A stretch of DNA of 64,000 nt from Ignavibacteria bacterium RIFCSPLOWO2_12_FULL_56_21 (GTDB lineage Bacteria; Bacteroidota; Ignavibacteria; UBA10030). Below the pieces are notes generated by a model. The model saw only the letters and a list, made by a program, of their open reading frames with translations. It was not told the origin of the DNA and did not search any database. Positions 1 through 64,000 of the stretch are shown here, one piece after another (the first letter of the stretch is position 1; every line of letters begins with the position of its first letter). The DNA is taken from NCBI GenBank assembly GCA_001802945.1, contig MHAK01000016.1:6803-70802 (forward strand), in the 5' to 3' direction. Made by a program: the position numbers and the translations under genes.

Positions 1-474
1 ACGTCGAATCTCCGGCACATGGAGGTTTGGAACGGCGCGACGGCGAAGGAACCGCCGCCGAACGACATTTCCGTGTGGGACAGCGTTCTCTCCACCGGAA
101 GACTGATGTATGGGATCTCGTGCGATGATTCTCACAGGAGTGGTCATCAGGGGAAGGCGTGGATCATGGTATATGCTTCATCCAACCGGCAGTCGGACCT
201 CCTTGCGGCGATCCGCAATGGAGACTTCTACGCAACCAACGGCATCGTCATGGATTCCATCAGCACTTCCGCACAGCAAGTCTTTGTTAAGAGCTCGAAC
301 GGAGATCGCATCCGCTTCATCGGCGACGGGGGAAAGGATTTGCTGTCGCTTGAAGGAGGCGAAGGTTCATATGCGATCAAAGGAAATGAAGTGTATGTTC
401 GCGCGGAGGTCTCTAATGCGTCCGGACAGCGGGCATGGATACAACCCGTCATAGTGGAGCGCTCGGGTAAGTAA
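1..474 (+). CDS. C-terminal fragment of a PHP/CehA-McbA-like metallohydrolase (5' end outside window)
   Basis: Frame is open from base 1 to TAA at 472-474. The segment GISCDDSHRSGHQGKAWIMVYASS...LLAAIRNGDFYATNG resembles the C-terminal metal-site region of PHP-type phosphoesterases. Family recalled from memory only. Confidence 0.4.
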   Translation, partial: TSNLRHMEVWNGATAKEPPPNDISVWDSVLSTGRLMYGISCDDSHRSGHQGKAWIMVYASSNRQSDLLAAIRNGDFYATNGIVMDSISTSAQQVFVKSSNGDRIRFIGDGGKDLLSLEGGEGSYAIKGNEVYVRAEVSNASGQRAWIQPVIVERSGK

Positions 475-823
475 GCAATACTCAGTGCCCAGCCCCCGAC
501 GGAGTTTACCCGCCCCAGGCCAGCTCGGGGCTGAAGTTCGGAGTGCGGAGAAAGATGCAGGGCGTTCGGCTTGACCGCGCCTTTCTCATTATTGAGATGT
601 TTCCCGTTATTCAAGCGCGCCGGACCTTCTCCTCTTTTTCCGGCTGTTGCCAAGATCCATCCAACCCCGGGAGCATGGAAATCCTGGGGTTTTTCATTCC
701 CCGCCATTCCAAACCCTGAGAATGTCCCTCCCGATTTTCTCAAAACTTCCAACTCTTGCGAATGCCAACGGCCATAAGTCTCCTTCTGGTTTCGGATTCT
801 GCCTTTCACCACCCGCGCCCCAA

Positions 824-839
824 TGGCACGCCGATTGTG
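824..839 (+). promoter_or_regulatory. candidate sigma-54 (-24/-12) promoter
   Basis: TGGCACGCCGATTGTG has the GG with correct 12-nt spacing to the -12 position, but -12 reads GT instead of GC. It lies 72 nt upstream of the ATG at 911, inside a 430-nt non-coding stretch. Confidence 0.4.
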
Positions 840-910
840 CCTCGTTCTGCGTGTTTCCGGGCAGTGTATGCCCGGACGTCACGTAGAATCCACTATCGGA
901 GGAGTACATC

Positions 911-1147
911 ATGTCCGACGACTATTTGACCACGGGCATTCCCGGACTTGTCGGTTCAGTCAAGCTGAAAGAAGCTGTGCGAGTGTATGAGAGGGCTTTG
1001 ATACTGGAATCGCTCAGGGCCAACAACAACGACAAACGGGCCGTCGCGAAACTTTTGGGGATCAGCATTTCATCGCTTTACCGCAAGCTCGCAGAGCTGT
1101 CGATCGAAGACCACAACGAAACGGTCTCCGAGTCCGCGAGATTGTAA
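911..1147 (+). CDS. stand-alone Fis-family HTH (HTH_8) DNA-binding protein
   Basis: 78 aa. LRANNNDKRAVAKLLGISISSLYRKLAEL is a typical Fis/NtrC C-terminal helix-turn-helix. SD GGAGGAG lies 7 nt upstream of the ATG. Confidence 0.7.
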   Translation: MSDDYLTTGIPGLVGSVKLKEAVRVYERALILESLRANNNDKRAVAKLLGISISSLYRKLAELSIEDHNETVSESARL

Positions 1148-1184
1148 CCGTTCTCGCTTCGGGCGACACTGATTCGCAAGCCGA

Positions 1185-1601
1185 TTGACACAGCCACACG
1201 ACATACGAATTCCGGTCTCATCGGACAAGCAATCGCGCGGGACCAAGCGCGTCCTTATTTTTAGTCCGGACGCCGATCTTGCACGAACACTTGTGCTCAT
1301 CCTAGAGGAGCGATTCCAGATCACCAGGGAGACCTCGGTTTCGGCGCTGGAAACGACGCTCGGACGAGAACGTCCGGACCTGGTACTCGTCGACCTGTTC
1401 ACATTTTCCGAGGATGTGCGCCGTGTGCTCGAGCTTTTGCGGCTGAAGGCGGCCGATGTCCCGCTCGTGATCTTGCGGGGATATCGGCCACTGCAAAAGG
1501 ATGTCAACGCCGACATCGAAACCATGGGGTCGATCGTATTCTACAAGCCCGTGGACGTGGACCTCGTGTCGCAGGCGATCGAGAACATTCTTCATCAATG
1601 A
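1185..1601 (+). CDS. stand-alone response-regulator receiver (CheY-like) domain protein
   Basis: 138 aa with a TTG start. Receiver landmarks are present: acidic SPDAD after beta1, DLVLVDL (candidate phospho-Asp), and VFYKP (conserved Lys-Pro). There is no output domain. Confidence 0.55.
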   Translation: MTQPHDIRIPVSSDKQSRGTKRVLIFSPDADLARTLVLILEERFQITRETSVSALETTLGRERPDLVLVDLFTFSEDVRRVLELLRLKAADVPLVILRGYRPLQKDVNADIETMGSIVFYKPVDVDLVSQAIENILHQ

Positions 1602-1718
1602 TCTGACGTCGCCAGGTTTCGTGCGAATGCACCACCCGAAGTGTGATGTCATGCTCTGCGTTCTCCGGTGCAGCGGGCGCTGCGTCAGGTTTCTGGAACG
1701 ATTGGAACGGAGAAACGA

Positions 1719-3026
1719 GTGAACTGGCTACCCCATTACATGGTTAAAGTGGTCAGCGCCGACGAAGCCGCAGCCGCGGTGAAGTCGGGCGACCGTATGT
1801 TTATTTCCGGCAATGCTGCAAGTCCGGTTTTGTTGACGCAAGCCCTTGCGCGCCGCGCGAGCGAACTCCGCGACGTCGAGGTGAATCACGTGCTACTGCT
1901 GGGAGACGACCCGCTGGCACGACCGGAATTTGCGAACTCCTTCCGCCATAACTCGTTGTTCGTTGGACCCGCCGACCGTGAGGCAATCGCCGACGGTCGC
2001 TCCGATTACGTTCCGGTACACCTCTCCGATATTCCCGGACTCTTCACGCAGCGTATTATACCCCTTGACGTTGCATTCATCCACGTGTCGCCGCCGGACG
2101 AGCACGGCTTCATGAGTTTCGGCGTCGAATGCGGAGCGTCGAAGGCAGCCGCAGAAAGCGCGAGGATCGTTGTCGCCCAGGTCAACGAGCGGATGCCCAG
2201 GACGCTTGGAGACGATTTTATCCACGTCTCGCGTGTGCACAAGATCGTCGAGTGCTCCGAGTCGCTGCAGACGCTGACGCCCCGGATCGCAAACGAAACA
2301 GAGATCAGGATTGCACGCAACATTGCACCCCTCGTCGAGGACGGCGCAACAATGCAGCTCGGCATCGGCGGTATTCCGGACGCCGTACTGAAGCTCCTGG
2401 ACGACCGCCAGCATCTGGGTATTCATACAGAAATGGTGTCAGACGGTGTCGTGGAGGCGATTGAAAAAGGGGTCGTGACGAACGCCCGCAAATCGCTGCA
2501 TCGAGGAAAGGTCATTGCCACGTTCGTCCTCGGGTCGAGCGAACTCTACGGCTACATCGACAACAATCCGCTGTTTGAACTTCATCCGTGCGACTATACG
2601 AACAACCCGTTCGTCATCGCGCAAAACGACAACATGGTCGCCATCAATTCGGCGATCCAGGTGGACTTAACCGGGCAGGTCTGCTCGGATTCCATCGGCC
2701 GACGTATCTACAGCGGGTTCGGCGGGCAGGTGGACTTTATCCGCGGGGCGTCGTATGCAAAAGGGGGCAAACCCGTCATCGCCCTTCAGTCGACGGCAAA
2801 GAAAGGGACCCTATCGCGCATCGTGCCGACGCTGACGGCCGGGGCGGGGGTCGTGACCAGCCGTGCGGACGTGCATTATGTGGCGACGGAATTCGGAGTC
2901 GCCTTCCTCCATGGGAAGAACCTGCGCCAGCGGGCCGAAGCTTTGCTGCAGATCGCACATCCCGATTTTCGGGAAGAACTGGAAAGAAGCCTTCGGGGCG
3001 ACATAAAGATGGCCGTTCTTTCCTGA
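1719..3026 (+). CDS. acetyl-CoA hydrolase/transferase family protein (4-hydroxybutyrate CoA-transferase-like)
   Basis: N-terminus NWLPHYMVKVVSADEAAAAVKSGDRMFISG, plus GIGGIPDAV and the C-terminal INSAIQVDLTGQV...GGQVDF segment, are typical of this family. GTG 1719 is preferred over the ORF-track start at 1668 (GGAG upstream; the family N-terminus aligns here). Confidence 0.85.
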   Translation: MNWLPHYMVKVVSADEAAAAVKSGDRMFISGNAASPVLLTQALARRASELRDVEVNHVLLLGDDPLARPEFANSFRHNSLFVGPADREAIADGRSDYVPVHLSDIPGLFTQRIIPLDVAFIHVSPPDEHGFMSFGVECGASKAAAESARIVVAQVNERMPRTLGDDFIHVSRVHKIVECSESLQTLTPRIANETEIRIARNIAPLVEDGATMQLGIGGIPDAVLKLLDDRQHLGIHTEMVSDGVVEAIEKGVVTNARKSLHRGKVIATFVLGSSELYGYIDNNPLFELHPCDYTNNPFVIAQNDNMVAINSAIQVDLTGQVCSDSIGRRIYSGFGGQVDFIRGASYAKGGKPVIALQSTAKKGTLSRIVPTLTAGAGVVTSRADVHYVATEFGVAFLHGKNLRQRAEALLQIAHPDFREELERSLRGDIKMAVLS

Positions 3027-3053
3027 TCAGTCACAGACGAAACGAGGTGCCCC

Positions 3054-3374
3054 ATGATACCTGCGTGGAAGGACATTCAGAATACCCTCTGTCGCAAGTG
3101 TATTGACGGCGATGGCAGCGGCAGATGCAGACTTCCGGTGGATGAAGAATGCGCGCTTCAAAGATCGTTTCTGCAGGTTGTCCAGACGATCCAGAGGGTG
3201 AATTCGTCGAACTTCGACGACTATGCACTCGCGCTCCGCAGGGACGTGTGCGCATCGTGCATGTATCAGGATGCGGCTGGGATGTGCCAGAGACGCGATC
3301 ATTTGGAATGCGCGCTCGACAGATACTTTCCACTCGTCATCGAGATCATTGAGAAGGAGCTGGAGACGACTTGA
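3054..3374 (+). CDS. cysteine-rich miniprotein with an internally duplicated C-x2-C-x8-C-x7-C module
   Basis: 106 aa with SD GAGGTG 6 nt upstream. Two copies of C-x2-C-x8-C-x7-C-A-L-x-R-x-F-x2-V-x3-I occur (C13/16/25/33 and C66/69/78/86). No family recognised. Confidence 0.55.
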   Translation: MIPAWKDIQNTLCRKCIDGDGSGRCRLPVDEECALQRSFLQVVQTIQRVNSSNFDDYALALRRDVCASCMYQDAAGMCQRRDHLECALDRYFPLVIEIIEKELETT

Positions 3375-3448
3375 GAAGTATCTTGCAATGAGCGCAAAGT
3401 CCGCATTGTAGTGGCCATGCTCCGCTCCATAACGCTCTTGAGACTGCC

Positions 3449-3712
3449 ATGGACTCAATCACCCGCATGGACCGCAGCATTGAGGCGGTCGTACACGACC
3501 TCGAGATAGCCCTGGCTCGCTCCGCCGAGATCGCCCGGGAGATCTCCACTCTTGACGCAGGACACCGCAGCAATCCTCACCTTCTCCGCACCAAAGAACT
3601 GCTTGCCGATCTCCGGGCGCGGCTGGATGGCATCGAGACATTTGTGCAGAATTGCCAGATGCGAGTGCACAGAGGCGACGAACCGCCCGAGGACATCGAC
3701 CTGTGGATGTGA
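3449..3712 (+). CDS. hypothetical helical/coiled-coil protein
   Basis: 87-aa ORF. Its TGA (3710-3712) overlaps the GTG 3709 start option of the next gene. The SD is weak and no family was recognised. Confidence 0.35.
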   Translation: MDSITRMDRSIEAVVHDLEIALARSAEIAREISTLDAGHRSNPHLLRTKELLADLRARLDGIETFVQNCQMRVHRGDEPPEDIDLWM

Positions 3713-4650
3713 ATGCCTCCGGTCTGCACACGGTCTTCGGACCGGTTCCGTCCCGGCGATTCGGACGTTCCCTGGGCGTCGACGTTATTCCCAAGAAACT
3801 GTGCTCGATGGATTGTGTCTACTGCGAGGTGGGGAGGACCACCATGCGCGACATCATCCGGAAGGAGTACATCCCGACTTCCTGGATACTTCGCGAGCTT
3901 GCCCTTCGACTTGCCCTCCGTCCGCCAATCGATTGCGTGACATTTTCCGGTTCGGGTGAACCGACGCTCCATGCCGGTCTTGGTCACATGATCTGCATGG
4001 TGAAGGGAATGACCGACGTTCCCGTCGTCGTGCTCACCAATGGATCGTTGTTGTGGAAAGAAGACGTTCGCCAGGACCTGCTGGCCGCCGACATCGTATC
4101 TCCGTCGCTCGATGCCGTCAGTGAAGACATTTTTCGCAGGGTCGACCGTCCTCATCCGCGATTGAGCGCCGTCCAGGTGATCGATGGAATGTGTAAGTTC
4201 CGGAAGGAGTTCAAGGGAACCTACCTGCTCGAGATGCTTTTCGTCAGCGGTATCAACGACGGCGATGAAGAAGTCCTGCGGCTCCGCGACGCGGCAAAGC
4301 GTATCGCTCCGGACAAGATCCAGGTCAATACCATTCTTCGTCCCCCCGCCGAATCATGGGCAAAACCCGTGGACCACGAGCGATTGCTGAAGATACGGGA
4401 CATGCTCGGTCCGATGGCGGAGATCATCGCGCCGACGTCGCTGAAAGCCGGCGTACCCAGCATGAACATGTCGCAAGACGACGTGCTTGCACTTCTCCGC
4501 AGGCGGGCAATGACCGTTGACGAGATCGCGGAAGCTGCGAACATCGATCGACAGGCAGCAGAGACCACTCTTGCCGTTCTTCGGGTGGCCGGGCTCGCAA
4601 CGCTGGTGGATTTCGGGGGCAGACAGTATTTCGATGCGACGCGAGACTGA
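3703..4650 (+). CDS. radical SAM protein with C-terminal winged-helix-like tail
   Basis: GPVPSRRFGRSLGVDVIPKKLCSMDCVYCEVG contains the CxxxCxxC radical SAM motif. The start is GTG 3703 or 3709, overlapping the upstream stop. The ORF-track start at 3652 would overlap the previous gene. Confidence 0.85.
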   Translation: MDVNASGLHTVFGPVPSRRFGRSLGVDVIPKKLCSMDCVYCEVGRTTMRDIIRKEYIPTSWILRELALRLALRPPIDCVTFSGSGEPTLHAGLGHMICMVKGMTDVPVVVLTNGSLLWKEDVRQDLLAADIVSPSLDAVSEDIFRRVDRPHPRLSAVQVIDGMCKFRKEFKGTYLLEMLFVSGINDGDEEVLRLRDAAKRIAPDKIQVNTILRPPAESWAKPVDHERLLKIRDMLGPMAEIIAPTSLKAGVPSMNMSQDDVLALLRRRAMTVDEIAEAANIDRQAAETTLAVLRVAGLATLVDFGGRQYFDATRD

Positions 4651-4840
4651 ATGACTTTCCCACATAGGCGTGGATTCAGCAATATTCTCAGCACAATCTT
4701 GATGATTCGCCGGCAGCATTTTTTGCTTCGCATCGGCTGAGGATCAGAAGCACAAGTCCGGAATTTCCAACTTCTGCGAAACCCCTCTGCTTTTCATCAT
4801 TTGACTGCCTTTTTCACTCGCTTTTGGCGGTTATCCCCGT

Positions 4841-4856
4841 TGGAACGCTATTTGCG
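4841..4856 (+). promoter_or_regulatory. candidate sigma-54 promoter upstream of PFOR
   Basis: TGGAACGCTATTTGCG has GG and GC at the exact 12-nt spacing, with one mismatch to TGGCAC-N5-TTGC. It lies 43 nt upstream of the ATG at 4899. Confidence 0.45.
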
Positions 4857-4898
4857 TGAAACCTGACTGATCTTTCACAATTACTCTCTGAGGAACAC

Positions 4899-7800
4899 AT
4901 GTCGACCTCCGATACAAAGCCGCAAGAATCAGCGGCACAGGTCACTATCGATGGAAATGAAGCTGCCGCCTACGTAGCGCACAAACTGAACGAAGTCATC
5001 GCCATTTATCCGATCACGCCCTCTTCCAACATGGGAGAATGGGCTGACGAATGGTCTGCACAGGGACGGAAGAACCTGTGGGGTACCGTTCCAACGGTCG
5101 TGGAAATGCAGAGTGAAGGCGGGGCCGCCGGAGCAGTCCACGGCGCGCTTCAGGCCGGGGCGCTCGCGACGACTTTCACGGCATCGCAGGGCCTGCTGCT
5201 GATGATCCCCAATATGTTCAAGATCGCGGGCGAATTGACTCCGACGGTCTTCCACATTGCCGCCCGCACGGTGGCTACTCACGCGCTCTCCATTTTCGGC
5301 GATCATTCGGACGTCATGTCCGCCCGGTCGACCGGTTGGGCCATGCTTGCATCCGCATCGGTCCAGGAGGTCATGGATTTTGCGTGCATCTCCCATTCCG
5401 CAACGTTGCAGGCGCGGCTGCCGTTCGTCCACTTTTTCGACGGCTTCCGCACGTCGCACGAGGTCATGAAGATCTCGCAACTGAGCGACGCAACGTTGCG
5501 AAGCATGATCGACGATACTCTGATCTTCGAGCATCGCCGACGCGCCCTCACGCCAGACCGCCCCGTTATGAGGGGCACGGCTCAGAATCCCGATGTATTC
5601 TTCCAATCGCGTGAGCGATGCAATCCGTTCTATGAAGGTTGTCCGTCGATCGTCGAAGCGACGATGAAGAAATTCGCACGGCTCACCGGCCGATCGTACG
5701 AATTGTTCGAATATGTCGGCGCGCCGGACGCGGATCGCGTTATCATCATGATGGGCTCCGGCGCCGAGACGGTACACGACACCGTCGCTTACCTAAACGC
5801 GCACGGCGAAAAGGTCGGATTGATCAAAGTGCGTCTCTACCGGCCTTTTTCGATGAAACATCTTTTGAAGGCCATTCCGCCGTCGGCCACAACGATCGCC
5901 GTGCTCGACCGATGCAAGGAACCCGGCGCCTCCGGCGACCCGCTGTATATGGACGTTGTAACCTCGTACGCCGAGGCGATTCGCACCGGCATCGCACCCG
6001 CCACATCGGTTCCTGCATTCGTTGGCGGCAGATATGGATTGTCGTCCAAAGAATTCACGCCCGCCATGGTCAAGGGAGTGTTCGAAGAACTCCGCAAAAA
6101 GACGCCGAAGAATCATTTCACGATCGGCATCACCGACGACGTAACTCACACCTCGCTTCCGTACGATCCCGCATTTTCCGTCGAACCGGCTGACGTTGTT
6201 CGGGCAGTGTTTTACGGACTGGGCGCGGACGGCACCGTCGGCGCGAACAAGAATTCCATCAAGATCATCGGCGAAGAGACGCCGTATTTCGCCCAGGGCT
6301 ATTTTGTCTACGACTCGAAAAAGTCGGGATCGACGACGACGTCGCACTTGCGATTCGGGCCGCGCCAGCTCCATGCGCCGTATCTCATCGAAAAGGCCAA
6401 CTTTGTTGCGTGCCATCAGTGGTTCTTCCTGGAGCGGTTCGACGTTCTGGAGACGGCCATGCCGGGTAGCACGTTCCTGTTGAACAGTATGCACGGCAAG
6501 GAGCAGGTGTGGGAGCATCTTCCTCGCCAGATTCAGCAACAGTTGATCGAGAAGAATATGAAGTTCTATGTCATCGACGCAATCAAGGTGGCAACCGAAG
6601 CGGGGATGGGAGGACGGATCAACACCATCATGCAGACCTGCTTCTTTGCGATCTCAGGAGTGCTTCCGAAGGATGAAGCGATCGCGGCCATCAAGACGTC
6701 GATCAAAAAGACGTACGGCAAGAAGGGCGAACATGTGGTCCAGAAGAATTTCGAGGCGGTCGACAAGACGCTTGCGAATCTCTTTGAGGTGAAGATACCT
6801 GCTCGCGTATCGAACGCAGTGGAACTGCCGCCCGCCGTGTCGGCGCAGGCGCCCGAATTCATCCGCACGTTTACCGGCACCATCATTGCAGGCAAAGGAG
6901 ACACGCTCCCCGTGAGCGCGATGCCGGAAGACGGCACGTATCCGGTGGGCTCGGCCATGTGGGAGAAACGGAACATCGCCCTCGAGATACCCGTGTGGGA
7001 GTCCGAACTCTGCATCCAATGCAACAAATGCGCGCTGGTGTGTCCTCACGCCTCCATTCGGATCAAGGTCTACGACGGCGCCGCGCTCGCAAACGCCCCG
7101 CAGACATTCAAATCGATGGAGTACAAGGGGACAGAGTACAAGGGCATGAAGTATACTGTCCAGGTCGCTCCCGAGGATTGCACGGGATGCGGATTGTGCG
7201 TGGAAGTTTGCCCGGCGAAGAGCAAGAAGGAATCGAAGATCAAGGCCATTAACATGCATCCGCAGGAATTGCTCCGCCTGCCGGAGCGCGTCAACTACGA
7301 CTTCTTCCTCAACCTCCCGGAAGCAGACAGGCGCACCGTGCGCACCGACACCGTGAAGGGGACGCAATTCTTTCAGCCGCTGTTCGAATATTCAGGGGCC
7401 TGCTCCGGCTGCGGCGAAACGCCGTACGTAAAACTGGCAACACAGCTTTTCGGAGACAGGATGCTCGTGGCAAATGCCACCGGCTGCTCGTCCATTTACG
7501 GCGGCAATTTGCCGACGACCCCATGGACGAAGAACGGCGAAGGACGCGGGCCCGCATGGTCCAATTCGCTGTTCGAAGACAACGCGGAGTTTGGGTTGGG
7601 CATGCGGCTTACGGTGGATAAGAACACAGAGATGGCTCAGGAATTGCTGACCCTTTTCACTTCTGAACTAGGCGATTCGTTCGTTCGCGAGATTCTCGAG
7701 GCGGACCAAAGCGATGAAGCGGGCATCTACGAACAACGTGTCCGCGTTGCAGACTTGAAGAAGCTTCTGAAAAAGAGCGCCACACCGGAAGCGGAACGTC

Positions 7801-8510
7801 TGCTCAGTCTGGCCGACTATCTGGTGAAGAAAAGTGTATGGATCATGGGAGGAGACGGTTGGGCCTACGACATTGGGTTTGGCGGGTTGGACCATGTCCT
7901 TGCTTCCGGCAGAAACGTGAATGTGCTGGTCCTGGACACGGAGGTCTATTCGAATACCGGCGGACAAATGTCAAAGGCAACGCCGCGTTCAGCGGTGGCA
8001 AAGTTTGCCGCATCCGGCAAGCCGACAAGGAAGAAAGACCTCGGCCTGATCGCAATGTCCTACGGCGACGTATATGTGGCACGGGTTGCGATGGGTGCGA
8101 ACGATGCACAAACCATCCGGGCCTTCCTCGAAGCGGAAGCCCACAACGGACCGTCGATCATCATTGCATACGCCCACTGCATCGCTCACGGCATCGACAT
8201 GGCGCTTGGCATGACAAACCAAAAGATCGCCGTCGAGACCGGCTACTGGCCGCTATTCCGCTACAATCCTCGGCTCGAAGCAGAAGGCAAGAATCCGTTC
8301 AAGCTCGATTCCAAACCGCCGAGTAAACAGCTCCGGGAGTTTACCCAGCTCGAAACGCGGTTCAGGATGCTCGAGAAGAGCCATCCGGAACGGGCGAAAG
8401 AACTGGCCTTGCTCGCGCAGGAAGACGTCGATGAACGATGGAAGCTGTACGAGCAGTATGCAAAAGGAACAAACGGAAAACCAACGCCTGCCGCAGAGCA
8501 CGCAGTGTAA
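4899..8510 (+). CDS. nifJ: pyruvate:ferredoxin (flavodoxin) oxidoreductase, single-polypeptide type
   Basis: 1203 aa. N-terminus DGNEAAAYVAHKLNEVIAIYPITPSS. Two ferredoxin motifs CIQCNKCALVCPH and CTGCGLCVEVCP. TPP region GGDGWAYDIGFGGLDHV. Confidence 0.97.
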   Translation: MSTSDTKPQESAAQVTIDGNEAAAYVAHKLNEVIAIYPITPSSNMGEWADEWSAQGRKNLWGTVPTVVEMQSEGGAAGAVHGALQAGALATTFTASQGLLLMIPNMFKIAGELTPTVFHIAARTVATHALSIFGDHSDVMSARSTGWAMLASASVQEVMDFACISHSATLQARLPFVHFFDGFRTSHEVMKISQLSDATLRSMIDDTLIFEHRRRALTPDRPVMRGTAQNPDVFFQSRERCNPFYEGCPSIVEATMKKFARLTGRSYELFEYVGAPDADRVIIMMGSGAETVHDTVAYLNAHGEKVGLIKVRLYRPFSMKHLLKAIPPSATTIAVLDRCKEPGASGDPLYMDVVTSYAEAIRTGIAPATSVPAFVGGRYGLSSKEFTPAMVKGVFEELRKKTPKNHFTIGITDDVTHTSLPYDPAFSVEPADVVRAVFYGLGADGTVGANKNSIKIIGEETPYFAQGYFVYDSKKSGSTTTSHLRFGPRQLHAPYLIEKANFVACHQWFFLERFDVLETAMPGSTFLLNSMHGKEQVWEHLPRQIQQQLIEKNMKFYVIDAIKVATEAGMGGRINTIMQTCFFAISGVLPKDEAIAAIKTSIKKTYGKKGEHVVQKNFEAVDKTLANLFEVKIPARVSNAVELPPAVSAQAPEFIRTFTGTIIAGKGDTLPVSAMPEDGTYPVGSAMWEKRNIALEIPVWESELCIQCNKCALVCPHASIRIKVYDGAALANAPQTFKSMEYKGTEYKGMKYTVQVAPEDCTGCGLCVEVCPAKSKKESKIKAINMHPQELLRLPERVNYDFFLNLPEADRRTVRTDTVKGTQFFQPLFEYSGACSGCGETPYVKLATQLFGDRMLVANATGCSSIYGGNLPTTPWTKNGEGRGPAWSNSLFEDNAEFGLGMRLTVDKNTEMAQELLTLFTSELGDSFVREILEADQSDEAGIYEQRVRVADLKKLLKKSATPEAERLLSLADYLVKKSVWIMGGDGWAYDIGFGGLDHVLASGRNVNVLVLDTEVYSNTGGQMSKATPRSAVAKFAASGKPTRKKDLGLIAMSYGDVYVARVAMGANDAQTIRAFLEAEAHNGPSIIIAYAHCIAHGIDMALGMTNQKIAVETGYWPLFRYNPRLEAEGKNPFKLDSKPPSKQLREFTQLETRFRMLEKSHPERAKELALLAQEDVDERWKLYEQYAKGTNGKPTPAAEHAV

Positions 8511-8653
8511 GCAGTGAAACGACGTGTCCTTCGGGTCGGGTTTCCGATCAACCGGACCCGGCCGGAAAGATCATTCTGCAAAGTACGAGCACCGAACAAT
8601 GAAGAACGAACGCAGAAGTTGGTAGATCTGCCATTTATGACAATTTGACCACC

Positions 8654-9652
8654 ATGGACCTAACCACGTACTATCTTGGCAAACGACTCAAGAATCCCAT
8701 TGTCCCTTCGGCGAGTCCGTTGTCCCGCAACATCGACATGATGCGCAGAATGGAGGATGCGGGGGCTGCCGCGATCGTCATGTATTCGCTGTTTGAGGAA
8801 CAGATCGAGCATGAATCGTTCGAGATCGACCACTATCTCTCGTACGGAACGCAGAGCTACGCCGAGGCGCTGACGTATTTCCCGGAGGCGGCCGATTACA
8901 ATCTTGAGCCTGACCAGTATCTCGAACTTCTTCGGAAAGCAGCCCAGTCGCTCGATATCCCGGTGATCGCAAGCCTGAATGGAGTCTCCAAGGGGGGATG
9001 GATCAAGTATGCGAAGCACCTGGAGGAAGCCGGGGCGGATGCAATTGAGTTGAATGTCTACTACATCCCCACCGATCCCGTGTTGGCGGGCGACGACGTT
9101 GAAACGCGGTATCTCGACATTCTCCACGCCGTCAAAAGTACCGTCGCCATTCCGGTTGCCGTCAAGTTGAGTCCGTATTTCACCGCCATGGCAAACATGG
9201 CGCAGCGGCTTGTGAATGCCGGCGCCGACGGATTGACGCTGTTCAACCGTTTCTATCAGCCGGACATCGACATCAACGAGATGGAGGTCGTTCCCAGCAT
9301 TCATCTCAGCGATTCGTCGGCGAACCGGCTTGCGATGAGATGGATCGCCATTCTGCACGGGAAAATCAAAGCGAGCCTCGCGGCGACCGGCGGAATCCAT
9401 TCGTCGGATGACGTCGTCAAGCTGTTGATGGCAGGGGCAGATGTGACCATGATGGCATCGGCGCTTCTTAAGAAGGGTCCAGAACATATTGCCGATGTTT
9501 TGCGCGACCTGGAGAAATGGATGTTCGACCACGAGTATACGTCCGTCGAGCAAATGAAGGGAAGCGTGAGCCATCGCTCGGTGCGAGATCCTTCGGCGTT
9601 CGAGCGGGCGAACTACATGAAAGCGCTGAACAAGTACAAGTTGCTCGTGTAG
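8654..9652 (+). CDS. dihydroorotate dehydrogenase-like (class 1 DHOD fold) protein
   Basis: 332 aa. LKNPIVPSASPLS, IPVIASLNG, VAVKLSPY, TLFNRFYQPDID and ATGGIHSSDDVVK resemble the DHOD/DHPD TIM-barrel family. ATG 8654 is preferred to TTG 8645. Confidence 0.8.
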   Translation: MDLTTYYLGKRLKNPIVPSASPLSRNIDMMRRMEDAGAAAIVMYSLFEEQIEHESFEIDHYLSYGTQSYAEALTYFPEAADYNLEPDQYLELLRKAAQSLDIPVIASLNGVSKGGWIKYAKHLEEAGADAIELNVYYIPTDPVLAGDDVETRYLDILHAVKSTVAIPVAVKLSPYFTAMANMAQRLVNAGADGLTLFNRFYQPDIDINEMEVVPSIHLSDSSANRLAMRWIAILHGKIKASLAATGGIHSSDDVVKLLMAGADVTMMASALLKKGPEHIADVLRDLEKWMFDHEYTSVEQMKGSVSHRSVRDPSAFERANYMKALNKYKLLV

Positions 9653-9673
9653 AGCGTTGGTAAAGGATGTTAT

Positions 9674-9737
9674 CCACGAAGTGCCACGAAGCAACAGAAA
9701 CAGGAACAGGAACTCCACTCTTCGTGTACCTTCGTGG
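9674..9737. repeat. intergenic tandem-word hairpin (word CCACGAAG / CTTCGTGG)
   Basis: CCACGAAGTGCCACGAAGC, a 27-nt loop, then CTTCGTGTACCTTCGTGG. The arms are near-complementary. It lies immediately downstream of the DHOD-like stop. Confidence 0.6.
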
Positions 9738-9789
9738 AAGATCAATTCTTGTTCTAGGAGCATCGTAAGCATTGAAGCCCCGCCGCCGA

Positions 9790-10941
9790 ATGCAGCTCGC
9801 CATGTCCGGCGGACGTCCGGACCGAACGCCCTTCATGTGTCAAATGAGCATCGGACACATGCTGCAACAGCTCAACGTTGCTGCGGCGGACTTCTGGTGC
9901 GACCCCCGAGTATTCGCCGACGGACTTGTGCGCCTCCAGCGGCAGTACGGGTTCGACGGCATACTGGTGAGCCTGCACGGGCATGATCCGGAGTGGAGAC
10001 AGAACATTCGCGAACGCTTTCCGACGGATGGCGGCGAATCCATCCGCTGGAATGACGGCAGTGTAACCTTCTTTCCTCTCGACGACCTTCCCCACCACAC
10101 GCCCGTTTCTGAGCCCGAACCGCGCGAGATCGACCCGTCTCTCATTCCGAAAGAGATCGACTATATTCCAGTAAGTCAGGGTCTCCATTTTCACGTGCAT
10201 CCGAAGCACGCATTCGATATTTTACACCGCGTGCGATCGCTGGCGGGGTCGGACGTCGCCATCCACGCCGAGGTGACCTCGCCGTTCGACTATTTTCTTG
10301 ATTGGCTCGGCCATGAGAGGGGATTGATGGTGCTGATCGACGATCCTTTGACAGCATCCCTCATGCTGAAGAAATTCGCCGCCGGGGTTGCTGTGATTGC
10401 TGACGGCATGTGCCGTGAAGACATCGATGCAATTAAGATCTCGTCTCCGTTCGCCGGTGCCGGATTCCTTTCACGCAGCCACTACGAAGAGTTCATCCTT
10501 CCTCATGAGCGGACCGTGGTTGAAGCGATCCAACGGACGGGGATCCCCGCATATCTCCATACGTGCGGTGCGATCGGCGACCGGCTGGACCTCATGAAGC
10601 GCACCGGCGCACGCGGCCTGGAATGCCTGGACCCGCCACCGATCGGAAGCACGGACCTTGAGGAAGCCTTCCGGATACTCGGTGGAAGCATGTTTGTGAA
10701 GGGGAATGTCGATCCGGTCAATACGCTGCTGCTGGCAAGCGACGCTCAGATGCGGGAAGACGTTTGTCGCCGCATTGCCCTGGGGAAGAAATATGGGCGG
10801 TTCATCCTGAGCACGGCTTGTTCCATTGCTCCGCATGTACCAAAGGAAAAGATACTGATGATGAGAAGTATCGTGGAACAGGATCAGCCCCGCAAAAGGA
10901 CGATCTTCGGCAAGAAGGCGGTCCATCGCCATGACACCTGA
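9790..10941 (+). CDS. uroporphyrinogen decarboxylase (URO-D) family protein, MtaA/CmuA-like corrinoid methyltransferase candidate
   Basis: About 383 aa. N-terminal GGRPDRTPFMCQMS and overall length fit the URO-D/MtaA-type family. It overlaps the downstream B12-binding protein gene by 11 nt. Start choice (9772/9790/9802) is uncertain. Confidence 0.7.
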   Translation: MQLAMSGGRPDRTPFMCQMSIGHMLQQLNVAAADFWCDPRVFADGLVRLQRQYGFDGILVSLHGHDPEWRQNIRERFPTDGGESIRWNDGSVTFFPLDDLPHHTPVSEPEPREIDPSLIPKEIDYIPVSQGLHFHVHPKHAFDILHRVRSLAGSDVAIHAEVTSPFDYFLDWLGHERGLMVLIDDPLTASLMLKKFAAGVAVIADGMCREDIDAIKISSPFAGAGFLSRSHYEEFILPHERTVVEAIQRTGIPAYLHTCGAIGDRLDLMKRTGARGLECLDPPPIGSTDLEEAFRILGGSMFVKGNVDPVNTLLLASDAQMREDVCRRIALGKKYGRFILSTACSIAPHVPKEKILMMRSIVEQDQPRKRTIFGKKAVHRHDT

Positions 10942-11566
10942 ATTCGATGAGCTCCAGACAGCTCTGATTGGGGGGAATCACGTGCGCACGGCTGAAATGA
11001 CGCAATCGTTTGTCACATCCGGCGCAACCCCGCAAGACATTCTGGAGAAAGGACTACTTCCGGCGATGCAGGTTGTCGGCCGGCGTTTCCGGGACGGGGA
11101 GGTGTTTCTGCCGGAAGTCCTGGTCGCGGCCAGGGCGATGAAGTCGGCAATGGCAGTACTGGAGCCGCTTCTCGCGGCGGCGAAGTACCAGTCGAAGGGG
11201 AAAGTGGTCTTGGGGACGGTCAAAGGTGACGTGCATGATATTGGCAAGAACCTCGTAGGCGTCATGCTCCGGGGTGCAGGATTCGAGGTGGTCGATATCG
11301 GTACCGGCTGCGCTGCGGAGAAGTTTGTGGACGCCGTGCGGAAACACCAACCCCACGTTTTGGGTTTGTCGGCGCTCCTTACGACGACAATGACGTATAT
11401 GAAAACTGTGATCGATACGCTTCGGTCGTCGGGAATGGATGTTCCCGTTATCGTGGGAGGCGCGCCGGTGAATGCGGAGTTCGCGCAGCAGATCGGCGCG
11501 GCGGGAACGGCTAGAACCGCGGGAGATGCAGTGGAGCTCGTACATCGACTTATACCTCAGGCGTGA
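10931..11566 (+). CDS. corrinoid (cobalamin-binding) protein, MtaC/MtbC/MetH-B12-domain-like
   Basis: 211 aa. An N-terminal helical cap is followed by GTVKGDVHDIGKNLV (the DxHxxG lower-ligand motif), LSALLTTT and GGAP. Confidence 0.85.
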   Translation: MTPEFDELQTALIGGNHVRTAEMTQSFVTSGATPQDILEKGLLPAMQVVGRRFRDGEVFLPEVLVAARAMKSAMAVLEPLLAAAKYQSKGKVVLGTVKGDVHDIGKNLVGVMLRGAGFEVVDIGTGCAAEKFVDAVRKHQPHVLGLSALLTTTMTYMKTVIDTLRSSGMDVPVIVGGAPVNAEFAQQIGAAGTARTAGDAVELVHRLIPQA

Positions 11567-11624
11567 CAATCCCACGTTTGTGAGGCATTCACGGACCTCA
11601 CTCTTCGAAGTATCCAGGCAAAGC

Positions 11625-12533
11625 ATGATCAGCATTCATAACCTCAAGGATCCCTCCGGTCCGATCCTTTTCGACGGCGGCTTTGGGGCCGCATTGCAGC
11701 ACCGGGGCCTTACTTCGGGAACTCCTCCGGAGACCTGGAATATCGCGCGGCCCGAGGAAGTTCGGAAACTGCACGCGGAATTCGTAGCAGCAGGTTCAGC
11801 GATCATCGAATCGAACACATTCGGAGCAAACTCCTGTCGATGGCATGCGTCGGGCGAACGTGCGCCCCTTGGCCTCGTCATACACGAGGCGTGTCGTCTC
11901 GCCGCGTCCGCGGCAGACGCAAAGGCCGTTGTTGCGGCGTCGACGGGCCCGCTCGGGGACGTGCTGGAGCCCTACGGCGAATTGTCACGCGAGCAGGGAA
12001 AGCATGCATTCCGTGAGCAATACTCGATGCTGAAAAGCGAGGGGATACGAGTTCTGCTGATCGAAACGATGATGTCGCTCGACGAGGCGCTCCTTGCACT
12101 GGAGACCGCAAAGGAAGTAGGGTTCGATGCCGTTGGCGTTACGATGACATTCGAACCGGGACCGCACGGCCCGCGCACGGCGTTTGGCGTTGCGCCTGCG
12201 GAAGCCGCTCGACGATTGAGCGAAGCAGGAGCGAACATTGTGGGCTCCAATTGCGGGTCGGGATTTGACACGATGCGAATCGTCGCCGCGGAATTCCTGG
12301 AACATGCCGGCGTTCCTGTGCTGATCCAGCCGAATGCCGGGATACCCGTGGTCGGTGCGGACGGCCCAATGTATCCAGAAACGCCCGAATCCTTCGGTGA
12401 ATTCCTGCAGGAGCTCTATGAAACCGGCGTGCGGCTTCTCGGCGGGTGTTGCGGGTCGGGGCCGGAGCACATTGCATGTGCGAAGGCAGCGCTACGTCGA
12501 CATTCGGTCGGTGGACACCGCATCAACATATGA
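11625..12533 (+). CDS. homocysteine S-methyltransferase (PF02574-like) domain protein
   Basis: FDGGFGAALQ, IIESNTFGAN, and the Zn-ligand cysteines GSNCGSG and GGCCGSGPEHI match the MetH Hcy-binding domain. The internal ATG 11625 is used because the ORF-track extension overlaps the previous gene. Confidence 0.85.
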   Translation: MISIHNLKDPSGPILFDGGFGAALQHRGLTSGTPPETWNIARPEEVRKLHAEFVAAGSAIIESNTFGANSCRWHASGERAPLGLVIHEACRLAASAADAKAVVAASTGPLGDVLEPYGELSREQGKHAFREQYSMLKSEGIRVLLIETMMSLDEALLALETAKEVGFDAVGVTMTFEPGPHGPRTAFGVAPAEAARRLSEAGANIVGSNCGSGFDTMRIVAAEFLEHAGVPVLIQPNAGIPVVGADGPMYPETPESFGEFLQELYETGVRLLGGCCGSGPEHIACAKAALRRHSVGGHRINI

Positions 12534-12627
12534 TCCATAGATACTCTACGGAGTTCACGTCTTCTTTTGTGTATGTTCTTGAAACGTGTTCTCCTCAACT
12601 TCACTCCATCCCAATTCTCTACAAAGT

Positions 12628-13533
12628 ATGGCAGGCACGCTGAGCCCATCTTTGACCGAGCAAGCCGGGCGTTTCATGGATGATGAACACTTCGATCATC
12701 TCGTGTACCGCCGCATGGCAGACGTTGAACATGACCCGCGGCGCAAAGAGCTCCTTCTTCAGCTCTCTGCGGCGGAGGAACGGCATGCCGTGTTCTGGAG
12801 GGACATTGCGGGCCGGGAACCAAAGCCGGTGAGTGCGTTTCGCATCCGGTCGCTGATCACGCTCCGCCGCCTCGCCGGCCTGATGTTCACGCTGAAATTC
12901 CTCGAGCGTCACGAACATGATGTCGTGGAGGAATATCGTCTCTGGCTTCCAGCGTTGGGAGAACAACGTCGGGCGAAACTTCAGGAGATACTGAAAGACG
13001 AAGAGGAACACGAACACGCGTTCATGGTCCAGGTGGATGAGGCGATTGTCCGCTACATCGGATTCGTGGCTTTGGGACTCTCTGACGCGATCATCGAGAT
13101 CAGCGGCGTGCATGCGGGATTTCTTGGAGTGATGGGCTCCACCGTCGTCGCCGGCGTGGCCGGACTCGTGGTCGGATTTGCGGCCTGCATTTCTATGGGT
13201 GTTGCGGCATACATGAAAGCGAAGAGTGAAACACGCCAGGCGCCGCTGACATCAGCCTTCATCACCAGCGGCGCCTATCTGCTGGCCGTAGTACTGCTTG
13301 CCGCCCCATATTTCGTGACGCATTCAATGCTGCTTGCGTTCAGCGTCTCGGTGTTCTTTGCGATCGTGCTGAGCGTGATGTTCACGTTTTACGTAGCGAT
13401 AGTGAACGACACGAATTTCCATCGGGAAGTGGTTGAGAACACCCTCTTGCTGCTGGGCACAGCGGCTGCAACGTACTTCTTTGGAGAAGCGTTGGGGTCG
13501 ATTTTTGGCCTGCAATCTCCGATGGCCATGTAG
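12628..13533 (+). CDS. VIT1/CCC1 family iron/manganese transporter with N-terminal ferritin-like domain
   Basis: N-terminal helical region (EERHAVFW ... EEEHEHAF), then a glycine-rich transmembrane region DAIIEISGVHAGFLG and C-terminal TM helices. Start 12586 (GTG) or 12628 (ATG). Confidence 0.7.
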   Translation: MAGTLSPSLTEQAGRFMDDEHFDHLVYRRMADVEHDPRRKELLLQLSAAEERHAVFWRDIAGREPKPVSAFRIRSLITLRRLAGLMFTLKFLERHEHDVVEEYRLWLPALGEQRRAKLQEILKDEEEHEHAFMVQVDEAIVRYIGFVALGLSDAIIEISGVHAGFLGVMGSTVVAGVAGLVVGFAACISMGVAAYMKAKSETRQAPLTSAFITSGAYLLAVVLLAAPYFVTHSMLLAFSVSVFFAIVLSVMFTFYVAIVNDTNFHREVVENTLLLLGTAAATYFFGEALGSIFGLQSPMAM

Positions 13534-13546
13534 GGACAAGATAAAC

Positions 13547-13620
13547 GGCGAAAGAACGTGAATGGGAGTGCCGGGATAATTGAAATACATTTTCGCGTTC
13601 ATTAGCGTTCATTCGCGGTT
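13547..13620. repeat. intergenic tandem-word hairpin, family A (CGCGAATGAA / TTCATTCGCG)
   Basis: CGGCGAAAGAACGTGAATGGG ... TTTCGCGTTCATTAGCGTTCATTCGCGGTT. Other family members are at 25738, 29717/29937, 38195 and 42976. Confidence 0.6.
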
Positions 13621-13772
13621 CCCTCCTTGTCTAGCACTTAGCAACGACAGGTCTGCTTCTCGATTCCAATAATCCCGGAATTCTCTTCCTCTCATTATTG
13701 AGAATCGGAGAGCTTTCCATCTCCCTCCTGCAAAAAATCCCCCGTTTATCCGGTGTTTTTTCTTTTGTTGCG

Positions 13773-13788
13773 TGGCATAACCGTTGCT
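13773..13788 (+). promoter_or_regulatory. candidate sigma-54 promoter upstream of hemN
   Basis: TGGCATAACCGTTGCT is an exact match to TGGCAY-N5-TTGC. It lies 149 nt upstream of the hemN ATG inside a 403-nt intergenic region. Confidence 0.55.
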
Positions 13789-13936
13789 CATCTGAGATAA
13801 TCAGACATCAGTAGTCAGACGACGGACAATAGACCCGTAGGGACAGGAACGGGGACAGTCAACGGATAATCTACAACAGCGAACGAACGAGAAAGAAACT
13901 GCAACCCGCAATCCGAAATCTTCCAACGTATTCCCG

Positions 13937-15319
13937 ATGATCATCGACGACCGCCTCATTGAGCTTCTCAAGACCTTCAGCAAACAAGGACCTCGATACA
14001 CGAGTTATCCGACGGCGCCGATGTTTTCTTCGGACTACAATGACAAACGATTCGAGGTTGACCTCATCCGGAACAACCACAACAACCCCGGCCCCGTCTC
14101 GCTCTATCTCCACATTCCGTTCTGCGATTCTCTCTGCTACTTCTGTGGCTGTACGACAATCATCACCAACAATCGGGAAAAGATCCGAACGTATCTCGAC
14201 GCGTTGAAGCGGGAGATCCTGCTTACGTCGGCGTATGTCGAACGGCAACGGCAAGTGACGCAGATGCACTGGGGAGGCGGAACGCCGTCGTATCTCGATC
14301 CGTCGGAGATCCGCGACCTGATGGATGTGCTCCGGCGACGGTTCAATTTCGCGCCGGACGCCGAGATCAGCGTGGAGATAGATCCACGCGGACTGACTTT
14401 TGACCACATGAAGGCCTTCCGCGAAGGGGGCGTGAACCGCGTTTCTCTTGGCATACAGGATTTCGACACTGACGTGCAGCGGGCAGTGAACCGCGTTCAG
14501 TCCGAGCAACTCACACTCGATGCAATGCGGTGGGCGAAGGAGCTCGGCATCGACAGCGTCAACTTCGACCTCATCTATGGACTGCCGCTCCAAACGACCG
14601 GGTCATTCCAGCATACTCTCCATCGCGTCGTCGCAATGAGGCCGAATCGCATTGCGGCCTTCAGCTTCGCGTATGTACCGTGGATGAAGAAGCAGCAGAA
14701 CCTTCTCAATGCGAAAGACATGCCTGCGGCAGACGCGAAGCTGCAGCTTCTCAAAGCGACAATCGACACACTGACCGGCGCCGGCTACGAATATATCGGC
14801 ATGGATCACTTTGCCGTGCCGGAGGACGAGCTGTCTGTCGCCATGCGCGAAAAACGGCTGCACCGCAATTTCCAGGGATACTCCACACGCGCTGGGGCGG
14901 ACCTCTTCGCGTTCGGCATGTCCTCGATCTCGCATTTCGGTGATGTCTACGCACAGAACTACAAAGAGCTTCCAGAGTATCTCGCCGCCGTTGATGCCCG
15001 GCAATTTCCGACGGCCGTTGGGTACAAAATGACACGGGATGATCAGGTCCGGAAGTTCGTCATCATGCGCTTGATGTGCGACCTTGAAGTGGACAAGGAA
15101 GAAGTCGAGGACTTGTTCGGCATCAACTTCGATCAATATTTCGACATGTCGAGGGTACAGATGTTCGACTACATTCGGCACGGCCTGGTGGCGGACAGTC
15201 CTTCGAAGATCGTCGTCTCAGATTCCGGCCGTCTCCTCGTACGCAACATTGCGATGTGTTATGATGCATATCTCAATCGCTTCAAGAGCGAGGAGAATGT
15301 GTTCTCAAAGACGGTGTAG
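13937..15319 (+). CDS. hemN: oxygen-independent coproporphyrinogen III oxidase (radical SAM)
   Basis: 460 aa. GPRYTSYPTA, LYLHIPFCDSLCYFCGC (CxxxCxxC) and GGGTPSYL, plus a HemN C-terminal domain. Confidence 0.95.
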   Translation: MIIDDRLIELLKTFSKQGPRYTSYPTAPMFSSDYNDKRFEVDLIRNNHNNPGPVSLYLHIPFCDSLCYFCGCTTIITNNREKIRTYLDALKREILLTSAYVERQRQVTQMHWGGGTPSYLDPSEIRDLMDVLRRRFNFAPDAEISVEIDPRGLTFDHMKAFREGGVNRVSLGIQDFDTDVQRAVNRVQSEQLTLDAMRWAKELGIDSVNFDLIYGLPLQTTGSFQHTLHRVVAMRPNRIAAFSFAYVPWMKKQQNLLNAKDMPAADAKLQLLKATIDTLTGAGYEYIGMDHFAVPEDELSVAMREKRLHRNFQGYSTRAGADLFAFGMSSISHFGDVYAQNYKELPEYLAAVDARQFPTAVGYKMTRDDQVRKFVIMRLMCDLEVDKEEVEDLFGINFDQYFDMSRVQMFDYIRHGLVADSPSKIVVSDSGRLLVRNIAMCYDAYLNRFKSEENVFSKTV

Positions 15320-15520
15320 GTGTTTTGGGGAAAGTGAAGAACGTTGATTGTGAAATGTGAGATGCGAGACGTAAGTGAGGTGAAACGCCGATCTATAATC
15401 TTGCGTCAACTCCAATACTCCAAGGCTGTACTCTTCGCACGCCCTCCTGTTTCTGCATTCACGGGCGATGATGCCCAACGTCCATCGTGTGCTGTTACTT
15501 CCATCGACTAAGGTGCACCC

Positions 15521-17833
15521 ATGATCCGCAAACAAGAAGCTCTCGACTATCACTCACAGGGACGACGCGGTAAGATCGAGGTCGTCTCATCAAAACCGTG
15601 CGCCACGCAACGCGATCTGTCGCTGGCATATACGCCGGGCGTCGCAGAACCGTGCCGCGAAATCGCGGCGACCCCCGATGACGTCTATCGTTACACGGCC
15701 AAAGGAAATCTCGTGGCCGTCATATCCAACGGAACGGCTGTGCTCGGCCTCGGAGATATCGGTGCGCTGGCCGGGAAACCGGTGATGGAGGGGAAGGGAG
15801 TCCTGTTCAAAAGATTCGGCGACATCGATGTGTTCGACATCGAGCTCAACACACACAACTCCGACGAGATCATCAAAGCAGTCCAGCTTCTCGAGCCGAC
15901 GTTCGGCGGGATCAATCTGGAGGACATCAAAGCGCCGGAGTGCTTTTACATCGAAGAATCGCTCAAGAAGACGATGAATATACCCGTCTTCCACGACGAT
16001 CAGCACGGGACTGCGATCATCAGTGGAGCGGCTCTGTTGAATGCGCTCGAAGTTGTGGGCAAGAAGATCGGCGAAGTCCGGGTGGTTTTCAGCGGAGCGG
16101 GAGCAGCGGGCATTGCCTGCGCGAAGCTGTACGAACGCCTTGGCGTCAAGCGGGAAAATATGGTCCTTGTCGACACCAAAGGAGTCGTGTACAAAGGACG
16201 CAAAGAAGGGATGAACCCGTACAAGGAATATTTTGCCTCCGAAACGAAATGCCGCACACTTGCGGAAGCGATGAAGGGGGCGGACATGTTTTGCGGCGTT
16301 TCCGCCAAGGGAATTCTCTCGCAGGATATGGTCCGGTCGATGGCTTCGGATCCGATCGTGTTCGCCATGGCGAATCCCGACCCCGAGATCACGTATGAAG
16401 AGGCGACACAGGCACGGTCGGACATTATCATGGCGACGGGAAGGTCCGATTATCCGAACCAGGTGAACAACGTTCTCGGTTTCCCGTTCATCTTCCGCGG
16501 CGCGCTCGACGTCCGCGCTGCGGCAATCAACGACGACATGAAGATCGCGGCGACTATGGCGCTTGCGAAGCTTGCAAAGGAAGACGTTCCCGATTCGGTC
16601 ATTCGGGCATATGGAGGTAAGCACATCGAATTCGGGAAGGACTACATCATACCAAAGCCGTTCGACCCGCGGGTGTTGCTCTGGGTGGCGCCGGCCGTCG
16701 CTAAGGCGGCCATGGATTCCGGCGTTGCACGCCAACCGATCCGTGATTTCGACGCATATCGGGATTCCCTCGAAGCACGACTCGGAAGGTCCCGCGAAGT
16801 GATGCGATTCTTCATCCATAAAGCGCAGACCAACCCGAAGCGGATCGTTTTTCCTGAAGGAGAAGAAGACCGGATCCTGCGGGCGGCACAGGTGATCTTG
16901 GACGAGAAGATCGCGCATCCTGTGCTGCTGGGGAGCCGCACGTTCATTCGCCAACGGATCGCCGACCTTGGACTTGACTTGGAGGAGATCCAGATCGTCA
17001 ATCCGAACAAATCCCCCCGGTTCGACGAGTATGTGACCGCCTATTACGCCAAGCGGCAGCGAAAAGGGATGACGCGCATCGACGCCGAGAGGCAGATGAA
17101 GACGCACAACATTTTCGGAATGATGATGGTGGATATGGAGGATGCGGACGGACTAATCTCCGGTATGACGCAGCATTATCCAGATACCGTTCGTCCGGCG
17201 TTGCAGATCATTGGGACGCAAGAAGGGGTGAAGCGGGTGTCGGGCGCGTATATGATGGTGTTCAACAATCAGACGCTCTTCATCGCAGACGCGACGGTGA
17301 ATATTGAACCGAACGCCGAGGAATTGGCAGAAATCGCATTGCTGACGGCGGAAAAGGTTCGGGAATTCGACATCGTGCCGCGCGTCGCTATGCTGTCGTT
17401 CAGTAACTTCGGCAGCGCGCAGCATCCGTTGACGTTGAAAGTGCGCAGAGCGGTGGAAATCGTGCGTGCCAAAGATCCCGACCTGATCGTCGACGGGGAA
17501 ATGATGGCGGACACCGCCGTCAGTCATGAGATCATGAGCGAACATTTCCCGTTCTCGAAGTTAACGGAGCCGGCCAACGTGCTGATCTGTCCCGACCTGA
17601 CCTCGGCGAACATCGCGTATAAGCTTTTAGGCAAACTCGGCGGAGCGACGGCCATCGGTCCGATCCTCATGGGCATCCGCAAACCTGTGTATCTGCTCGC
17701 GCCGGGCATCGAAGTGACGGACATCGTGAACATGACGGCGATGGCGGTGTTCGAGGCGCAGCGGGAAGGTGAGCAACAGGAACACTTGTCGGGTGCTGCA
17801 TCTACCGCCAGGGAGTTCACAGTTGGCGTGTAA
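15521..17833 (+). CDS. maeB: NADP-dependent malic enzyme with C-terminal phosphate-acetyltransferase-like domain
   Basis: 770 aa. [36 protein letters not shown] and ANPDPEI, followed by a PTA-like C-terminal half. Confidence 0.95.
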
Positions 17834-17936
17834 GGCAGGGAACAGTGAAGTCGCGTAGCGCATGTAGGCAGGTTTTGAGGGCGTCAAAATGAGGTGAAGC
17901 GGATGTGTGCGATCGCTTCCCTCTTCATCCCAATCC

Positions 17937-17970
17937 GTCCCGTCGGTCGTCATTCCCCAGCCGGCGGGAC
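17937..17970 (+). terminator. possible stem-loop downstream of maeB
   Basis: GTCCCGTCGG, a 14-nt loop, then CCGGCGGGAC (9/10 complementary). There is no clear U-tract. Confidence 0.25.
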
Positions 17971-17979
17971 GATTCGGGT

Positions 17980-18098
17980 GTTGAATTTTTCACCATCTGC
18001 TGTTGTATTCTTCAACATTTCACAATCCCCGCACTTGGCCCTCCATTGCCGCAATTCTCAACACATTCCTTCTTTGAGGCGTTGAATATTTCACCACC
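17980..18098 (+). promoter_or_regulatory. three copies of a 16-nt motif (sTTsAAyWTTTCACmA) upstream of the GcvH-like/HybAB-like operon
   Basis: GTTGAATTTTTCACCA (17980), CTTCAACATTTCACAA (18010) and GTTGAATATTTCACCA (18081). The offsets of 30 and 71 nt are about 3 and 7 helical turns. The sites lie 157-273 nt upstream of ATG 18253. Confidence 0.35.
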
Positions 18099-18252
18099 GT
18101 TTTATCCGCGCTAGGGCAGCTCGAAAGCAAGATCGGCAAGTCGTTGTACTCATGTGCATTGGAGCCGTCAAAATCAGGAACGGGCGGGGTTCTTCCGGCA
18201 CGGTTTTCCCAATGTACTCGGTGCAAGGCAACCGATTACCCAGGAGACGACC

Positions 18253-18924
18253 ATGACAGTTCTACTTGTTCTCGTAACTATCCTCTTCTTCCTCGGCCTC
18301 GATTGGGCCGTACGCAGATCGCGCGAACGCAAAGGAATCGCGGCTCCGACGGTTGCAGTTTCACCGCCGCCTGCATTACCTGTGCGCATTCCGGACGGGA
18401 TATTCTTTGCCCGTTCACACACATGGCTCAACCTCTTCCCGTCAGGAAAGGTCCGGTTAGGCGTCGATGACTTCGTCGGCCGATTGCTGGAAAATCCGAC
18501 GATTGTCTATCTGAAGAAAGCCGGCGAGCATGTGAATCGCGGAGAGCCGATGCTACTACTCAAGGAAAACGGCCATGCTCTCACCGTCCGGGCTCCGATC
18601 AGCGGCACCATCCTCTCCGACAATCCCGACCTCACCGAGCATCCCGAGAAAATGCGGGAGATGCTCTTCAGCGACGGTTGGGCGTACACGGTGAAACCCG
18701 ACGCCACAACGCAGCTCCGTACGCTCCTTTTCGGAGAAGAGTCCCATCACTGGATCCAGGGCGAATTCGCCCGATTGCGGGACGTGCTGGCCGGTGTGAA
18801 AGGGGCCGAAGGTCTGGCTCCCGCCCTGTTGCAGGACGGCGGCGTGCCGGTTTCCGGATTGATCCGTACCGCCCCCGACGAGGTATGGCACCGGTTTGAA
18901 CATGAATTCCTGACCGAAGCCTGA
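18253..18924 (+). CDS. membrane-anchored protein with glycine-cleavage-H-like (hybrid barrel) domain, no lipoyl-lysine motif
   Basis: ATG 18253 follows SD AGGAGA. N-terminal TM helix MTVLLVLVTILFFLGLDW is followed by RRSRERK. SHTWL...GKVRLGVDDF...APISGTI...DGWAY follows the GcvH pattern, but ESVK is absent. Confidence 0.6.
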   Translation: MTVLLVLVTILFFLGLDWAVRRSRERKGIAAPTVAVSPPPALPVRIPDGIFFARSHTWLNLFPSGKVRLGVDDFVGRLLENPTIVYLKKAGEHVNRGEPMLLLKENGHALTVRAPISGTILSDNPDLTEHPEKMREMLFSDGWAYTVKPDATTQLRTLLFGEESHHWIQGEFARLRDVLAGVKGAEGLAPALLQDGGVPVSGLIRTAPDEVWHRFEHEFLTEA

Positions 18925-18937
18925 GGGAACTCCGACC

Positions 18938-19726
18938 ATGAAACCGAAAGCGCTATTGATCGATATGACGATGTGCGTTGGCTGCAACGCTTGTCAGGAC
19001 GCCTGCAAGAAAGAGAACGGACTGGCCGAGGGCGAGGAACATAAACTGTCCGCCTCTGCCTATACGGCTCTTGAAGAACATGACGGCGTGTATGTCCGTC
19101 GCATGTGCCAGCACTGTGAAGACCCGACGTGCGCCTCCGTTTGTCCGGTCGGCGCATTCACCAAGACGCCCGAAGGGCCCGTCCTGTACGACGAGAACAA
19201 GTGCATCGGCTGCCGCTATTGCATGCAGGCGTGCCCGTTCCAGGTTCCCCGCTATGAGTGGAACAGCACGTTTCCGCGCGTACACAAATGCATTCTGTGC
19301 CCGCAGCGCGTTTCCAAGGGTCTTCCGACGGCGTGCGCCGAAGCATGTCCGACCGGCGCCACGACATTCGGCGATCGGGACGAGCTGATCAAGATCGCGT
19401 ACGAACGGATGAGTGCAGAGCCCGGGAAATACGTTCCGAAGCTCTACGGCGAGCATGAAGTGGGCGGGACCTCGGTCTTGTATCTCTCGTCCGTCCCGTT
19501 CGAACAGCTCGGTTTCAAGACGAACTTGCAGACTGCCGCTCTGCCACAACTGACGTGGAACGTGCTGTCGAAGATACCGAGCATCGTCACCGTTGGCGGC
19601 GCCATGCTGTACGGCATCTGGTGGATCACCAACCGGCGGGATGAGGTCCGCGCATACGAAGCGGCGCTTCAAGAACGTCGTTCGAACGGAAGCGGCGCCC
19701 ATACCACGAACCCCGAGGAGAACTGA
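18938..19726 (+). CDS. 4x[4Fe-4S] ferredoxin-type subunit (HybA/NrfC/PsrB-like) with C-terminal TM helix and no Tat signal
   Basis: Four cluster motifs: CVGCNACQDAC, CQHCEDPTCASVCP, CIGCRYCMQACP and CILCP...CAEACP. The N-terminus MKPKALLIDMTMC runs straight into cluster 1. C-terminal helix IPSIVTVGGAMLYGIWWI. Confidence 0.85.
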   Translation: MKPKALLIDMTMCVGCNACQDACKKENGLAEGEEHKLSASAYTALEEHDGVYVRRMCQHCEDPTCASVCPVGAFTKTPEGPVLYDENKCIGCRYCMQACPFQVPRYEWNSTFPRVHKCILCPQRVSKGLPTACAEACPTGATTFGDRDELIKIAYERMSAEPGKYVPKLYGEHEVGGTSVLYLSSVPFEQLGFKTNLQTAALPQLTWNVLSKIPSIVTVGGAMLYGIWWITNRRDEVRAYEAALQERRSNGSGAHTTNPEEN

Positions 19727-19729
19727 GCC

Positions 19730-20911
19730 ATGATGATCCCAAAATTCACCATGACGTTCTGGAAAGCGGTTGCAGTCGTCATCCTGGCCGCCGGTGCGGT
19801 CGCCACCATCGTCCGTTTCGGAATGGGACTGGGTGCTTCGACGAACCTGACCGACGAATTTCCATGGGGATTATGGATAGGGTTCGACGTTCTCTGCGGC
19901 GTTGGACTTGCGGCCGGCGGATTTACGCTTGCCGCGATCGTCTACATCTTCAATATCAAGAGGTTCGAGCCTATCGTTCGTCCCACGATCCTGACGGCGT
20001 TCCTCGGCTACATGCTTGTGATCGTGGCGTTGATGTTCGACCTCGGACGTCCGTTGCAGATCTGGCATGCCTTCATCATGTGGAATCCGCGCTCAGTCAT
20101 GTTCGAGGTAGCGTGGTGTGTCATACTCTACACGGCGGTACTGGCGTTGGAATTCGCGCCGGTCGTACTCGAGAAGTTCAACATGACGAAAACAATCGCG
20201 ATGCTGAAACGGATCTCGATTCCCCTCATCATCTTGGGCGTCCTATTGTCGACGCTGCATCAGTCGTCGCTGGGTTCGCTGTATCTCATCGTGCCCGAAA
20301 AGCTGTATCCGCTTTGGTATTCACCGCTGCTTCCGGTGTTCTTTTTCCTGACGGCGGTCGGAGTGGGGTGCGGCATGGTGTTGTTCGAATCGTCCATCAG
20401 CTCCCGCGTATTCAAACGGGGGCTGGAAGTCCACTTATTGTCGGACATTGCGCGAGTGGCAGTTGTTGTGCTTGGCGTGTATGCGGTCTTGAAGTTCATG
20501 GATCTCTCCGACCGAAAGGCGCTGTCGCTGCTGTTCGAACCGCGCGCTGAGACCTATTTCTACTGGCTGGAAGTTGCCGCAGGAATCATCGCGCCGATAC
20601 TTCTCTTCACGCAGCCGCGGATGCGCCGCTCGCCATCGGGACTCCTCGCCGGCGGTATGCTCATTGTGATCGGATTCGTCCTGAATCGGATGAACATCAC
20701 GATCACGGGAATGGAAGGATGGGCGGGCACTACGTATGTCCCGTCATGGATGGAACTTGCGGTGACCGTGGCAATCGTTGCGCTGGGGTTCATAGCGTTC
20801 GCATTCGCGGCAAAGTATTTGCCGCTGTTCGACCATGGCGGCGAAGGAAAGGTGCATGCGAAGATGGAGCTCGATATCACGGCGGATTTGCATGCGGTGT
20901 CGAGGTTGTAG
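19730..20911 (+). CDS. NrfD/HybB/PsrC family integral membrane quinone-interacting subunit
   Basis: 393 aa and highly hydrophobic, with about 10 predicted helices. It starts 4 nt after the FeS gene, and its size matches HybB-type proteins. Confidence 0.85.
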   Translation: MMIPKFTMTFWKAVAVVILAAGAVATIVRFGMGLGASTNLTDEFPWGLWIGFDVLCGVGLAAGGFTLAAIVYIFNIKRFEPIVRPTILTAFLGYMLVIVALMFDLGRPLQIWHAFIMWNPRSVMFEVAWCVILYTAVLALEFAPVVLEKFNMTKTIAMLKRISIPLIILGVLLSTLHQSSLGSLYLIVPEKLYPLWYSPLLPVFFFLTAVGVGCGMVLFESSISSRVFKRGLEVHLLSDIARVAVVVLGVYAVLKFMDLSDRKALSLLFEPRAETYFYWLEVAAGIIAPILLFTQPRMRRSPSGLLAGGMLIVIGFVLNRMNITITGMEGWAGTTYVPSWMELAVTVAIVALGFIAFAFAAKYLPLFDHGGEGKVHAKMELDITADLHAVSRL

Positions 20912-20920
20912 GGCGGCAGA

Positions 20921-20966
20921 GCGCAAAGCGCACGGCGCATGACAGGATGCGCTGTACGCTTTGCGC
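20921..20966. repeat. 20-bp-stem hairpin, family D (GCGCAAAGCGC / GCGCTTTGCGC)
   Basis: GCGCAAAGCGCACGGCGCAT, loop gacagg, then ATGCGCTGTACGCTTTGCGC (18/20 complementary). A third word copy is at 20971-20989. It starts 10 nt after the NrfD-like stop. Confidence 0.65.
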
Positions 20967-20995
20967 CGAGCGCCTCGCGCTTTGCGAAGACCACC

Positions 20996-21730
20996 ATGCT
21001 CAACAAACATTCATATCGTATCGCCCCTCCCGAGTTGCGTTGCGTGTGGATGACCGCCGGCGTCGTGACGTATCAGTTGTGCGACAGGAACTTTGAGTGT
21101 GCCGGTTGTCCGCTCGATGCCGCAATGCGGAACGCGTATGAGAAGATTGCCAGGCCGCCGCAGCGCCCTGCGGAAAATGCGCGGCGGCTGCTCAGACCCG
21201 GGAGGCTCTACACGGCGGAACATTGCTGGGTCGACATTCTCTCGACGAGGTCGGTGCGTATTGGCGTGGAACCATCGTTTGCAAAGCGGCTTGGACAGGC
21301 GGAGGGAATATCGCTTCCCGCGGCAGGACGAGCGATCATGGAACGTGAAACGGCAGCATGGTTCAGGTTTGAGGAAGGAATGGTCCCTGTTCGGCTGCCG
21401 TTCGACGTCCGCGTGACCATGAGCAATCGGGCCGTTCGTGCGGCCCCTGCGCTCGTCGCGGAGGATCCGTATGAGAGGGGTTGGCTGCTCGAAGCGGAAG
21501 TTGAACCGGATGCGTTAGGGGGAAGAAGCGTCATGACGGCCCGCGCCGCGGAGCGGGTGTACGACGAAGATGAAGAATCATTTCGTTCGGCGGTGATCGT
21601 TCCCGGCCGGGATGTACACGTCGGCCCAACGCTCCAGGATGGCGGCGAAGTCAACTCTTCGATCATCGCCGACATGGGAACAGCGAGGTATTGCGCGCTG
21701 GTGGCGAGGATCTATTGTAAGATCAATTAG
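20996..21730 (+). CDS. cytoplasmic protein: N-terminal 4-Cys motif plus GcvH-like domain lacking the lipoyl lysine
   Basis: C-x12-C-x5-C-x2-C (CVWMTAGVVTYQLCDRNFECAGC), then YTAEHCWV...VRIGVEPSFA...DPYERGWLLE, which follows the GcvH pattern. ATG 20996 is chosen because the ORF-track extension (20939) runs through the family D repeat. Confidence 0.6.
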   Translation: MLNKHSYRIAPPELRCVWMTAGVVTYQLCDRNFECAGCPLDAAMRNAYEKIARPPQRPAENARRLLRPGRLYTAEHCWVDILSTRSVRIGVEPSFAKRLGQAEGISLPAAGRAIMERETAAWFRFEEGMVPVRLPFDVRVTMSNRAVRAAPALVAEDPYERGWLLEAEVEPDALGGRSVMTARAAERVYDEDEESFRSAVIVPGRDVHVGPTLQDGGEVNSSIIADMGTARYCALVARIYCKIN

Positions 21731-21896
21731 CGGCAGTCGAGAGGCGTGAGATGTGAAAGGTGAATCGTCAATCGACAATCGAAAACCCCCACCCTCCTTC
21801 TCTCCCATTTCCAAGACTCCCCCATTGTCTCCTCTCGCCCGTGAGAATCTCTTCTGAGAATCTCTTCCTCTGGCTGATTCCAACTGTGACACCCTT

Positions 21897-21912
21897 TGGC
21901 ACGCTTTCTGCC
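21897..21912 (+). promoter_or_regulatory. candidate sigma-54 promoter upstream of the sensor kinase/activator pair
   Basis: TGGCACGCTTTCTGCC has GG/GC at exact spacing, with -12 reading CTGC instead of TTGC. It lies 20-27 nt upstream of the GTG starts at 21933/21939. Confidence 0.5.
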
Positions 21913-21932
21913 CCTCAATTCTACAGCGAGGT

Positions 21933-23585
21933 GTGTCCGTGCGTCTTTTCTCATCTTTGAAATTCCGGCTTCTGGCCGGTTCGCTTCTCCTGCTCGTCAT
22001 TCTCTTCGGTACGTATTCGTCGTACGCCGTTTGGTATCATGAACGGCAGCTCATGGCGCAGATGGAGGCGAATGCTCTCAGCATCAGCGAATTCCTGAAA
22101 TCGTCAACCCATTACAGCATGCTCCTCAATCGAAAAGAGGACGTGTATCGGACAATGGAAACGATCGGGAGAGGTGAGCTGATCGCGGGTATCCGTGTTT
22201 ACAACAAACGCGGTCTCATAACGTTTTCGACAGATTCATCCGAGAGGGGGCGAACGCTGGACCTGAACAGCGAGGCTTGCATCCGGTGTCATGCCCCCGG
22301 AACCGCTCCGGTCCTCTCGTTATCCGACGACCGCATTCGCATCGAAACCGGTCCGGCGGGAAGGATCCTCGCGACGATGAGCTCCATCCGGAATGAAGCT
22401 TCGTGTGCAGGTCCAGAGTGCCATGCCCCGCCCAAAGGGCAGCCTGTGGTGGGAGTGCTCGACGTACGTATGACCTTGTCACGCGTCGATGCCAGCATGG
22501 CAGAAGTCCGGACCGGAATGTTCCGCGTCGCAGCGATCCTGGCCGCTTGCGTGCTCTTCCTCGCATGGTGGAGTCTGTCGCGCATTGTGCTGGAACCGAT
22601 CACCGCACTGATGGAGGGGACGCAACAGATCTCCACAGGCAACCTCGAGCACCGCGTGCTCGTCGCCGCGCGGGATGAGCTCGGCGCCCTCGCCAAGAGC
22701 TTCAATGGAATGACGGATTCCATCCGAACGGCGCAAGAGGAAAATCGGCGCTGGTCGGCTACGCTGGAACAGCGGGTCCAGGAAAAGAGCGAAGAGCTGA
22801 CGGCCATTCATCGCCGTATCGTCCACGTGGAGAAAATGACGTCGCTCGGCCGGCTCTCGGCGACGGTCGCGCATGAACTTAACAATCCACTGTCAGGCAT
22901 TCTCACCTATTCGAAATTGCTGAGCCGCCAACTGTCGCGCACCAACTTCGCTTCTGCTTCGCCCGAAGATGTGCTAAGCGAGCTCGATATCATCATACGG
23001 GAAACACATCGATGCGGCGATATCGTCAAGAACCTTCTCCTCTTTTCCAAGAAGGAAAGCGGCGTCTTTGCATACGAGTCGCTCGAGTTGATCGTCGGAC
23101 ATGCGTATCTCATCGTGCGTCATCACCTGGAAATGCGGGACATCAGATTCGTGGAACTGAAACCGCACGGCAACGTGGAGTTGCTCTGTGACGCTCAACA
23201 GATCCAACAGGCCCTCGTAGCGTTGTTCGTCAACGCCGCGGACGCGATGGCGGACGGCGGAACGCTGACGGTGACATACGAAGCTGATGCGTCGGGTCGC
23301 CGGGCGGTTCTGTCCGTGTCCGATACCGGCATTGGCATCGACTCCGAACTCCTGCCCCGGATCTTCGAACCCTTCTATACGACCAAGGAAGGCGGTCAAG
23401 GTGTGGGGCTCGGCCTTGCCGTGGTGTACGGTATCATCGAACGCCATGGCGGGACCATCAGCGTCGATTCGTCCTCCGGCAAGGGGGCGACATTCACCAT
23501 GATCTTCCCGGCGGCAGAACAGACGAACGCCGACGCGCCGCAGTCGGCACTCCATTCGACAACGAAGTCTCTTCCAACAGCATGA
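21933..23585 (+). CDS. sensor histidine kinase: TM, extracytoplasmic loop with CXXCH heme-c motif, TM, HAMP, HisKA, HATPase
   Basis: TM1 is about residues 12-30 and TM2 about 197-216. The loop contains CIRCH (res 116-120) and CAGPECH (res 158-164). H-box SATVAHELNNPLSG; N/G boxes NAADAM, DTGIGI, GVGLGLAV. Confidence 0.9.
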   Translation: MSVRLFSSLKFRLLAGSLLLLVILFGTYSSYAVWYHERQLMAQMEANALSISEFLKSSTHYSMLLNRKEDVYRTMETIGRGELIAGIRVYNKRGLITFSTDSSERGRTLDLNSEACIRCHAPGTAPVLSLSDDRIRIETGPAGRILATMSSIRNEASCAGPECHAPPKGQPVVGVLDVRMTLSRVDASMAEVRTGMFRVAAILAACVLFLAWWSLSRIVLEPITALMEGTQQISTGNLEHRVLVAARDELGALAKSFNGMTDSIRTAQEENRRWSATLEQRVQEKSEELTAIHRRIVHVEKMTSLGRLSATVAHELNNPLSGILTYSKLLSRQLSRTNFASASPEDVLSELDIIIRETHRCGDIVKNLLLFSKKESGVFAYESLELIVGHAYLIVRHHLEMRDIRFVELKPHGNVELLCDAQQIQQALVALFVNAADAMADGGTLTVTYEADASGRRAVLSVSDTGIGIDSELLPRIFEPFYTTKEGGQGVGLGLAVVYGIIERHGGTISVDSSSGKGATFTMIFPAAEQTNADAPQSALHSTTKSLPTA

Positions 23586-24934
23586 CCATGGAAAACAAAC
23601 CTGCCATCCTCATCGTGGACGACGAAAAGGTCGTCCGGGATTCTCTTACAAAATGGTTCCGACAGGACGGATATGATGTGGACGGGGCGGAAAACGGAGC
23701 GGTAGCGCTGAAGAAAATGCAGGCCAGGGCGTGGGACCTCATTCTGCTTGACATTAAGATGCCGGGAATGGACGGCATGGAACTGCAACAGCGGATCAAA
23801 GAGCTGGACGTTCCCGCAACGATCATCTTTATCACAGCGCATGCGACGATCGATTCCGCCGTCCAGGCGCTGAAACAAGGGGCGTTCGATTATGTGACAA
23901 AGCCCGTCGACCCGGACTATCTGACGCATGTAGTGGCCAATGCTCTTCGCCAACGGTCGCTTTCAAAAGAGAACGAACGATTGCGCGAAGGGATAACTTC
24001 AGCAGCGCGGGCGGAGGAGATCGTCGGCGAGTCGCCACAGATCCGGAAGGTCTTTGACCTCATCGACACAGTAGCGAAGACCGACACGACGGTGATGATC
24101 CGCGGCGAGAGCGGCACAGGAAAGGAGCTTGTCGCCCGGGCCATCCATGCGAACAGCTCACGCCGCTTCTTTCCCATTGTTCCCGTCAATTGCGGAGCGA
24201 TGACGGAAGGTCTTCTGGAGAGCGAGCTGTTCGGCCACGAACGGGGGGCATTCACAGGGGCGCATTATCGGCGGAAAGGAAAGATCGAGCTCGCTGACGG
24301 CGGCACGATCTTCCTCGACGAGATCGGCAATATCAGCATGAAGACGCAGATGGACCTCTTGCGCGTGTTGGAGACGCGTCAATTCACGCGGGTCGGAGGG
24401 AACGACGTGATTTCCGTCGATTTCCGCGTCATTTGCGCGACAAATAAGGACCTTGAACGGGCGGTCAAAGAAGGGACATTCCGCGAGGACCTCTATTATA
24501 GGTTGAATGTGTTTACGATCGTCCTGCCTCCGTTGCGGGAGCGGCGAAGCGACATTGTGCCGCTGGCAAAGTATTTCCTGAAGAAATATGCCGCGCAGAT
24601 GAACAAGCCGGTAACCGGCTTTGCGCCCGATGCTATGGATGTACTCCTGCAATACGAGTGGCCGGGGAACGTGCGGGAGCTCGAGAACGCCATCGAGCGG
24701 GCAATGGTTATCGGCTCTCCGCCGATGCTGACTCCGAACGACCTGCCGTTCAAGCTATCGGATACCGTCGGCGCTGTGCGGTCTGGCACGCTGGCGGACG
24801 TCGAGCGAATCTACATCCAGGACGTACTGCATAAGAACGATTGGAACATCAGTCGTTCGGCGGAAGAGCTGGACATCGACCGGGTCACGCTGTATCACAA
24901 GATCGAAAAATACGGGTTCAAAAAGCCGGCGTGA
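23582..24934 (+). CDS. sigma-54-dependent Fis-family response regulator (NtrC-type)
   Basis: Receiver (ILIVDDE ... LLDIKMPGMDG), AAA+ domain (GESGTGKE, GAFTGA, FLDEIG) and C-terminal HTH (NISRSAEELDIDRVTLYHKIEKYG). ATGA overlap with the kinase gene. Confidence 0.95.
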   Translation: MTMENKPAILIVDDEKVVRDSLTKWFRQDGYDVDGAENGAVALKKMQARAWDLILLDIKMPGMDGMELQQRIKELDVPATIIFITAHATIDSAVQALKQGAFDYVTKPVDPDYLTHVVANALRQRSLSKENERLREGITSAARAEEIVGESPQIRKVFDLIDTVAKTDTTVMIRGESGTGKELVARAIHANSSRRFFPIVPVNCGAMTEGLLESELFGHERGAFTGAHYRRKGKIELADGGTIFLDEIGNISMKTQMDLLRVLETRQFTRVGGNDVISVDFRVICATNKDLERAVKEGTFREDLYYRLNVFTIVLPPLRERRSDIVPLAKYFLKKYAAQMNKPVTGFAPDAMDVLLQYEWPGNVRELENAIERAMVIGSPPMLTPNDLPFKLSDTVGAVRSGTLADVERIYIQDVLHKNDWNISRSAEELDIDRVTLYHKIEKYGFKKPA

Positions 24935-25476
24935 GCCGCAACATCCGCCTGTTGAACGCAACTGGGCTCGAGAAGAGCTCCCTGGAGTCGATAACCGTGC
25001 GTGTTGCCCGGGCGCTGCACTGTGATGTTCGGCTCGAGTCTTACCGGCCGGACCTGACTCGAGTGCTCGATCCTACGCGCGGACAGTGCCATTCGGGGGG
25101 ACTGCTGAAAGAAATGCAGGACCGATTCAACGGACGTGGGGAGCCGAATGAACGATTCGCCGCGCTGGTCGACGTCGACCTGTTTATCCCCGTCCTGACG
25201 TTCGTCTTCGGCGAAGCCCAGCTCGACGGAAAGTATGCCGTCATCTCGACCTACCGCTTGAAGAATGAATTCTACGGAATTCCTGCCGACCCCGGCCGAT
25301 TGCTTGAACGATTCGAAAAAGAGATTGTGCACGAGGCCGGACATGTGTTCGGCCTTTTGCATTGCAGGAATTTTGAATGTGTAATGCGATCGTCCACGTA
25401 CGTCGAGGAGATCGACTTGAAGCGGAATTCCCTTTGCAGCGATTGTGAAAGCATAATGGAGCGGAAAATGGAATGA
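24931..25476 (+). CDS. archaemetzincin-family zinc metallopeptidase (M54)
   Basis: HEAGHVFGLLHCRNFECVM...CSDC matches the HExxHxxGx3Cx4CxM...CxxC archaemetzincin signature. The GTG start overlaps the regulator's TGA (GTGA). Confidence 0.8.
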   Translation: MSRNIRLLNATGLEKSSLESITVRVARALHCDVRLESYRPDLTRVLDPTRGQCHSGGLLKEMQDRFNGRGEPNERFAALVDVDLFIPVLTFVFGEAQLDGKYAVISTYRLKNEFYGIPADPGRLLERFEKEIVHEAGHVFGLLHCRNFECVMRSSTYVEEIDLKRNSLCSDCESIMERKME

Positions 25477-25487
25477 TGGAAGGGGGA

Positions 25488-25525
25488 GGTCGGAAGTCGG
25501 AGGTCGGAAGTCAGAGGTCAGAGAG
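25488..25525 (+). repeat. purine-rich tandem heptamer repeat (RGTCRGA x5)
   Basis: GGTCGGA AGTCGGA GGTCGGA AGTCAGA GGTCAGA, starting 12 nt after the archaemetzincin stop. Confidence 0.6.
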
Positions 25526-25737
25526 CTCTTGGTGCCGGACGATTGCGCTATGCGCCATGCGCCTTGCGATTTCATTTCAACAACAAGAAACGCTCTCATT
25601 TTTGGCAACGCCATTCTGCAGGTTTTTCTCCAATCTCCCCCAAAATCGAGAATTCCGGTCATTCACTGCATGGCCAGATCGGGTTCAGTTGGTATGTAAG
25701 TTGTAGCGGCAGACTGCCATGCCTTGGCAGACAAACA

Positions 25738-25791
25738 AACCGCGAATGAACGCGAATGGACACGAATAAAGATTAGCGTTTATTCGCGGTT
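25738..25791. repeat. family A hairpin
   Basis: AACCGCGAATGAACGCGAATGGACACGAATAAAGATTAGCGTTTATTCGCGGTT. The outer 16 nt are near-perfectly complementary. It ends 47 nt upstream of etfB. Confidence 0.7.
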
Positions 25792-25837
25792 GCTTCTTTA
25801 GGTGCATTAAGAACATTATCGCATTTTTGAGAACCCA

Positions 25838-26725
25838 ATGATTTCTTCCATCGTGCTTGTCAAACAGGTCCCCGACACAGCAAACATCACGGGTAACGTG
25901 ATGCAGGAAGACGGAACCGTCAACCGGGCGAAGCTTCCCGCCGTCCTGAATCATGAGGACCGCGTCGCGCTTGAGTTGGCGCTGCAAGTCAAGGACCAGT
26001 ACGGCGGCGCGGTCGCGGCGGTTTCGATGGGACCACCGCGGGCCTCGGACATCCTTCGAGAATGCCTGTATATGGGGGCTGATTCCGCATATTTGGTAAC
26101 TGATCGCAAGTTCGCCGGGGCAGACACGCTCGCAACGTCATATGTCCTCAGTGAGGCCATCAGGAAAATTGGTCCGTTCGACCTCGTGTTCGCCGGGCGG
26201 CAGGCGATCGACGGAGACACCGCCCAAGTGGGTCCGCAGACCGCAGAGAAGCTCGGCATTCCCCAGATTACCTACGTCGACGCCATCCTCGGCGTGAAGA
26301 ACAGAGTTCTCACCGCTCGCCACCGGATCGACGGCGGAAGCGAGGTGGTAACGTGTAAACTGCCTGCGCTCCTGACCGTGCTCAAAGATGCGGCGGAACC
26401 GCGTCCGTTCAAAGCGCGCCGCGTCATGGCGTTCAAAGGGGCGAAATCGTTGCTCGAGTTGGAGAAGATGGCGGAAGGGAACTCGCTCCTCTATATCGAT
26501 AAGCTCGTGCATGAATTCCAGTCCCGCTCGATGTTCATCCCGACATTGACAATGGACGATCTTCAGCTCGACCCGGCACGCTGCGGCGTGCAGGGTTCGC
26601 CGACGAAGGTCTACAAAGTGGAATCTGTCGTTCTCACATCCGACGGGCGTCAGTCCGTCCCACCCACGAAAGAGGGTCTTGGATCGCTCATCGACCAACT
26701 CCTCGCTGACCATATCCTTGGATAG
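25838..26725 (+). CDS. etfB: electron transfer flavoprotein beta subunit
   Basis: 295 aa. IVLVKQVPDT, MGPPRASD and GRQAIDGDTAQVGP are typical EtfB motifs. Confidence 0.9.
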   Translation: MISSIVLVKQVPDTANITGNVMQEDGTVNRAKLPAVLNHEDRVALELALQVKDQYGGAVAAVSMGPPRASDILRECLYMGADSAYLVTDRKFAGADTLATSYVLSEAIRKIGPFDLVFAGRQAIDGDTAQVGPQTAEKLGIPQITYVDAILGVKNRVLTARHRIDGGSEVVTCKLPALLTVLKDAAEPRPFKARRVMAFKGAKSLLELEKMAEGNSLLYIDKLVHEFQSRSMFIPTLTMDDLQLDPARCGVQGSPTKVYKVESVVLTSDGRQSVPPTKEGLGSLIDQLLADHILG

Positions 26726-26732
26726 ATTGAAC

Positions 26733-27746
26733 ATGAGCTCACGAGAGGTCTGGGTGTTTGTCGAATTGCGCAACGGGCGTCCTGCCGATGTGAGTTTCGA
26801 GCTGCTGTCGAAAGGGCACAAACTTGCCCAGGCGATCGGAGGTCGGTTGCTGTCGGTCGTCATCGGTCGCAACACGTCGTCTATCGGTAAAGAGACGTTT
26901 CGGTATGGCGCGGACGAAGCTCTGCTTGTCGACGACCCCGCGCTCGAGTTCTACAGAACCATGCCGTTTGCCCGGGTCATGACCGACCTTGTCCGCGCCA
27001 GACAGCCGCGCATAGTACTCTTCGGAGCGACGATTATCGGGCGCGACCTAGCGCCGCGCGTCGCGTCTGCAACCCGCAGCGGCCTTACCGCCGATTGTAC
27101 AGACCTCCAGATCTCGGACGTCTCCTATCTCCGGAGGAACTATCCGCAGCTCCTGTTGCAGATTCGCCCGGCGTTCGGCGGGAATATCATTGCGACGATC
27201 ATCACGCCCGACAATCCGGTACAAATGGCGACTGTCCGCGAAGGGGTCATGGAGAAGCATCGCCTGGAAGATCGCGGGAACGGTGTTCTTACAAAGATCC
27301 CGTATACGGCGCACGACATAGATGGTCTCGTGGAGATCGTTGAGCAGCATCGGGAAGAAAGCAAAGTGAACCTCAAAGCGGCATCCATCATCGTCGCGGG
27401 CGGTTATGGGTTGAAGACGAAAGAGAACTTCGGACTCATCCGCGATTTTGCGCACGTTTTGGGGGCGGAAGTTGCGGGGAGCAGGGCCGCGGTCGACGCG
27501 GGGTTTATCCCCCCGGAGCGGCAGGTCGGCCAGACCGGCACGACGGTGCGCCCGAAGCTGTACATCGCCGTCGGAATATCGGGGGCGATTCAGCACAGAG
27601 CAGGCATGCAGGAGTCAAACAAGATCGTCGCCATCAACACGGACCCGGATGCGCCGATCTTCGGCATCAGTCACTACGGTATCGTGGGTGATGCGATGGA
27701 GGTGATTCCGAGATTCATCGAAGTGTATAAGAACAAGTTGAAGTAG
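26733..27746 (+). CDS. etfA: electron transfer flavoprotein alpha subunit
   Basis: 337 aa. EVWVFVE, IIVAGGYG, VGQTGTTVRPKLYIAVGISGAIQHRAGM and IVAINTDPDAPIF. The internal ATG 26733 is used because the ORF-track extension overlaps etfB. Confidence 0.9.
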   Translation: MSSREVWVFVELRNGRPADVSFELLSKGHKLAQAIGGRLLSVVIGRNTSSIGKETFRYGADEALLVDDPALEFYRTMPFARVMTDLVRARQPRIVLFGATIIGRDLAPRVASATRSGLTADCTDLQISDVSYLRRNYPQLLLQIRPAFGGNIIATIITPDNPVQMATVREGVMEKHRLEDRGNGVLTKIPYTAHDIDGLVEIVEQHREESKVNLKAASIIVAGGYGLKTKENFGLIRDFAHVLGAEVAGSRAAVDAGFIPPERQVGQTGTTVRPKLYIAVGISGAIQHRAGMQESNKIVAINTDPDAPIFGISHYGIVGDAMEVIPRFIEVYKNKLK

Positions 27747-27786
27747 CACTGTACGCGATAATATGTAGGCCTCGGTCAGAAGAAAA

Positions 27787-27904
27787 ACGCCAAGGGGCCA
27801 AGAGAGCCAAGAACGCCAAGTGATAATTGAACCAATGAAAAATTGTCATTCAGCTTGGCGTCCTTGGCGGGCAGCGACGTACGTGGCCTTGGCACCTTGG
27901 CGTT
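27787..27904. repeat. family B tandem-word hairpin (GCCAAG x4 / CTTGGC x4)
   Basis: ACGCCAAGGGGCCAAGAGAGCCAAGAACGCCAAG, an AT-rich 33-nt loop, then CTTGGCGTCCTTGGCGG ... GGCCTTGGCACCTTGGCGTT. It lies between etfA and the acyl-CoA dehydrogenase gene. Confidence 0.7.
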
Positions 27905-27969
27905 AATCTTTCAAAAATGAATGAAGTACCACAAGCCATCTCGAATGACTCATTCAGTACACCACACGC

Positions 27970-29697
27970 ATGCCCAACTACTTTCTTGACAACGCCGACA
28001 TCCAGTTCCACTTCAGTCGCCTAGACCTGCGCGAGATCGCCGCGATGCAGGAGGAGAACTACACTCAGGCGAAGGAGTTCCCCGAGGCTCCAGTGGATTA
28101 CGACGACGCGATGACGAACTATCGGAAGGTCCTGGAAGTCGTGGGCGATCTCGCAGGGAATCGCATTGCGCCCCGTGCAGCCGGCGTTGACCACGACGGG
28201 GCAACGCTTGCGGACGGCAAGGTCTCGTATGCTCCCGGGACGCAGCGGAACGTACGAGAGCTTGGTCAAGCGGAGCTCATGGGATTGATCTTCCCGCACA
28301 CATACGACGGGTTGAACTTTCCGTTCACGATCTACATGATGGCTGTAGAGGTGATGGCGCGTGCAGATGCTTCTTTAATGAATATTTTCGGTCTGCAGGA
28401 TATCGGTGATACGATCAAGAAATTCGGCACAGAAAAGCAACGGAGACAGTATCTCCCGGAATTCAGCGCCGGCGTGTCGACGGGAGCCATGGCACTCACC
28501 GAACCTGACGCCGGTTCGGACCTCCAGGCCGTCAAACTCCAGGCGTACCAGAACGGGGACGGCACATGGTTTCTGCGGGGCGTCAAGCGATTCATCACCA
28601 ACGGCAACGGCGAGCTGCTGCTTGTGCTGGCACGGTCGGAGCCGGGAACGAAGGACGGAAGAGGTCTCAGTCTGTTCGTCTGCCGCAGCGGGAAAACTGT
28701 GAAGATCCGGCGGATCGAAAACAAGCTCGGCATCCACGGCTCTCCGACCTGTGAGCTCCAATTCAACGACACGCCGGCAGAGCTTCTTGGTGCTCGGAAG
28801 TTCGGGCTTATCAAGTACGTGTTCGACCTCATGTATCGGGCCCGCATGGGCGTTTCCGCGCAGGCTTTAGGTATCTCACAGGCGGCCTACGATGAGGCGT
28901 ACCGGTATGCAAAGGACCGGGTGCAATTCGGCAAGCCGATCGTGTCGATACCGGCCGTTGCAAACATGCTCATCGAAATGCGGGTCACGCTCGAGGCCAA
29001 CAGGTCGCTGTTCTACAGCGCGGCACAATGTGTCGACCGGAAAGAGAAGTACGAAGAGCTTGCCGAACGGTTGAAGTCAGAAGGCAAGCCATTCGCAGAA
29101 GAGGCAGCCAAAGCAAAGCAAGCGGCCCGGGTCGCGAATCTCTTGACGCCGATGACGAAATACGTGCTCACGGAATCGTCCAATCGAATCTCGTACGATG
29201 CGCTGCAAATCCACGGCGGGACGGGCTACATGAAGGAATTCCGGGTGGAGCGGCTCGCACGCGATGCCCGTATCACGAACATCTACGAAGGAACGTCGCA
29301 ACTGCAGATCGTCGCAGCCTCCGGACAGGTGACCAACGATATTCTCCGGGAGTACTTTGACGATAAAGAAGCCAAGAATTATCGAGGAGGATTGGTCATG
29401 CTGGCGGAACGTCTCAAAGAAATGCGGCACATCTTCAAGACGTGTCTCGCATATGTGATGGGAAAAAGAGATCAGTCCTTTGTTGATGTCGCGGCGAAAG
29501 ATCTCGTGGACCTTTACAGCTATCTCTACGTCGGATATCTTGTGCTCGACGAGGCGGAGGAAGATGCTCGGAAAGTGTTCATCGCGAACAGATACATTCT
29601 CTCCGCTTTGTCGCAATCGCGCAAGTGTGCGGAGTCGATCACGAACGGCGTCTTCTCGGATCTTTTGCACGCGGAGAAGATCCTGAACGTCAACTGA
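27970..29697 (+). CDS. acyl-CoA dehydrogenase (long form with C-terminal extension)
   Basis: 575 aa. ALTEPDAGSD, KRFITNGNG, GGTGYMKEFRVERLARDARITNIYEGTSQ. Confidence 0.9.
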   Translation: MPNYFLDNADIQFHFSRLDLREIAAMQEENYTQAKEFPEAPVDYDDAMTNYRKVLEVVGDLAGNRIAPRAAGVDHDGATLADGKVSYAPGTQRNVRELGQAELMGLIFPHTYDGLNFPFTIYMMAVEVMARADASLMNIFGLQDIGDTIKKFGTEKQRRQYLPEFSAGVSTGAMALTEPDAGSDLQAVKLQAYQNGDGTWFLRGVKRFITNGNGELLLVLARSEPGTKDGRGLSLFVCRSGKTVKIRRIENKLGIHGSPTCELQFNDTPAELLGARKFGLIKYVFDLMYRARMGVSAQALGISQAAYDEAYRYAKDRVQFGKPIVSIPAVANMLIEMRVTLEANRSLFYSAAQCVDRKEKYEELAERLKSEGKPFAEEAAKAKQAARVANLLTPMTKYVLTESSNRISYDALQIHGGTGYMKEFRVERLARDARITNIYEGTSQLQIVAASGQVTNDILREYFDDKEAKNYRGGLVMLAERLKEMRHIFKTCLAYVMGKRDQSFVDVAAKDLVDLYSYLYVGYLVLDEAEEDARKVFIANRYILSALSQSRKCAESITNGVFSDLLHAEKILNVN

Positions 29698-29716
29698 GTG
29701 TCCGGTTTTATTCTTG

Positions 29717-29950
29717 AACCGCGAATCAACGCGAATGGACGCGAATTGTAAATGTTTCTCTTGTTGTAATTCTCGAACTGTTGGTACAAATCTTTCGCGC
29801 TTATTAGAAGCCATCTCAAAAACCCACAAACTGCGGCGGATTTCGGCGGTTTCGGGGTGACGGTCCAGACCATTTTTGAGATGGCCTCTAGTGATTATTA
29901 GCGCTTACTAGCGCCTGCCCGCCGTCTTTTGGGCGGGTTCATTCGCGGTT
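29717..29950. repeat. composite repeat: family A outer arms enclosing a ~100-nt element with 14-nt terminal inverted repeats
   Basis: Left arm AACCGCGAATCAACGCGAATGGACGCGAAT. Inner element 29805-29904 (TAGAAGCCATCTCAAAA ... TTTGAGATGGCCTCTAGTGATTATTAGCGC). GC hairpin CCCGCCgtcttttGGCGGG. Right arm GTTCATTCGCGGTT. Confidence 0.6.
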
Positions 29951-30014
29951 TATTCTCTTAAGACGCGTCCTACCGCGACACCGGTACAATGATAGATCGA
30001 AGGAGGAAGCACAT

Positions 30015-30212
30015 ATGTACTACTATCGCATCTACGACGACAAGGAGCAATTGAATTTTTTCAAGAGCTCGCTCGATCGGAAGACCATCGACGCGTTCAA
30101 GCTTGAGTTCGAACGCGATCATAGGAGTTGCTGCAATCCAGACTTTCTGAAGTTCCTCAAAACGAGGGATCAGGAGGTCGAGACGTTTACGATCAGCGAC
30201 ATTTCATACTAG
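30015..30212 (+). CDS. hypothetical 65-aa protein
   Basis: Strong SD GAAGGAGGAAG lies 6 nt upstream of the ATG. The sequence is visibly AT-richer than its surroundings and contains a CC pair. No family recognised. Confidence 0.45.
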   Translation: MYYYRIYDDKEQLNFFKSSLDRKTIDAFKLEFERDHRSCCNPDFLKFLKTRDQEVETFTISDISY

Positions 30213-30232
30213 TTCACCTTCGTGAAAGTTCG

Positions 30233-30348
30233 TAGAAGCCAACTCAAAAGTATTTCCCACAGAAGTCACAAAATCAATGTTTGTGCGTTTTTGTGGCTCA
30301 TTCTTTTCCGCGGTGCAGTCTTTGAGATGGGTTGTAGTTATTAGTGGC
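30233..30348. repeat. second copy of the inner element seen at 29805-29904
   Basis: TAGAAGCCAACTCAAAAG ... CTTTGAGATGGGTTGTAGTTATTAGTGGC shares both termini with copy 1. Here it is flanked by CTTCGTG words (30218, 30349). Confidence 0.5.
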
Positions 30349-30402
30349 CCTTCGTGGAAAATGTTTTGGCCGGGCTATACCAGGAGCTTCGAAGTATTAT
30401 TT

Positions 30403-30428
30403 TTGCGAATAGGAATCCAAGTTCGCAA
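30403..30428. promoter_or_regulatory. perfect 7-bp inverted repeat, candidate enhancer-binding-protein site
   Basis: TTGCGAA-N12-TTCGCAA, located 80-105 nt upstream of the -24 element at 30508. Confidence 0.35.
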
Positions 30429-30507
30429 TGATTCTCACTTCGTATAATCCGAGTGCTATTTTCTGCCAAAATCGCCTCTTTCTCAAATTTTCGACCGGGG
30501 CAAGTTC

Positions 30508-30523
30508 TGGCACACAGGTTGCC
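30508..30523 (+). promoter_or_regulatory. sigma-54 promoter candidate (exact consensus) upstream of the 2-oxoacid:ferredoxin oxidoreductase operon
   Basis: TGGCACACAGGTTGCC is an exact TGGCAC-N5-TTGC. It lies 49 nt upstream of the ATG at 30572. Confidence 0.65.
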
Positions 30524-30571
30524 CTTTTGTGTATAAGCACATGACCATGCAATGAATTCGAACTCAACTCT

Positions 30572-30826
30572 ATGATCCGCGGAACCGTTCTCGTCGCTCA
30601 GGAGATCTGCAAGGGCTGTGAATTGTGTGTCATCGCCTGCCCGCAGGACTGCCTCGGCCTCTCGGAGACTCTGAACAAGAAAGGGTACCGGTTCGCCATG
30701 CTCACGGCGGATTCGTGCACCGGCTGTGAGAACTGCGCACTGGTATGTCCGGATGCCGCACTGACGGTCTACCGCGAGCCAAAGCCCGTCCGTCGACCGG
30801 CGACATCCGTCCAAGGTGCCGCATGA
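30572..30826 (+). CDS. 2-oxoacid:ferredoxin oxidoreductase delta subunit (2x[4Fe-4S] ferredoxin)
   Basis: 84 aa. [12 protein letters not shown] and [16 protein letters not shown] overlap with the alpha subunit gene. The gene order is like oorDABC. Confidence 0.85.
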
Positions 30827-31920
30827 GCCCGGTACAGCGGACGACGACACTGATGAAAGGGAACGAAGCGCTTGCTGAGGCGGCGCTACGCTCCGATATG
30901 GATGCTTATTTCGGCTATCCGATCACGCCCCAGTCGGAGATCCTCGAGTATCTCATCATCCATGGACCCAAACGAGGATCCGTCGTGTTGCAAGCAGAAA
31001 GCGAAGTGGCCGCGATCAATATGGTCTACGGTGCGGCCGGAGCCGGAGCGCGCGTCATGATCTCGTCGTCGTCCCCCGGGATCAGTCTGATGCAGGAAGG
31101 GCTCTCCTATATCGCATCCGCACAGATCCCGTGTCTCGTCGTCAATGTTCAGCGCGGCGGTCCGGGACTCGGCACCATTCAGCCCGCGCAAGGCGACTAT
31201 TTCCAGGCGACGAAAGGAGGCGGACACGGCGATTACCGTCTCATCGTCCTCGCGCCATCGTCAGTCCAGGAAATGGCGGATTTCGTGCCGGAAGGATTTC
31301 GACTCGCGGAAAAATACCGCAATCCGGTGATGATTCTTTCGGACGGAGCGCTTGGTCAAATGATGGAAAGCGTCCAACTTCCTGAACAGGGATCACTGCC
31401 GAAGTCCATTCCCGCTTGGGCGACCAGAGGCAAGCCGGAGAATCGGGAGCGAAACATCATTACGTCCCTCTTCATCGATCCTGAGCGCATGGAGCAGGTC
31501 AACATCGAGTTGCAGAAAAAGTATGCGGCCGTGCAATCGGAAGCCCGCGCCGAGCTGGACCGGACGAAGGATGCCGAGATCGTCCTCGTCGCCTTTGGAC
31601 TCGCGGCGCGCATTTGTCAAAAGGTCGTGGATATTGCGAGGGAGCGCGGAAAGTCCGTCGGCCTCTTCCGGCCGATCACACTCTACCCATTCCCCACCGA
31701 CATACTCTCCCGCACGGCGGATCACGCGGAACACTTCCTCGTCGTGGAAATGAACGCCGGACAAATGGTGGAAGATGTGAGACTGGCGGTCAACGGACGA
31801 CGTTCGGTCGACTTTACGGGACGTATGGGAGGCATCATCCCCACTCCGGAAGAAATACTTCAGAAGATTGAAAGTCTGACAGTAAGCACCACTGATCAAG
31901 CTTTACAAGGTATGCCATGA
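30823..31920 (+). CDS. 2-oxoacid:ferredoxin oxidoreductase alpha subunit
   Basis: [30 protein letters not shown] and [19 protein letters not shown]. Substrate (2-oxoglutarate or another 2-oxoacid) cannot be decided by eye. Confidence 0.9.
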
Positions 31921-32693
31921 CGCCGAAAGAACGCATCAACGGGTACCAGCTCGTCTACCATCGTCCCGATACTTTGACGGATAACCCGACGCATTACTGT
32001 CCGGGCTGCAGTCATGGAGTGGTGCATAGGGTCATGATGGAAGTCGTGAAAGAGATGGGGATACAAGATCGGACGGTTGGAGTTGCTCCGGTAGGATGTG
32101 CTGTCTTCGCCTACAACTACATGAATGTGGATATGCAGGAAGCCGCCCACGGCCGGGCGACTGCCGTGGCCACGGGCATTAAGCGCGTACTGCCCGACCG
32201 GTATGTGTTTACGTATCAGGGAGACGGCGATCTTGCGGCTATTGGAACGAGCGAAACTATCCATACCGTCAATCGTGGAGAGAACATCCTCATCGTCTTC
32301 ATCAACAATGGAGTGTATGGCATGACCGGCGGCCAGATGGCCCCAACGACCCTTCTGGGAATGAAGACGACGACATCTCCTATGGGAAGGGACGTTGTCA
32401 CCATGGGACATCCTCTGGACATAACACCGTTGATAGCGCAACTTCCGGGAGCATTGTTTGTGACGCGGCACAGTGTCCATACGCCTGCGGCTGTCCGAAA
32501 GCTCAAGAAAGCGCTTCGACTGGCATTCGAATACCAGCCTTTGAACAAAGGCACATGCTTCGTCGAAGTGGTATCCAACTGTCCTTCGGGTTGGAAGATG
32601 ACGCCGCGTGAAGCCAATGCGTGGATGGAGAAGAATATGTTTACGGCGTACCCCCCTGGCGATGTAAAGCTGCCGCCTCCCGGGCTGAACTAG
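31917..32693 (+). CDS. 2-oxoacid:ferredoxin oxidoreductase beta (TPP-binding) subunit
   Basis: CPGCSHG, GDGDLAAIG and NNGVYGMTGGQ. ATGA overlap with the alpha subunit gene. Confidence 0.9.
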   Translation: MTPKERINGYQLVYHRPDTLTDNPTHYCPGCSHGVVHRVMMEVVKEMGIQDRTVGVAPVGCAVFAYNYMNVDMQEAAHGRATAVATGIKRVLPDRYVFTYQGDGDLAAIGTSETIHTVNRGENILIVFINNGVYGMTGGQMAPTTLLGMKTTTSPMGRDVVTMGHPLDITPLIAQLPGALFVTRHSVHTPAAVRKLKKALRLAFEYQPLNKGTCFVEVVSNCPSGWKMTPREANAWMEKNMFTAYPPGDVKLPPPGLN

Positions 32694-32786
32694 GGAATGC
32701 CGGTGGAAGTATGCACTATGGAGTAGGCAGACGAGAGAAAGATTTGTCGCCTGGAAAGTGCTCAGTAGTCAGTACTGAGTTTGGAG

Positions 32787-32843
32787 AAAGCGAAAGCGCT
32801 TGCCGATTGGCTCCTGGCGCTATGCGCTTTGCGCCTTGCGCAA
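32787..32843. repeat. family D tandem-word repeat inside the beta-gamma gap
   Basis: GAAAGCGAAAGCGC ... GGCGCTATGCGCTTTGCGCCTTGCGCAATATGC. A related copy is at 25541-25573. Confidence 0.55.
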
Positions 32844-32959
32844 TATGCTTTTCGATTGACGACCCGCCTGCCTTCGAAGAACCCAAAGGGCGGACAGGTT
32901 TTCGATTCACTATTCACCAACACAGATTCTCATTAGGCCATTAGAAAGCGCATTTTGCC

Positions 32960-33535
32960 ATGTTCGTCACGCACGAGCTCATCATCGCAGGATTTGGCGG
33001 CCAGGGGGCCCTATCCATGGGGCAGATCCTTGCGTACGCCGCCACGATCGAGGGTCGCGAAGTCTCCTGGATGCCATCGTACGGTCCTGAGATGAGGGGC
33101 GGAACGGCGAACTGCATTGTCATCGTTGCAGAGAAAAGGATCAGCTCGCCGATCGTCACGATGTTCGATTCCGCGATCGTGCTCAATCAGCCGTCGCTCG
33201 ACAAGTTTCTGCCGCGTGTGAAGACGGGAGGTCTGGTACTTGTCGAGGAATCGACCGTCAAGGTTCCGCCGGGATCGCCGGCGCTGGAGGTCGTTCGTAT
33301 CGCGGCGGTTCATGAGGCGGACATCCTCGGCGCGCGTCAAGTGGCCAACACGGTCATGCTCGGGGCGTTCCTGGCAAAACGACCGCTTGTTCAGGTGGAA
33401 AGTGTGGTGAAGGCGCTGGAAAAAGTCTTGCCGCCTCATCGCAGACATTTGCTCGACATGAACCGGCGTGCCCTTGAGCGGGGCGCGGAGCTCGCCGGTC
33501 ATTCGGAGAAACTCACGGCCGGCTCGACGGCCTGA
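32960..33535 (+). CDS. 2-oxoacid:ferredoxin oxidoreductase gamma subunit
   Basis: 191 aa. IIAGFGGQGALSMGQILA ... SYGPEMRGGTANC is typical of the gamma subunit. Confidence 0.9.
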   Translation: MFVTHELIIAGFGGQGALSMGQILAYAATIEGREVSWMPSYGPEMRGGTANCIVIVAEKRISSPIVTMFDSAIVLNQPSLDKFLPRVKTGGLVLVEESTVKVPPGSPALEVVRIAAVHEADILGARQVANTVMLGAFLAKRPLVQVESVVKALEKVLPPHRRHLLDMNRRALERGAELAGHSEKLTAGSTA

Positions 33536-33559
33536 CCTCTCGGAAGGAGGAACGGATCT

Positions 33560-33823
33560 ATGCTGCATGAATCATTGAAATGCGAGCACGCGTGCAGAAA
33601 CACGTGCGCGATGCTGACCTCGATTCTCCGCGAGGAAACGGAGTTGATCAAGTCGTACGAGTACATCCTGAAGGAATGCGACTATCCGGACGTTTCTTCG
33701 TTTGTCCGGCATTTGATCGAATCAAAGAGCAGGTCCATTCTGAAGATCCTTCAGAAGCTGAACGAGCTTCGGGCCCGAGGCGAGATCGGTGACGGCGTTA
33801 TGGCGAGTTACGACCGACCCTGA
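33560..33823 (+). CDS. hypothetical helical protein (87 aa)
   Basis: Strong SD GGAAGGAGGAA. Four Cys near the N-terminus (CEHACRNTC ... C). No family recognised. Confidence 0.5.
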   Translation: MLHESLKCEHACRNTCAMLTSILREETELIKSYEYILKECDYPDVSSFVRHLIESKSRSILKILQKLNELRARGEIGDGVMASYDRP

Positions 33824-33856
33824 CGAGGGGCGAAGCGTCCCGAAGGGAGGGACAGC

Positions 33857-34612
33857 ATGAACGCCCAGGATGTTGTCATGTTGAATGCGATCGCGCCGCC
33901 CTATGGGCGGTCCGAGTTGCGGCAGTTTGCACAGCGTGCGATGACGATGGGGATGACGTTCTCTACCGCAGTGATGCTGGCGACCGTCGGCACGTATCAC
34001 CTTGTTGAATACCTCCAAAGCGAAGACGAAGCACCCACCGTCCGCATACGAATGAAGTACAGCGAACTGGGACCGCCCCCCTCACTGCAAGCCGCGGAAA
34101 CTCTGCCGACGGTCGGCGTGCAAAGCAACGCCATCAAGCCGAGTATCGGCATCCCCGTTCCGGTCCCCGATGCCGAAGTAAACCCAGATCAGACGTTCGC
34201 ATCTCAAACGGAGCTTTCTGCCGAGCAGAATCCGGCATTGCGCGACAATGAGGCGGACGGCGCCGGCGGGATCTCCATCGAGCAGGACATCCAGATCGAC
34301 GAGCCGGGCATGGACGAGTTTATACCGGTCGAGAAGGAACCGATGGTCGTCCGGGCTGTGAAGCCGAAGTATCCTCAGATTGCGCAGATGGCGGGGATCG
34401 AGGGGACTGTGTGGGTGAAGATCCTCGTCGGCAAGGACGGAAGGCCGAAGCGGGCTGTGATCATGAAGGAGATCCCGGAAGGGACGTTTCGCGAAGCGTC
34501 GCTGGAAGCTGCGATGCAATATATTTTCACCCCGGCCTACATGAATTCGGGGCCCGTTCAGGTGTGGACAGCCGTGAGGTTCAAGTTCGTACTGCAGACA
34601 ACACCCTCGTAG
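33857..34612 (+). CDS. TonB-family energy transducer
   Basis: N-terminal TM helix, a Pro-rich linker, and a C-terminal TonB domain (PKYPQIAQMAGIEGTVWVKILVGKDGRP ... FTPAYMNSGPVQVW). Confidence 0.75.
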   Translation: MNAQDVVMLNAIAPPYGRSELRQFAQRAMTMGMTFSTAVMLATVGTYHLVEYLQSEDEAPTVRIRMKYSELGPPPSLQAAETLPTVGVQSNAIKPSIGIPVPVPDAEVNPDQTFASQTELSAEQNPALRDNEADGAGGISIEQDIQIDEPGMDEFIPVEKEPMVVRAVKPKYPQIAQMAGIEGTVWVKILVGKDGRPKRAVIMKEIPEGTFREASLEAAMQYIFTPAYMNSGPVQVWTAVRFKFVLQTTPS

Positions 34613-34684
34613 CGCAGAGGTAAATTGCGTGAGGTGCATAGGCTCAACTTCCCATTCATTCCCCACCTCCTGAAGGAAGCCACC

Positions 34685-36424
34685 TTGAAAACTTCTACAG
34701 TCATGCTCCTTCTTAGTTCACTTTGTACAACATTCGCCTTAGCTCAAAACTGCGGCAATCGACCTACTGCCGGCGGTACAACGTCCGTATGCTATGGATA
34801 CGCCATTTCCCGGGCATTTGGATATACGGGTTCTACCGCTGTTAACTATCGGCCCATGACGACGTGGGTCTCGTCCGAGCACTTCAAGTGGAATCCGGGG
34901 ACAAACTTCCAAGAGGGTGATATCGTGCAGTGGGGTCCGGCTACTGCAAATTCGGAGATTGGCCTCTCCGCGGCCAACGCCCATGCCGCTTTCGTTGTGC
35001 AAATTAACGGTGTTGCAAATACTCCTGACGGGGCTCGCGAAATGGGATTCGCCGGAACGGTCCGAGATGAAGATCCCGTTTCACAGTGGAGCAATGTCAT
35101 ACTCGCGGAGGTGTATGGTGAAGGTGGAGGTGAAACATCCAGCATCACAATGAGTGCCTCCAATATTAGAGAAGAAGTCAGGTCATACGTGTACAAGGGG
35201 TTCTGGCGTTTGAGGGACGAGTATAAGTGTGCTTTGACTTTTTCGAATAGTTTTGGCTCCGGAGTGATTTACGTCGGCAAGGACGATGAGGGGAAGTACT
35301 TAAACCACGAATCCGGCTACACAGAGAGAGCGACCTACAATGCCACGATACCAGCCAAAGCAGAGCTGTCACATTCAGTAGGTGCAACTAAGTGGACTTT
35401 TGACAATCGGTGGTGGAAGAATGGTCAGAACAATTTTACAACTCAAGCAATCAGCATAGTTGTTGACCAATACAATGCCGAATGGTCTGCAAGATACACC
35501 TCTGGGGGATCGCCGAGCTCGCTGGTGTATTTTGAAAACCAGTCTGATAATCTTCCAATCAACTCAATCATTCGCGTCAACGACGAGGATAAGATTTCAA
35601 AGACGCCAGGCTACACGCCAGGTGCAGTGTCAGCCACAGCGTATCAAACTCTGCTTGTGGACCGGGTTCATTATACATTTTCACAATGGTCGACGGGAAG
35701 CACGAACTTGTCGATTTCCCCCACCTCTGCAGGGACTTACATTGCACACTACACCTTCGACTATGTTCTTCCTCCGGCCGACTTAAATACGTACAGTACT
35801 GCGGTAGGCAGTGCCTTCCACCTCAAATGGCGAAAAGTCTCCAACGCTTATCAATACGTCGATACCATTGAAGTTTGGAGGAAAGTGAAGGATGTGCACG
35901 CAGCCATGATCATCGCCCGAAGGTCGCCAACTGCCACGGAGTACACCGATCACGACTACTCCCTCACCTCGGGTTATACGGACAACCTCATCGATTACGA
36001 CGTTCGATTGCGGTACAAGACGCCTGCTCGAACCGTCACCTCGTCGGCGAATTGGCTGACGGTGTTCGGCACGGAGTTGGCGGAACCCCGCCGTGATGAA
36101 CCCGAGGTTCTCGTGTCGTCTTCCACGCCGAAGGAGTTTACTATTGCCGCCTTTCCTAATCCATTCAATCCACGCACAAGTGTGACGTACACCATTCCGG
36201 AACCCTCTTACGTTGAGGTCAATCTGTACGATCTGTCCGGCCGGTTAGTGAACAACCTTGTGAACTCCGACAAAGGCCCAGGTTCTCACACCATATCATG
36301 GGATGCGACGGGACAGGCGGGCGAAAAACTGGCTTCAGGTGTGTATATTCTTCAGATCGCCGTCCATCCGAACAACGGATCGTCGGCATTCAACGTGTCA
36401 ATGAAACTGCTCCTAGCCAAGTAG
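34685..36424 (+). CDS. secreted protein with T9SS C-terminal sorting domain; possible N-terminal CHAP/NlpC-like domain and Fn3-like module
   Basis: Signal peptide KTSTVMLLLSSLCTTFALAQN. C-terminal FPNPFNPRTSVTYTIPEPSYVEVNLYDLSGRLV ... GVYILQI is a typical Por/T9SS CTD. The SVCYGY ... GDIVQW ... NAHAAFVV pattern is only suggestive of CHAP. TTG 34685 is preferred to 34625. Confidence 0.75.
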   Translation: MKTSTVMLLLSSLCTTFALAQNCGNRPTAGGTTSVCYGYAISRAFGYTGSTAVNYRPMTTWVSSEHFKWNPGTNFQEGDIVQWGPATANSEIGLSAANAHAAFVVQINGVANTPDGAREMGFAGTVRDEDPVSQWSNVILAEVYGEGGGETSSITMSASNIREEVRSYVYKGFWRLRDEYKCALTFSNSFGSGVIYVGKDDEGKYLNHESGYTERATYNATIPAKAELSHSVGATKWTFDNRWWKNGQNNFTTQAISIVVDQYNAEWSARYTSGGSPSSLVYFENQSDNLPINSIIRVNDEDKISKTPGYTPGAVSATAYQTLLVDRVHYTFSQWSTGSTNLSISPTSAGTYIAHYTFDYVLPPADLNTYSTAVGSAFHLKWRKVSNAYQYVDTIEVWRKVKDVHAAMIIARRSPTATEYTDHDYSLTSGYTDNLIDYDVRLRYKTPARTVTSSANWLTVFGTELAEPRRDEPEVLVSSSTPKEFTIAAFPNPFNPRTSVTYTIPEPSYVEVNLYDLSGRLVNNLVNSDKGPGSHTISWDATGQAGEKLASGVYILQIAVHPNNGSSAFNVSMKLLLAK

Positions 36425-36425
36425 C

Positions 36426-37523
36426 ATGGTGACAACATTGCAGATCAATGTGATCCCATTTCTCTTTTGCCTCTGTTGTTGGGTGGGGTGTAAGAAGGAT
36501 CCAATCACCCCACCCGATAGGGTACGCACCCCACACGATTACACCTGGACACGAGACACGTTGGGAGACGGAACATTTCAATCAAGTCCCGAGATGATAT
36601 GGGGTTCATCGGCCAGCGATGTTTACATGGTCGCGTCCTCGAGCGAATTTGGTCAATGGGAGATTTGGCACTTTGACGGCATTCGCTGGACCGACATCAC
36701 GAGCATCTACTTCGAAACATTCCCGGGGCCGCCATGGTATCGGTACTCCCCCATTGATGTAACTGGTTTTGGCCCGAACGATGTATGGATCGTCGGACTA
36801 GCAGATACGATGGAGCAGCCAGCGCCTTTGCGGACAGGGTTCGCACTTCACAAGAAGCCCAATGGTTCCTGGGAGGGTTTTCGCATCCCTGGCGCTTTGA
36901 ATCTCTATGCGGTGGGAGGTGTCTCCTCCACTGATCTTTGGGTCGGCGGATTGTTCGGCCAGATGTTCCACTACGACGGGGCACAATGGCAGGAACATCG
37001 GCTGAGCGATTCAACGCAGATACTCTTCATTAAAGCACAGGGAAGCAACAAGGTAGTAGCTTCCGGGTGGGAGTTTCCCGGTGGTATTGAAGTTGTCAAG
37101 TACTTCGAATGGAACGGGATTGCATGGTCCAAGATTGAAGAGCGTAACGGCGCTACCTTTGGCCCGGAAGCGGGGATCTCATTTGAGTGGCTCAATGGAA
37201 AGATCATAAGCACGAATGGTCCTCATATCAGCGAGCGCGTATCGCCCGGAGTGTGGAAATCCGTTTTCTACAATGCATCGTCAAATCTCATCATTGTCTC
37301 CAACAGCGGCGGCCAAGCGTTTGCTTCCGGCAGAATGACTGATGGAAGTGAAACCATTTATTATTACGATGGAACCCAATGGGGACGAATTGCTGGCTTG
37401 AATGCTCCCAACTCATCTATCTACGAGGGTTGGTCGACGCCGACGGAGACTTTTCTGATCGGCATGGAGGACCAGCCGCAAGGAACGATGTTTCCGAAAA
37501 CGTACGTGATCAGGGGGAAGTAA
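36426..37523 (+). CDS. lipoprotein, probably beta-propeller fold
   Basis: Lipobox FLFCLCCWVGC. Repeated W/G-rich blades (DVYMV, DVWIVG, DLWVGG). It starts 2 nt after the T9SS cargo gene. Confidence 0.55.
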   Translation: MVTTLQINVIPFLFCLCCWVGCKKDPITPPDRVRTPHDYTWTRDTLGDGTFQSSPEMIWGSSASDVYMVASSSEFGQWEIWHFDGIRWTDITSIYFETFPGPPWYRYSPIDVTGFGPNDVWIVGLADTMEQPAPLRTGFALHKKPNGSWEGFRIPGALNLYAVGGVSSTDLWVGGLFGQMFHYDGAQWQEHRLSDSTQILFIKAQGSNKVVASGWEFPGGIEVVKYFEWNGIAWSKIEERNGATFGPEAGISFEWLNGKIISTNGPHISERVSPGVWKSVFYNASSNLIIVSNSGGQAFASGRMTDGSETIYYYDGTQWGRIAGLNAPNSSIYEGWSTPTETFLIGMEDQPQGTMFPKTYVIRGK

Positions 37524-37658
37524 GTTGGTTAATTCATCGCACACCGCTTTCTCGGCACTCTGAACTTGTCCTGAGCGAGTCGGCAGAAGGCGGATGAGTC
37601 GAAGGACTCATTACTCTCTACTGTCAAGAGCTCTACGCTCGTAGCAAAGGAGGCGATT

Positions 37659-38162
37659 ATGAAGCCCGCTATCAAACGAGTCATCGTCCCCACAGATTTC
37701 TCCGACATTTCCCTGGAGGCCGTGAACTACGGAGAGTCGTTTGCGGAAATGTACGGGGCAGATCTCGTGCTGCTGCATGTCGTCGATGAAGCGCCCCTCC
37801 TGGCGTTCCACACCATGGAGCTGACTGCCGATTTTGTGCTGGAAGACACCACGCAGCAGGCAGAACGCCGGCTCGATCAATTCGTCAAGCAGCACGATAT
37901 CCGCAATCGATATGGGTTGACCCTCGTCGTCCGCCGCGGGAGTCCGGCAGTAGAGATCTCGAAATACGCGAAGGAGGCAAGTGCCGACCTTATCGTGATG
38001 GCCACGCACGGCCGGTCGGGATTGTCACATGTGGTGCTGGGAAGCGTGGCCGAAAAGACGGTTCAGCTCTCTGATGTCCCGGTGTTGACGATCAAACCCC
38101 TCAAGTTCAAACACGGGCATGCGATTGCAGGTTATTCGGAGGAACAATTCCACGATCATTAA
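37659..38162 (+). CDS. universal stress protein (UspA family)
   Basis: 167 aa. IKRVIVPTDFS, LLHVV, DLIVMATHGRSGLSHVVLGSVAEKTV. Confidence 0.9.
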   Translation: MKPAIKRVIVPTDFSDISLEAVNYGESFAEMYGADLVLLHVVDEAPLLAFHTMELTADFVLEDTTQQAERRLDQFVKQHDIRNRYGLTLVVRRGSPAVEISKYAKEASADLIVMATHGRSGLSHVVLGSVAEKTVQLSDVPVLTIKPLKFKHGHAIAGYSEEQFHDH

Positions 38163-38194
38163 TGGAGCGTGTCGGGGGCACACGTAAGAAATTG

Positions 38195-38270
38195 ACCGCG
38201 AATGTACGCTAATAAGCGCGAATGGTATTACATAGCAAAATAATTCGCGTCAATTCGCGTTCATTCGCGG
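38195..38270. repeat. family A hairpin
   Basis: ACCGCGAATGTACGCTAATAAGCGCGAATGG ... AATTCGCGTCAATTCGCGTTCATTCGCGG. Confidence 0.7.
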
Positions 38271-38330
38271 CTGACATCAGTCGCGTCTTTGTCATCATTG
38301 CGCAGGATGGTGATGAGCGGTGTTTTCATT

Positions 38331-38365
38331 GAGGCCCTCCTTGTCTGAGGGCCTTTGTATTTCTC
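38331..38365 (+). terminator. intrinsic-terminator-like hairpin
   Basis: GAGGCCCTC, loop cttgtct, GAGGGCCTT, followed by the T-rich TGTATTTCTC. It lies downstream of usp and the family A repeat. Confidence 0.5.
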
Positions 38366-38499
38366 AAATATGAGATGGAAAGGCAGGTGATTGCAGGAAA
38401 CGTTCCTATTCTTGAGATTTCAGCATAGCGACCCGCAGAATTCGTTCAAATTGAGGGGCGATCAACTGACATGACGTGGAGGCATAGGAATTGCGAAGA

Positions 38500-41400
38500 A
38501 TGACCTCACACGTTTGGAGTTGGTCGACGATGGAATCGGACAACAGATCACAGTTTCTCTTCTTCAGAATCATCGCGCTTGCTATCCTGGGATCCGTCCT
38601 TACTCTTGCGGCAGTTCTCTATCTCTATCAGGAAGAAAATGAGATCCTCGAAGAGACCCGCGTTCGTTTGGCCGCTTCGGGGGAATTCAAGGAGCATCAA
38701 GTCGCCACATGGCGTGAAGGCCTGCTGGATGCAACCACAAAATTCGCAGATAACGCACGCTTACAGAGCATAGTCAAGGATTTTATCCTCCACCCGACAC
38801 CCGGAGACAGACTCAGGCTCGGCGCTTGGCTCGATCAGTTGTACCGGCTGAAAGTTCTTTCCGGGATTGAACTCTTCGACGCTTCAGGAAAGGTCCTTTT
38901 CGCCTTCAATGGCGTGGATGTTGGACCTCGTACTTCTGTGCCTGCAGCCCCGACATTTTCCGGCCCATTCTTCTCCCGTACCTCTCCCGACGCAGTGGAG
39001 TTTGAAGTCTGTATTCCCCTGCGCAATGACCCCACGGCCTTGCCGTACGGAACCATGCTGTGCCGTGTTGACCCCGCACAAGAGCTCTTTCCATTGCTTC
39101 AATGGGATCCCGGCCGGGAAGTCACCGTCGAATCAGCACTCATGGTCCGACAGGATTCCATGGTTGCTGCAATCTCGGAATTTCGCCATGACAAGAACAG
39201 TCCTCTCCGATGGCGTCGTCCGATCTCTACGCCGAATCTCCCGGCTGAAATGGCGGCTCGCGGTGAACGCGGGATCGTCGAAGGGGTCGATTATCGAGGC
39301 CAACGGGTCATGGCCGACGTTCGGGTCGTCCGGGGGACGGAATGGCTGTTGTTGACGAAGATCGATCTCGAAGAAGCACTGAAGCCGATGTTTGTCCAAC
39401 GGTGGATTGCAGCCGGCATTGCGATTGCCATGTTTCTTGTTGTCAGCAACGTGCTGGGACTCGCCTGGATCATTCAGGATCGAGGACAGCGGAAGCTTCT
39501 CGAGCGGTATGAGAGGAAGGGAAAAATCCTTGCAGCTCATTATGCCGTTTTGACGAAAAATGCCAATGACAGCATCCTGTTGTTCTGGGACAGCGGCCAG
39601 ATCCTGGATGTGAACGATCGGGCCGTCGAATCGTACGGTTATTCACGAGAAGAGTTGCTGTTAATGAATGTCACTGATGTTCGATCGCCGGAGGCACGAC
39701 CGTTTATCGAAGGCCAGCTGCAACAAGCCTACACGTCGGGCGGAGCCGTATTTGAAACGACGCACATGCGGCGCGATGGAACGTCGTTTCCCGTGGAAGT
39801 GAGTGCGCGAGCTATTCTGCTTGACGGTGGGCGCGTCATGCAATGTCACATCCGAGATATCTCTGAGCGGAAAGCGTCGGAGAATCGCATACGAGTCCTC
39901 ACGCGTCTGCATCACCTGCATTCGGCTGTGAACCAGCTCATTATCCGGGAAGAGAAACTGCAATCCCTCGTCGCACGGGCGTCACAGATCGCGGTGGATG
40001 AGGGGGAGTTCATGTTCGCATGGATCGGTAGATACGACGAAGCACAAGGTCTCATACATCCGGAAGCCGTCTATGGCAAGTCCGGTTCACTTCCCGACTT
40101 GAAGACGATTGACGTGCATGATGAAGGTCAATCTTTGGGTCCGGTGGTCCGAGCTCTCCGCACACAAAGTTCAGTTATTAAGAATGATCTCGTTCCATCG
40201 GAGCCCATAAACGCGCCGTGGCGGGAACGCTCCTACCGTACAGGAATTCAGGCGATCGCTGCGTTCCCGTTGATCGTTGACGGTGCGATGTGGGGAGTAT
40301 TGAGCTTGTACGTCGGCCATGCCGGCTTCTTTGACAGCGATGAGGTCAACCTCTTGGAAGAGGTCGCGGCTGACATAGCTTTTGCGATCGGTGTTATTGC
40401 CGTACGTGATCGTGGGAAGAAACTCGCACTGTTGCACGAAGAGCTGGAGTCGGAGCGTTCTCTGCTGTTGAAACGACTCGAGCTGCAATTCGACAGCATG
40501 CCCGTGGGATGTATAGTTTCCGATCCGGCGCTCCGGGTCATGCAATGGAATGGCGCTGCGGAACGGATCTTTGGCTACAAGGAGAAAGAGGCCGTCGGAA
40601 GGGACATGATCGAATACATCGCTCACGAGTCGATCCGTCAGTCGCTGCAACGTCGGGTTCGGCAAGTCTTGAGTGAGCGCAGGCCCTTCGTCACCATCGG
40701 GGAAGGCATCACGAAATCCGGGACACGGGTCCTCTGTCGATGGACCGTCGTTCCCCTGAGGAGTGACGCTGGCGTGGATATCGGCACGATGGCCATGGCC
40801 GAGGATGTTTCGGACAAATTCGCGATGGAACAGGCACTCGAGCGCGAGACCGGAAAGCTGCGACGCGCGCAGGAACTTGCCAGAGTGGGAGATTGGACAT
40901 GGAACCTGCAAACGAGTCATCTTTCCTGTTCGGACGAACTCTGCGCAATGGTCGGAGTTCCGCAGGCAAAGAACGGTGAAAACCTCGCTCGCGCGTACCT
41001 TCGAAACGTACGCCCAGAGGACGTGCGCCGTTTGCTGATGGCCAACGCGAGAGCTGTGTCGCACGGGAAGGTCGCCCCGCTGCAATTCCGCATCATCAGG
41101 CCCGATGGCAGCGAACGCGTCTTGTGGGTGGAGCACGATAAGTTGGTTCGCGATAAGGATGGGCGGCCTTCGTTGATGACGGGAATCGCACAGGATATCA
41201 CCGAACGGGCGATCGCCGAACAACAACTCGTACTCAAAGACCGGGCGCTCGAAGCAGCTGCAAATGGCATTGTTATTACCGACGCCACAGGACATATATC
41301 ATGGGTGAATCAGGCTTTTACAAAGCTCACCGGATACTCGGCCGAAGACGTCATCGGCAGAACACCCGCACTCCTGAAATCAGGGAGACAGAGCGAAGAG

Positions 41401-42759
41401 TTTTACGGTGAGTTGTGGAGAACCATTCTTTCCGGACATTCATGGATGGGGCAGCTAGTCAACCGGCGCAAGGATGGTTCTTTGTATACGGAGGAAATGA
41501 CGATCACTCCCGTGCGAAACTCCGACGGCGCGGTGACACATTATGTCGCTATCAAGCAGGACATTACGGAACGACTGAGCCTGCAACGGGAATTGTCTCA
41601 GGCACAGAAGATGGAAGGGTTGGGAACGCTCGCCGGAGGCATTGCGCACGATTTCAACAATATTCTCGGCATCATCCTGGCACATACGTCTCTCTTCCCC
41701 ATTATGTCGTCGGACCCGGTCAAACAGGATCAAAGCATCGCAGCCATCACAAAGGCGGTGCAGCGGGGAAGCTCGCTGGTGCGTCAGATTCTTCTGTTCG
41801 CCCGGAAAACGGAGGCCGCAATCCATCCTGAACCGGTGAATGAGATCATCCGTGAATTGCGCCGCATGCTGGTGGAGACATTCCCGAAAACGATCCTGAT
41901 CGAGGAACGGTTGACGGAAGAACTTCCCCCAGTGGCAGCCGACCGGACACAGATTCACCAGGTACTCCTGAATCTCTGCGTCAATGCACGGGACGCTATG
42001 GAAGAAGGAGGTACGCTGACGATCTCAACGAAGATGGTGGAAGAATTGGAAGTCAGGATGAGATTCCATGAAGCAAGCGGCGCCTATGTTCGCGTGGATG
42101 TGTGCGACACCGGTTCGGGCATCGATGCAGAGATCGTAAGCCGGATCTTTGAGCCTTTTTTCACGACCAAAGGACCGGGAAAAGGGACCGGACTCGGGCT
42201 TTCTCTGGTGTACAGCATCGTGCAGGGACACAAGGGATTCGTCGACGTGGAAAGCGCTCCCGGCATCGGCACGCAATTCCACGTATATCTTCCGGTCCAG
42301 TCTGCAAGCATGGTCCAGAGGTCCGAAGAAGACGGGGTCGACGCTGCAATTCTTGGAGGCTCTGAGCGAGTCCTGCTGGTGGAAGACGAGGATCTTCTCC
42401 GTGCCGTCATGGCGAATGCGCTGCGTCAACATGGTTACTCCGTTCTCGAGGCTTCGGACGGAGAAGAAGCGCTGGAGGTGTTCGGTGAGTCGGGAAAAGA
42501 TATCGACCTGGTTCTTTCGGACATCGGATTGCCGAAGCTTTCGGGTATCGAACTCTTCCGCAGACTCAAAGAGCGTTCTCCCGGACTTGTCGAGATCCTT
42601 GCAACAGGATATATCGAACCGGAAGATCGGTCGCGGCTTCTGGGCGAAGGAGTGAAAGCGTTCATCGAAAAGCCGTACGAGATCTCCAAAGTACTGAGTG
42701 CCGTCCGTTCAATTCTGGATTTTGAAGCCCGCACCGAAAAGGTCCCGCAGCCGATGTAG
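38500..42759 (+). CDS. hybrid sensor histidine kinase (TM sensor region, multiple PAS, GAF, HisKA, HATPase, C-terminal receiver)
   Basis: About 1420 aa. It has several PAS-like blocks (for example DGTSFPVEVSA, DGSLYTEEMTITPV). H-box GGIAHDFNNIL; NLCVNARDAM, DTGSGI, GTGLGLS. Receiver VLLVEDEDLL ... LVLSDIGLPKLSG ... EKP. Confidence 0.9.
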   Translation: MTSHVWSWSTMESDNRSQFLFFRIIALAILGSVLTLAAVLYLYQEENEILEETRVRLAASGEFKEHQVATWREGLLDATTKFADNARLQSIVKDFILHPTPGDRLRLGAWLDQLYRLKVLSGIELFDASGKVLFAFNGVDVGPRTSVPAAPTFSGPFFSRTSPDAVEFEVCIPLRNDPTALPYGTMLCRVDPAQELFPLLQWDPGREVTVESALMVRQDSMVAAISEFRHDKNSPLRWRRPISTPNLPAEMAARGERGIVEGVDYRGQRVMADVRVVRGTEWLLLTKIDLEEALKPMFVQRWIAAGIAIAMFLVVSNVLGLAWIIQDRGQRKLLERYERKGKILAAHYAVLTKNANDSILLFWDSGQILDVNDRAVESYGYSREELLLMNVTDVRSPEARPFIEGQLQQAYTSGGAVFETTHMRRDGTSFPVEVSARAILLDGGRVMQCHIRDISERKASENRIRVLTRLHHLHSAVNQLIIREEKLQSLVARASQIAVDEGEFMFAWIGRYDEAQGLIHPEAVYGKSGSLPDLKTIDVHDEGQSLGPVVRALRTQSSVIKNDLVPSEPINAPWRERSYRTGIQAIAAFPLIVDGAMWGVLSLYVGHAGFFDSDEVNLLEEVAADIAFAIGVIAVRDRGKKLALLHEELESERSLLLKRLELQFDSMPVGCIVSDPALRVMQWNGAAERIFGYKEKEAVGRDMIEYIAHESIRQSLQRRVRQVLSERRPFVTIGEGITKSGTRVLCRWTVVPLRSDAGVDIGTMAMAEDVSDKFAMEQALERETGKLRRAQELARVGDWTWNLQTSHLSCSDELCAMVGVPQAKNGENLARAYLRNVRPEDVRRLLMANARAVSHGKVAPLQFRIIRPDGSERVLWVEHDKLVRDKDGRPSLMTGIAQDITERAIAEQQLVLKDRALEAAANGIVITDATGHISWVNQAFTKLTGYSAEDVIGRTPALLKSGRQSEEFYGELWRTILSGHSWMGQLVNRRKDGSLYTEEMTITPVRNSDGAVTHYVAIKQDITERLSLQRELSQAQKMEGLGTLAGGIAHDFNNILGIILAHTSLFPIMSSDPVKQDQSIAAITKAVQRGSSLVRQILLFARKTEAAIHPEPVNEIIRELRRMLVETFPKTILIEERLTEELPPVAADRTQIHQVLLNLCVNARDAMEEGGTLTISTKMVEELEVRMRFHEASGAYVRVDVCDTGSGIDAEIVSRIFEPFFTTKGPGKGTGLGLSLVYSIVQGHKGFVDVESAPGIGTQFHVYLPVQSASMVQRSEEDGVDAAILGGSERVLLVEDEDLLRAVMANALRQHGYSVLEASDGEEALEVFGESGKDIDLVLSDIGLPKLSGIELFRRLKERSPGLVEILATGYIEPEDRSRLLGEGVKAFIEKPYEISKVLSAVRSILDFEARTEKVPQPM

Positions 42760-42975
42760 GGGAGCACGTCGACTGATCCGCGGACCGGTCTTCTGATCAT
42801 CTTACGCACCACGCTTCGCATTCCCACCCTTGCGAACATCCCAGTTTTGCGCTCGGTTTTCATTCGAATATCCCACAAACTGCACGGCACACGGTTTGAG
42901 ACATTGGAGCAGTATGCGGGATTTCGCAAAAATGACATCGATACAAAAATCACTCCGCGGCCCGGAGATGTCCAT

Positions 42976-43044
42976 AACCGCACATGGACGCTACTACATG
43001 CTTCCGCAAACACAATTCGCGTGTATTCGTGTTCATTAGCGGTT
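42976..43044. repeat. degenerate family A repeat
   Basis: AACCGCACATGGACGCTACTAC ... AATTCGCGTGTATTCGTGTTCATTAGCGGTT, located 39 nt upstream of the first cytochrome gene. Confidence 0.5.
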
Positions 43045-43082
43045 TGAATTTATCATAGCCCTACGAAGGCTTCACCATTCCG

Positions 43083-45272
43083 ATGAACATGTCTTTTCGA
43101 ATTTTTGAGTTTCACTCGATGTGCCACGTACACTTCTTCGTTCTTCTTACATTCGCAACGCTTGCTGCTCAAGCACAAACACGTGACGACTGTCTCGCGT
43201 GCCACAGCGACGAATCACTGACTACCGACCGACAAGGAAAACAGGTTTCGCTCCACGTCGATGACGCCGTCTTCAAGGGCTCGCCGCACGCTAAACTTGC
43301 CTGCATTGCGTGTCACACCGGTTTCGATCCCGGGAATCTCCCGCACAAAGATAAGATCACGCCGGTCAATTGTGTGACCTGTCACCGCAATGCCCCGCCG
43401 AAACACCCGTTCCATCCCCAGATGGCGAGGGTCACCGGACGCGAAGACTCTGACGACGTCAACTGTAAGTCGTGCCACGGTACACATAATGTGAAACGCA
43501 CCAGCGATCCCACGTCACCGGTGCATGGGCCCGCGATGGTGGAATTGTGCAGTACGTGCCACGGAGATGTCAGGGAGGCGTTAGCGTTGTCCGCCCATGG
43601 GAAGGCGCTGGCCGCCAATGTCAAAGGGGCGCCGACATGCGCCCAGTGTCACCGGAGCAAGATCGTATTGGGTTCGCAGGACAGCTCCGCCACGAAGCTG
43701 TCGCAGGAGAGACTCTGCCTTTCTTGCCACCTTGACAATCCCGACGTGCGGGCAAGAATGTCCCCGAGCGCGGGGTTTATCGCCGCGTACGGGACGAGCG
43801 TTCACGGCACGGCGCTGCAAAACGGCAACGGCAAGGCGGCAAACTGTGTGAATTGCCACGGCAGTCACGAGATGATGCGGGCGACGGAATCCGGCTCGAC
43901 CGTCAGTAAAGTCCACATACCCGAAACGTGTGCACAGTGCCATCCCTCCGAGGCGAAAGACTACGGCGAGAGCGTCCATGCGGTCGCTGCCAAACGGGGC
44001 GTCAAGGACGCTCCGGTATGCACCGATTGCCATGGCGAGCACAATATTTTAGCTCCTTCCAACCCGGAGTCGCGCGTGGCACCGGGGAATGTCTCTGCAC
44101 AGGTGTGTTCACCATGCCACAGCTCGGTGAAGCTTGCCGAAAAGTACGGCATTGCTAGCGACCGGTTTCAGACCTTTTCTGACAGTTACCACGGTCTCGC
44201 CGTCAAGGCCGGCTCGGTTGAAGTCGCAAATTGCGCGAGCTGCCATGGGGCGCATGAGATCCGGTCGTCACGAGATTCGCTGTCGTCGGTCTCAAAGTCG
44301 AACCTCGCAACGACCTGCGGCAAATGCCATCCGGGCGCAAACGACCGGTTTGGCGTAGGGTCCGTCCATATCACGATGGACGTCGAACAGGAGCCGATCC
44401 TCTACTGGGTGTCGACTGGATACATCATTCTCATCATCGTGACGATTGGAGGAATGTTCGTCCACAATATGCTTGACTTCGTCCGGAAATCGCGCCGCAA
44501 GCTCATGGTCCGGCGCGGCCTTATCGTGGAAGAACGGCTCGCACACCGGTTGTATGTCCGCATGACGTTGAGCGAGCGGCTCCAACACGCAACGCTCCTC
44601 GTGAGCTTCATCACGCTCGTCATGACGGGATTCGCTCTTAAATTTCCGGAAGCATGGTGGGTGGCATGGGTGAAGGACTTTAGCCCGCTCATGTTCGATA
44701 TCCGCGGGATCGCGCACCGGGTGGCGGCCGTGGTCATGGTCGGTGCGAGCGTCTATCATGTCTACTATCTCATCGCGGTGCCAAGAGGCCGCGAACTGTT
44801 CCGCGATCTGCTTCCTGTACGAAAGGACCTTACGGACGCGGTCGGAGTTTTCAAGTATAACCTTGGGTTTTCGCCGGAGAAACCGCAGTTCGGCCGGTTC
44901 AGCTACATCGAAAAGAGCGAGTACTGGGCGCTCGTCTGGGGTACCGTCGTCATGGGTGCTACCGGGGTCATTCTCTGGTTCGACAATACGTTCATGGGTC
45001 TGCTCACGAAGCTCGGATGGGATGTGGCGCGCAGCATCCACTACTATGAAGCCTGGCTCGCGACGCTCGCGATCATCGTTTGGCACTTCTATTTTGTCAT
45101 CTTCAATCCCGACATCTATCCGATCAATCTTGCCTTCTGGAAGGGGACCTTGACAGAAGAAGAAATGGCGGAAGAGCATCCCCTTGAGCTCGAAGAGATC
45201 CACCGCCGCGAATTGGTTGAGGACCTCAATGGTCCGAATGTCCATGATGCAACGAAGACACACAGGGGCTAA
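43083..45272 (+). CDS. fusion of a 13-heme periplasmic cytochrome c domain and a multi-TM b-type cytochrome domain (CbcL-like architecture)
   Basis: Signal peptide, then 13 CXXCH motifs counted. The C-terminal ~300 aa has 5 hydrophobic helices with conserved His (RLQHATLLV, AHRVAAVVMVGASVYH, IIVWHFY), as in FdnI/HydC/PhsC-type cytochrome b. Confidence 0.85.
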   Translation: MNMSFRIFEFHSMCHVHFFVLLTFATLAAQAQTRDDCLACHSDESLTTDRQGKQVSLHVDDAVFKGSPHAKLACIACHTGFDPGNLPHKDKITPVNCVTCHRNAPPKHPFHPQMARVTGREDSDDVNCKSCHGTHNVKRTSDPTSPVHGPAMVELCSTCHGDVREALALSAHGKALAANVKGAPTCAQCHRSKIVLGSQDSSATKLSQERLCLSCHLDNPDVRARMSPSAGFIAAYGTSVHGTALQNGNGKAANCVNCHGSHEMMRATESGSTVSKVHIPETCAQCHPSEAKDYGESVHAVAAKRGVKDAPVCTDCHGEHNILAPSNPESRVAPGNVSAQVCSPCHSSVKLAEKYGIASDRFQTFSDSYHGLAVKAGSVEVANCASCHGAHEIRSSRDSLSSVSKSNLATTCGKCHPGANDRFGVGSVHITMDVEQEPILYWVSTGYIILIIVTIGGMFVHNMLDFVRKSRRKLMVRRGLIVEERLAHRLYVRMTLSERLQHATLLVSFITLVMTGFALKFPEAWWVAWVKDFSPLMFDIRGIAHRVAAVVMVGASVYHVYYLIAVPRGRELFRDLLPVRKDLTDAVGVFKYNLGFSPEKPQFGRFSYIEKSEYWALVWGTVVMGATGVILWFDNTFMGLLTKLGWDVARSIHYYEAWLATLAIIVWHFYFVIFNPDIYPINLAFWKGTLTEEEMAEEHPLELEEIHRRELVEDLNGPNVHDATKTHRG

Positions 45273-45273
45273 G

Positions 45274-47298
45274 ATGCACGGGACCGCGACACGACCGCCG
45301 GGCCTCCGGCGCCTCGGACGTCCGTTGACGCTCGTCGTCGCACTGTTCGCGTCTGCGGCGGTGGCCCAGGAGAGCAGCGACTGCCTCGCCTGCCATTCCG
45401 ACGAGACGTTGAAGGGAGTCCGGCGTGGCCGCACCATTTCCGTGTTTGTGAACGAGACCGCGTTCACGGCGTCACAGCACGGGTCGCTGACCTGCGTCTC
45501 CTGCCATGCCGATCTCGAAGGGAAAGATTTCCCGCACGTTGAAGACCCTGCGAAAGTCCAATGCGGCACGTGCCACGACGGCGAAGAGAAACTCCATGCT
45601 GCATCGCTCCATGGCAAAGCACTGACCCGCGGGGATCCGCTTGCGCCGTCGTGCGCCGATTGCCACGGTGCGCATGCAATCAAGCCGGTCGAGCATCCGT
45701 CTTCGCCAGTCGCACCGTTGAAGATTCCCTTCACATGCGCCAAGTGCCATCAGGAAGGGGCGCCGGTCCAGCGCGCTCGGACGATCCATCAGGACCATAT
45801 CCTCGAGAATTTCTCCGAGAGCATTCACGGTGAAGGATTGCTCCGGAAAGGGCTCATTGTCGCCCCCAACTGCGCCACCTGCCACACCGCGCACTCGATC
45901 CTTCCCCATACCGACCCGAATTCGTCCATCGCACGTCGGAACATCGCCGCAACGTGCACGAAGTGTCACGCGCAAATCGAAAACGTCCACCGCAAGATCA
46001 TCAAAGGTGAATTGTGGGAAAAGGAAGCGAATGTCCTTCCGGCATGCGTCGATTGTCACCAGCCGCACAAGGTGCGAAAGGTATTTTATTCGCAGGGTAT
46101 GGCGGACCGCGACTGCCTGCGATGCCATGAAAGGGACGATATCCGGTCCACCGAAGACGGCCGCTCCCTCACGGTGGACCCGCTCGTGGTGGCCGATTCG
46201 CGTCACGTAAAAGTGAGTTGCAGCCAATGCCACGCCGGCGTAAACGCGTCGCATCTCCGGCCGTGCTCAACGATCACCCAGCCCGTAGACTGCGCCTCAT
46301 GCCATGCAGAAGTGGGACAGGAATTCATGTTGAGCATTCATGGTGTCCTGCTCGCGAAGCAAGATCCGAACGGGCCCACCTGCAAGGAATGTCACGGTAC
46401 CCACGAAGTTCTCGGAAAGCTGAACTCGAAATCACCCACATTCCCGACCAACGTACCCGATCTATGCGCCCGCTGTCATCGGGAAGGAGAAAAGGCAGCC
46501 GTCCGCTACGTCGGCACGCAACATCAGATCGTTGAGCGATACACCGAAAGCATTCACGGCAAGGGGCTAAAGAAGAGCGGACTGACCGTGACGGCAATGT
46601 GCACGAACTGTCACAGCGCGCATAGCATTTTGCCGAAGTCGGACCCGGCATCCACGGTGAACCCCACGCGACTCCCGGAAACCTGCGGCCGTTGCCACTT
46701 CGGCATCGAGGAGCAATTCAACAAGAGCGTTCACGCCACGCAACAGGGGAAGACGGACAAACCGCTTCCTGTCTGCAATGATTGTCACTCAGCCCATACG
46801 ATCCGGCGCGCCGACGAACAGGGATTCAAGCTCGAGATCATGAATCAGTGCGGGCGTTGTCACGAGCAGATCTCGAAGACGTATTTCGACACGTATCACG
46901 GCAAGGTGTCGCAGCTCGGTTATACGAAGACGGCCAAGTGTTACGATTGCCACGGGGCGCACGATATTCTTCCTGTCTCAGACCCTCGTTCGCACCTCAG
47001 CCACGACAATGTTGTCGGTACCTGCCAGAAGTGCCATCCTGGAGCCGGACGACGGTTCGCCGGATATCTCAGCCATGCAACTCACCATGATCCCGAAAAA
47101 TATCCGTTCCTGTTCTGGACGTTCTGGGGAATGACCTCGCTCCTGGTCGGAACATTTGTGTTCGGCGGCGTTCACACGCTGTTGTGGCTTCCAAAAGCGT
47201 TCCAGCTTCGGCGCGAGCGCAGACTGCGACATGCACAAGAAAAGAAGGATGCTGCCGCACCCTCGGAACCGACAGTACCTTCGGAGCCAACGCTATGA
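45274..47298 (+). CDS. 19-heme cytochrome c with C-terminal TM anchor
   Basis: Signal peptide LTLVVALFASAAVAQ, 19 CXXCH motifs counted, and C-terminal helix FWTFWGMTSLLVGTFVFGGVHTLLW. ATG 45274 lies 1 nt after the upstream stop. Confidence 0.85.
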   Translation: MHGTATRPPGLRRLGRPLTLVVALFASAAVAQESSDCLACHSDETLKGVRRGRTISVFVNETAFTASQHGSLTCVSCHADLEGKDFPHVEDPAKVQCGTCHDGEEKLHAASLHGKALTRGDPLAPSCADCHGAHAIKPVEHPSSPVAPLKIPFTCAKCHQEGAPVQRARTIHQDHILENFSESIHGEGLLRKGLIVAPNCATCHTAHSILPHTDPNSSIARRNIAATCTKCHAQIENVHRKIIKGELWEKEANVLPACVDCHQPHKVRKVFYSQGMADRDCLRCHERDDIRSTEDGRSLTVDPLVVADSRHVKVSCSQCHAGVNASHLRPCSTITQPVDCASCHAEVGQEFMLSIHGVLLAKQDPNGPTCKECHGTHEVLGKLNSKSPTFPTNVPDLCARCHREGEKAAVRYVGTQHQIVERYTESIHGKGLKKSGLTVTAMCTNCHSAHSILPKSDPASTVNPTRLPETCGRCHFGIEEQFNKSVHATQQGKTDKPLPVCNDCHSAHTIRRADEQGFKLEIMNQCGRCHEQISKTYFDTYHGKVSQLGYTKTAKCYDCHGAHDILPVSDPRSHLSHDNVVGTCQKCHPGAGRRFAGYLSHATHHDPEKYPFLFWTFWGMTSLLVGTFVFGGVHTLLWLPKAFQLRRERRLRHAQEKKDAAAPSEPTVPSEPTL

Positions 47299-48215
47299 CA
47301 CCTGAAACTGGCGGACAAACTCCGCCACCGGTCGCGAAGACTGCGCGCCGGACGCCGCGCTTCGTTGAAGCGGGCTGGCACGAACCGCCGCGGCTCCAGT
47401 ACGTTCGATTCTCGCGACTGAATCGGGTACTCCATGTCGTGATGATCGTCAGTTTCCTCAGTCTGGCGCTCACGGGCATGTCGTTGAAATTCTCATACAC
47501 GCAATGGGCCGTGGTTCTGTCGCATATGTTCGGTGGGTTTGAATCGGCCGGCTATGTCCACCGCTTTGCAGCGACCGTCATGATCATCATGTTTATCATT
47601 CACATCGTCGACCTCTTCCGCAGAAAGAACCGGGAGTTTGGGACATGGAAGGCGATGCTGACGGGACCTCATTCGATGGTATTCAACGCAAAGGACCTCG
47701 CCGATTTCATCGGCAACATGAAGTGGTTTGTGGGTAAAGGGCCCCGGCCGCAATATGGCCGCTGGACCTATTGGGAGAAGTTCGACTACATCGCTGTGTT
47801 CTGGGGGATGACGGTCATTGGATCGACCGGACTGATGTTATGGTTCCCGGAGATCTTCACCCTCGTCCTTCCAGGCTGGCTCATCAACGTTGCAACGATC
47901 ATCCACAGCGACGAAGCGTTGCTGGCGACCGGCTTTATTTTCACTGTGCACTTCTTCAATACTCATCTCCGCCCGGAAAAATTCCCAATGGACACCGTGG
48001 TGTTCACGGGGAGGATGGATGTGGAGGAACTCATGGACGATAAGCCTGCCGAGTACAATGAGCTTGTACGAAACGGCACGCTCCAGGAAAACCTCGCACC
48101 TGCATATCCTCCAATCGTCGAACGGGTTATCAGGGCCTTTGGCTGGACGGCCGTGACGATCGGGATCTGCGTCGTGGTGATGATCATCTATGCAATGGTC
48201 TTTGCATACAGATAA
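47295..48215 (+). CDS. membrane b-type cytochrome (FdnI/HydC/PhsC-like), paralogous to the C-terminal half of 43083-45272
   Basis: ATGA overlap with the 19-heme gene. Helices with conserved His (VLHVVMIVSF, VHRFAATVMIIMFIIH, TIIHSDE, FTVHFFNTH). Confidence 0.75.
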   Translation: MTPETGGQTPPPVAKTARRTPRFVEAGWHEPPRLQYVRFSRLNRVLHVVMIVSFLSLALTGMSLKFSYTQWAVVLSHMFGGFESAGYVHRFAATVMIIMFIIHIVDLFRRKNREFGTWKAMLTGPHSMVFNAKDLADFIGNMKWFVGKGPRPQYGRWTYWEKFDYIAVFWGMTVIGSTGLMLWFPEIFTLVLPGWLINVATIIHSDEALLATGFIFTVHFFNTHLRPEKFPMDTVVFTGRMDVEELMDDKPAEYNELVRNGTLQENLAPAYPPIVERVIRAFGWTAVTIGICVVVMIIYAMVFAYR

Positions 48216-48227
48216 GAAGGGAGCCCC

Positions 48228-50264
48228 ATGCCACTGATCGATTCGAAAACGGGCGATACCCGAAGGACATATTCAATCGCACAACTGGAATCCGCGGCGC
48301 GGCTGATGCGCGCCTATGACCTCGTGTGCCTCGCGGCCGCCGGCTCAGGCCATTCCGGCGGGACGCTCTCGATCATGGATATCGCCGCCGCGCTCTACCT
48401 CAAGGAAGCGCGTCTCGACCCACAGCAACCCGACTGGAAGAACCGCGACCGCATCGTCTGGTCGGTCGGTCACAAAGCGCCGAGCCTATATATCGCGATG
48501 GGAATGGCCGGATTCTTCGACCCGCGCGACGTTGTAACACTCAGGAAACTCGGCAGCCCGTTTCAAGGTCATCCGCATTGGCTGAAGATACCGGGAATCG
48601 AGGCATCGACCGGATCGCTCGGACAAGGACTGAGCATCGCCGTCGGTATGGCGCTCGGCCTTCGGCTTGACAAGTCCTCATCGCGCGTGTACTGCATCAT
48701 GGGAGACGGTGAACAGCAGGAGGGTCAGATCTGGGAAGCCGCGATGGAAGCAGGCCATTATCAGCTCGACAACCTCTGCGCCATCATTGACCGGAACCGA
48801 TTGCAAATCGACGGCAGGGTCGATGAAGTCATGAAGGTCGAATCCCTCCGTGCGAAATATGAAGCGTTCGGGTGGAACGTCGTCGAGACGGACGGACACA
48901 CGATGGACCGCATCGTCGACGCGTTCAATCAAGCCCGCTCCGTCAAAGGTCGTCCAACCGTCATTCTTGCCGAGACGGTAAAGGGAAAAGGGGTCGACTT
49001 CATGGAGAACGTCGCCGGCTGGCACGGCAAATCTCCGTCGATGGAAGAATTGACACGCGCACTGGGTCAACTGGGACTTCCCGAGCCACTGGACGTGGAT
49101 GCGATGATGAATATCGCGCGGGAGTTCCAGAAGAAGGCGGACCAGGCCATGGCGAAAAAAATGCCCGCGTTTGGAAAAGCTACCTGGTGGAATGCGGACG
49201 AAATGATGCGGGTCGACATGCAGCCGACGCGCAAAGGGTTTGGGACCGCATTGAAAAGACGTGGCGGAGATGCGCGCATCGTGTGTCTTGGCCTTGACAT
49301 TTCGGGCTCGATCACGATCAGCGATTTCTACGCTTCGAATCCCGAGCGCAAGGACCGATGGTTCAGCATGGGCATTGCGGAGCAAAGCGCGATCTGTGTT
49401 GCCGCCGGCCTCGCCCGCGAAGGCAGGATTCCCGTGCTGGGTACGTACGGAACATTCGCCGCAGGCCGATGTCTCGACCAGATCCGCACGACTGTCTGTT
49501 ATGGCGAACTGAACGTGCTCATCGCCGGGGCCCACGGAGGTGTCTCGGTTGGACCCGACGGCGCAACGCATCAGTCTCTCGAAGATCTGTTCCAGATTTG
49601 CGGACTTCCGAACATCCGCGTTTCTGTGCCGTGCGACAACGTCGAAACGGAGAAGGCGACAGAACACATGCTGTTCAACGCGGTCGGGCCGAAATACATC
49701 CGTTTTGCCCGCGAGGCGACTCCTGTGGTGACGACGGCGGCGACCCCCTTCAAATTCGGAGTGGCGAACATCATCCGATTCCGCGGCATACAGCCGAGGT
49801 TCATCGACGCTTTCGAGACGCGGCTGGCATCGGAGGTCCCGAATGAATCGGAGCATCTTTCCATCATCGCCTGTGGACCCATGGTCCCGGAAGCGATGCG
49901 GGCTGCCGTCATTCTGAAGAATGTGTTCGGCTATGAGACGCGCGTGATCAACATGCACACGCTGAAGCCATTGGACGCGGCTGCGGTCATCCGCGGTGCC
50001 CGGGAAACCGGCGTTGTCATAACGGCTGAAGAGCATCAAATCGGCGGACTCGCCGACCGGGTATGCCGGATCATCACGGAATCATACGAGCTTTACCGCC
50101 GCCCCGTCATCACGGGGTCGATCGGCGTCAACGACCGCTTCGGCGAGTCGGGGGCGCCGTGGGAATTGATCAAAGAATTCGGCGTCAGCGCTGAACACAT
50201 CGCGCAGAAGGCGCACGAATTGGTGCAGTTGAAAAGCGAGGAATTGCTGAAACCGATGGCGTAA
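48228..50264 (+). CDS. tkt: transketolase (single polypeptide)
   Basis: 678 aa. GSGHSGGTLSIMDI, GSLGQGLSIAVGMA, MGDGEQQEGQIWEA and the C-terminal pyrimidine-binding region FSMGIAEQ. Confidence 0.9.
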   Translation: MPLIDSKTGDTRRTYSIAQLESAARLMRAYDLVCLAAAGSGHSGGTLSIMDIAAALYLKEARLDPQQPDWKNRDRIVWSVGHKAPSLYIAMGMAGFFDPRDVVTLRKLGSPFQGHPHWLKIPGIEASTGSLGQGLSIAVGMALGLRLDKSSSRVYCIMGDGEQQEGQIWEAAMEAGHYQLDNLCAIIDRNRLQIDGRVDEVMKVESLRAKYEAFGWNVVETDGHTMDRIVDAFNQARSVKGRPTVILAETVKGKGVDFMENVAGWHGKSPSMEELTRALGQLGLPEPLDVDAMMNIAREFQKKADQAMAKKMPAFGKATWWNADEMMRVDMQPTRKGFGTALKRRGGDARIVCLGLDISGSITISDFYASNPERKDRWFSMGIAEQSAICVAAGLAREGRIPVLGTYGTFAAGRCLDQIRTTVCYGELNVLIAGAHGGVSVGPDGATHQSLEDLFQICGLPNIRVSVPCDNVETEKATEHMLFNAVGPKYIRFAREATPVVTTAATPFKFGVANIIRFRGIQPRFIDAFETRLASEVPNESEHLSIIACGPMVPEAMRAAVILKNVFGYETRVINMHTLKPLDAAAVIRGARETGVVITAEEHQIGGLADRVCRIITESYELYRRPVITGSIGVNDRFGESGAPWELIKEFGVSAEHIAQKAHELVQLKSEELLKPMA

Positions 50265-50287
50265 GCACTGCCGGGGCCGGTATTTTT

Positions 50288-50377
50288 GAACCGCCAAGAA
50301 GTACGTTTGGAGTACATCATGCTCCGGATTCACAATTTCACAAAATCTCTCTTGGCGACCTTTGCGACTTGGCGGTC
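50288..50377. repeat. family B tandem-word hairpin
   Basis: GAACCGCCAAGAAG ... CTTGGCGACCTTTGCGACTTGGCGGTC, between tkt and the aminotransferase gene. Confidence 0.6.
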
Positions 50378-50423
50378 ATCTTTTCTCCTAAACTCTCGGG
50401 CTCTCTACAGTTAGAGGTGTTCT

Positions 50424-51659
50424 ATGAAGATTGCACAACGCATGAATCGACTCGGAACGGAAACGGCGTTCGATGTTCTGACAGAAGTGAATGCTCTTCG
50501 GTCGCAGGGTCGGGACATCATCAGTCTTGCCATCGGTGAGCCTGCTTGCGATACCGCCGACTACATCAAACAGGCGGCGAAAGATGCCCTCGACCTGAAC
50601 ATGACCCACTACGGTCCTTCGCAGGGGCTTCCCGCGTTTCGCGAAGTCATTGCCAAGCACGTTGCGGAAACGCGGAACATTTCCGTGTCTCCCGAAGAGA
50701 TTGTGGTCGTTCCGGGGGGAAAGCCAGTGATCTTTTTCAGTATCCTCGCATGCATCGAAGAAGGAGACGAGGTGGTGTACCCGCTCCCCGGATATCCGAT
50801 CTACGAGTCGATGATCCGGTTTGCGGGAGGAATTGCCGTCCCGCTCAGGTTGCGCGAGGAACATGGGTTCAGCTTCGATGTGCGCGAGTTACGCAAGAGC
50901 GTAACGGACCGGACGCGCATGATCATCGTCAATTCTCCGCAGAATCCGACCGGCGGAATCATTCCCAAATCGGACCTGCATGAGATATCGGAATTGGCCC
51001 TTCATCACGACCTGTGGGTCCTCTCCGACGAGATCTACAGGCGTATCACGTATGAGACTCCCGCCGAAAGCGTCAGTCAGTTTCCAGGTATGAAGGAGCG
51101 GACGATCATACTCGACGGACATTCCAAAACGTATGCCATGACCGGCTGGCGCGTGGGGTACGGAGTCATGCCGCGGGCACTTGCCATGCATGTCACTCGG
51201 CTCATGACGAATTCAAACTCGTGCACGGCGACGTTTTCGCAGCACGCAGCGATGGTCGCGATGACCGGTCCGCAGGAGAGTGTGACGCGCATGGTGGCCG
51301 ACTTTCGCCGCCGCCGAGACCTGATCGTCGACGGTCTCAACGGTATCGAAGGGTTTTCCTGCCGGAAACCGATGGGCGCATTCTATGCTTATCCGAATGT
51401 GACGAATGCGTGCAGGACCCTGGGGCTGAAAGATTCGCGCATGCTTCAGCAATACCTTCTGCAAGAGGCGGGAGTTGCGGTTCTCGGTCAGCAATGCTTC
51501 GGAACGCGGTTGCCCGAAGACAATCAGGAATACATTCGTTTCTCGTATGTTTCGTCGGATGAGGACATTCGCGAGGCATTGCGGCGGGTAAAAAATTCTC
51601 TTTCCGATTCCGCACACGTTTCATCTTTCTTGGCGCGCCAGCCTCAGGCGGTAGCATAA
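50424..51659 (+). CDS. class I/II PLP-dependent aminotransferase (aspartate aminotransferase-like)
   Basis: 411 aa. LAIGEP, NSPQNPTGG, SKTYAMTGWRVGY (PLP lysine), and RFSY near the C-terminus. Confidence 0.9.
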   Translation: MKIAQRMNRLGTETAFDVLTEVNALRSQGRDIISLAIGEPACDTADYIKQAAKDALDLNMTHYGPSQGLPAFREVIAKHVAETRNISVSPEEIVVVPGGKPVIFFSILACIEEGDEVVYPLPGYPIYESMIRFAGGIAVPLRLREEHGFSFDVRELRKSVTDRTRMIIVNSPQNPTGGIIPKSDLHEISELALHHDLWVLSDEIYRRITYETPAESVSQFPGMKERTIILDGHSKTYAMTGWRVGYGVMPRALAMHVTRLMTNSNSCTATFSQHAAMVAMTGPQESVTRMVADFRRRRDLIVDGLNGIEGFSCRKPMGAFYAYPNVTNACRTLGLKDSRMLQQYLLQEAGVAVLGQQCFGTRLPEDNQEYIRFSYVSSDEDIREALRRVKNSLSDSAHVSSFLARQPQAVA

Positions 51660-51837
51660 CATGAATTGCGGTACACGAAGGACCATGTCGCGCCACGAAA
51701 AGATAGTACGTCCAAACACTTCGCGCCCCTACGTGGTGCTTGGTGGACAATTTTTCTTAATGGGCTCTACTTCGGAAGGGCCGGCCTTGAAGTTCGGAGA
51801 GAAGTAATGTATCATTTGCCTCCTATGGGAGTAATGC

Positions 51838-53370
51838 ATGACGAATGACGTCGGGGCCACGCTCGAAGAGCTGAAGAGAAAGCGGAAGTTCCCAAACGCG
51901 TTCTATAATCCGATCACGCTATTCGGACTGGGTCTCAGCCTTCTCAGTCTTGCGCTCATTTCCTTCCTGCTCGTCCTCGATTATTTCTCCGCGACATCCA
52001 AGCCGTATGTCGGCGTCATAGCGTTCATCCTGTTGCCTCTTGTCTTCATCGCCGGAGGCCTCACGTCATTCTGGGGGGCTTGGAGGTATCACCGGCACCT
52101 GGCGAAGAAAGGGATCGTTGTTTATCATCTGCCCCGGGTCGACCTCAACGACCCGCGTCATCTTCGGGCGACGCTGTTTAGCTTGGCGGCAGTACTCGCC
52201 GTCGGAGGTACGGCGGCATTCACGAGCTACCAAGCGTATGAATACACAGAATCGGACGAGTTCTGCGGCACCACGTGCCACAGCGTCATGAATCCCGAAT
52301 TCACCGCGTATCAATTCTCGCCCCATGCACGCGTAGGATGCGTGGAATGTCACATCGGCTCCGGGGCCGACTACTTTGTGAAGTCGAAGCTTTCCGGCAG
52401 CTATCAGGTGTATGCGGTCGCGTTCAACAAGTATCCCAGACCCATTCCCACCCCCATTCAAAACCTGCGTCCTGCGCAGGAAACATGCGAACAATGCCAT
52501 TGGCCGAAAAATTTCTTCAGCGAAAAACTGCACAAGAATTCGTATTTCCTGTCGGATGAAAAGAACACAAGATGGGACCTGGACCTGCTGATGAAGATCG
52601 GCGGCGGGAACATTGAGGTGGGGCCAACGTCCGGCATCCACTGGCACATGAACATCGCCAACGTGGTGACCTACGGGACGGTCGATTCGTCGCGGCAGAC
52701 GATCGCCTGGGTGAAGTCCCGCGATTCCGCAGGAGTGGAACGCATCTACCGCAATACGGATCAGCCGCTGTCGGCCGAAGATTCGAGCAAGGTCATGGTC
52801 CGGAAAATGGACTGCCTCGACTGTCACAACAGGCCTTCGCACGCCTACCATCCCCCGGCCATGTCGGTGAACACCGCCATGACGTACGGATGGATCGACC
52901 CAAGCCTTCCGTATGTCAAGTCGGTGGCCGTCGACGCGCTCGACCGGGGTTATACGACGAACACAGTGGCGATGGACAGCATTCGTGTATTGTTGTCGGA
53001 CTACTATGAAGAAAAGTATCCCGACATTGCGCGCCGCGACCGTGGAAAGATCGAACGGACCATCCAGGAAGTACAAAAGATCTACTCAAGGAACTACTTC
53101 CCGGAGATGAAAGTCGAGTGGCGGAAGTTTCCCGATAATATCGGCCACCTGTTCTATCCGGGATGCTTCCGTTGTCATGACGGAAAGCATGTCGACGCGG
53201 AAGGGAAGTCGCTGTCCCGGGAATGCAATGTGTGTCACACCATCCTGGCCCAGCAATTCCAGGACGACAAGCTGAGACTTTCTCTCGGCGGCGTAGAGTA
53301 TCGCCACCCCGTCGATATCGGCGATGCGTGGAAAGAAATGAACTGCAACGATTGCCATAACAGCCGGTAA
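51838..53370 (+). CDS. membrane-anchored NapC/NirT-like multiheme cytochrome c (6 CXXCH + 1 CX3CH)
   Basis: Three N-terminal TM helices, then ESDEFCGTTCHSVM...HARVGCVECH (NapC/NirT-like signature). Further CXXCH motifs: CEQCH, CLDCH, CFRCH, CNVCH, CNDCH. Confidence 0.8.
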   Translation: MTNDVGATLEELKRKRKFPNAFYNPITLFGLGLSLLSLALISFLLVLDYFSATSKPYVGVIAFILLPLVFIAGGLTSFWGAWRYHRHLAKKGIVVYHLPRVDLNDPRHLRATLFSLAAVLAVGGTAAFTSYQAYEYTESDEFCGTTCHSVMNPEFTAYQFSPHARVGCVECHIGSGADYFVKSKLSGSYQVYAVAFNKYPRPIPTPIQNLRPAQETCEQCHWPKNFFSEKLHKNSYFLSDEKNTRWDLDLLMKIGGGNIEVGPTSGIHWHMNIANVVTYGTVDSSRQTIAWVKSRDSAGVERIYRNTDQPLSAEDSSKVMVRKMDCLDCHNRPSHAYHPPAMSVNTAMTYGWIDPSLPYVKSVAVDALDRGYTTNTVAMDSIRVLLSDYYEEKYPDIARRDRGKIERTIQEVQKIYSRNYFPEMKVEWRKFPDNIGHLFYPGCFRCHDGKHVDAEGKSLSRECNVCHTILAQQFQDDKLRLSLGGVEYRHPVDIGDAWKEMNCNDCHNSR

Positions 53371-53381
53371 GGAGTTCGCGC

Positions 53382-53837
53382 ATGACCGAATCAACCGCGG
53401 AAAAAGTTCAGGAAGAGCGTCGCGATCTCCTGAAGTGGCTCCTGGGAGGGAGCCTGGTCGCCTGGATCGCTTCGGTCGCGTACCCCATTCTGGCATATCT
53501 ACAACCCCCCAAGCAGAATGAAGTTGCTGTACAGAGCATAAAAGCAGGAAAACTTTCGGAGATCGAACTGGATTCCGGTAGGATCGTAAAGTTCGGCACT
53601 AAGCCGGTTATTCTCATCCGCACCAACACGAACGAGCTCAAGGCTTTTACCGCCACGTGTACGCATCTCGACTGCACGGTGCAATACAGCAAGGAGAAGG
53701 GCATCATCTGGTGTGCGTGCCACAACGGGCAGTACGACCTCACGGGTCGGAATATCGGCGGACCGCCCCCAAAACCTCTGGAGGAATTCAGGGTCCTCAT
53801 TCAAGAAGACGAGGTCCTAATCTCGAAAAACACATGA
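53382..53837 (+). CDS. Rieske [2Fe-2S] protein
   Basis: Tat-like [11 protein letters not shown] with a TM helix. Cluster boxes CTHLDCTV and [17 protein letters not shown]. Confidence 0.9.
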
Positions 53838-54910
53838 AGACGATCTGGGAGAAGTTGTATAAGTGGATCGACGAGCGGGTAGACCTTGCGGACCTCGTCG
53901 AGTTTATGGGAAAAAAATACGTTCCCATCCATCGACATTCCATTTGGTACTACTTCGGGGGTGTGACGCTCTTCCTCTTCCTGATCCAAGTGGTGAGCGG
54001 GATCCTTCTCCTGATGTACTACAAAGGGAGTGAAGATCTGGCATTCGAGAGCATCCAGTTCATCATGTCGAAAGTCCAGTTTGGCTGGCTCATCCGGTCC
54101 ATCCATTCATGGGCCGCGAATCTGTTTATTCTTGCGGCCGTCATTCATATGTTTAGCGTGTACTTTACAAAGGCGTACCGAAAACCACGCGAGATCACTT
54201 GGCTCACCGGCATGTTCATGCTCTTCCTCGGGATGGGGTTTGGCTTCAGCGGATACCTCCTCCCATGGAACGAACTCGCATTCTTTGCCACCAAAGTCGG
54301 AACAGATATCGCAGGAGCTGTGCCCATCGTCGGTAAGCCGATCATGGTGTTGCTCAGGGGGGGAGAAGATGTCACGGGCGCCACGTTATCACGCATGTTC
54401 GGATTTCATGTCGCCATTTTCCCCGGGATCTTCGCGGTTCTTCTGGGGATTCATCTCGTTCTAGTGCAGCGCCAGGGTATGAGCGAGCCCATCGGACATT
54501 CTGAGTCGGGTGGGGACCTCAAAACAATGCCGTTCTTCCCGAATTTCCTTTTGCGGGACCTGTTGCTTTGGTTGATTGTGCTGAACGTGCTGGCGATTCT
54601 CGCCGTCCTCTTTCCGTGGGAATTGGGGGTGAAGGCCGATCCGTTCGCTTCCGCACCCGCGGGCATCAAACCTGAGTGGTACTTTTTGTTCATGTTCCAA
54701 TCGTTGAAATATATCCCTGCGGAAGTTCTGTACATCGAAGGGGAGATCTTGGGGATCCTACTTTTTGGCCTGGCCTTTGCGTTGTGGACAATGGTTCCTT
54801 TTTGGGATCGGAAGAGCAACTTCGGCCAAGAGAACAAGGTTGTCACCTATGTGGGCCTCTTTGTTGTGGCGTTTGTCATTGCACTGACGATCTTGGGGTG
54901 GACAGCATGA
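53834..54910 (+). CDS. cytochrome b of a Rieske/cyt b complex (b6-like part fused to subunit IV-like part)
   Basis: [19 protein letters not shown], and the PEWY Qo motif ([11 protein letters not shown]). ATGA overlaps at both ends. Confidence 0.9.
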
Positions 54911-56382
54911 GTATGAATACACGTCGGATTCGCGCCGCTTCCATTTTCGCTCTCATTCTGTTCCATCCACTGGTTTCGTTTTCACAGGACCAGTGCCGCA
55001 CTTGCCACGAATCCATCGAGGATCCACGCGCCCTCGCGTTTGCGGCTGATATTCACGCCTCAAATGGGATATCGTGTGCCGACTGCCACGGAGGCGACCG
55101 CACCAAAGAAGATATGGAAGAAGGGATGAGCGCCGGAGCGGGATTTCGAGGTGTCCCGGTCGGAGATGCGATCTCCGATGTGTGTGCCTCGTGCCACAGC
55201 GATGCTTCGAAGATGGTACACGTCTACAAGTCTACTCTGCCTCTTGATCAGGTCGAAGCCTTGAAGGCGTCTGTACACGGCCAGCAGTCAGTCTCAGGCA
55301 GGAGCCGTATCGCCCAATGCACCTCCTGCCACGGAGCGCACGGTATTCTCCCCAGATCGAACAGAAAATCGCCCGTCCACCCGGCGAACGTTCCGACAAC
55401 GTGCGCACGATGCCATTCCAATGCCGGCTACATGACGGCGTATGACCCATCGATGCCCGTCGATCAATATCAGAAGTATCGCAGCAGCGTCCATGGAAAA
55501 TTGAATCAACGGGGTGACTCGAAGGTGGCGGAGTGCGCAAGCTGCCACGGAAGCCACGACATCCTGGCGGCGAAGGATGTCCGGTCCAAGGTCTATCCGA
55601 TCAACCTTCCCGCAACGTGCGGTTCGTGCCATGCCGACGCGGTGTACATGCGCGGATACGGAATCGGCACGGATCAGTTGAAAGAGTACTCGAAAAGCGT
55701 CCACGGCGTTGCCCTTTTGCAAAAGCACGACATCGGTGCCCCAGCCTGCAACGACTGTCACGGTAATCACGGAGCGGTCCCTCCTGGAGTGGAATCGATA
55801 TCGAAGGTGTGCGGATCATGCCATGCCCTCAATGCCGACCTGTTCTCGAAAAGCCCACACAAGAAGGCTTTCGATACACGTGGTCTGCCAGAATGCGAGA
55901 CCTGCCACGGGAACCATGAAGTTGTAAGGACAACGGACCAGCTTCTCGGGGTCGGTAAGGAAGCTGTCTGCGCATGGTGCCACAAAGACGATACAAAGTC
56001 GCGTGGCCACATCGTTGCCGCCACCATGCGTCAACTGGCCGATAGTCTGGCCGACGCAGAGGATTCTGCGCAGCGGCTTCTCAACGATGCAGAGCAAAAA
56101 GGAATGGAGGTCGGCGAGGCCCGGTTCGCGGCCCGGAGTATCAGGCAGGCCCGCCTCGAGTCAAGGACAAAAGTCCACTCCTTCCAGGAATCACAATTCA
56201 GAGATGTTGTGGAAAAGGGACTGTCAGCCGCCAAAGACGTTTCGGCACAAGCAGAGGAGGCCATCGGAGAGTACCACTTCCGTCGTTGGGGATTGTTGAT
56301 AGCCTCATTCGCCATCACCCTTCTGGCGGTCTCGCTATATCTGCTGATTCGCAGGATTGAGAGTCGACAACGAGCAAAGTGA
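54907..56382 (+). CDS. 11-heme cytochrome c with C-terminal coiled-coil and TM anchor
   Basis: Signal peptide, 11 CXXCH motifs counted, and C-terminal helix [21 protein letters not shown]. Confidence 0.85.
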
Positions 56383-56599
56383 GGATATTTTTCCTTTCCT
56401 TGCGACTCTCCTTACATATGTCAGTTTCCGGTCCTTGGGAACCGCGGTATTCCACTGTCATATGTGGACACCTGCCGTCGTTGAACTGCCGCAACAACCC
56501 GCCCGCCGTATCTTTCGATCTCCCGCGTTTTCCCACCGGATGGCATGATAGTTGAAGGTCGAACGAGAATCTTATATCTCATACGTGAGGTGAATACCC

Positions 56600-56854
56600 A
56601 TGGAAGAGCTCCATCGCGGTACCTCCGAGAGGCTCATCTTCTTCTTTCAGCTCTCTAGCGTCCTCCTGATTTGGCTGTTTGTCATTGCCATCACCCTCTG
56701 GATCTCCAGGCTCATCGTTCTCTCCCTTGAGCTCAATGATGCCCCCGGGGCCTCTGTGGCCATTAGCCTCGTAGCCATTCCCGTATTTATGACACTGGCT
56801 GGAATTCTTACGTATGTCTTCGTCGGATTACAGAGGGGGAAGAAAAAAGTCTGA
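56600..56854 (+). CDS. small hydrophobic membrane protein (84 aa)
   Basis: SD GAGGTGA. Two to three predicted TM helices. No family recognised. Confidence 0.45.
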   Translation: MEELHRGTSERLIFFFQLSSVLLIWLFVIAITLWISRLIVLSLELNDAPGASVAISLVAIPVFMTLAGILTYVFVGLQRGKKKV

Positions 56855-56877
56855 ATCACCTTAGGAGGAGAATCGAC

Positions 56878-58035
56878 ATGGTACTTCGGTTGCTCCAATT
56901 GTCCGTGTTGGCGTTTGTGACGCCCGCTATGTTCGGCCAGGATTTCGAATTGCCGACAGATCCGCTCGAAGGGAGGATCGTGTTTGAGGAGAAACAGTGC
57001 ATCTCGTGTCATTCGGTGGGGGGGCTTGGGGGAACCGCCGGACCGGATCTCAGCAGAGACTACTTCTTCGGCAGCGGACTTGAACTAGCCTCGATACTCT
57101 GGAATCACACGCCGGCGATGAATCGGAAGTTTCGCCAGCTTCGCATGGATCGACCGAAGCTGTCGGAAAAAGAAATGTTGGACCTCCTTGGTTTCCTCTA
57201 CTATCTCCGGTATCTGGGTGAGCCTGGAAGTGTGTCAAGCGGGAAGCGGCTGATCGAATCGAAAGGTTGTCTGTCGTGTCACACGATTGGCGGCGGAAGC
57301 AAGGAAGGAGTTCCGGATTTCAGGCAGATCCCGCGATTTTCAGCACCGCTTAACATGGTCCAAGCGATGTGGAACCATGCTCCCACGATGCAGAAGAAGT
57401 TCGAGTCGAACAAAGTAGCCTACCCAACGATGAGCGGTGAAGAAGCAGTTGATATCGCCGCCTTTCTGCAACAGGCCAGCACGGCTCCCACGGAGCAACG
57501 ATTGTCACCCGGGAATCCCCGGAACGGACGCGTGTTGTTCGATAAAAAGAAATGCTCAACCTGTCATGTTGGTGAAGGGAAACGCCGAAGGATCGAGACG
57601 GGACTAGTGAAGATGGACCTGCGGAAGGGCGTGACCGAGGTTGCCAGCTCGATGTGGAATCACGGGAAGGATATGTTCGATTTGATGAAGCGAGAATCGA
57701 TAGAATGGCCCATGCTGGAGGGAAACGACATGGCCGACATCATCGCGTACATCTACTTCCTTGGTTTTGAGGACAAGCCGGGCCAGAGCGAGGAGGGGCT
57801 TCGGGTGTTCAGAGAAAAAGGATGCTTCGAATGTCACGAAAGAAGCGGTAGTCAGGCCGCATTGCTAGCGTCGTCCGGTTCGCTCAACTCCCCGTTCAAT
57901 ATGGTGCAATTGATGTGGAATCATGCCATTGAGATGGAAGATTTGCTCATCACTCAAAACAAGCGGTGGCCTGAGTTGTCTTCCAAAGAAATGCGGGACC
58001 TGTACGCCTATCTGCAGGGGAAGACGAAGAAATGA
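56878..58035 (+). CDS. periplasmic cytochrome c with four tandem class-I monoheme domains
   Basis: Signal peptide. Four repeats of CxxCH ... (M)WNHxxxM: CISCH/WNHTPAM, CLSCH/WNHAPTM, CSTCH/WNHGKDM, CFECH/WNHAIEM. Confidence 0.85.
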   Translation: MVLRLLQLSVLAFVTPAMFGQDFELPTDPLEGRIVFEEKQCISCHSVGGLGGTAGPDLSRDYFFGSGLELASILWNHTPAMNRKFRQLRMDRPKLSEKEMLDLLGFLYYLRYLGEPGSVSSGKRLIESKGCLSCHTIGGGSKEGVPDFRQIPRFSAPLNMVQAMWNHAPTMQKKFESNKVAYPTMSGEEAVDIAAFLQQASTAPTEQRLSPGNPRNGRVLFDKKKCSTCHVGEGKRRRIETGLVKMDLRKGVTEVASSMWNHGKDMFDLMKRESIEWPMLEGNDMADIIAYIYFLGFEDKPGQSEEGLRVFREKGCFECHERSGSQAALLASSGSLNSPFNMVQLMWNHAIEMEDLLITQNKRWPELSSKEMRDLYAYLQGKTKK

Positions 58036-58598
58036 ACATTCCGGAGAGAACAAGTGCTCGCGCGGACTCCCGCCTGGAGGTTCGTGAGGGAATGCGGATC
58101 GGCGCTGGTTTGGTTATCGTGATGATGGGAGGAGCGTTGTGCATCCTGCATGCTTCCGGCTGCCGCGAACGCAAAGTCGAGCAACCGATCGACTACAGCC
58201 ACAAGACCCACGTTGGGACGGCGGGAATTGCCTGTGTGGATTGCCACCAATCGGTCGAATCGGGGATCCGCGCAACCATCCCGCCGCTGGAAACGTGCAA
58301 AGGCTGCCATTCGGATACTCCGCTGACGGAATCGCCGGAAGAGAAAAAGCTTCTGAACTACTTGGCCAATGGGGGAGAGATTCCATGGAATAAGGTGTAC
58401 CAGGTGCCCGACCATGTCTACTTCTCACATCGGCGCCATGTGTCACGAAGCAAGGTCACCTGCCAGGAATGTCATGGGGATATAGCTTCATTTGTGAATG
58501 CCGTTTCCTTCCAGTTCCTTCCTGTGACGATGGAAAACTGCATGAAGTGCCACAAGGAAAGAAATGTGACGAACGACTGCCTTTCCTGTCACCGCTAA
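58032..58598 (+). CDS. membrane-anchored pentaheme cytochrome c (ActA/QrcA/c3-family-like)
   Basis: ATGA overlap with the upstream gene. TM helix GAGLVIVMMGGALCIL. Five CXXCH motifs: CVDCH, CKGCH, CQECH, CMKCH, CLSCH. Confidence 0.85.
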   Translation: MNIPERTSARADSRLEVREGMRIGAGLVIVMMGGALCILHASGCRERKVEQPIDYSHKTHVGTAGIACVDCHQSVESGIRATIPPLETCKGCHSDTPLTESPEEKKLLNYLANGGEIPWNKVYQVPDHVYFSHRRHVSRSKVTCQECHGDIASFVNAVSFQFLPVTMENCMKCHKERNVTNDCLSCHR

Positions 58599-58608
58599 CG
58601 GATGCGCC

Positions 58609-61053
58609 ATGGAAATTCGCCGACGAGAGTTCTTGAAGATTGCCGCAGGAATGACAGGAGGAGCACTCCTGGGCAGCCATGGACTGGACCCGATGTTTGC
58701 TGTTCCGAAAGAAGTTATCGAACGGATGAAATTCGGTCCTCGAGTCGAGACGTGGAAGAACACTACCTGTCGCTTGTGCCCCGGAGGATGTGGAATGAGC
58801 GTCCGGTTGATCGACGATGTTCCGATCTCGGTCAAAGGCAATCCCCTGAATCCGGTGAACCGAGGTGGATTGTGTCCGCTCGGCCTGAATGCAGTCCATT
58901 CATTGTATCACCCTGATCGCGTTCAGGGGCCCCTCATCCGGAAAGGTTCCCCCGGGTCCGGCTCATGGGAAAAGACATCCTGGCAGGAAGCTTTCAAGGT
59001 GATCTCAGGGAAGTTGAACCAACTCAGACAAGAGGGAAAATCCCAGCACGTGGCCTTCCTCGGCTCAGACGAGTATGGGTTCATGAGGGATCATATCCAG
59101 AGATTCGCCGCGTCATATGGAACCCCGAACTATTTTCTCTATTCGAAGGACTCGAACAAGAGGGCGGCGAACTTCCTCTCGCATGGAAATCGGCGCGCAC
59201 CGGCGTATGACATTGTCAACTCCAAACTGGTGGTCACCTTTGGGGCGAACATCCTCGAAGAGGGGCCATCTCCCGTATACTATACAAAGTTGTACAGTCA
59301 TCACAATGAACAGCAAACCCGCTATATCCACATTGACTCGAGGCTGAACCTGACAGCCGCCAATGCCGACCGTTGGATTTCCATCCGGCCGGGGACGTAC
59401 GGTGCCCTTGCGCTCGGTGTTGCGTACGTGCTCATCCGCGAGGAACTCTATGACCAGGATTTCGTCAGAGCGCACACGCACGGCTTTGACGACTGGATGG
59501 ATGCTCGAGGCAGGCGACACGTCGGCTTCAAGTCCACCGTTCTCAGCGACTACTATCCGGAGAGAGTCCAGGAGTTCACCGGAGTGCCGAGCAGTGTCAT
59601 CCTCGAACTTGGCCGGGAACTTGGCAACTCTCGTCCCTCAGTCGCATTGTGCGATCAGGCAGCCCTCAATCACACGAATGGGACGCTCACGGCAACGGCA
59701 GTGAACGCCCTGAATGCGCTCTTGGGCAATTATGAGAAAGAGGGGGGGGTCTACTTCGTCGATGAGCCGCCCTTCGCGAGCTTCGGCGCAGCACCGATGG
59801 ATGGCCGATCCGCTCAGGCGATGACCCAGCCGCGAGTAGGAATGCCTGTGGAAGCGTTCCTTCCGCTCCAAGAGTGCTCGGTGAAAAGCTTCAGCGAAAA
59901 CGTTCTCTCAGGGAGACCATATCCCATCGACGTGCTTTTTCTCTACGGAGGCAATCCGCTCTTTCAGAGCGTGCACCACAAGAAGTTTGCCCAGGCGCTC
60001 CAGAAGATCCCCATGGTCATCAGTTTCGACTCTCTCCTCACGGAGACCGGTGAATTCGCTCACTACGTCCTGCCGGACCATCATTTCTTTGAGGCCTGGG
60101 ATATTGTCTCGAATGTGGAAAATGTTGGATTCACACATGTTGCAATTCAGCAACCTGTCATGGCGCCGATGTATGACACCAGAGCTACGGGCGACGTGTT
60201 GATAGAACTCGCACGCCTTGCGGAAGGTCGGGTTGCGGCGTCATTCCCGTACGGTTCGTACGACGAGGGCATTCGCCGCGCTTTGAGAGGCGTGTTCGAA
60301 TCAGGATCCGGTGCGATCGCGAGTGAAGGGGTTGGGAGTCGATGGCTGGAGTTCCTGAAACAGCGGGGATGGAGGATCGACAGATATTCATCGTTCGAAG
60401 AGTTCTGGGACAGATTGACCCGGTATGCCGGATGGTGGAATCCGATACGATCAAAGAAACATTTACGCTCACTGTTCCAGACACCCTCGGGGAAGTTTGA
60501 GTTCTACTCACAGACGCTCGAGAACATGATACAAGCTATTCCGACCGAGTCACGCGACAAAGCGCTCCGCCGGGCAGGCATATCCGCAGGTGGAGACACA
60601 GCCTTCCTCCCGCACTATGAACCTGTCTCCGGCGAATCGGATCTCCCGCTTTCCATGATCACGTACCAATCAATGTCCGTAGGCGATGGACGAGGGGCCA
60701 CACTCCCCATGATGCAGGAGTTGTTCGGACATGCGGTGAATCGACATTGGGATTCATGGGCGGAGATCCATCCCTTGACGGCCCAGCAGTATCTGGTGAA
60801 GGATGGTGAGTGGATCCTGGTGCAGTCGTCCGAAGGGACGCTGAGGATCCGCTCCAAGGTCACAGAAGGAGTGATGCCGAACGTTGTTGCCATACCGTTC
60901 GGATTGGGTCACACATCCGGAGGAAGGTACGCACGAGGTCATGGAGTCAATCCACATTCCATCTTGGAAGGAAAGGAGGACGGGCTAAGTGGCCGCGAGG
61001 CGATTCAGGCGACCCGAGTGCGCGTGGTTGCTGAAGGGCGGTCAGAATTTTGA
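58609..61053 (+). CDS. Tat-exported molybdopterin-oxidoreductase-family (MopB/CISM) catalytic-type subunit
   Basis: Tat signal RRREFLKIAAGMTGGALLG. FS0 [4Fe-4S] motif CRLCPGGCG...GGLCPLG. 814 aa. Substrate unknown. Confidence 0.9.
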   Translation: MEIRRREFLKIAAGMTGGALLGSHGLDPMFAVPKEVIERMKFGPRVETWKNTTCRLCPGGCGMSVRLIDDVPISVKGNPLNPVNRGGLCPLGLNAVHSLYHPDRVQGPLIRKGSPGSGSWEKTSWQEAFKVISGKLNQLRQEGKSQHVAFLGSDEYGFMRDHIQRFAASYGTPNYFLYSKDSNKRAANFLSHGNRRAPAYDIVNSKLVVTFGANILEEGPSPVYYTKLYSHHNEQQTRYIHIDSRLNLTAANADRWISIRPGTYGALALGVAYVLIREELYDQDFVRAHTHGFDDWMDARGRRHVGFKSTVLSDYYPERVQEFTGVPSSVILELGRELGNSRPSVALCDQAALNHTNGTLTATAVNALNALLGNYEKEGGVYFVDEPPFASFGAAPMDGRSAQAMTQPRVGMPVEAFLPLQECSVKSFSENVLSGRPYPIDVLFLYGGNPLFQSVHHKKFAQALQKIPMVISFDSLLTETGEFAHYVLPDHHFFEAWDIVSNVENVGFTHVAIQQPVMAPMYDTRATGDVLIELARLAEGRVAASFPYGSYDEGIRRALRGVFESGSGAIASEGVGSRWLEFLKQRGWRIDRYSSFEEFWDRLTRYAGWWNPIRSKKHLRSLFQTPSGKFEFYSQTLENMIQAIPTESRDKALRRAGISAGGDTAFLPHYEPVSGESDLPLSMITYQSMSVGDGRGATLPMMQELFGHAVNRHWDSWAEIHPLTAQQYLVKDGEWILVQSSEGTLRIRSKVTEGVMPNVVAIPFGLGHTSGGRYARGHGVNPHSILEGKEDGLSGREAIQATRVRVVAEGRSEF

Positions 61054-61298
61054 AGAACGAACTAGCGTCGCCTCCAGAACGGAAGCTCGTAATGAAAGCG
61101 ATCCCCGACCCTTCTCCGGCCGCGTTCATATCGCAGTTATGAGTGGGTAGGGAGCAATGCAGAGGGTGGACACTCGCCGAATCGAAATGCTGATCACCAG
61201 TCCGCGTGCCCTTATGAACGATCGGCGTGGGCGAGCCTTGCGGATCATACTCTCTCATTCGAAAGCGTTTTCAACAACACGTTAGCAGGAGAGGACCA

Positions 61299-61988
61299 AT
61301 GCCGAAATGGGCGATGGCCATAGATTTGGATAAGTGCACGGGATGCGAATCCTGCATGATCGCATGTAAGGTGGAGAACAACGTGGCGATCGTCGATCCG
61401 GAGCAAGCACAAGCAGGCCGGGTGATGTACTGGATGGATATGATGACTGCGTACGAATCCGAGGATACCCAGGTCGTGAGGAGAATTGTGCCAAAGCCTT
61501 GTTTCCACTGCGATGAACCTCCTTGCACCGTTGTTTGTCCGGTGGGCGCCACCTATCGCAATCCCGAAGGAATCGTGGCCCAGGTGTACCATCGGTGCAT
61601 TGGGTGCCGGTATTGCATGGCAGCGTGTCCTTATACAGCCAAGGTCTTCAACTGGTACGCACCGAAATGGCTGGAGGATTCGGCTTGTCGCCCGAATCCG
61701 GACGTCTCACTTCGAATGTCCGGCGTCGTCGAGAAATGTTCGTTCTGTTCTCATCGTTTGCAGCAGATTAAAGAGATCGCGGACCTCGAAGGAAGGAGGA
61801 TCGAGGACGGAGAGTATGTGACGGCGTGCCAAGAGAACTGCCCGACAGACGCCATTGTATTCGGAGATATCGAAGACAAAGATAGCTCGGTCTACAAGCT
61901 TTCCAAAAGCTACCGTGTCAAACGATACATGGATGATCTAGATGTGAAACCGAAAGTGTTCTATCTCTCACGTAGAACAACGGAATAG
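61299..61988 (+). CDS. 4x[4Fe-4S] ferredoxin-type subunit (PsrB/ActB2/QrcC-like)
   Basis: CTGCESCMIAC, CFHCDEPPCTVVCP, CIGCRYCMAACP and CSFC...CQENCP. ATG 61299 follows SD AGGAGAGGA. No signal peptide. Confidence 0.9.
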   Translation: MPKWAMAIDLDKCTGCESCMIACKVENNVAIVDPEQAQAGRVMYWMDMMTAYESEDTQVVRRIVPKPCFHCDEPPCTVVCPVGATYRNPEGIVAQVYHRCIGCRYCMAACPYTAKVFNWYAPKWLEDSACRPNPDVSLRMSGVVEKCSFCSHRLQQIKEIADLEGRRIEDGEYVTACQENCPTDAIVFGDIEDKDSSVYKLSKSYRVKRYMDDLDVKPKVFYLSRRTTE

Positions 61989-62003
61989 AGGGATGCTTGG
62001 ACA

Positions 62004-63308
62004 ATGGATAAAGACGAGATCCTGTTCAAACCGATCTATGAAACCGGAAGGGGCTTTTACATAACCTTCGGCATCCTCGCGGTGATTCTCCTGTGGGCCC
62101 TTGCCATGTACATCAACCAGGTCATGGTTGGACTCGGGCCGACAGGAATGAACCAGCCTGTCACGTGGGGATTCTATATCGTGAATTTCGTGTTCTTCAT
62201 CGGTATCAGTCATGCCGGAACGCTGATCTCTGCCATTCTTCGACTGTCCAAGGCCGAGTGGCGTCGCCCGATCACGCGCATGGCAGAAGTGATCACCGCG
62301 ATCGTACTTGTGATCGGGGGACTGCACCCGATTTTGGATCTCGGAAGGCCGGACCGGATGATGAACCTGCTGGAATCTGGCCGGCTACAATCTCCGCTGC
62401 TCTGGGATGTCACGAGCATCACTGCGTATTTCACGGCGAGTACGGTCTACCTCTATCTTCCCATGATTCCCGACATCGCGCGGATCCGTGACAGAGGGGG
62501 GAAGCTAAAGTGGCTATACACGTTCATGGCCTGGGGATGGCAGGGAACGGAATATCAACAGAAGGTTCTGAACCGGGCCATCAATATCCTCATGGTGATG
62601 GTGATTCCGATCGCGATCTCTGTCCACACGGTCATTTCTTACATCTTTTCGATGACCCTGCAGCCGGGATGGCACAGCACGATCTTCGGACCGTATTTTG
62701 TCGTGGGAGCCATCTTCTCGGGTATTGCAGCACTGATGATAGTCATGATGACATTTCGCAAGGTGTATCATCTGGAGACGTACCTGAAAGAGATCCATTT
62801 CCGTTACTTGAGTACATTGCTGTTGATCATGTCGCTGATCTGGTTCTACTTCACCTTCTCCGAGTATCTGACGGGCGTCTTCGGATCTGAGGCGCATGAG
62901 ATGGAAGTCATCAAGTACAAGTTCTCAGGTCCGTTTGCTCCGTTCTTCTGGGGAATGGTCCTCTGCAATTTCGTTCTTCCGGTAACCATTCTCAGTTTCA
63001 GAAAGTTCCGCACGATGACGGGGATATTTGTGGCCTCCGTTGCAGTTGTTATCGGAATGTGGCTTGAGCGTCTCATCATTGTGGTACCGTCGTTAGCAAG
63101 TCCGAGGATGGATGTGCCACTCGGGATCTACGTGCCGACGATCCTTGAATGGTCCCTGTTCGCGGGCGGCATAGCAGTGTTCGTCATGGGGTTTATGCTT
63201 TTTTCGAAGTTCTTTCCAATCATTTCAATATGGGAGATTGAGGAGGGGAGGAGTCATGCGGCGAAAGAGGTTGAAGAACGTATCGCCAGCTATTTGCCCG
63301 GACCATGA
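62004..63308 (+). CDS. NrfD-family membrane subunit, long (434 aa, ActC/QrcD-like size)
   Basis: Highly hydrophobic. The N-terminus GFYITFGILAVILLWALAMYINQ ... FFIGISHAGTLISA is typical of the NrfD/PsrC/ActC family. Confidence 0.9.
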   Translation: MDKDEILFKPIYETGRGFYITFGILAVILLWALAMYINQVMVGLGPTGMNQPVTWGFYIVNFVFFIGISHAGTLISAILRLSKAEWRRPITRMAEVITAIVLVIGGLHPILDLGRPDRMMNLLESGRLQSPLLWDVTSITAYFTASTVYLYLPMIPDIARIRDRGGKLKWLYTFMAWGWQGTEYQQKVLNRAINILMVMVIPIAISVHTVISYIFSMTLQPGWHSTIFGPYFVVGAIFSGIAALMIVMMTFRKVYHLETYLKEIHFRYLSTLLLIMSLIWFYFTFSEYLTGVFGSEAHEMEVIKYKFSGPFAPFFWGMVLCNFVLPVTILSFRKFRTMTGIFVASVAVVIGMWLERLIIVVPSLASPRMDVPLGIYVPTILEWSLFAGGIAVFVMGFMLFSKFFPIISIWEIEEGRSHAAKEVEERIASYLPGP

Positions 63309-63424
63309 TCTCCAGGCGATTGGATTTGGCGTTTCGACGACCATGGAAGAATCTCACAGCTCTACACCGTGCTATGTCCAATAACGCACGCGTTCCACAC
63401 ACAACACGAGGAAAGGCAACCAGC

Positions 63425-63964
63425 ATGAAGTCACTTTCGTTTCTCCTGATCGCCGGAGTGTTCCTGATCACCGGGACCGAGGCGGTTGCGCAGAACAAAT
63501 ACATCGGCGCTAAAATGTGCGGTATGTGTCATCGCACCGATAAACAGGGAAAGCAGTTCGATATTTGGAAGGCGAGCAAACACGCGAAAACGTTCGATGT
63601 TCTCTCCAGCCCCAAAGCGGCGGAGATTGCGAAGGCAAAAGGTATTGCCAACGCCGCTGAAGCGAAGGAATGTCTCGAATGTCACGTCACGGTGTCGGAT
63701 GCCAAGTTGATGGACAAGTCATTCGACATGAAGGAAGGAATACAGTGCGAAGCGTGTCACGGTGCGGGGTCCGCGTACAAGACGATCACGCTCATGAAGG
63801 ACCACGCAAAAGCCGTGGCGGCCGGAATGTCCGATTTTTCCGTCAAGGGTGCGGCTGAAAAACGCTGCAAGACATGCCACAATGAAAAGAGCCCGACATT
63901 CAAGGGATTTGAGTTCGACAAAATGTGGGCGAAGATCGAACATAAGGTACCCAAAGCAGGGTAG
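63425..63964 (+). CDS. periplasmic tetraheme cytochrome c (c554-like)
   Basis: Signal peptide MKSLSFLLIAGVFLITGTEAVAQ. Four CXXCH motifs: CGMCH, CLECH, CEACH, CKTCH. The internal ATG with SD GAGGAAAGG is preferred to the ORF-track start at 63305. Confidence 0.8.
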   Translation: MKSLSFLLIAGVFLITGTEAVAQNKYIGAKMCGMCHRTDKQGKQFDIWKASKHAKTFDVLSSPKAAEIAKAKGIANAAEAKECLECHVTVSDAKLMDKSFDMKEGIQCEACHGAGSAYKTITLMKDHAKAVAAGMSDFSVKGAAEKRCKTCHNEKSPTFKGFEFDKMWAKIEHKVPKAG

Positions 63965-64000
63965 AGCCTGGAGGGTATGCAGTAAGCAGTATGCAGCCCT

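Follow-up and report, generated by a model that had tools for sequence, protein, structure and literature searches.

Iron–sulfur (FeS) proteins of the HybA and HmcB types normally have a catalytic partner (PMC8076601). In E. coli hydrogenase 2, HybA and its NrfD-family partner HybB belong with the hydrogenase subunits HybO and HybC, and the HmcABCDEF complex of Desulfovibrio contains, besides the FeS protein HmcB, the NrfD-type HmcC and the small TM protein HmcD, the 16-haem HmcA together with HmcE and HmcF. FdnH, the beta subunit of formate dehydrogenase-N, is a signal-less four-cluster protein with a C-terminal transmembrane (TM) helix whose partner is a cytochrome b subunit; its gene adjoins that of the Tat-bearing FdnG, and it is exported by hitch-hiking with this partner. 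A cytoplasm-facing NrfD complex also has a precedent in the sulfite dehydrogenase SoeABC, whose peripheral subunits lack Tat signals and are bound to an NrfD-family protein (PMC8076601). The opposite membrane orientation is expected for SoeC.

The window, i.e. the whole 64-kb stretch of DNA that was analysed, contains four + strand ORFs (g1–g4), all present at the coordinates given in Table 1. Their observed order (TM-anchored GcvH-like protein, 16-Cys FeS protein, NrfD protein and 4-Cys GcvH-like protein), as proposed in a sequence-only reading of this DNA, is in agreement with domain searches. The 16 Cys of g2 are arranged in four [4Fe-4S] motifs (Fer4_11), and g3 matches Pfam NrfD (E 1e-24). 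The best NCBIfam matches are HmcB for g2 (255 bits, E 9e-76; HybA, 3e-58) and HmcC for g3 (327 bits, E 1e-97; HybB, 9e-92), with all scores under the equivalog cut-offs. The g2 protein is 38% identical to E. coli HybA over 272 alignment columns, and the pair agrees with HybA/HybB in the 16-Cys pattern, the predicted tail-in C-terminal anchor, the 10-TM NrfD partner and the NrfD charge bias. The closest solved relative of g2 is FdnH (1kqf_B, E 5e-32), but the partner of g2 is an NrfD protein. In contrast to the described systems, the cluster has neither HybO/HybC genes nor HmcA, HmcE or HmcF, and it lacks the MopB subunit of SoeABC. No catalytic subunit gene was found near the cluster in the window, as had been pointed out earlier, and the 80 related loci described below likewise show no conserved catalytic gene in their vicinity.

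Table 1. Coordinates of the cluster and its regulatory elements in the window
Feature	Position	Strand	Description
Palindromic site 1 (GTTGAATTTTTCACC)	17980..17994	+	Candidate enhancer site to which the sigma-54 activator would bind
Palindromic site 2 (GTTGTATTCTTCAAC)	18002..18016	+	22 bp from site 1
Palindromic site 3 (GTTGAATATTTCACC)	18081..18095	+	
Sigma-54-like -24/-12 promoter (CGGCACGGTTTTCCC)	18194..18208	+	45 nt 5' of g1
g1	18253..18924	+	N-terminal TM helix, predicted cytoplasmic GcvH-like domain without lipoyl Lys, C-terminal LQDGG extension
g2	18938..19726	+	HybA/HmcB-like 4x[4Fe-4S] protein without signal peptide, C-terminal TM anchor
g3	19730..20911	+	NrfD-family membrane protein resembling HybB/HmcC, with 10 TM helices and both termini on the cytoplasmic side (predicted)
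RNA hairpin, strong	20921..20966	+	Between g3 and g4; lineage-specific; not a canonical terminator
g4	20996..21730	+	Soluble 4-Cys module (C16, C29, C35, C38), GcvH-like domain without lipoyl Lys, C-terminal TLQDGG extension
Sigma-54 promoter (TGGCACGCTTTCTGC)	21897..21911	+	Directly 5' of the kinase gene; one mismatch to consensus
Sensor histidine kinase	21939..23585	+	Periplasmic PDC-like domain (CxxCH, Cx4CH) between TM1 and TM2, followed by HAMP, HisKA and HATPase
NtrC-family sigma-54 activator	23582..24934	+	REC, AAA+ with GAFTGA, Fis-type HTH
Archaemetzincin-family (M54) Zn protease	24931..25476	+	NCBIfam archmetzin; HEAGHVFGLLHC motif

The neighbourhood comparison showed that the quartet is conserved together in relatives. 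It covered 80 loci, all from uncultured genomes, whose taxa include Ignavibacteriota/Bacteroidota, Acidobacteriota, Gemmatimonadota, Eisenbacteria, Planctomycetota, Thermodesulfobacteriota, Zixibacteria, Calditrichales and others. The recurrent order is [TM-GcvH-like ×1–2]–FeS–NrfD–[TM-GcvH-like]–4Cys-GcvH-like–kinase–regulator–M54; with 80 loci in many phyla sharing this order, it is far from chance. Gene content was counted in the 51 loci that have 5.5 kb or more on either side: FeS was present in 45, NrfD in 46, the kinase and the regulator in 47 each and M54 in 42, and all five occurred together in 37 of 51. The proposed four-gene module is therefore real and co-conserved but drawn too small: the haem-motif kinase and sigma-54 activator, which the sequence-only reading had placed downstream of it and which are indeed present 3' of g4 and conserved with the cluster, belong to the unit, as does M54. 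The conserved unit is thus the seven genes g1–g4, sensor kinase, sigma-54 activator and archaemetzincin, spread over at least 10 bacterial phyla. Two loci (L065 and L055) have a TM-GcvH-like gene, g4, kinase and regulator without FeS/NrfD, and the M54 gene was found in L055 too. A literature search returned no complex of such composition and no such gene combination, in line with the earlier remark that it matches no described complex. In the best reading the seven-gene combination is undescribed, and its FeS/NrfD core is of the already known HmcBC/HybAB type.

Unlike HybA, g2 carries no Tat signal. As had been noticed, it has no signal peptide, which also sets it apart from the Hmc system: its ORF starts 12 codons ahead of Cys1, and in ~36 related loci a stop codon is located 10–25 codons 5' of Cys1. 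Signal peptides were absent from g2, from the ~36 orthologues and from >120 metagenomic clusters. The lack of Tat signals in neighbouring genes was likewise confirmed; no such ORF was found in the cluster and none is conserved nearby, which differs from the FdnG–FdnH arrangement, and the nearest one in the window, at 58609, is a MopB gene unrelated to the cluster. A canonical signal-less FeS subunit adjoining a Tat-bearing MopB is encoded in the window. In ~25 loci from other phyla (Tat type), the orthologous FeS subunit has a canonical twin-arginine signal, and its membrane-proximal segment is 55% identical between the signal-less and Tat types. The K+R counts before/after the FeS anchor helix are 1.5/4.4 for signal-less loci, 1.8/3.1 for Tat-type loci and 1/3 for HybA, and the tail anchor is predicted to be tail-in, like that of HybA. 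The positive-inside (K+R) bias of NrfD is 15 vs 6 in the window and 16 vs 4 in E. coli HybB, with means of 16.8 vs 5.6 among 36 signal-less relatives, where the smallest difference is 6, and of 20.4 vs 6.5 among Tat-type loci. As shown by this HybB-like bias, the predicted orientation of g3 is canonical, so the quinone site, the FeS-docking face and their loops would be periplasmic. The FeS subunit most probably works on the periplasmic face of NrfD; for this lineage, in which neither an export route nor a Tat partner was found, the placement rests on indirect membrane-topology rules.

Both flanking proteins were expected to have a GcvH fold without the lipoylation Lys, and this was borne out. 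For g4, the fold is indicated by Pfam GCV_H (E 1e-10) and by an AlphaFold2 model (core pLDDT >90) that matched solved H-proteins in Foldseek with TM 0.78–0.89 (5a35, GcvH-L, at E 5e-4), and for g1 by HMM matches only (Pfam GCV_H, E 4e-13; NCBIfam GcvH, 5.5e-15, under cut-off). In the alignment, the lipoyl Lys of GcvH is matched by Gly (g1) or Glu (g4), and neither subfamily has a conserved Lys, or any other conserved residue, in this column. The C-x12-C-x5-C-x2-C motif reported for the second protein was found in g4, the most likely start of which is ATG 20996 (244 aa); a start at 20939 is less likely, given homologue lengths of 244–250 aa. For the TM helix of g1, the K+R counts are 0 before and 5 after it (family means 0.5 and 3.5, n = 96). 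The GcvH-like domains of g1 and g4 are predicted to be cytoplasmic, which places them across the membrane from the FeS domain wherever the latter is Tat-exported. The fold is shared with GcvH, the lipoate-binding LbpA of the sHdr system and GcvH-L, but g1 and g4 add a TM anchor or a 4-Cys module and a ~70 aa C-terminal extension in which (T/L)LQDGG is conserved, and the cluster has no lipoate ligase. Relatives also differ in being fused to receiver domains (REC-GcvH and TM-REC-GcvH). Other proteins have the 4-Cys module joined to HisKA-HATPase (P0149) or to REC (P0174), and in Tat-type sister clusters the gene 3' of NrfD opens with a TM helix resembling HmcD (E 2e-5 to 6e-4) that is fused to a GcvH-like domain, an arrangement not present in the window. 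These receiver-GcvH, kinase-4Cys and HmcD-GcvH fusions suggest that the GcvH-like proteins serve in signalling or as adaptors, with a coupling role.

The kinase, the start of which was corrected to GTG 21939, has a PDC-fold sensor domain with matches that include the haem-c sensor GSU0935, and 3b42. Its CxxCH and Cx4CH motifs are almost invariant (61 sequences), and two c-type haems are predicted for the domain. The Geobacter PAS-like sensors GSU0582/GSU0935 also have a periplasmic PDC/PAS-like domain with CxxCH, whereas the cluster kinase has two haem motifs. As in TtrSR and TorSR of respiratory operons, kinase and regulator adjoin the operon that they presumably control; the differences from all these systems are the sigma-54 output, the archaemetzincin gene and the GcvH-like partners. 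The regulator contains a Sigma54_activat domain (E 9e-71) with GAFTGA, and its stop codon overlaps the GTG start of M54 (GTGA; archmetzin, 149.6 bits vs cut-off 145). The palindrome GTTGAA-N3-TTCAAC has three matches with at most one mismatch in the 64 kb window, all clustered upstream of g1, and the 22-bp pairing of sites is also found in other loci (L012, L017, L019–L022 and others). In 55 related loci it is ~40-fold enriched upstream of the first cluster gene (per 450 nt, 1.62 vs 0.036 elsewhere in 32 signal-less loci, and 1.26 vs 0.033 in 23 Tat-type loci). From this co-conservation we infer that the adjacent regulator may bind the palindromes. At the corresponding position, L001, L002, L006, L007, L012, L017–L020, L023, L027 and L033 have TGGCAC-N5-TT(T/C)C elements that align with CGGCACGGTTTTCCC; as (T/C)C stands in place of the -12 GC, the g1 promoter is probably a variant element. 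The TGGCACGCTTTCTGC element is kept at the same position in L001, L011, L013, L017, L018, L020, L021 and L024. The hairpin between g3 and g4 (-48 kcal/mol, z -2.8) is not conserved in relatives.

The sequence-only reading had the FeS/NrfD pair facing the cytoplasm. In that arrangement the FeS protein would be tail-anchored in the cytoplasm, with the GcvH-like proteins as its cytoplasmic electron or substrate partners. It would suit the lack of signal peptides and of a Tat-bearing neighbour, the predicted location of g1 and g4, a 4-Cys site in g4 that could hold a cluster and the SoeABC precedent. However, we consider it improbable, as the HybB-like NrfD bias is found in 36/36 relatives, unlike the inversion expected for SoeC, and in this orientation the quinone-site face would be out of reach for a cytoplasmic FeS protein. 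The positive charges of the FeS anchor after the helix, and the conservation of the NrfD-proximal FeS segment between the signal-less and Tat types, further argue against it. Moreover, FeS leaves the cytoplasm by Tat in sister clusters that share these GcvH-like genes, so a GcvH–FeS contact cannot be the conserved function.

It is also unlikely that g2/g3 form a HybAB-like quinone coupler of a periplasmic enzyme encoded elsewhere (a hydrogenase, formate dehydrogenase or other Tat substrate) with which the FeS protein hitch-hikes, with the GcvH-like proteins as assembly or stability factors and an ordinary substrate-responsive two-component system. The architecture of g2 fits FdnH in its absent signal and tail-in C-terminal anchor, a canonical signal-less FeS and Tat-bearing MopB pair lies within the same window, and related proteins normally serve a catalytic partner (PMC8076601). 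However, the absence of a conserved catalytic gene extends to all 80 loci, including Tat-type versions that have their own signal, and the receiver-GcvH and kinase-4Cys fusions would be left unexplained, as would clusters with GcvH-like genes and kinase/regulator but without FeS/NrfD. Public annotations carry the label 'glycine cleavage system H protein', but that g1 and g4 are ordinary H proteins placed beside a respiratory operon by chance or annotation artefact is hardly credible, given NCBIfam GcvH scores of 55 and 47 bits vs a cut-off of 117, the missing lipoyl Lys, the TM helices, 4-Cys module and common LQDGG extension, and synteny kept across phyla.

The best overall explanation, for which we judge the chances to be about even, is that g1–g4 form the structural operon within a conserved redox-response unit of seven genes; the cluster is best read as an HmcBC/HybAB-type quinone module under sensor control, with the GcvH-like proteins as its regulatory subunits. 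The membrane histidine kinase would sense the periplasm through its predicted haem-bearing PDC-type domain and phosphorylate the NtrC-type activator, which would bind the three palindromic sites and fire the sigma-54-type promoter before g1, while the second sigma-54 promoter would serve the kinase, regulator and protease genes. The FeS subunit of the quinone-interacting g2/g3 module may pass electrons between the quinone pool and haem proteins of the periplasm, which could be soluble cytochromes or the haem domain of the kinase itself; the FeS subunit would have lost its own Tat signal in this lineage and presumably crosses the membrane by hitch-hiking. The GcvH-like proteins would be cytoplasmic adaptor or regulatory parts rather than lipoyl carriers, with g1 tethered via its TM helix and g4 bearing a metal- or redox-sensing 4-Cys module, and may couple the membrane module with the two-component system.

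The four genes at the centre of this analysis encode a TM-anchored GcvH-like protein (g1), an iron-sulfur (FeS) protein (g2), an NrfD-family membrane protein (g3) and a GcvH-like protein with a four-cysteine (4-Cys) module (g4), and their order and sequence description in the sequence-only reading were confirmed. A set of 80 related loci, all from metagenome-assembled genomes, was assembled from the genomic contexts of g4 homologues and by scanning a single genome of each species. The loci derive from Ignavibacteriota/Bacteroidota, Acidobacteriota, Gemmatimonadota, Eisenbacteria, Planctomycetota and Thermodesulfobacteriota, as well as Syntrophorhabdus, Zixibacteria, Calditrichales, Myxococcales and Hyphomicrobiales, and the unit occurs in at least 10 phyla, mostly in uncultured anaerobes. 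Searches with seven window proteins (tblastn) revealed the recurring order [TM-GcvH-like x1-2]-FeS-NrfD-[TM-GcvH-like]-4Cys-GcvH-like-HAMP kinase-sigma-54 regulator-M54 protease. When counting was restricted to the 51 loci whose flanks each extend for at least 5.5 kb, the FeS gene was present in 45, the NrfD gene in 46, the kinase and regulator genes in 47 each and the M54 protease gene in 42; all five components were found together in 37. The linkage of kinase, regulator and protease persists where these genes are inverted (L045, L051 and L081). Two loci (L065, 9227-14070, and L055, 8758-14076) contain a TM-anchored GcvH-like protein, a g4 homologue, a dihaem-motif kinase and the regulator, with no FeS or NrfD gene within the locus; the M54 protease is found in L055 but not in L065. 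The gene-neighbourhood comparison thus showed that the four genes are conserved together, as had been proposed, but the boundary drawn around them was too narrow, and the kinase, regulator and M54 protease have to be included. A gene for a catalytic or multihaem partner, already noted as missing, is absent from both the window cluster and the 80 related loci. Directly after the cluster, at 25838-29697, lie genes for EtfB, EtfA and an acyl-CoA dehydrogenase-like protein, which are not conserved at this place in relatives.

The region upstream of g1 contains three GTTGAA-N3-TTCAAC palindromes, the only matches with at most one mismatch in 64 kb. In the aligned upstream regions of relatives, the palindromes are often paired 22 bp apart, with a third copy in addition, and are followed by a TGGCAC-N5-TT(T/C)C element. 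Per 450 nt, the palindromes number 1.62 upstream of the first cluster gene vs 0.036 elsewhere in 32 signal-less loci (FeS subunit without a signal peptide), and 1.26 vs 0.033 in 23 Tat-type loci (FeS subunit with a twin-arginine signal). This co-conservation suggests that the adjacent regulator binds the palindromes. The variant sigma-54-like element before g1 could be detected only through alignment of relatives. The sequence TTGGCCCTCCATTGCC at 18034 was rejected as a canonical sigma-54 promoter of g1, as its GG-GC spacing is one base short. The GC-rich hairpin between g3 and g4 (20921-20966, 19-20 bp) has a strong stem; it was discarded as a terminator or attenuator, since it has no T-run and is missing in most relatives, whose gap at this position is mostly 20-45 nt. 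It is regarded as lineage-specific, perhaps an element of RNA stability or a repeat.

Coordinates of features in the window and, where indicated, in related loci
Feature	Position	Strand	Remark
g1-g4	18253-21730	+	four ORFs
GTTGAA-N3-TTCAAC palindromes	17980, 18002, 18081		upstream of g1
Sigma-54-like element CGGCACGGTTTTCCC	18194		45 nt before the g1 ATG; from alignment of relatives
Sigma-54 promoter TGGCACGCTTTCTGC, near-consensus	21897		before the kinase gene; conserved in eight relatives
GTGA overlap	24931-24934		archaemetzincin start GTG over regulator TGA
Tat-signal MopB enzyme	58609-61053		
Signal-less FeS subunit	61227-61988		after the MopB gene
NrfD protein of the MopB set	62004-63308		
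Third GcvH-like subtype	L026 9114-9929		Tat-type cluster; HmcD-like helix
Third GcvH-like subtype	L050 9033-9956		Tat-type cluster; HmcD-like helix
Third GcvH-like subtype	L036 9201-9896		Tat-type cluster; HmcD-like helix

The kinase gene probably starts at GTG 21939. Its product has two TM helices and, between them, a CxxCH and a Cx4CH motif, both almost fully conserved across 61 sequences; in cytochromes c3, Cx4CH is accepted as a c-haem motif. An AlphaFold2 model of the sensor, for which the alignment was shallow because a search for homologues of the domain gave six matches, shows a single PDC/PAS-like domain (pLDDT 72, with the motif loops below 50) that matches the sensor domains of WalK, CitA and DctB and also the haem-c sensor GSU0935. 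Based on the extracytoplasmic PDC fold and the conserved CxxCH, the protein is predicted to be a haem-c periplasmic PAS/PDC sensor kinase. The regulator has REC, AAA+ (with GAFTGA) and HTH_8 domains, which place it in the NtrC family. The protease is a cytoplasmic Zn enzyme of the archaemetzincin family (M54; 149.6 bits against a cut-off of 145) with HExxHxxGxxHC and Cys4 motifs, and the overlap of its GTG start with the regulator stop codon suggests translational coupling of the two genes.

Iron-sulfur subunit g2 (262 residues) contains 16 cysteines in four ferredoxin-type [4Fe-4S] motifs (positions 13/16/19/23, 57/60/65/69, 89/92/95/99 and 118/121/133/137). Profile searches matched it to Fer4_11 (1.3e-23) and to the NCBIfam models HmcB (9e-76) and HybA (3e-58), with scores under both equivalog cut-offs (255 bits vs 420 for HmcB and 198 vs 263 for HybA), and the HmcB model aligned to g2 only from model position 37. 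No twin-arginine signal is present on g2, as only 12 residues precede the first cysteine; a hidden Tat or Sec signal was ruled out by the absence of an in-frame extension upstream. In about 36 orthologues (50-78% identity) a stop codon is located 10-25 codons 5′ of the first cysteine, and the best 120 metagenomic clusters matching g2 all have lengths of 252-273 residues; the missing signal peptide is thus a genuine and widespread trait. A Tat-motif scan of all window ORFs identified only an unrelated MopB enzyme and a Rieske protein, both at a distance of about 35 kb or more. In other phyla, about 25 clusters with this architecture carry a canonical twin-arginine signal on the g2-equivalent subunit.

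The NrfD subunit g3 (393 residues; Pfam NrfD, 87.7 bits vs a gathering score of 25.8) is nearest to HmcC (1e-97) and HybB (9e-92) and scores below both NCBIfam equivalog cut-offs; it has no sequence relative in the PDB at E 0.01. Its ten hydrophobic cores correspond to 10 predicted TM helices, with the termini predicted on the N-side and the PWG loop on the P-side. Lysine and arginine residues (K+R) in the loops of the N-terminal side and of the other side number 15 vs 6 in g3 and 16 vs 4 in Escherichia coli HybB, and average 16.8 vs 5.6 in the signal-less type (n=36, minimum difference 6) and 20.4 vs 6.5 in the Tat type (n=25). The bias in g3 and 61 relatives therefore has the sign and size of that in HybB. 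SoeC is the sole NrfD protein thought to face the opposite way and is expected to be inverted (PMC8076601); g3 gives no sign of a SoeC-like inversion, as its positive-inside bias is not reversed relative to HybB.

These data bear on the side of the membrane that the FeS/NrfD pair faces, which the sequence-only reading took to be the cytoplasm. The missing signal peptide would fit such an arrangement, yet both the NrfD partner and the anchor of g2 point to the periplasm. A cytoplasm-facing pair was not supported: the Tat signals on the FeS subunit of the sister clusters and the HybB-like charge bias of NrfD argue against it. So do the positive charges that follow, rather than precede, the C-terminal TM helix of the FeS subunit: in g2 the K+R count rises from 1 ahead of the helix to 3 behind it, as in HybA (1/3), with means of 1.5/4.4 in the signal-less type and 1.8/3.1 in the Tat type, and the tail is predicted to be cytoplasmic, as in HybA. 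Finally, the signal-less and Tat-type consensus sequences share 55% identity in the segment from cluster 4 to the anchor, more than in the ferredoxin core (47%). FdnH, the best solved relative of g2, is itself a four-cluster, signal-less, tail-anchored protein, and the window places a Tat-signal MopB enzyme beside a signal-less FeS subunit and an NrfD protein, a canonical MopB-FeS-NrfD arrangement (58609-63308) in the same genome. The most economical reading is that the FeS subunit would dock in the canonical manner on the periplasmic side, with export presumably by hitch-hiking. The MopB genes belong to a separate respiratory set (51838-63964) that includes a NapC/NirT-type cytochrome, a Rieske protein with a Tat-like signal, cytochrome b and several multihaem cytochromes, with a c554-like cytochrome following the NrfD protein.

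The proposal that the flanking proteins are non-lipoylatable members of the GcvH fold was borne out. Pfam GCV_H spans the full domain of g1 (223 residues, E 4e-13), and this HMM match is the evidence for its predicted barrel-sandwich fold. g4, which has C-x12-C-x5-C-x2-C in its N-terminal part, matches GCV_H at 1e-10; its homologues have 244-250 residues, and its start is therefore probably ATG 20996, not 20939. A profile of 20 g4 homologues matched solved H-proteins at E 6e-23, with Gly/Glu in the lipoyl-lysine column, and the AlphaFold2 model of g4 (pLDDT >90 over residues ~65-200) superposes on H-proteins with TM scores of 0.78-0.89 (Foldseek). The lipoyl-lysine position of the ESVK hairpin is Gly in g1 and Glu in g4. 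Among 198 GcvH-like domains of the related loci this column is variable, with G17, D13, K13, S10 and others in the TM-anchored class and G34, E15, D8, A8 and others in the 4-Cys class. Both proteins score under the NCBIfam GcvH cut-off (55 and 47 bits vs 117), and neither gcvT/gcvP nor a lipoate ligase gene is found among the neighbours in the window or related loci. g1 and g4 have the GcvH fold, that of g1 by prediction, but fall outside the definition of a lipoyl carrier.

A third subtype encoded after NrfD in Tat-type clusters has a conserved lysine in a (D/E)SK hairpin, shifted by one residue from the canonical lipoyl position, and, unlike g1 and g4, might be modified. Its N-terminal helix matches NCBIfam HmcD in three phyla (E 2e-5 to 6e-4, below the cut-off). 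An HmcD-like helix in g1 was rejected, as HmcD did not match it even with the threshold set at E 10; matches are confined to the post-NrfD subtype of other phyla. In all three subtypes the domain is extended at the C-terminus by a segment with a conserved (T/L)LQDGG loop, which is absent from ordinary GcvH proteins. The hydrophobic helix at the start of g1 leads into RRSRERK, and g4 has no TM helix. In the TM-anchored class (n=96), the helix lies very near the N-terminus (median distance of its start, 2 residues), with K+R of 0.5 before and 3.5 after it (more after in 92/96), which predicts an N-out orientation and a cytoplasmic GcvH-like domain. In Tat-type clusters the GcvH-like domains would therefore lie on the opposite side of the membrane from the FeS domain, and direct GcvH-FeS redox contact could then not be the conserved function.

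REC-GcvH and TM-REC-GcvH proteins adjoin a paralogous dihaem-motif kinase in seven loci (L026, L029, L038, L008, L041, L033 and L040). In L026 (2991-7000), the ATPase domain of this second kinase carries a Cys-rich insertion, and genes for a REC-GcvH-like response regulator and a TM-REC-GcvH-like protein come next; all three precede the FeS/NrfD genes, and the other six loci have a similar arrangement. The 4-Cys module of g4, for which there is no Pfam model, retrieved 727 clusters at 50% identity when used alone as query, often with tandem copies, and E-values for so short a motif need care because spurious matches to eukaryotic-type repeat proteins occur (P0050 and P0127). Besides standing in front of GcvH-like domains, the module forms fusions with HisKA-HATPase (P0149) and with REC plus TPR (P0174). 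In tandem arrays a C[VI]WMxAG...C-x5-C-x2-C variant alternates with PCRYxLxG...C-x5-C-x2-C (array and fusion set: P0048, P0049, P0055, P0100, P0149 and P0174). The REC, kinase and 4-Cys fusions suggest a signalling or adaptor role for the GcvH-like domains.

The g2/g3 pair resembles HmcBC and HybAB but differs in lacking the Tat signal and any catalytic or multihaem subunit and in scoring below the curated cut-offs. In agreement with the view that this is not a described complex, full-text literature searches gave no account of an NrfD/HybAB pair with GcvH-like proteins and sigma-54, although the NrfD survey of Duarte et al. 2021 may list the group. We likewise found no account pairing GcvH with response regulators. 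Judged from the sequences, two elements appear unusual: GcvH-like domains with a presumed role in signalling, and an FeS subunit that lacks a signal peptide while its NrfD partner has the canonical predicted orientation. A speculative model, which we consider rather unlikely, would make the FeS/NrfD pair a sensory device rather than a respiratory enzyme and the dihaem periplasmic domain of the kinase the "missing" cytochrome. The kinase would be wired to the menaquinone pool through the four-cluster wire and the quinone site of NrfD. An unrecognised class of signalling outputs or adaptors would be formed by the lipoate-free GcvH-like domains, whether free, TM-tethered, receiver-fused or 4-Cys-fused; these would inform the kinase and regulator about the state of the membrane module or, from the cytoplasmic side, gate NrfD. 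In the signal-less lineages the FeS subunit would enter the periplasm by an undescribed route.

NrfD/FeS modules are a common quinone-coupling device of anaerobic respiration and are catalogued by their catalytic partner. The version described here has no such partner and is accompanied by a haem-motif kinase, a sigma-54 activator, a metalloprotease and lipoate-free GcvH-like proteins. A signal-less four-cluster protein whose partner and anchor indicate the periplasm is a sharp, testable problem of cell biology. If the proposed model is true, it would add a regulatory or sensory use to the NrfCD module, extend the GcvH fold to a signalling function without lipoyl, backed by the receiver fusions, and establish the 4-Cys module as a sensory unit found in hundreds of protein clusters.

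Follow-up and report, generated by a model that had tools for sequence, protein, structure and literature searches.

Gene content and organization of the locus

The cluster lies within a 64,000-nt stretch of a groundwater Ignavibacteriota genome (the window), and all of its listed genes are on the + strand (Table 1). A gene for an ImcH-family cytochrome is followed by a Rieske gene, and ATGA overlaps join the Rieske gene to the cytochrome b gene and the latter to the gene of an 11-heme cytochrome, here called MHC11, for which a second possible ATG exists at 54913. After a 217-nt gap come genes for a small membrane protein and a four-domain class-I cytochrome c, the last of which shares an ATGA overlap with the pentaheme gene of an adjacent molybdopterin module. 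The gene calls bear out the gene order, heme counts, overlaps, 217-nt gap and link to the molybdopterin cluster given in an earlier note on this DNA, which had also put the gap before the Rieske gene at 12 nt, measured here as 11 nt. As that note had stated, the locus holds a Rieske/cytochrome b core and no gene for cytochrome c1 or f. A promoter and terminator scan of the cluster gave no clear pattern, and the sole RNA runs from the sampling site contained none of its sequence. The motif sets described below are kept in 59-80 homologues per protein from other genomes, and are therefore not due to chance.

Table 1 Features of the cluster, with positions in the window.
Feature	Position	Strand	Length	Basis
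Upstream CbcL-like/19-heme/b-type group	43083-48215	+		Heme counts, Pfam
CbcL-like fusion: 13-heme cytochrome and cytochrome b561-type domain	43083-45272	+		Heme count; Pfam
19-heme cytochrome	about 45229-47298	+		Heme count
Separate b-type membrane cytochrome	47295-48215	+		Upstream group
ImcH-family gene	51838-53370	+	510 aa
Rieske gene	53382-53837	+	151 aa
Cytochrome b gene	53834-54910	+	358 aa
MHC11 gene (11-heme)	54907-56382	+	491 aa
Small membrane protein gene	56600-56854	+	84 aa
Four-domain class-I cytochrome c gene	56878-58035	+	385 aa
Molybdopterin module, whole	58032-63308	+		Solved-structure matches
ActA-like pentaheme	58032-58598	+		ACIII ActA structure match, E 2e-25
Molybdopterin subunit, Tat signal, FS0 cysteine motif	58609-61053	+		ArrA E 1e-75
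4Fe-4S subunit	61299-61988	+		Molybdopterin module
ActC-like NrfD subunit	62004-63308	+		ACIII ActC structure match, E 6e-71
c4K tetraheme gene	63425-63964	+		Pfam PF13435

Rieske/cytochrome b core and the 11-heme cytochrome

The Rieske protein (Pfam PF00355, E 1.3e-12) has an RR-containing N-terminal anchor and the [2Fe-2S] boxes CTHLDC and CACHNGQY, conserved in 75 homologues; the NCBIfam PetC-type models matched it under their cut-offs. In cytochrome b, a b6 part and a subunit-IV part are fused (PF00033, E 5e-49; PF00032, E 8e-12), with seven predicted transmembrane helices and b6-type histidine spacing, and among solved structures it matches cytochromes b6 best (E 1e-59). The quinol-oxidation motif PEWY and the motif WYYFGG, which offers no cysteine for heme c_i, both occur in 74/75 homologues, and the Rieske gene stands immediately 5' of cytochrome b in 73/74 loci. 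With its domains and motifs intact and conserved, this Rieske/cytochrome b core is genuine.

The position after cytochrome b is filled, as previously noticed, by an 11-heme protein anchored at its C-terminus. MHC11 begins with a signal peptide and ends in a helical stalk and a transmembrane helix (residues 460-484), and its 11 CXXCH motifs are kept in 80/80 homologues. Since these homologues share 10 invariant non-motif histidines for 11 hemes, plus conserved methionines, one heme is possibly not bis-His ligated, and MHC11 may contain a higher-potential heme. Relatives of MHC11 are encoded in 424 species-level genomes, the best 80 of the 424 all coming from Ignavibacteriota-type MAGs. The survey of synteny in relatives that the earlier note had suggested was run and showed that the Rieske-cytochrome b-MHC11 order is kept in 73/74 loci, the pair lying directly 5' of MHC11. 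Another lineage carries cytochrome b and a homologous multiheme domain as one fusion (P0121/P0271, P0126/P0273); among the closest cytochrome b relatives from outside the phylum are single polypeptides that combine cytochrome b with an MHC11-like domain (35-43% identity, 330-410 residues), and a single stop-free frame spans both parts, with a Rieske gene upstream, in 28/80 metagenome loci. The transmembrane helix count places the fused heme domain in the periplasm. An AlphaFold2 model of MHC11 was poor (pLDDT 62.5), was confident for the C-terminal helices 366-490 only, and matched no known fold.

Because of its adjacency in 73/74 loci and its natural fusions to cytochrome b, MHC11 appears subunit-like, and it alone among the candidate partners is firmly supported in this respect. 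We propose that MHC11 is the c-type subunit, with its gene placed where that of cytochrome c1 or f would be.

Neighboring quinol oxidases and the molybdopterin module

The protein encoded upstream of the Rieske gene, first read as a NapC-like heptaheme, has three N-terminal transmembrane helices and a NapC/NirT domain (PF03264, E 3.9e-13), and matches the NrfH structure 2j7a (E 4e-6). The count of seven heme motifs holds, although one of them, CGTTCH, is an atypical CX3CH beside six CXXCH. These features agree with the published definition of ImcH (PMC4251993; PMC6295460). Geobacter ImcH (GSU3259), compared by that definition and by residue offsets, likewise has 510 aa, three transmembrane helices, a NapC/NirT region, and one CX3CH with six CXXCH; counted from the heme-1 histidine, E138, K184, Q190 and Y199 here have offsets identical to those of E127, K173, Q179 and Y188 there, and the K and Q are conserved in 59/59 homologues. 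We assign the protein, on its sequence features, to the ImcH-family inner-membrane quinol oxidases. In Geobacter, ImcH acts alone as a quinol oxidase, its step is electroneutral and imcH is monocistronic, whereas the gene here begins 11 nt upstream of the Rieske gene. Among 65 loci, the ImcH-like gene was immediately upstream of the Rieske gene in 47, one gene away in 8, relocated in 1 and undetected in 9, including L040, in which the gene is N-masked and not truly absent. It is a frequent, non-obligate neighbor of the Rieske gene; a NapC/NirT-family gene is present as the earlier note claimed, but its membership in the same unit is not supported.

That note had further grouped three c-type partners into one unit, of which only MHC11 is subunit-like. 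The four-domain cytochrome c (four CXXCH in four ~90-residue class-I-like domains, mutually 21-32% identical) and the 84-aa protein, which has two transmembrane helices, matched no solved structure. Each is found together with the molybdopterin genes, in 15/15 and 17/17 loci, respectively, and both are missing from the ~50 loci that keep Rieske, cytochrome b and MHC11 without that module; in another lineage (L105, L107, L156) they follow the NrfD gene, in ActD/ActE-like positions. Both proteins belong with the downstream molybdopterin module and not with the Rieske/cytochrome b core.

The module shares with alternative complex III (ACIII, ActABCDEF) an ActA-like pentaheme and an ActC-like NrfD subunit. 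Its molybdopterin subunit matches structures of Psr/Phs (E 1e-51) as well as ArrA, with ActB at only E 3e-11, and the best NCBIfam names for the module are QrcA, QrcB and QrcC, all with scores under cut-offs. What sets the module apart from ACIII and Qrc is an ArrA/Psr-like molybdopterin subunit that bears a Tat signal and FS0 motif, a separate FeS subunit and a single NrfD-type subunit; the monoheme ActE of ACIII is replaced here by the four-domain cytochrome c. By these matches, the module can be described as a hybrid of ACIII and ArrA/Psr-type enzymes. It follows MHC11 in 18/68 loci and, as an insertion between MHC11 and c4K, is optional, being found in about a quarter of lineages.

The wider cluster in relatives

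The upstream group, in which Pfam PF01292 (Ni_hydr_CYTB) was found, is conserved 5' of the core in most related loci; here transketolase and aminotransferase genes, an occasionally inserted pair, stand between it and the core. Downstream, the c554-type tetraheme c4K (E 2.5e-17) is the commonest direct follower of MHC11 (33/68 loci), and in most long-form loci it comes after the inserted molybdopterin module. It is likely a soluble, periplasmic electron carrier, and position and size suggest IALB_1840, a pcc-associated periplasmic cytochrome (PMC4245776), as its counterpart. The earlier note mentioned neither c4K, the commoner downstream neighbor, nor the larger supercluster to which the unit belongs, with its upstream CbcL-like genes and the porin-cytochrome conduit of relatives.

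The order in relatives is CbcL-like, ImcH-like, Rieske, cytochrome b, MHC11, c4K, porin-like, 14-heme, lipoprotein cytochromes and CcmF-like. The porin-like protein had no Pfam match, and the porin/14-heme portion is consistent with the pcc cluster reported from Ignavibacterium album. Both ImcH and CbcL have established roles as quinol oxidases in extracellular electron transfer, and we interpret the relatives' cluster, the putative porin-like protein included, as an extracellular-electron-transfer supercluster. In the source genome c4K is followed by arginine-biosynthesis genes or a transposase and no porin-cytochrome conduit, so the extracellular link is drawn from the relatives.

Comparison with known Rieske/cytochrome b complexes

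One close counterpart is Geobacter ExtMNOPQS (Cbc6), whose function is uncharacterized and which comprises the Rieske protein ExtO, cytochrome b ExtP, the subunit-IV-like ExtQ and 12-, 10- and 4-heme cytochromes (PMC5877670). Both systems encode a Rieske/b6-type core with multiheme cytochromes in place of c1/f, and Geobacter respires extracellular acceptors. The proteins here, however, score under the family cut-offs (ExtP 203 bits versus 290, ExtQ 24 versus 150, ExtN 21 versus 200), cytochrome b is fused to subunit IV, the multiheme cytochrome comes from an unrelated family, with 11 hemes and a C-terminal anchor, and gene order and neighbors (ImcH-like, CbcL-like, c554-like tetraheme) differ.

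With the b6f and green sulfur bacterial complexes the core shares b6-type histidine spacing, PEWY, top structure matches to b6 and an RR-anchored Rieske protein. The b6/subunit-IV fusion seen here has also been reported for Chlorobi, and Liu et al. (2012) described I. album as lacking any cytochrome b-Rieske complex. Unlike those complexes, the present one has neither cytochrome f nor the heme c_i cysteine, its core proteins score under the PetB and PetC cut-offs, and an 11-heme subunit would replace cytochrome f or the soluble acceptor. A precedent comes from anammox bacteria (Kuenenia), in which Rieske/cytochrome b cores are combined with multiheme c-type subunits and with unusual partners. 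Their complexes, likened to ours by description only, include NAD(P)-binding FeS subunits along with HAO-like proteins, and neither kind is encoded at this locus. The precedent is mentioned in PMC5600118. We found no published name or description of the present arrangement, which the earlier note had likewise not recognized.

Proposed function

Building on the observed gene content, motif conservation, synteny and fusions, we consider it somewhat better than an even chance that Rieske, cytochrome b and MHC11 form one membrane complex, a Q-cycle menaquinol:multiheme-cytochrome c oxidoreductase feeding an extracellular chain. From knowledge of the families involved we infer its assembly, Q-cycle operation, heme potentials, direction of electron flow and extracellular acceptor. 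Menaquinol would be oxidized at the PEWY site, one electron passing through the Rieske cluster to the heme chain of MHC11, which its C-terminal helix would keep beside cytochrome b in the manner of c1 and f, and the other returning through the two b hemes to the quinone pool; by virtue of this Q cycle, the step would build proton-motive force. MHC11 would pass electrons to periplasmic carriers, c4K being the commonest neighbor, and, in relatives, the porin-like protein, 14-heme cytochrome and lipoprotein cytochromes may conduct them to the cell exterior. The ImcH-like and CbcL-like proteins would act as parallel quinol oxidases of the same pathway and not as subunits, and the 84-aa protein, four-domain cytochrome and molybdopterin genes would constitute the separate ACIII and Arr/Psr-type hybrid. 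Multiheme cytochromes are usually low-potential, so transfer from Rieske to a multiheme protein would be uphill, which counts against this scheme.

The same complex might serve periplasmic reductases, be it the ArrA/Psr-like module or a nitrite or nitrous oxide reductase. In the source genome the molybdopterin module adjoins and the conduit does not, Rieske/cytochrome b genes again lie beside ACIII-like genes in an unrelated lineage (L093, L105, L107, L156), and such feeding of periplasmic reductases has been proposed for Caldithrix and is reported for Wolinella. Yet the module has an NrfD subunit of its own to interact with quinol and is lacking in about three quarters of loci, and the majority arrangement passes straight to the c4K, porin-like and 14-heme genes, and we regard this role as unlikely. 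Electron uptake from Fe(II) or a cathode, entering through an outer-membrane conduit with the complex reversed to reduce quinone or feeding high-potential class-I cytochromes and oxidases, seems quite improbable: CbcL/MtoC/MtrH-type proteins occur in metal reducers and metal oxidizers alike, the four-domain class-I cytochrome is of the high-potential type and sequence alone does not fix the direction of flow, but ImcH has so far been implicated in quinol oxidation only, the locus showed no Cyc2-type or oxidase genes, and in the literature the main associations of Ignavibacteria are with Fe(III) reduction and anodes.

Contact between MHC11 and the core is putative, the structure model is poor, and MHC11 could be an independent anchored cytochrome that is simply a conserved neighbor, the core donating directly to a soluble carrier as in green sulfur bacteria; we find this highly improbable in view of the near-invariant adjacency (73/74), the translational coupling of cytochrome b and MHC11, the c1- and f-like anchor and the repeated natural fusions. 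Least probable of these readings is a single super-complex with the ImcH-like, 11-heme and four-domain cytochromes all as subunits or dedicated partners, as the tight one-strand spacing here (11-nt gap, ATGA overlaps) and the adjacency of ImcH-like genes in most loci would allow, but the four-domain cytochrome and 84-aa protein are gone wherever the molybdopterin module is gone, the ImcH-like gene is undetected in 9/65 loci (one N-masked), relocated in 1 and set off by an intervening gene in 8, and Geobacter ImcH functions as an isolated protein.

Under the menaquinol:multiheme-cytochrome c oxidoreductase that we favor, an anchored 11-heme protein would stand where cytochrome c1 or f normally does in a respiratory Rieske/cytochrome b complex.

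Genes of the Rieske/cytochrome b locus

Gene calling on the window returned six genes between 51838 and 58035, and the gene order, the ATGA overlaps and the 217-nt gap that an earlier note had read from the DNA are borne out. Sequence features of a bc-type Rieske/cytochrome b pair, namely the Rieske cluster boxes, the four heme-ligand histidines and a PxWY motif, are all present. Both cluster boxes, CTHLDC and CACHNGQY, are kept in 75 homologues of the Rieske protein. Cytochrome b matches PF00033 and PF00032, carries histidine pairs that, as read from the sequence, sit on helices B and D and are spaced as in b6, and has the PEWY quinol-oxidation motif in 74 of 75 homologues; its closest relatives of solved structure are cytochromes b6 (E 1e-59). 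Box II of the Rieske protein, CACHNGxY, belongs to the 'G-Y' type ranked as medium potential by Kao and Hunte, which would fit a menaquinol-oxidising enzyme that needs a fairly high-potential acceptor.

Features of the window and their coordinates
Feature	Coordinates	Strand	Annotation
GCV_H-like group	18154-24934		GCV_H-like, 4Fe-4S, NrfD-type and second GCV_H-like proteins
599-aa protein	34625-36424		C-terminal type IX secretion-sorting domain (weak Pfam match)
Hybrid sensor kinase, 1422 aa	38491-42759		GAF, several PAS, HisKA, HATPase, receiver; directly upstream of CbcL-like gene
CbcL-like gene	43083-45272		13-heme/b561-type fusion
Two adjoining CbcL-type units	43083-48215		The fusion, then a split 19-heme cytochrome and separate b-type membrane protein
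Transketolase and aminotransferase	48228-51659		Between CbcL-like and ImcH-like genes
ImcH-like, 510 aa	51838-53370	+	PF03264 (NapC/NirT), E 3.9e-13; three N-terminal hydrophobic helices; six CXXCH and one CGTTCH
Rieske protein, 151 aa	53382-53837	+	PF00355, E 1.3e-12; RR-containing N-terminus
Cytochrome b, 358 aa	53834-54910	+	b6 and subunit-IV parts in one chain
MHC11, 491 aa	54907-56382	+	11 CXXCH, signal peptide, C-terminal transmembrane helix
84-aa protein	56600-56854	+	Two transmembrane helices
Four-domain cytochrome, 385 aa	56878-58035	+	Four class-I cytochrome c domains, mutual identity 21-32%
Molybdopterin module	58032-63308		Pentaheme, molybdopterin, 4Fe-4S and NrfD subunits
c4K	63425-63964		Tetraheme cytochrome

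The locus differs from cytochrome bc1 in having no c1 gene and from cytochrome b6f in having no cytochrome f, as the earlier note had stated; the 11-heme, C-terminally anchored cytochrome MHC11 follows cytochrome b instead. Further differences from b6f are that b6 and subunit IV are fused in the window rather than split, that a tyrosine (WYYFGG) stands in place of the heme c_i cysteine (CxGG), and that scores against the b6f NCBIfam models stay below their cut-offs (PetB 238.6 versus 325; PetC 68 versus 250). An identical cytochrome b sequence occurs in several aquifer MAGs (GCA_001802245.1 and others), and locus DNA was found in groundwater, soil and sediment metagenomes and was absent from the only RNA runs of the source site. 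Promoter and terminator scans of the locus performed no better than on shuffled sequence, and the fold of the 217-nt gap is not significant (z = -1.2).

An invariant core and an optional insertion

To identify the genes that travel together, the window proteins were compared with six-frame ORFs of 80 loci, the denominators below being the loci with room for the genes concerned. Rieske and cytochrome b genes lie directly 5' of MHC11 in 73 of 74 loci and thus make up, with MHC11, an invariant core. In 47 of 65 loci the ImcH-like gene directly precedes Rieske; one extra FeS gene intervenes in 8, and the ImcH-like gene has moved in 1 and went undetected in 9, among them L040, where it is N-masked. 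The extra gene (L015, L018, L022, L023, L038, L041, L049 and L077) encodes, in these eight related genomes, a 4Fe-4S protein about 30% identical to the FeS subunit of the window, and is itself absent from the window.

Next after MHC11 comes a c4K homologue in 33 of 68 loci, the 84-aa gene in 18, a CcmF-like gene in 10 and an unrecognised gene in 7. The 84-aa gene is always followed by the four-domain cytochrome (17/17) and the latter by molybdopterin genes (15/15), and neither was found without molybdopterin genes in the 80 loci. These counts assign both to the molybdopterin module, an insertion that only some loci have between MHC11 and c4K.

The module combines features of different enzymes. 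Among sequences of solved structures, its pentaheme and NrfD-type subunits best match ActA (E 2e-25) and ActC (E 6e-71) of alternative complex III (ACIII), respectively, and its molybdopterin subunit matches ArrA (E 1e-75) and thiosulfate/polysulfide reductase (E 1e-51) ahead of ActB (only E 3e-11). The molybdopterin subunit keeps a Tat signal and the FS0 cysteine motif, and the FeS subunit is a separate gene. The module therefore shares with ACIII the features of the ActA pentaheme and the ActC membrane subunit, whereas the fused cofactor-less ActB is absent and there is a single NrfD gene, with no second NrfD-type ActF. In the NCBIfam models its subunits are nearest QrcA, QrcB and QrcC, all with scores below the cut-offs, and membership of Qrc was rejected. 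The same search of solved structures gave no match at all for the four-domain cytochrome or the 84-aa protein; in L105, L107 and L156, one or the other follows NrfD, in positions like those of ActE and ActD. Judged by its subunits, the module could be catalytically active as a reductase or could represent a transitional form between molybdoenzymes and ACIII, and such an ACIII/ArrA-like hybrid bears on the origin of ACIII from molybdoenzymes.

MHC11 as a predicted subunit of the complex

MHC11 belongs to a widespread family. A scan of one genome per species recovered relatives in 424 genomes, and the best 80 of the 424 are all Ignavibacteriota-type MAGs; homologues at about 60% identity are very numerous and, where named, appear as 'cytochrome c3 family protein' of Ignavibacteriales, Ignavibacteriae or Bacteroidota. 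The 80 best relatives all have 11 heme motifs, together with 10 further invariant histidines and several conserved methionines. Since only 10 spare histidines serve 11 hemes, the ligation of one heme or more may be other than bis-His, and such a heme could possibly offer a higher-potential entry point. An AlphaFold2 model built from a 17-sequence alignment (mean pLDDT 62.5) is confident in the C-terminal helices only, and a Foldseek search of the PDB with this model gave no match with E < 0.4. Searching the sequences of solved structures with MHC11 yielded nothing beyond a short alignment to octaheme nitrite reductases and NrfA (E 2e-4).

An exhaustive search of representative proteins with cytochrome b showed that the nearest out-of-phylum relatives are 47-57% identical, some of them being long proteins. 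In P0121 and P0271 (named Thermoanaerobaculia) and in P0126 and P0273, a multiheme domain comes after cytochrome b within one protein; this domain aligns with MHC11 at 35-43% identity over 330-410 residues and has the same terminal stalk and anchor. The even number of transmembrane helices after PEWY in these proteins places the hemes in the periplasm. P0123 was rejected as a fusion of this kind, being probably the product of a frameshift: its junction is poly-lysine and its odd helix count would put the hemes in the cytoplasm.

A metagenome scan with P0126 as query returned at least 553 related stretches, from which 80 loci (L090-L169) were retained as a second lineage, uncultured and with one member named Thermoanaerobaculia. 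In 28 of these 80 loci (e.g., L091 6001-9000), cytochrome b and an MHC11-like domain share a single stop-free ORF, giving a polypeptide of about 1000 residues whose MHC11-like domain has 8-9 hemes; in the remaining loci, the two are separate adjoining genes. Wherever a locus extends far enough to be read, the Rieske gene adjoins this cytochrome b, nearly always directly upstream. Pairs that occur both fused and split in this way are good evidence that MHC11 and cytochrome b physically associate. Together with the c1/f gene position of MHC11, its translational coupling and its C-terminal anchor, they support MHC11 as a subunit of the predicted Rieske/cytochrome b complex. A rival and improbable reading is that MHC11 is only a neighbour of Rieske and cytochrome b.

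ImcH and a proposed extracellular electron transfer setting

The gene ahead of Rieske had been called a NapC-like heptaheme. The NapC/NirT region, the three helices and the seven heme motifs stand, and its identity is now refined to the ImcH family. Published ImcH proteins are defined by a length of 495-519 aa, three N-terminal transmembrane helices, a membrane-adjoining CX3CH and then six CX2CH, all of which the window protein has: hydrophobic segments at 23-54, 52-82 and 111-129, and CGTTCH at residue 143 along with six CXXCH. Of 59 homologues, 58 repeat this pattern of heme motifs and helices. For purified ImcH, a preprint reported the conserved residues E127, K173, Q179 (the distal ligand of heme 1) and Y188, with H137 as the heme-1 histidine. 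In the window protein, E138, K184, Q190 and Y199 stand at offsets from its own heme-1 histidine identical to those of the Geobacter residues, and all 59 Ignavibacteriota homologues keep the lysine and glutamine. On the basis of the definition and the residue offsets, we predict that the product is an ImcH, the family of Geobacter GSU3259. By published account, ImcH works on its own as a menaquinol oxidase, electroneutral as recently reported in Geobacter, and passes electrons to periplasmic cytochromes. The gene imcH is monocistronic in Geobacter, whereas its counterpart in the window lies 11 nt ahead of Rieske, a gap that the earlier note had given as 12 nt.

In relatives without the molybdopterin insertion, the cluster opens with a CbcL-like fusion (13 hemes and a b-type domain), often followed by a 19-heme cytochrome and a b-type cytochrome, and continues with ImcH-like, Rieske, cytochrome b and MHC11 genes. 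Then come c4K (c554-type, PF13435), a secreted porin-like protein of about 430 aa with no Pfam match, a 14-heme cytochrome of about 406 aa, lipoprotein cytochromes with 4-7 hemes and a CcmF-like gene. The end of this order fits the porin-cytochrome cluster of Ignavibacterium album, matched by position and size and not by sequence, which comprises the periplasmic cytochrome IALB_1840, the porin-like IALB_1839, IALB_1838 (400 aa, 14 hemes) and IALB_1837 (PMC4245776). On these sequence comparisons, the Rieske/b/MHC11 genes define a large, conserved and unnamed family within what appears to be an extracellular-electron-transfer supercluster.

Pcc-like genes lie downstream of the cluster in many relatives, while no Pcc conduit genes (porin-like, periplasmic and outer-membrane multiheme) adjoin it in the window's own genome. 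There, c4K is followed by arginine-biosynthesis genes, and in sister strains by a Y1 transposase; strains with identical cluster proteins diverge right after c4K, a little past the end of the window (L001-L006 at about 20543-20995; L087 from 11031 onward). This divergence, together with the missing porin-like and 14-heme neighbours, suggests a rearrangement at the cluster end. In the nearest relative, L007, whose MHC11 is 90% identical, porin-like and 14-heme genes follow the molybdopterin module.

Several other genes surround the cluster. Many relatives keep both CbcL-type units ahead of the Rieske cluster. The transketolase/aminotransferase pair occupies the same site in L010, L014, L016, L024, L068, L076 and L083 and is absent from most loci. 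The hybrid sensor kinase is a candidate regulator of the cluster. In L085 (1-3900), the neighbours of the CbcL-like gene are a 539-aa protein carrying a single CXXCH, a fragment of a CheY-type response regulator and two smaller ORFs. After the second GCV_H-like gene of the window come a HAMP histidine kinase that carries a single CXXCH and a sigma-54 response regulator. The type IX sorting domain of the 599-aa protein fits a Bacteroidota/Ignavibacteriota-type cell envelope.

Relation to known systems

The nearest published analogue is the Geobacter ExtMNOPQS/Cbc6 cluster, which pairs Rieske and cytochrome b with multiheme cytochromes of families different from MHC11. Membership was rejected, as all scores fall below the cut-offs (ExtP 203.5 versus 290, ExtQ 24.3 versus 150, ExtN 21.3 versus 200, ExtS 33.2 versus 100). 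The earlier note did not recognise this set of partners, and we likewise found no description of the Rieske/b/MHC11 family in the open-access and bioRxiv literature. Within the same literature, work on Ignavibacteria reports the pcc cluster and, for the phylum, homologues of ImcH and CbcL, with no mention of a Rieske/cytochrome b complex beside these genes. For the I. album genome, Liu et al. 2012 reported ACIII only and no cytochrome b-Rieske complex, and Kao and Hunte only a GPWY cytochrome b fused to a c7 domain, which is distinct from the PEWY cytochrome b of the window. The proteins that cluster with those of L040 and L076 all come from MAGs or metagenomes, and none from a cultured Ignavibacterium. 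Dibrova et al. 2017 placed long cytochromes b of clade G' in 'large conserved operons of unknown function', which may or may not be an earlier sighting of this family.

Proposed mechanism and significance

We consider it somewhat probable that Rieske, cytochrome b and MHC11 work as a Q-cycle menaquinol:multiheme-cytochrome oxidoreductase, a proposal whose assembly, potentials and direction of flow we infer from sequence. Quinol would be oxidised at PEWY, one electron passing via Rieske into the heme chain of MHC11 and the second returning to the quinone pool by way of the b hemes. Electrons from MHC11 would reach c4K and, in most lineages, an outer-membrane conduit, with CbcL-like and ImcH-like proteins as parallel entry points into the same pathway.

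Three other readings deserve weighing. The complex might serve periplasmic reductases, among which the adjoining molybdopterin module would be a candidate partner; the link between the two clusters that the earlier note had pointed out is real, and the same kinds of module genes again adjoin Rieske/cytochrome b in the second lineage. The optional nature of the module and the Pcc-like genes of many relatives speak for the conduit. Electron uptake, an improbable reading, would use the same set of genes in reverse, and fits less well with a neighbouring menaquinol oxidase. Least favoured is a super-complex that unites Rieske/cytochrome b with all three c-type partners placed in one unit by the earlier note, as the tight spacing in the window might suggest: across the loci, MHC11 holds its place directly after Rieske-cytochrome b, and the ImcH-like and four-domain cytochromes do not. 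The link to the molybdopterin genes is one between two complexes and does not itself argue that the four-domain cytochrome is part of the Rieske/b complex.

The predicted complex bears on inner-membrane energy conservation during mineral and electrode respiration. Building on the Q-cycle oxidoreductase, we tentatively propose, as a rather less likely extension, that in Ignavibacteriota and the second, fused-protein lineage extracellular electron transfer is linked to a proton-motive Q cycle, Rieske/b with its built-in 11-heme wire acting as the energy-conserving 'high gear' among three inner-membrane quinol oxidases, the other two being the CbcL-like and ImcH-like proteins encoded beside it. 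If true, a Rieske/b complex wired by its own multiheme subunit would add a proton-motive step to mineral and electrode respiration, an energy-conservation route missing from the Geobacter and Shewanella models. With 424 species-level genomes and at least 553 related metagenome stretches, the family provides a defined target for comparative bioenergetics, and the proposed proton-motive step could help explain the abundance of Ignavibacteriota in iron-rich sediments, aquifers and anode biofilms.
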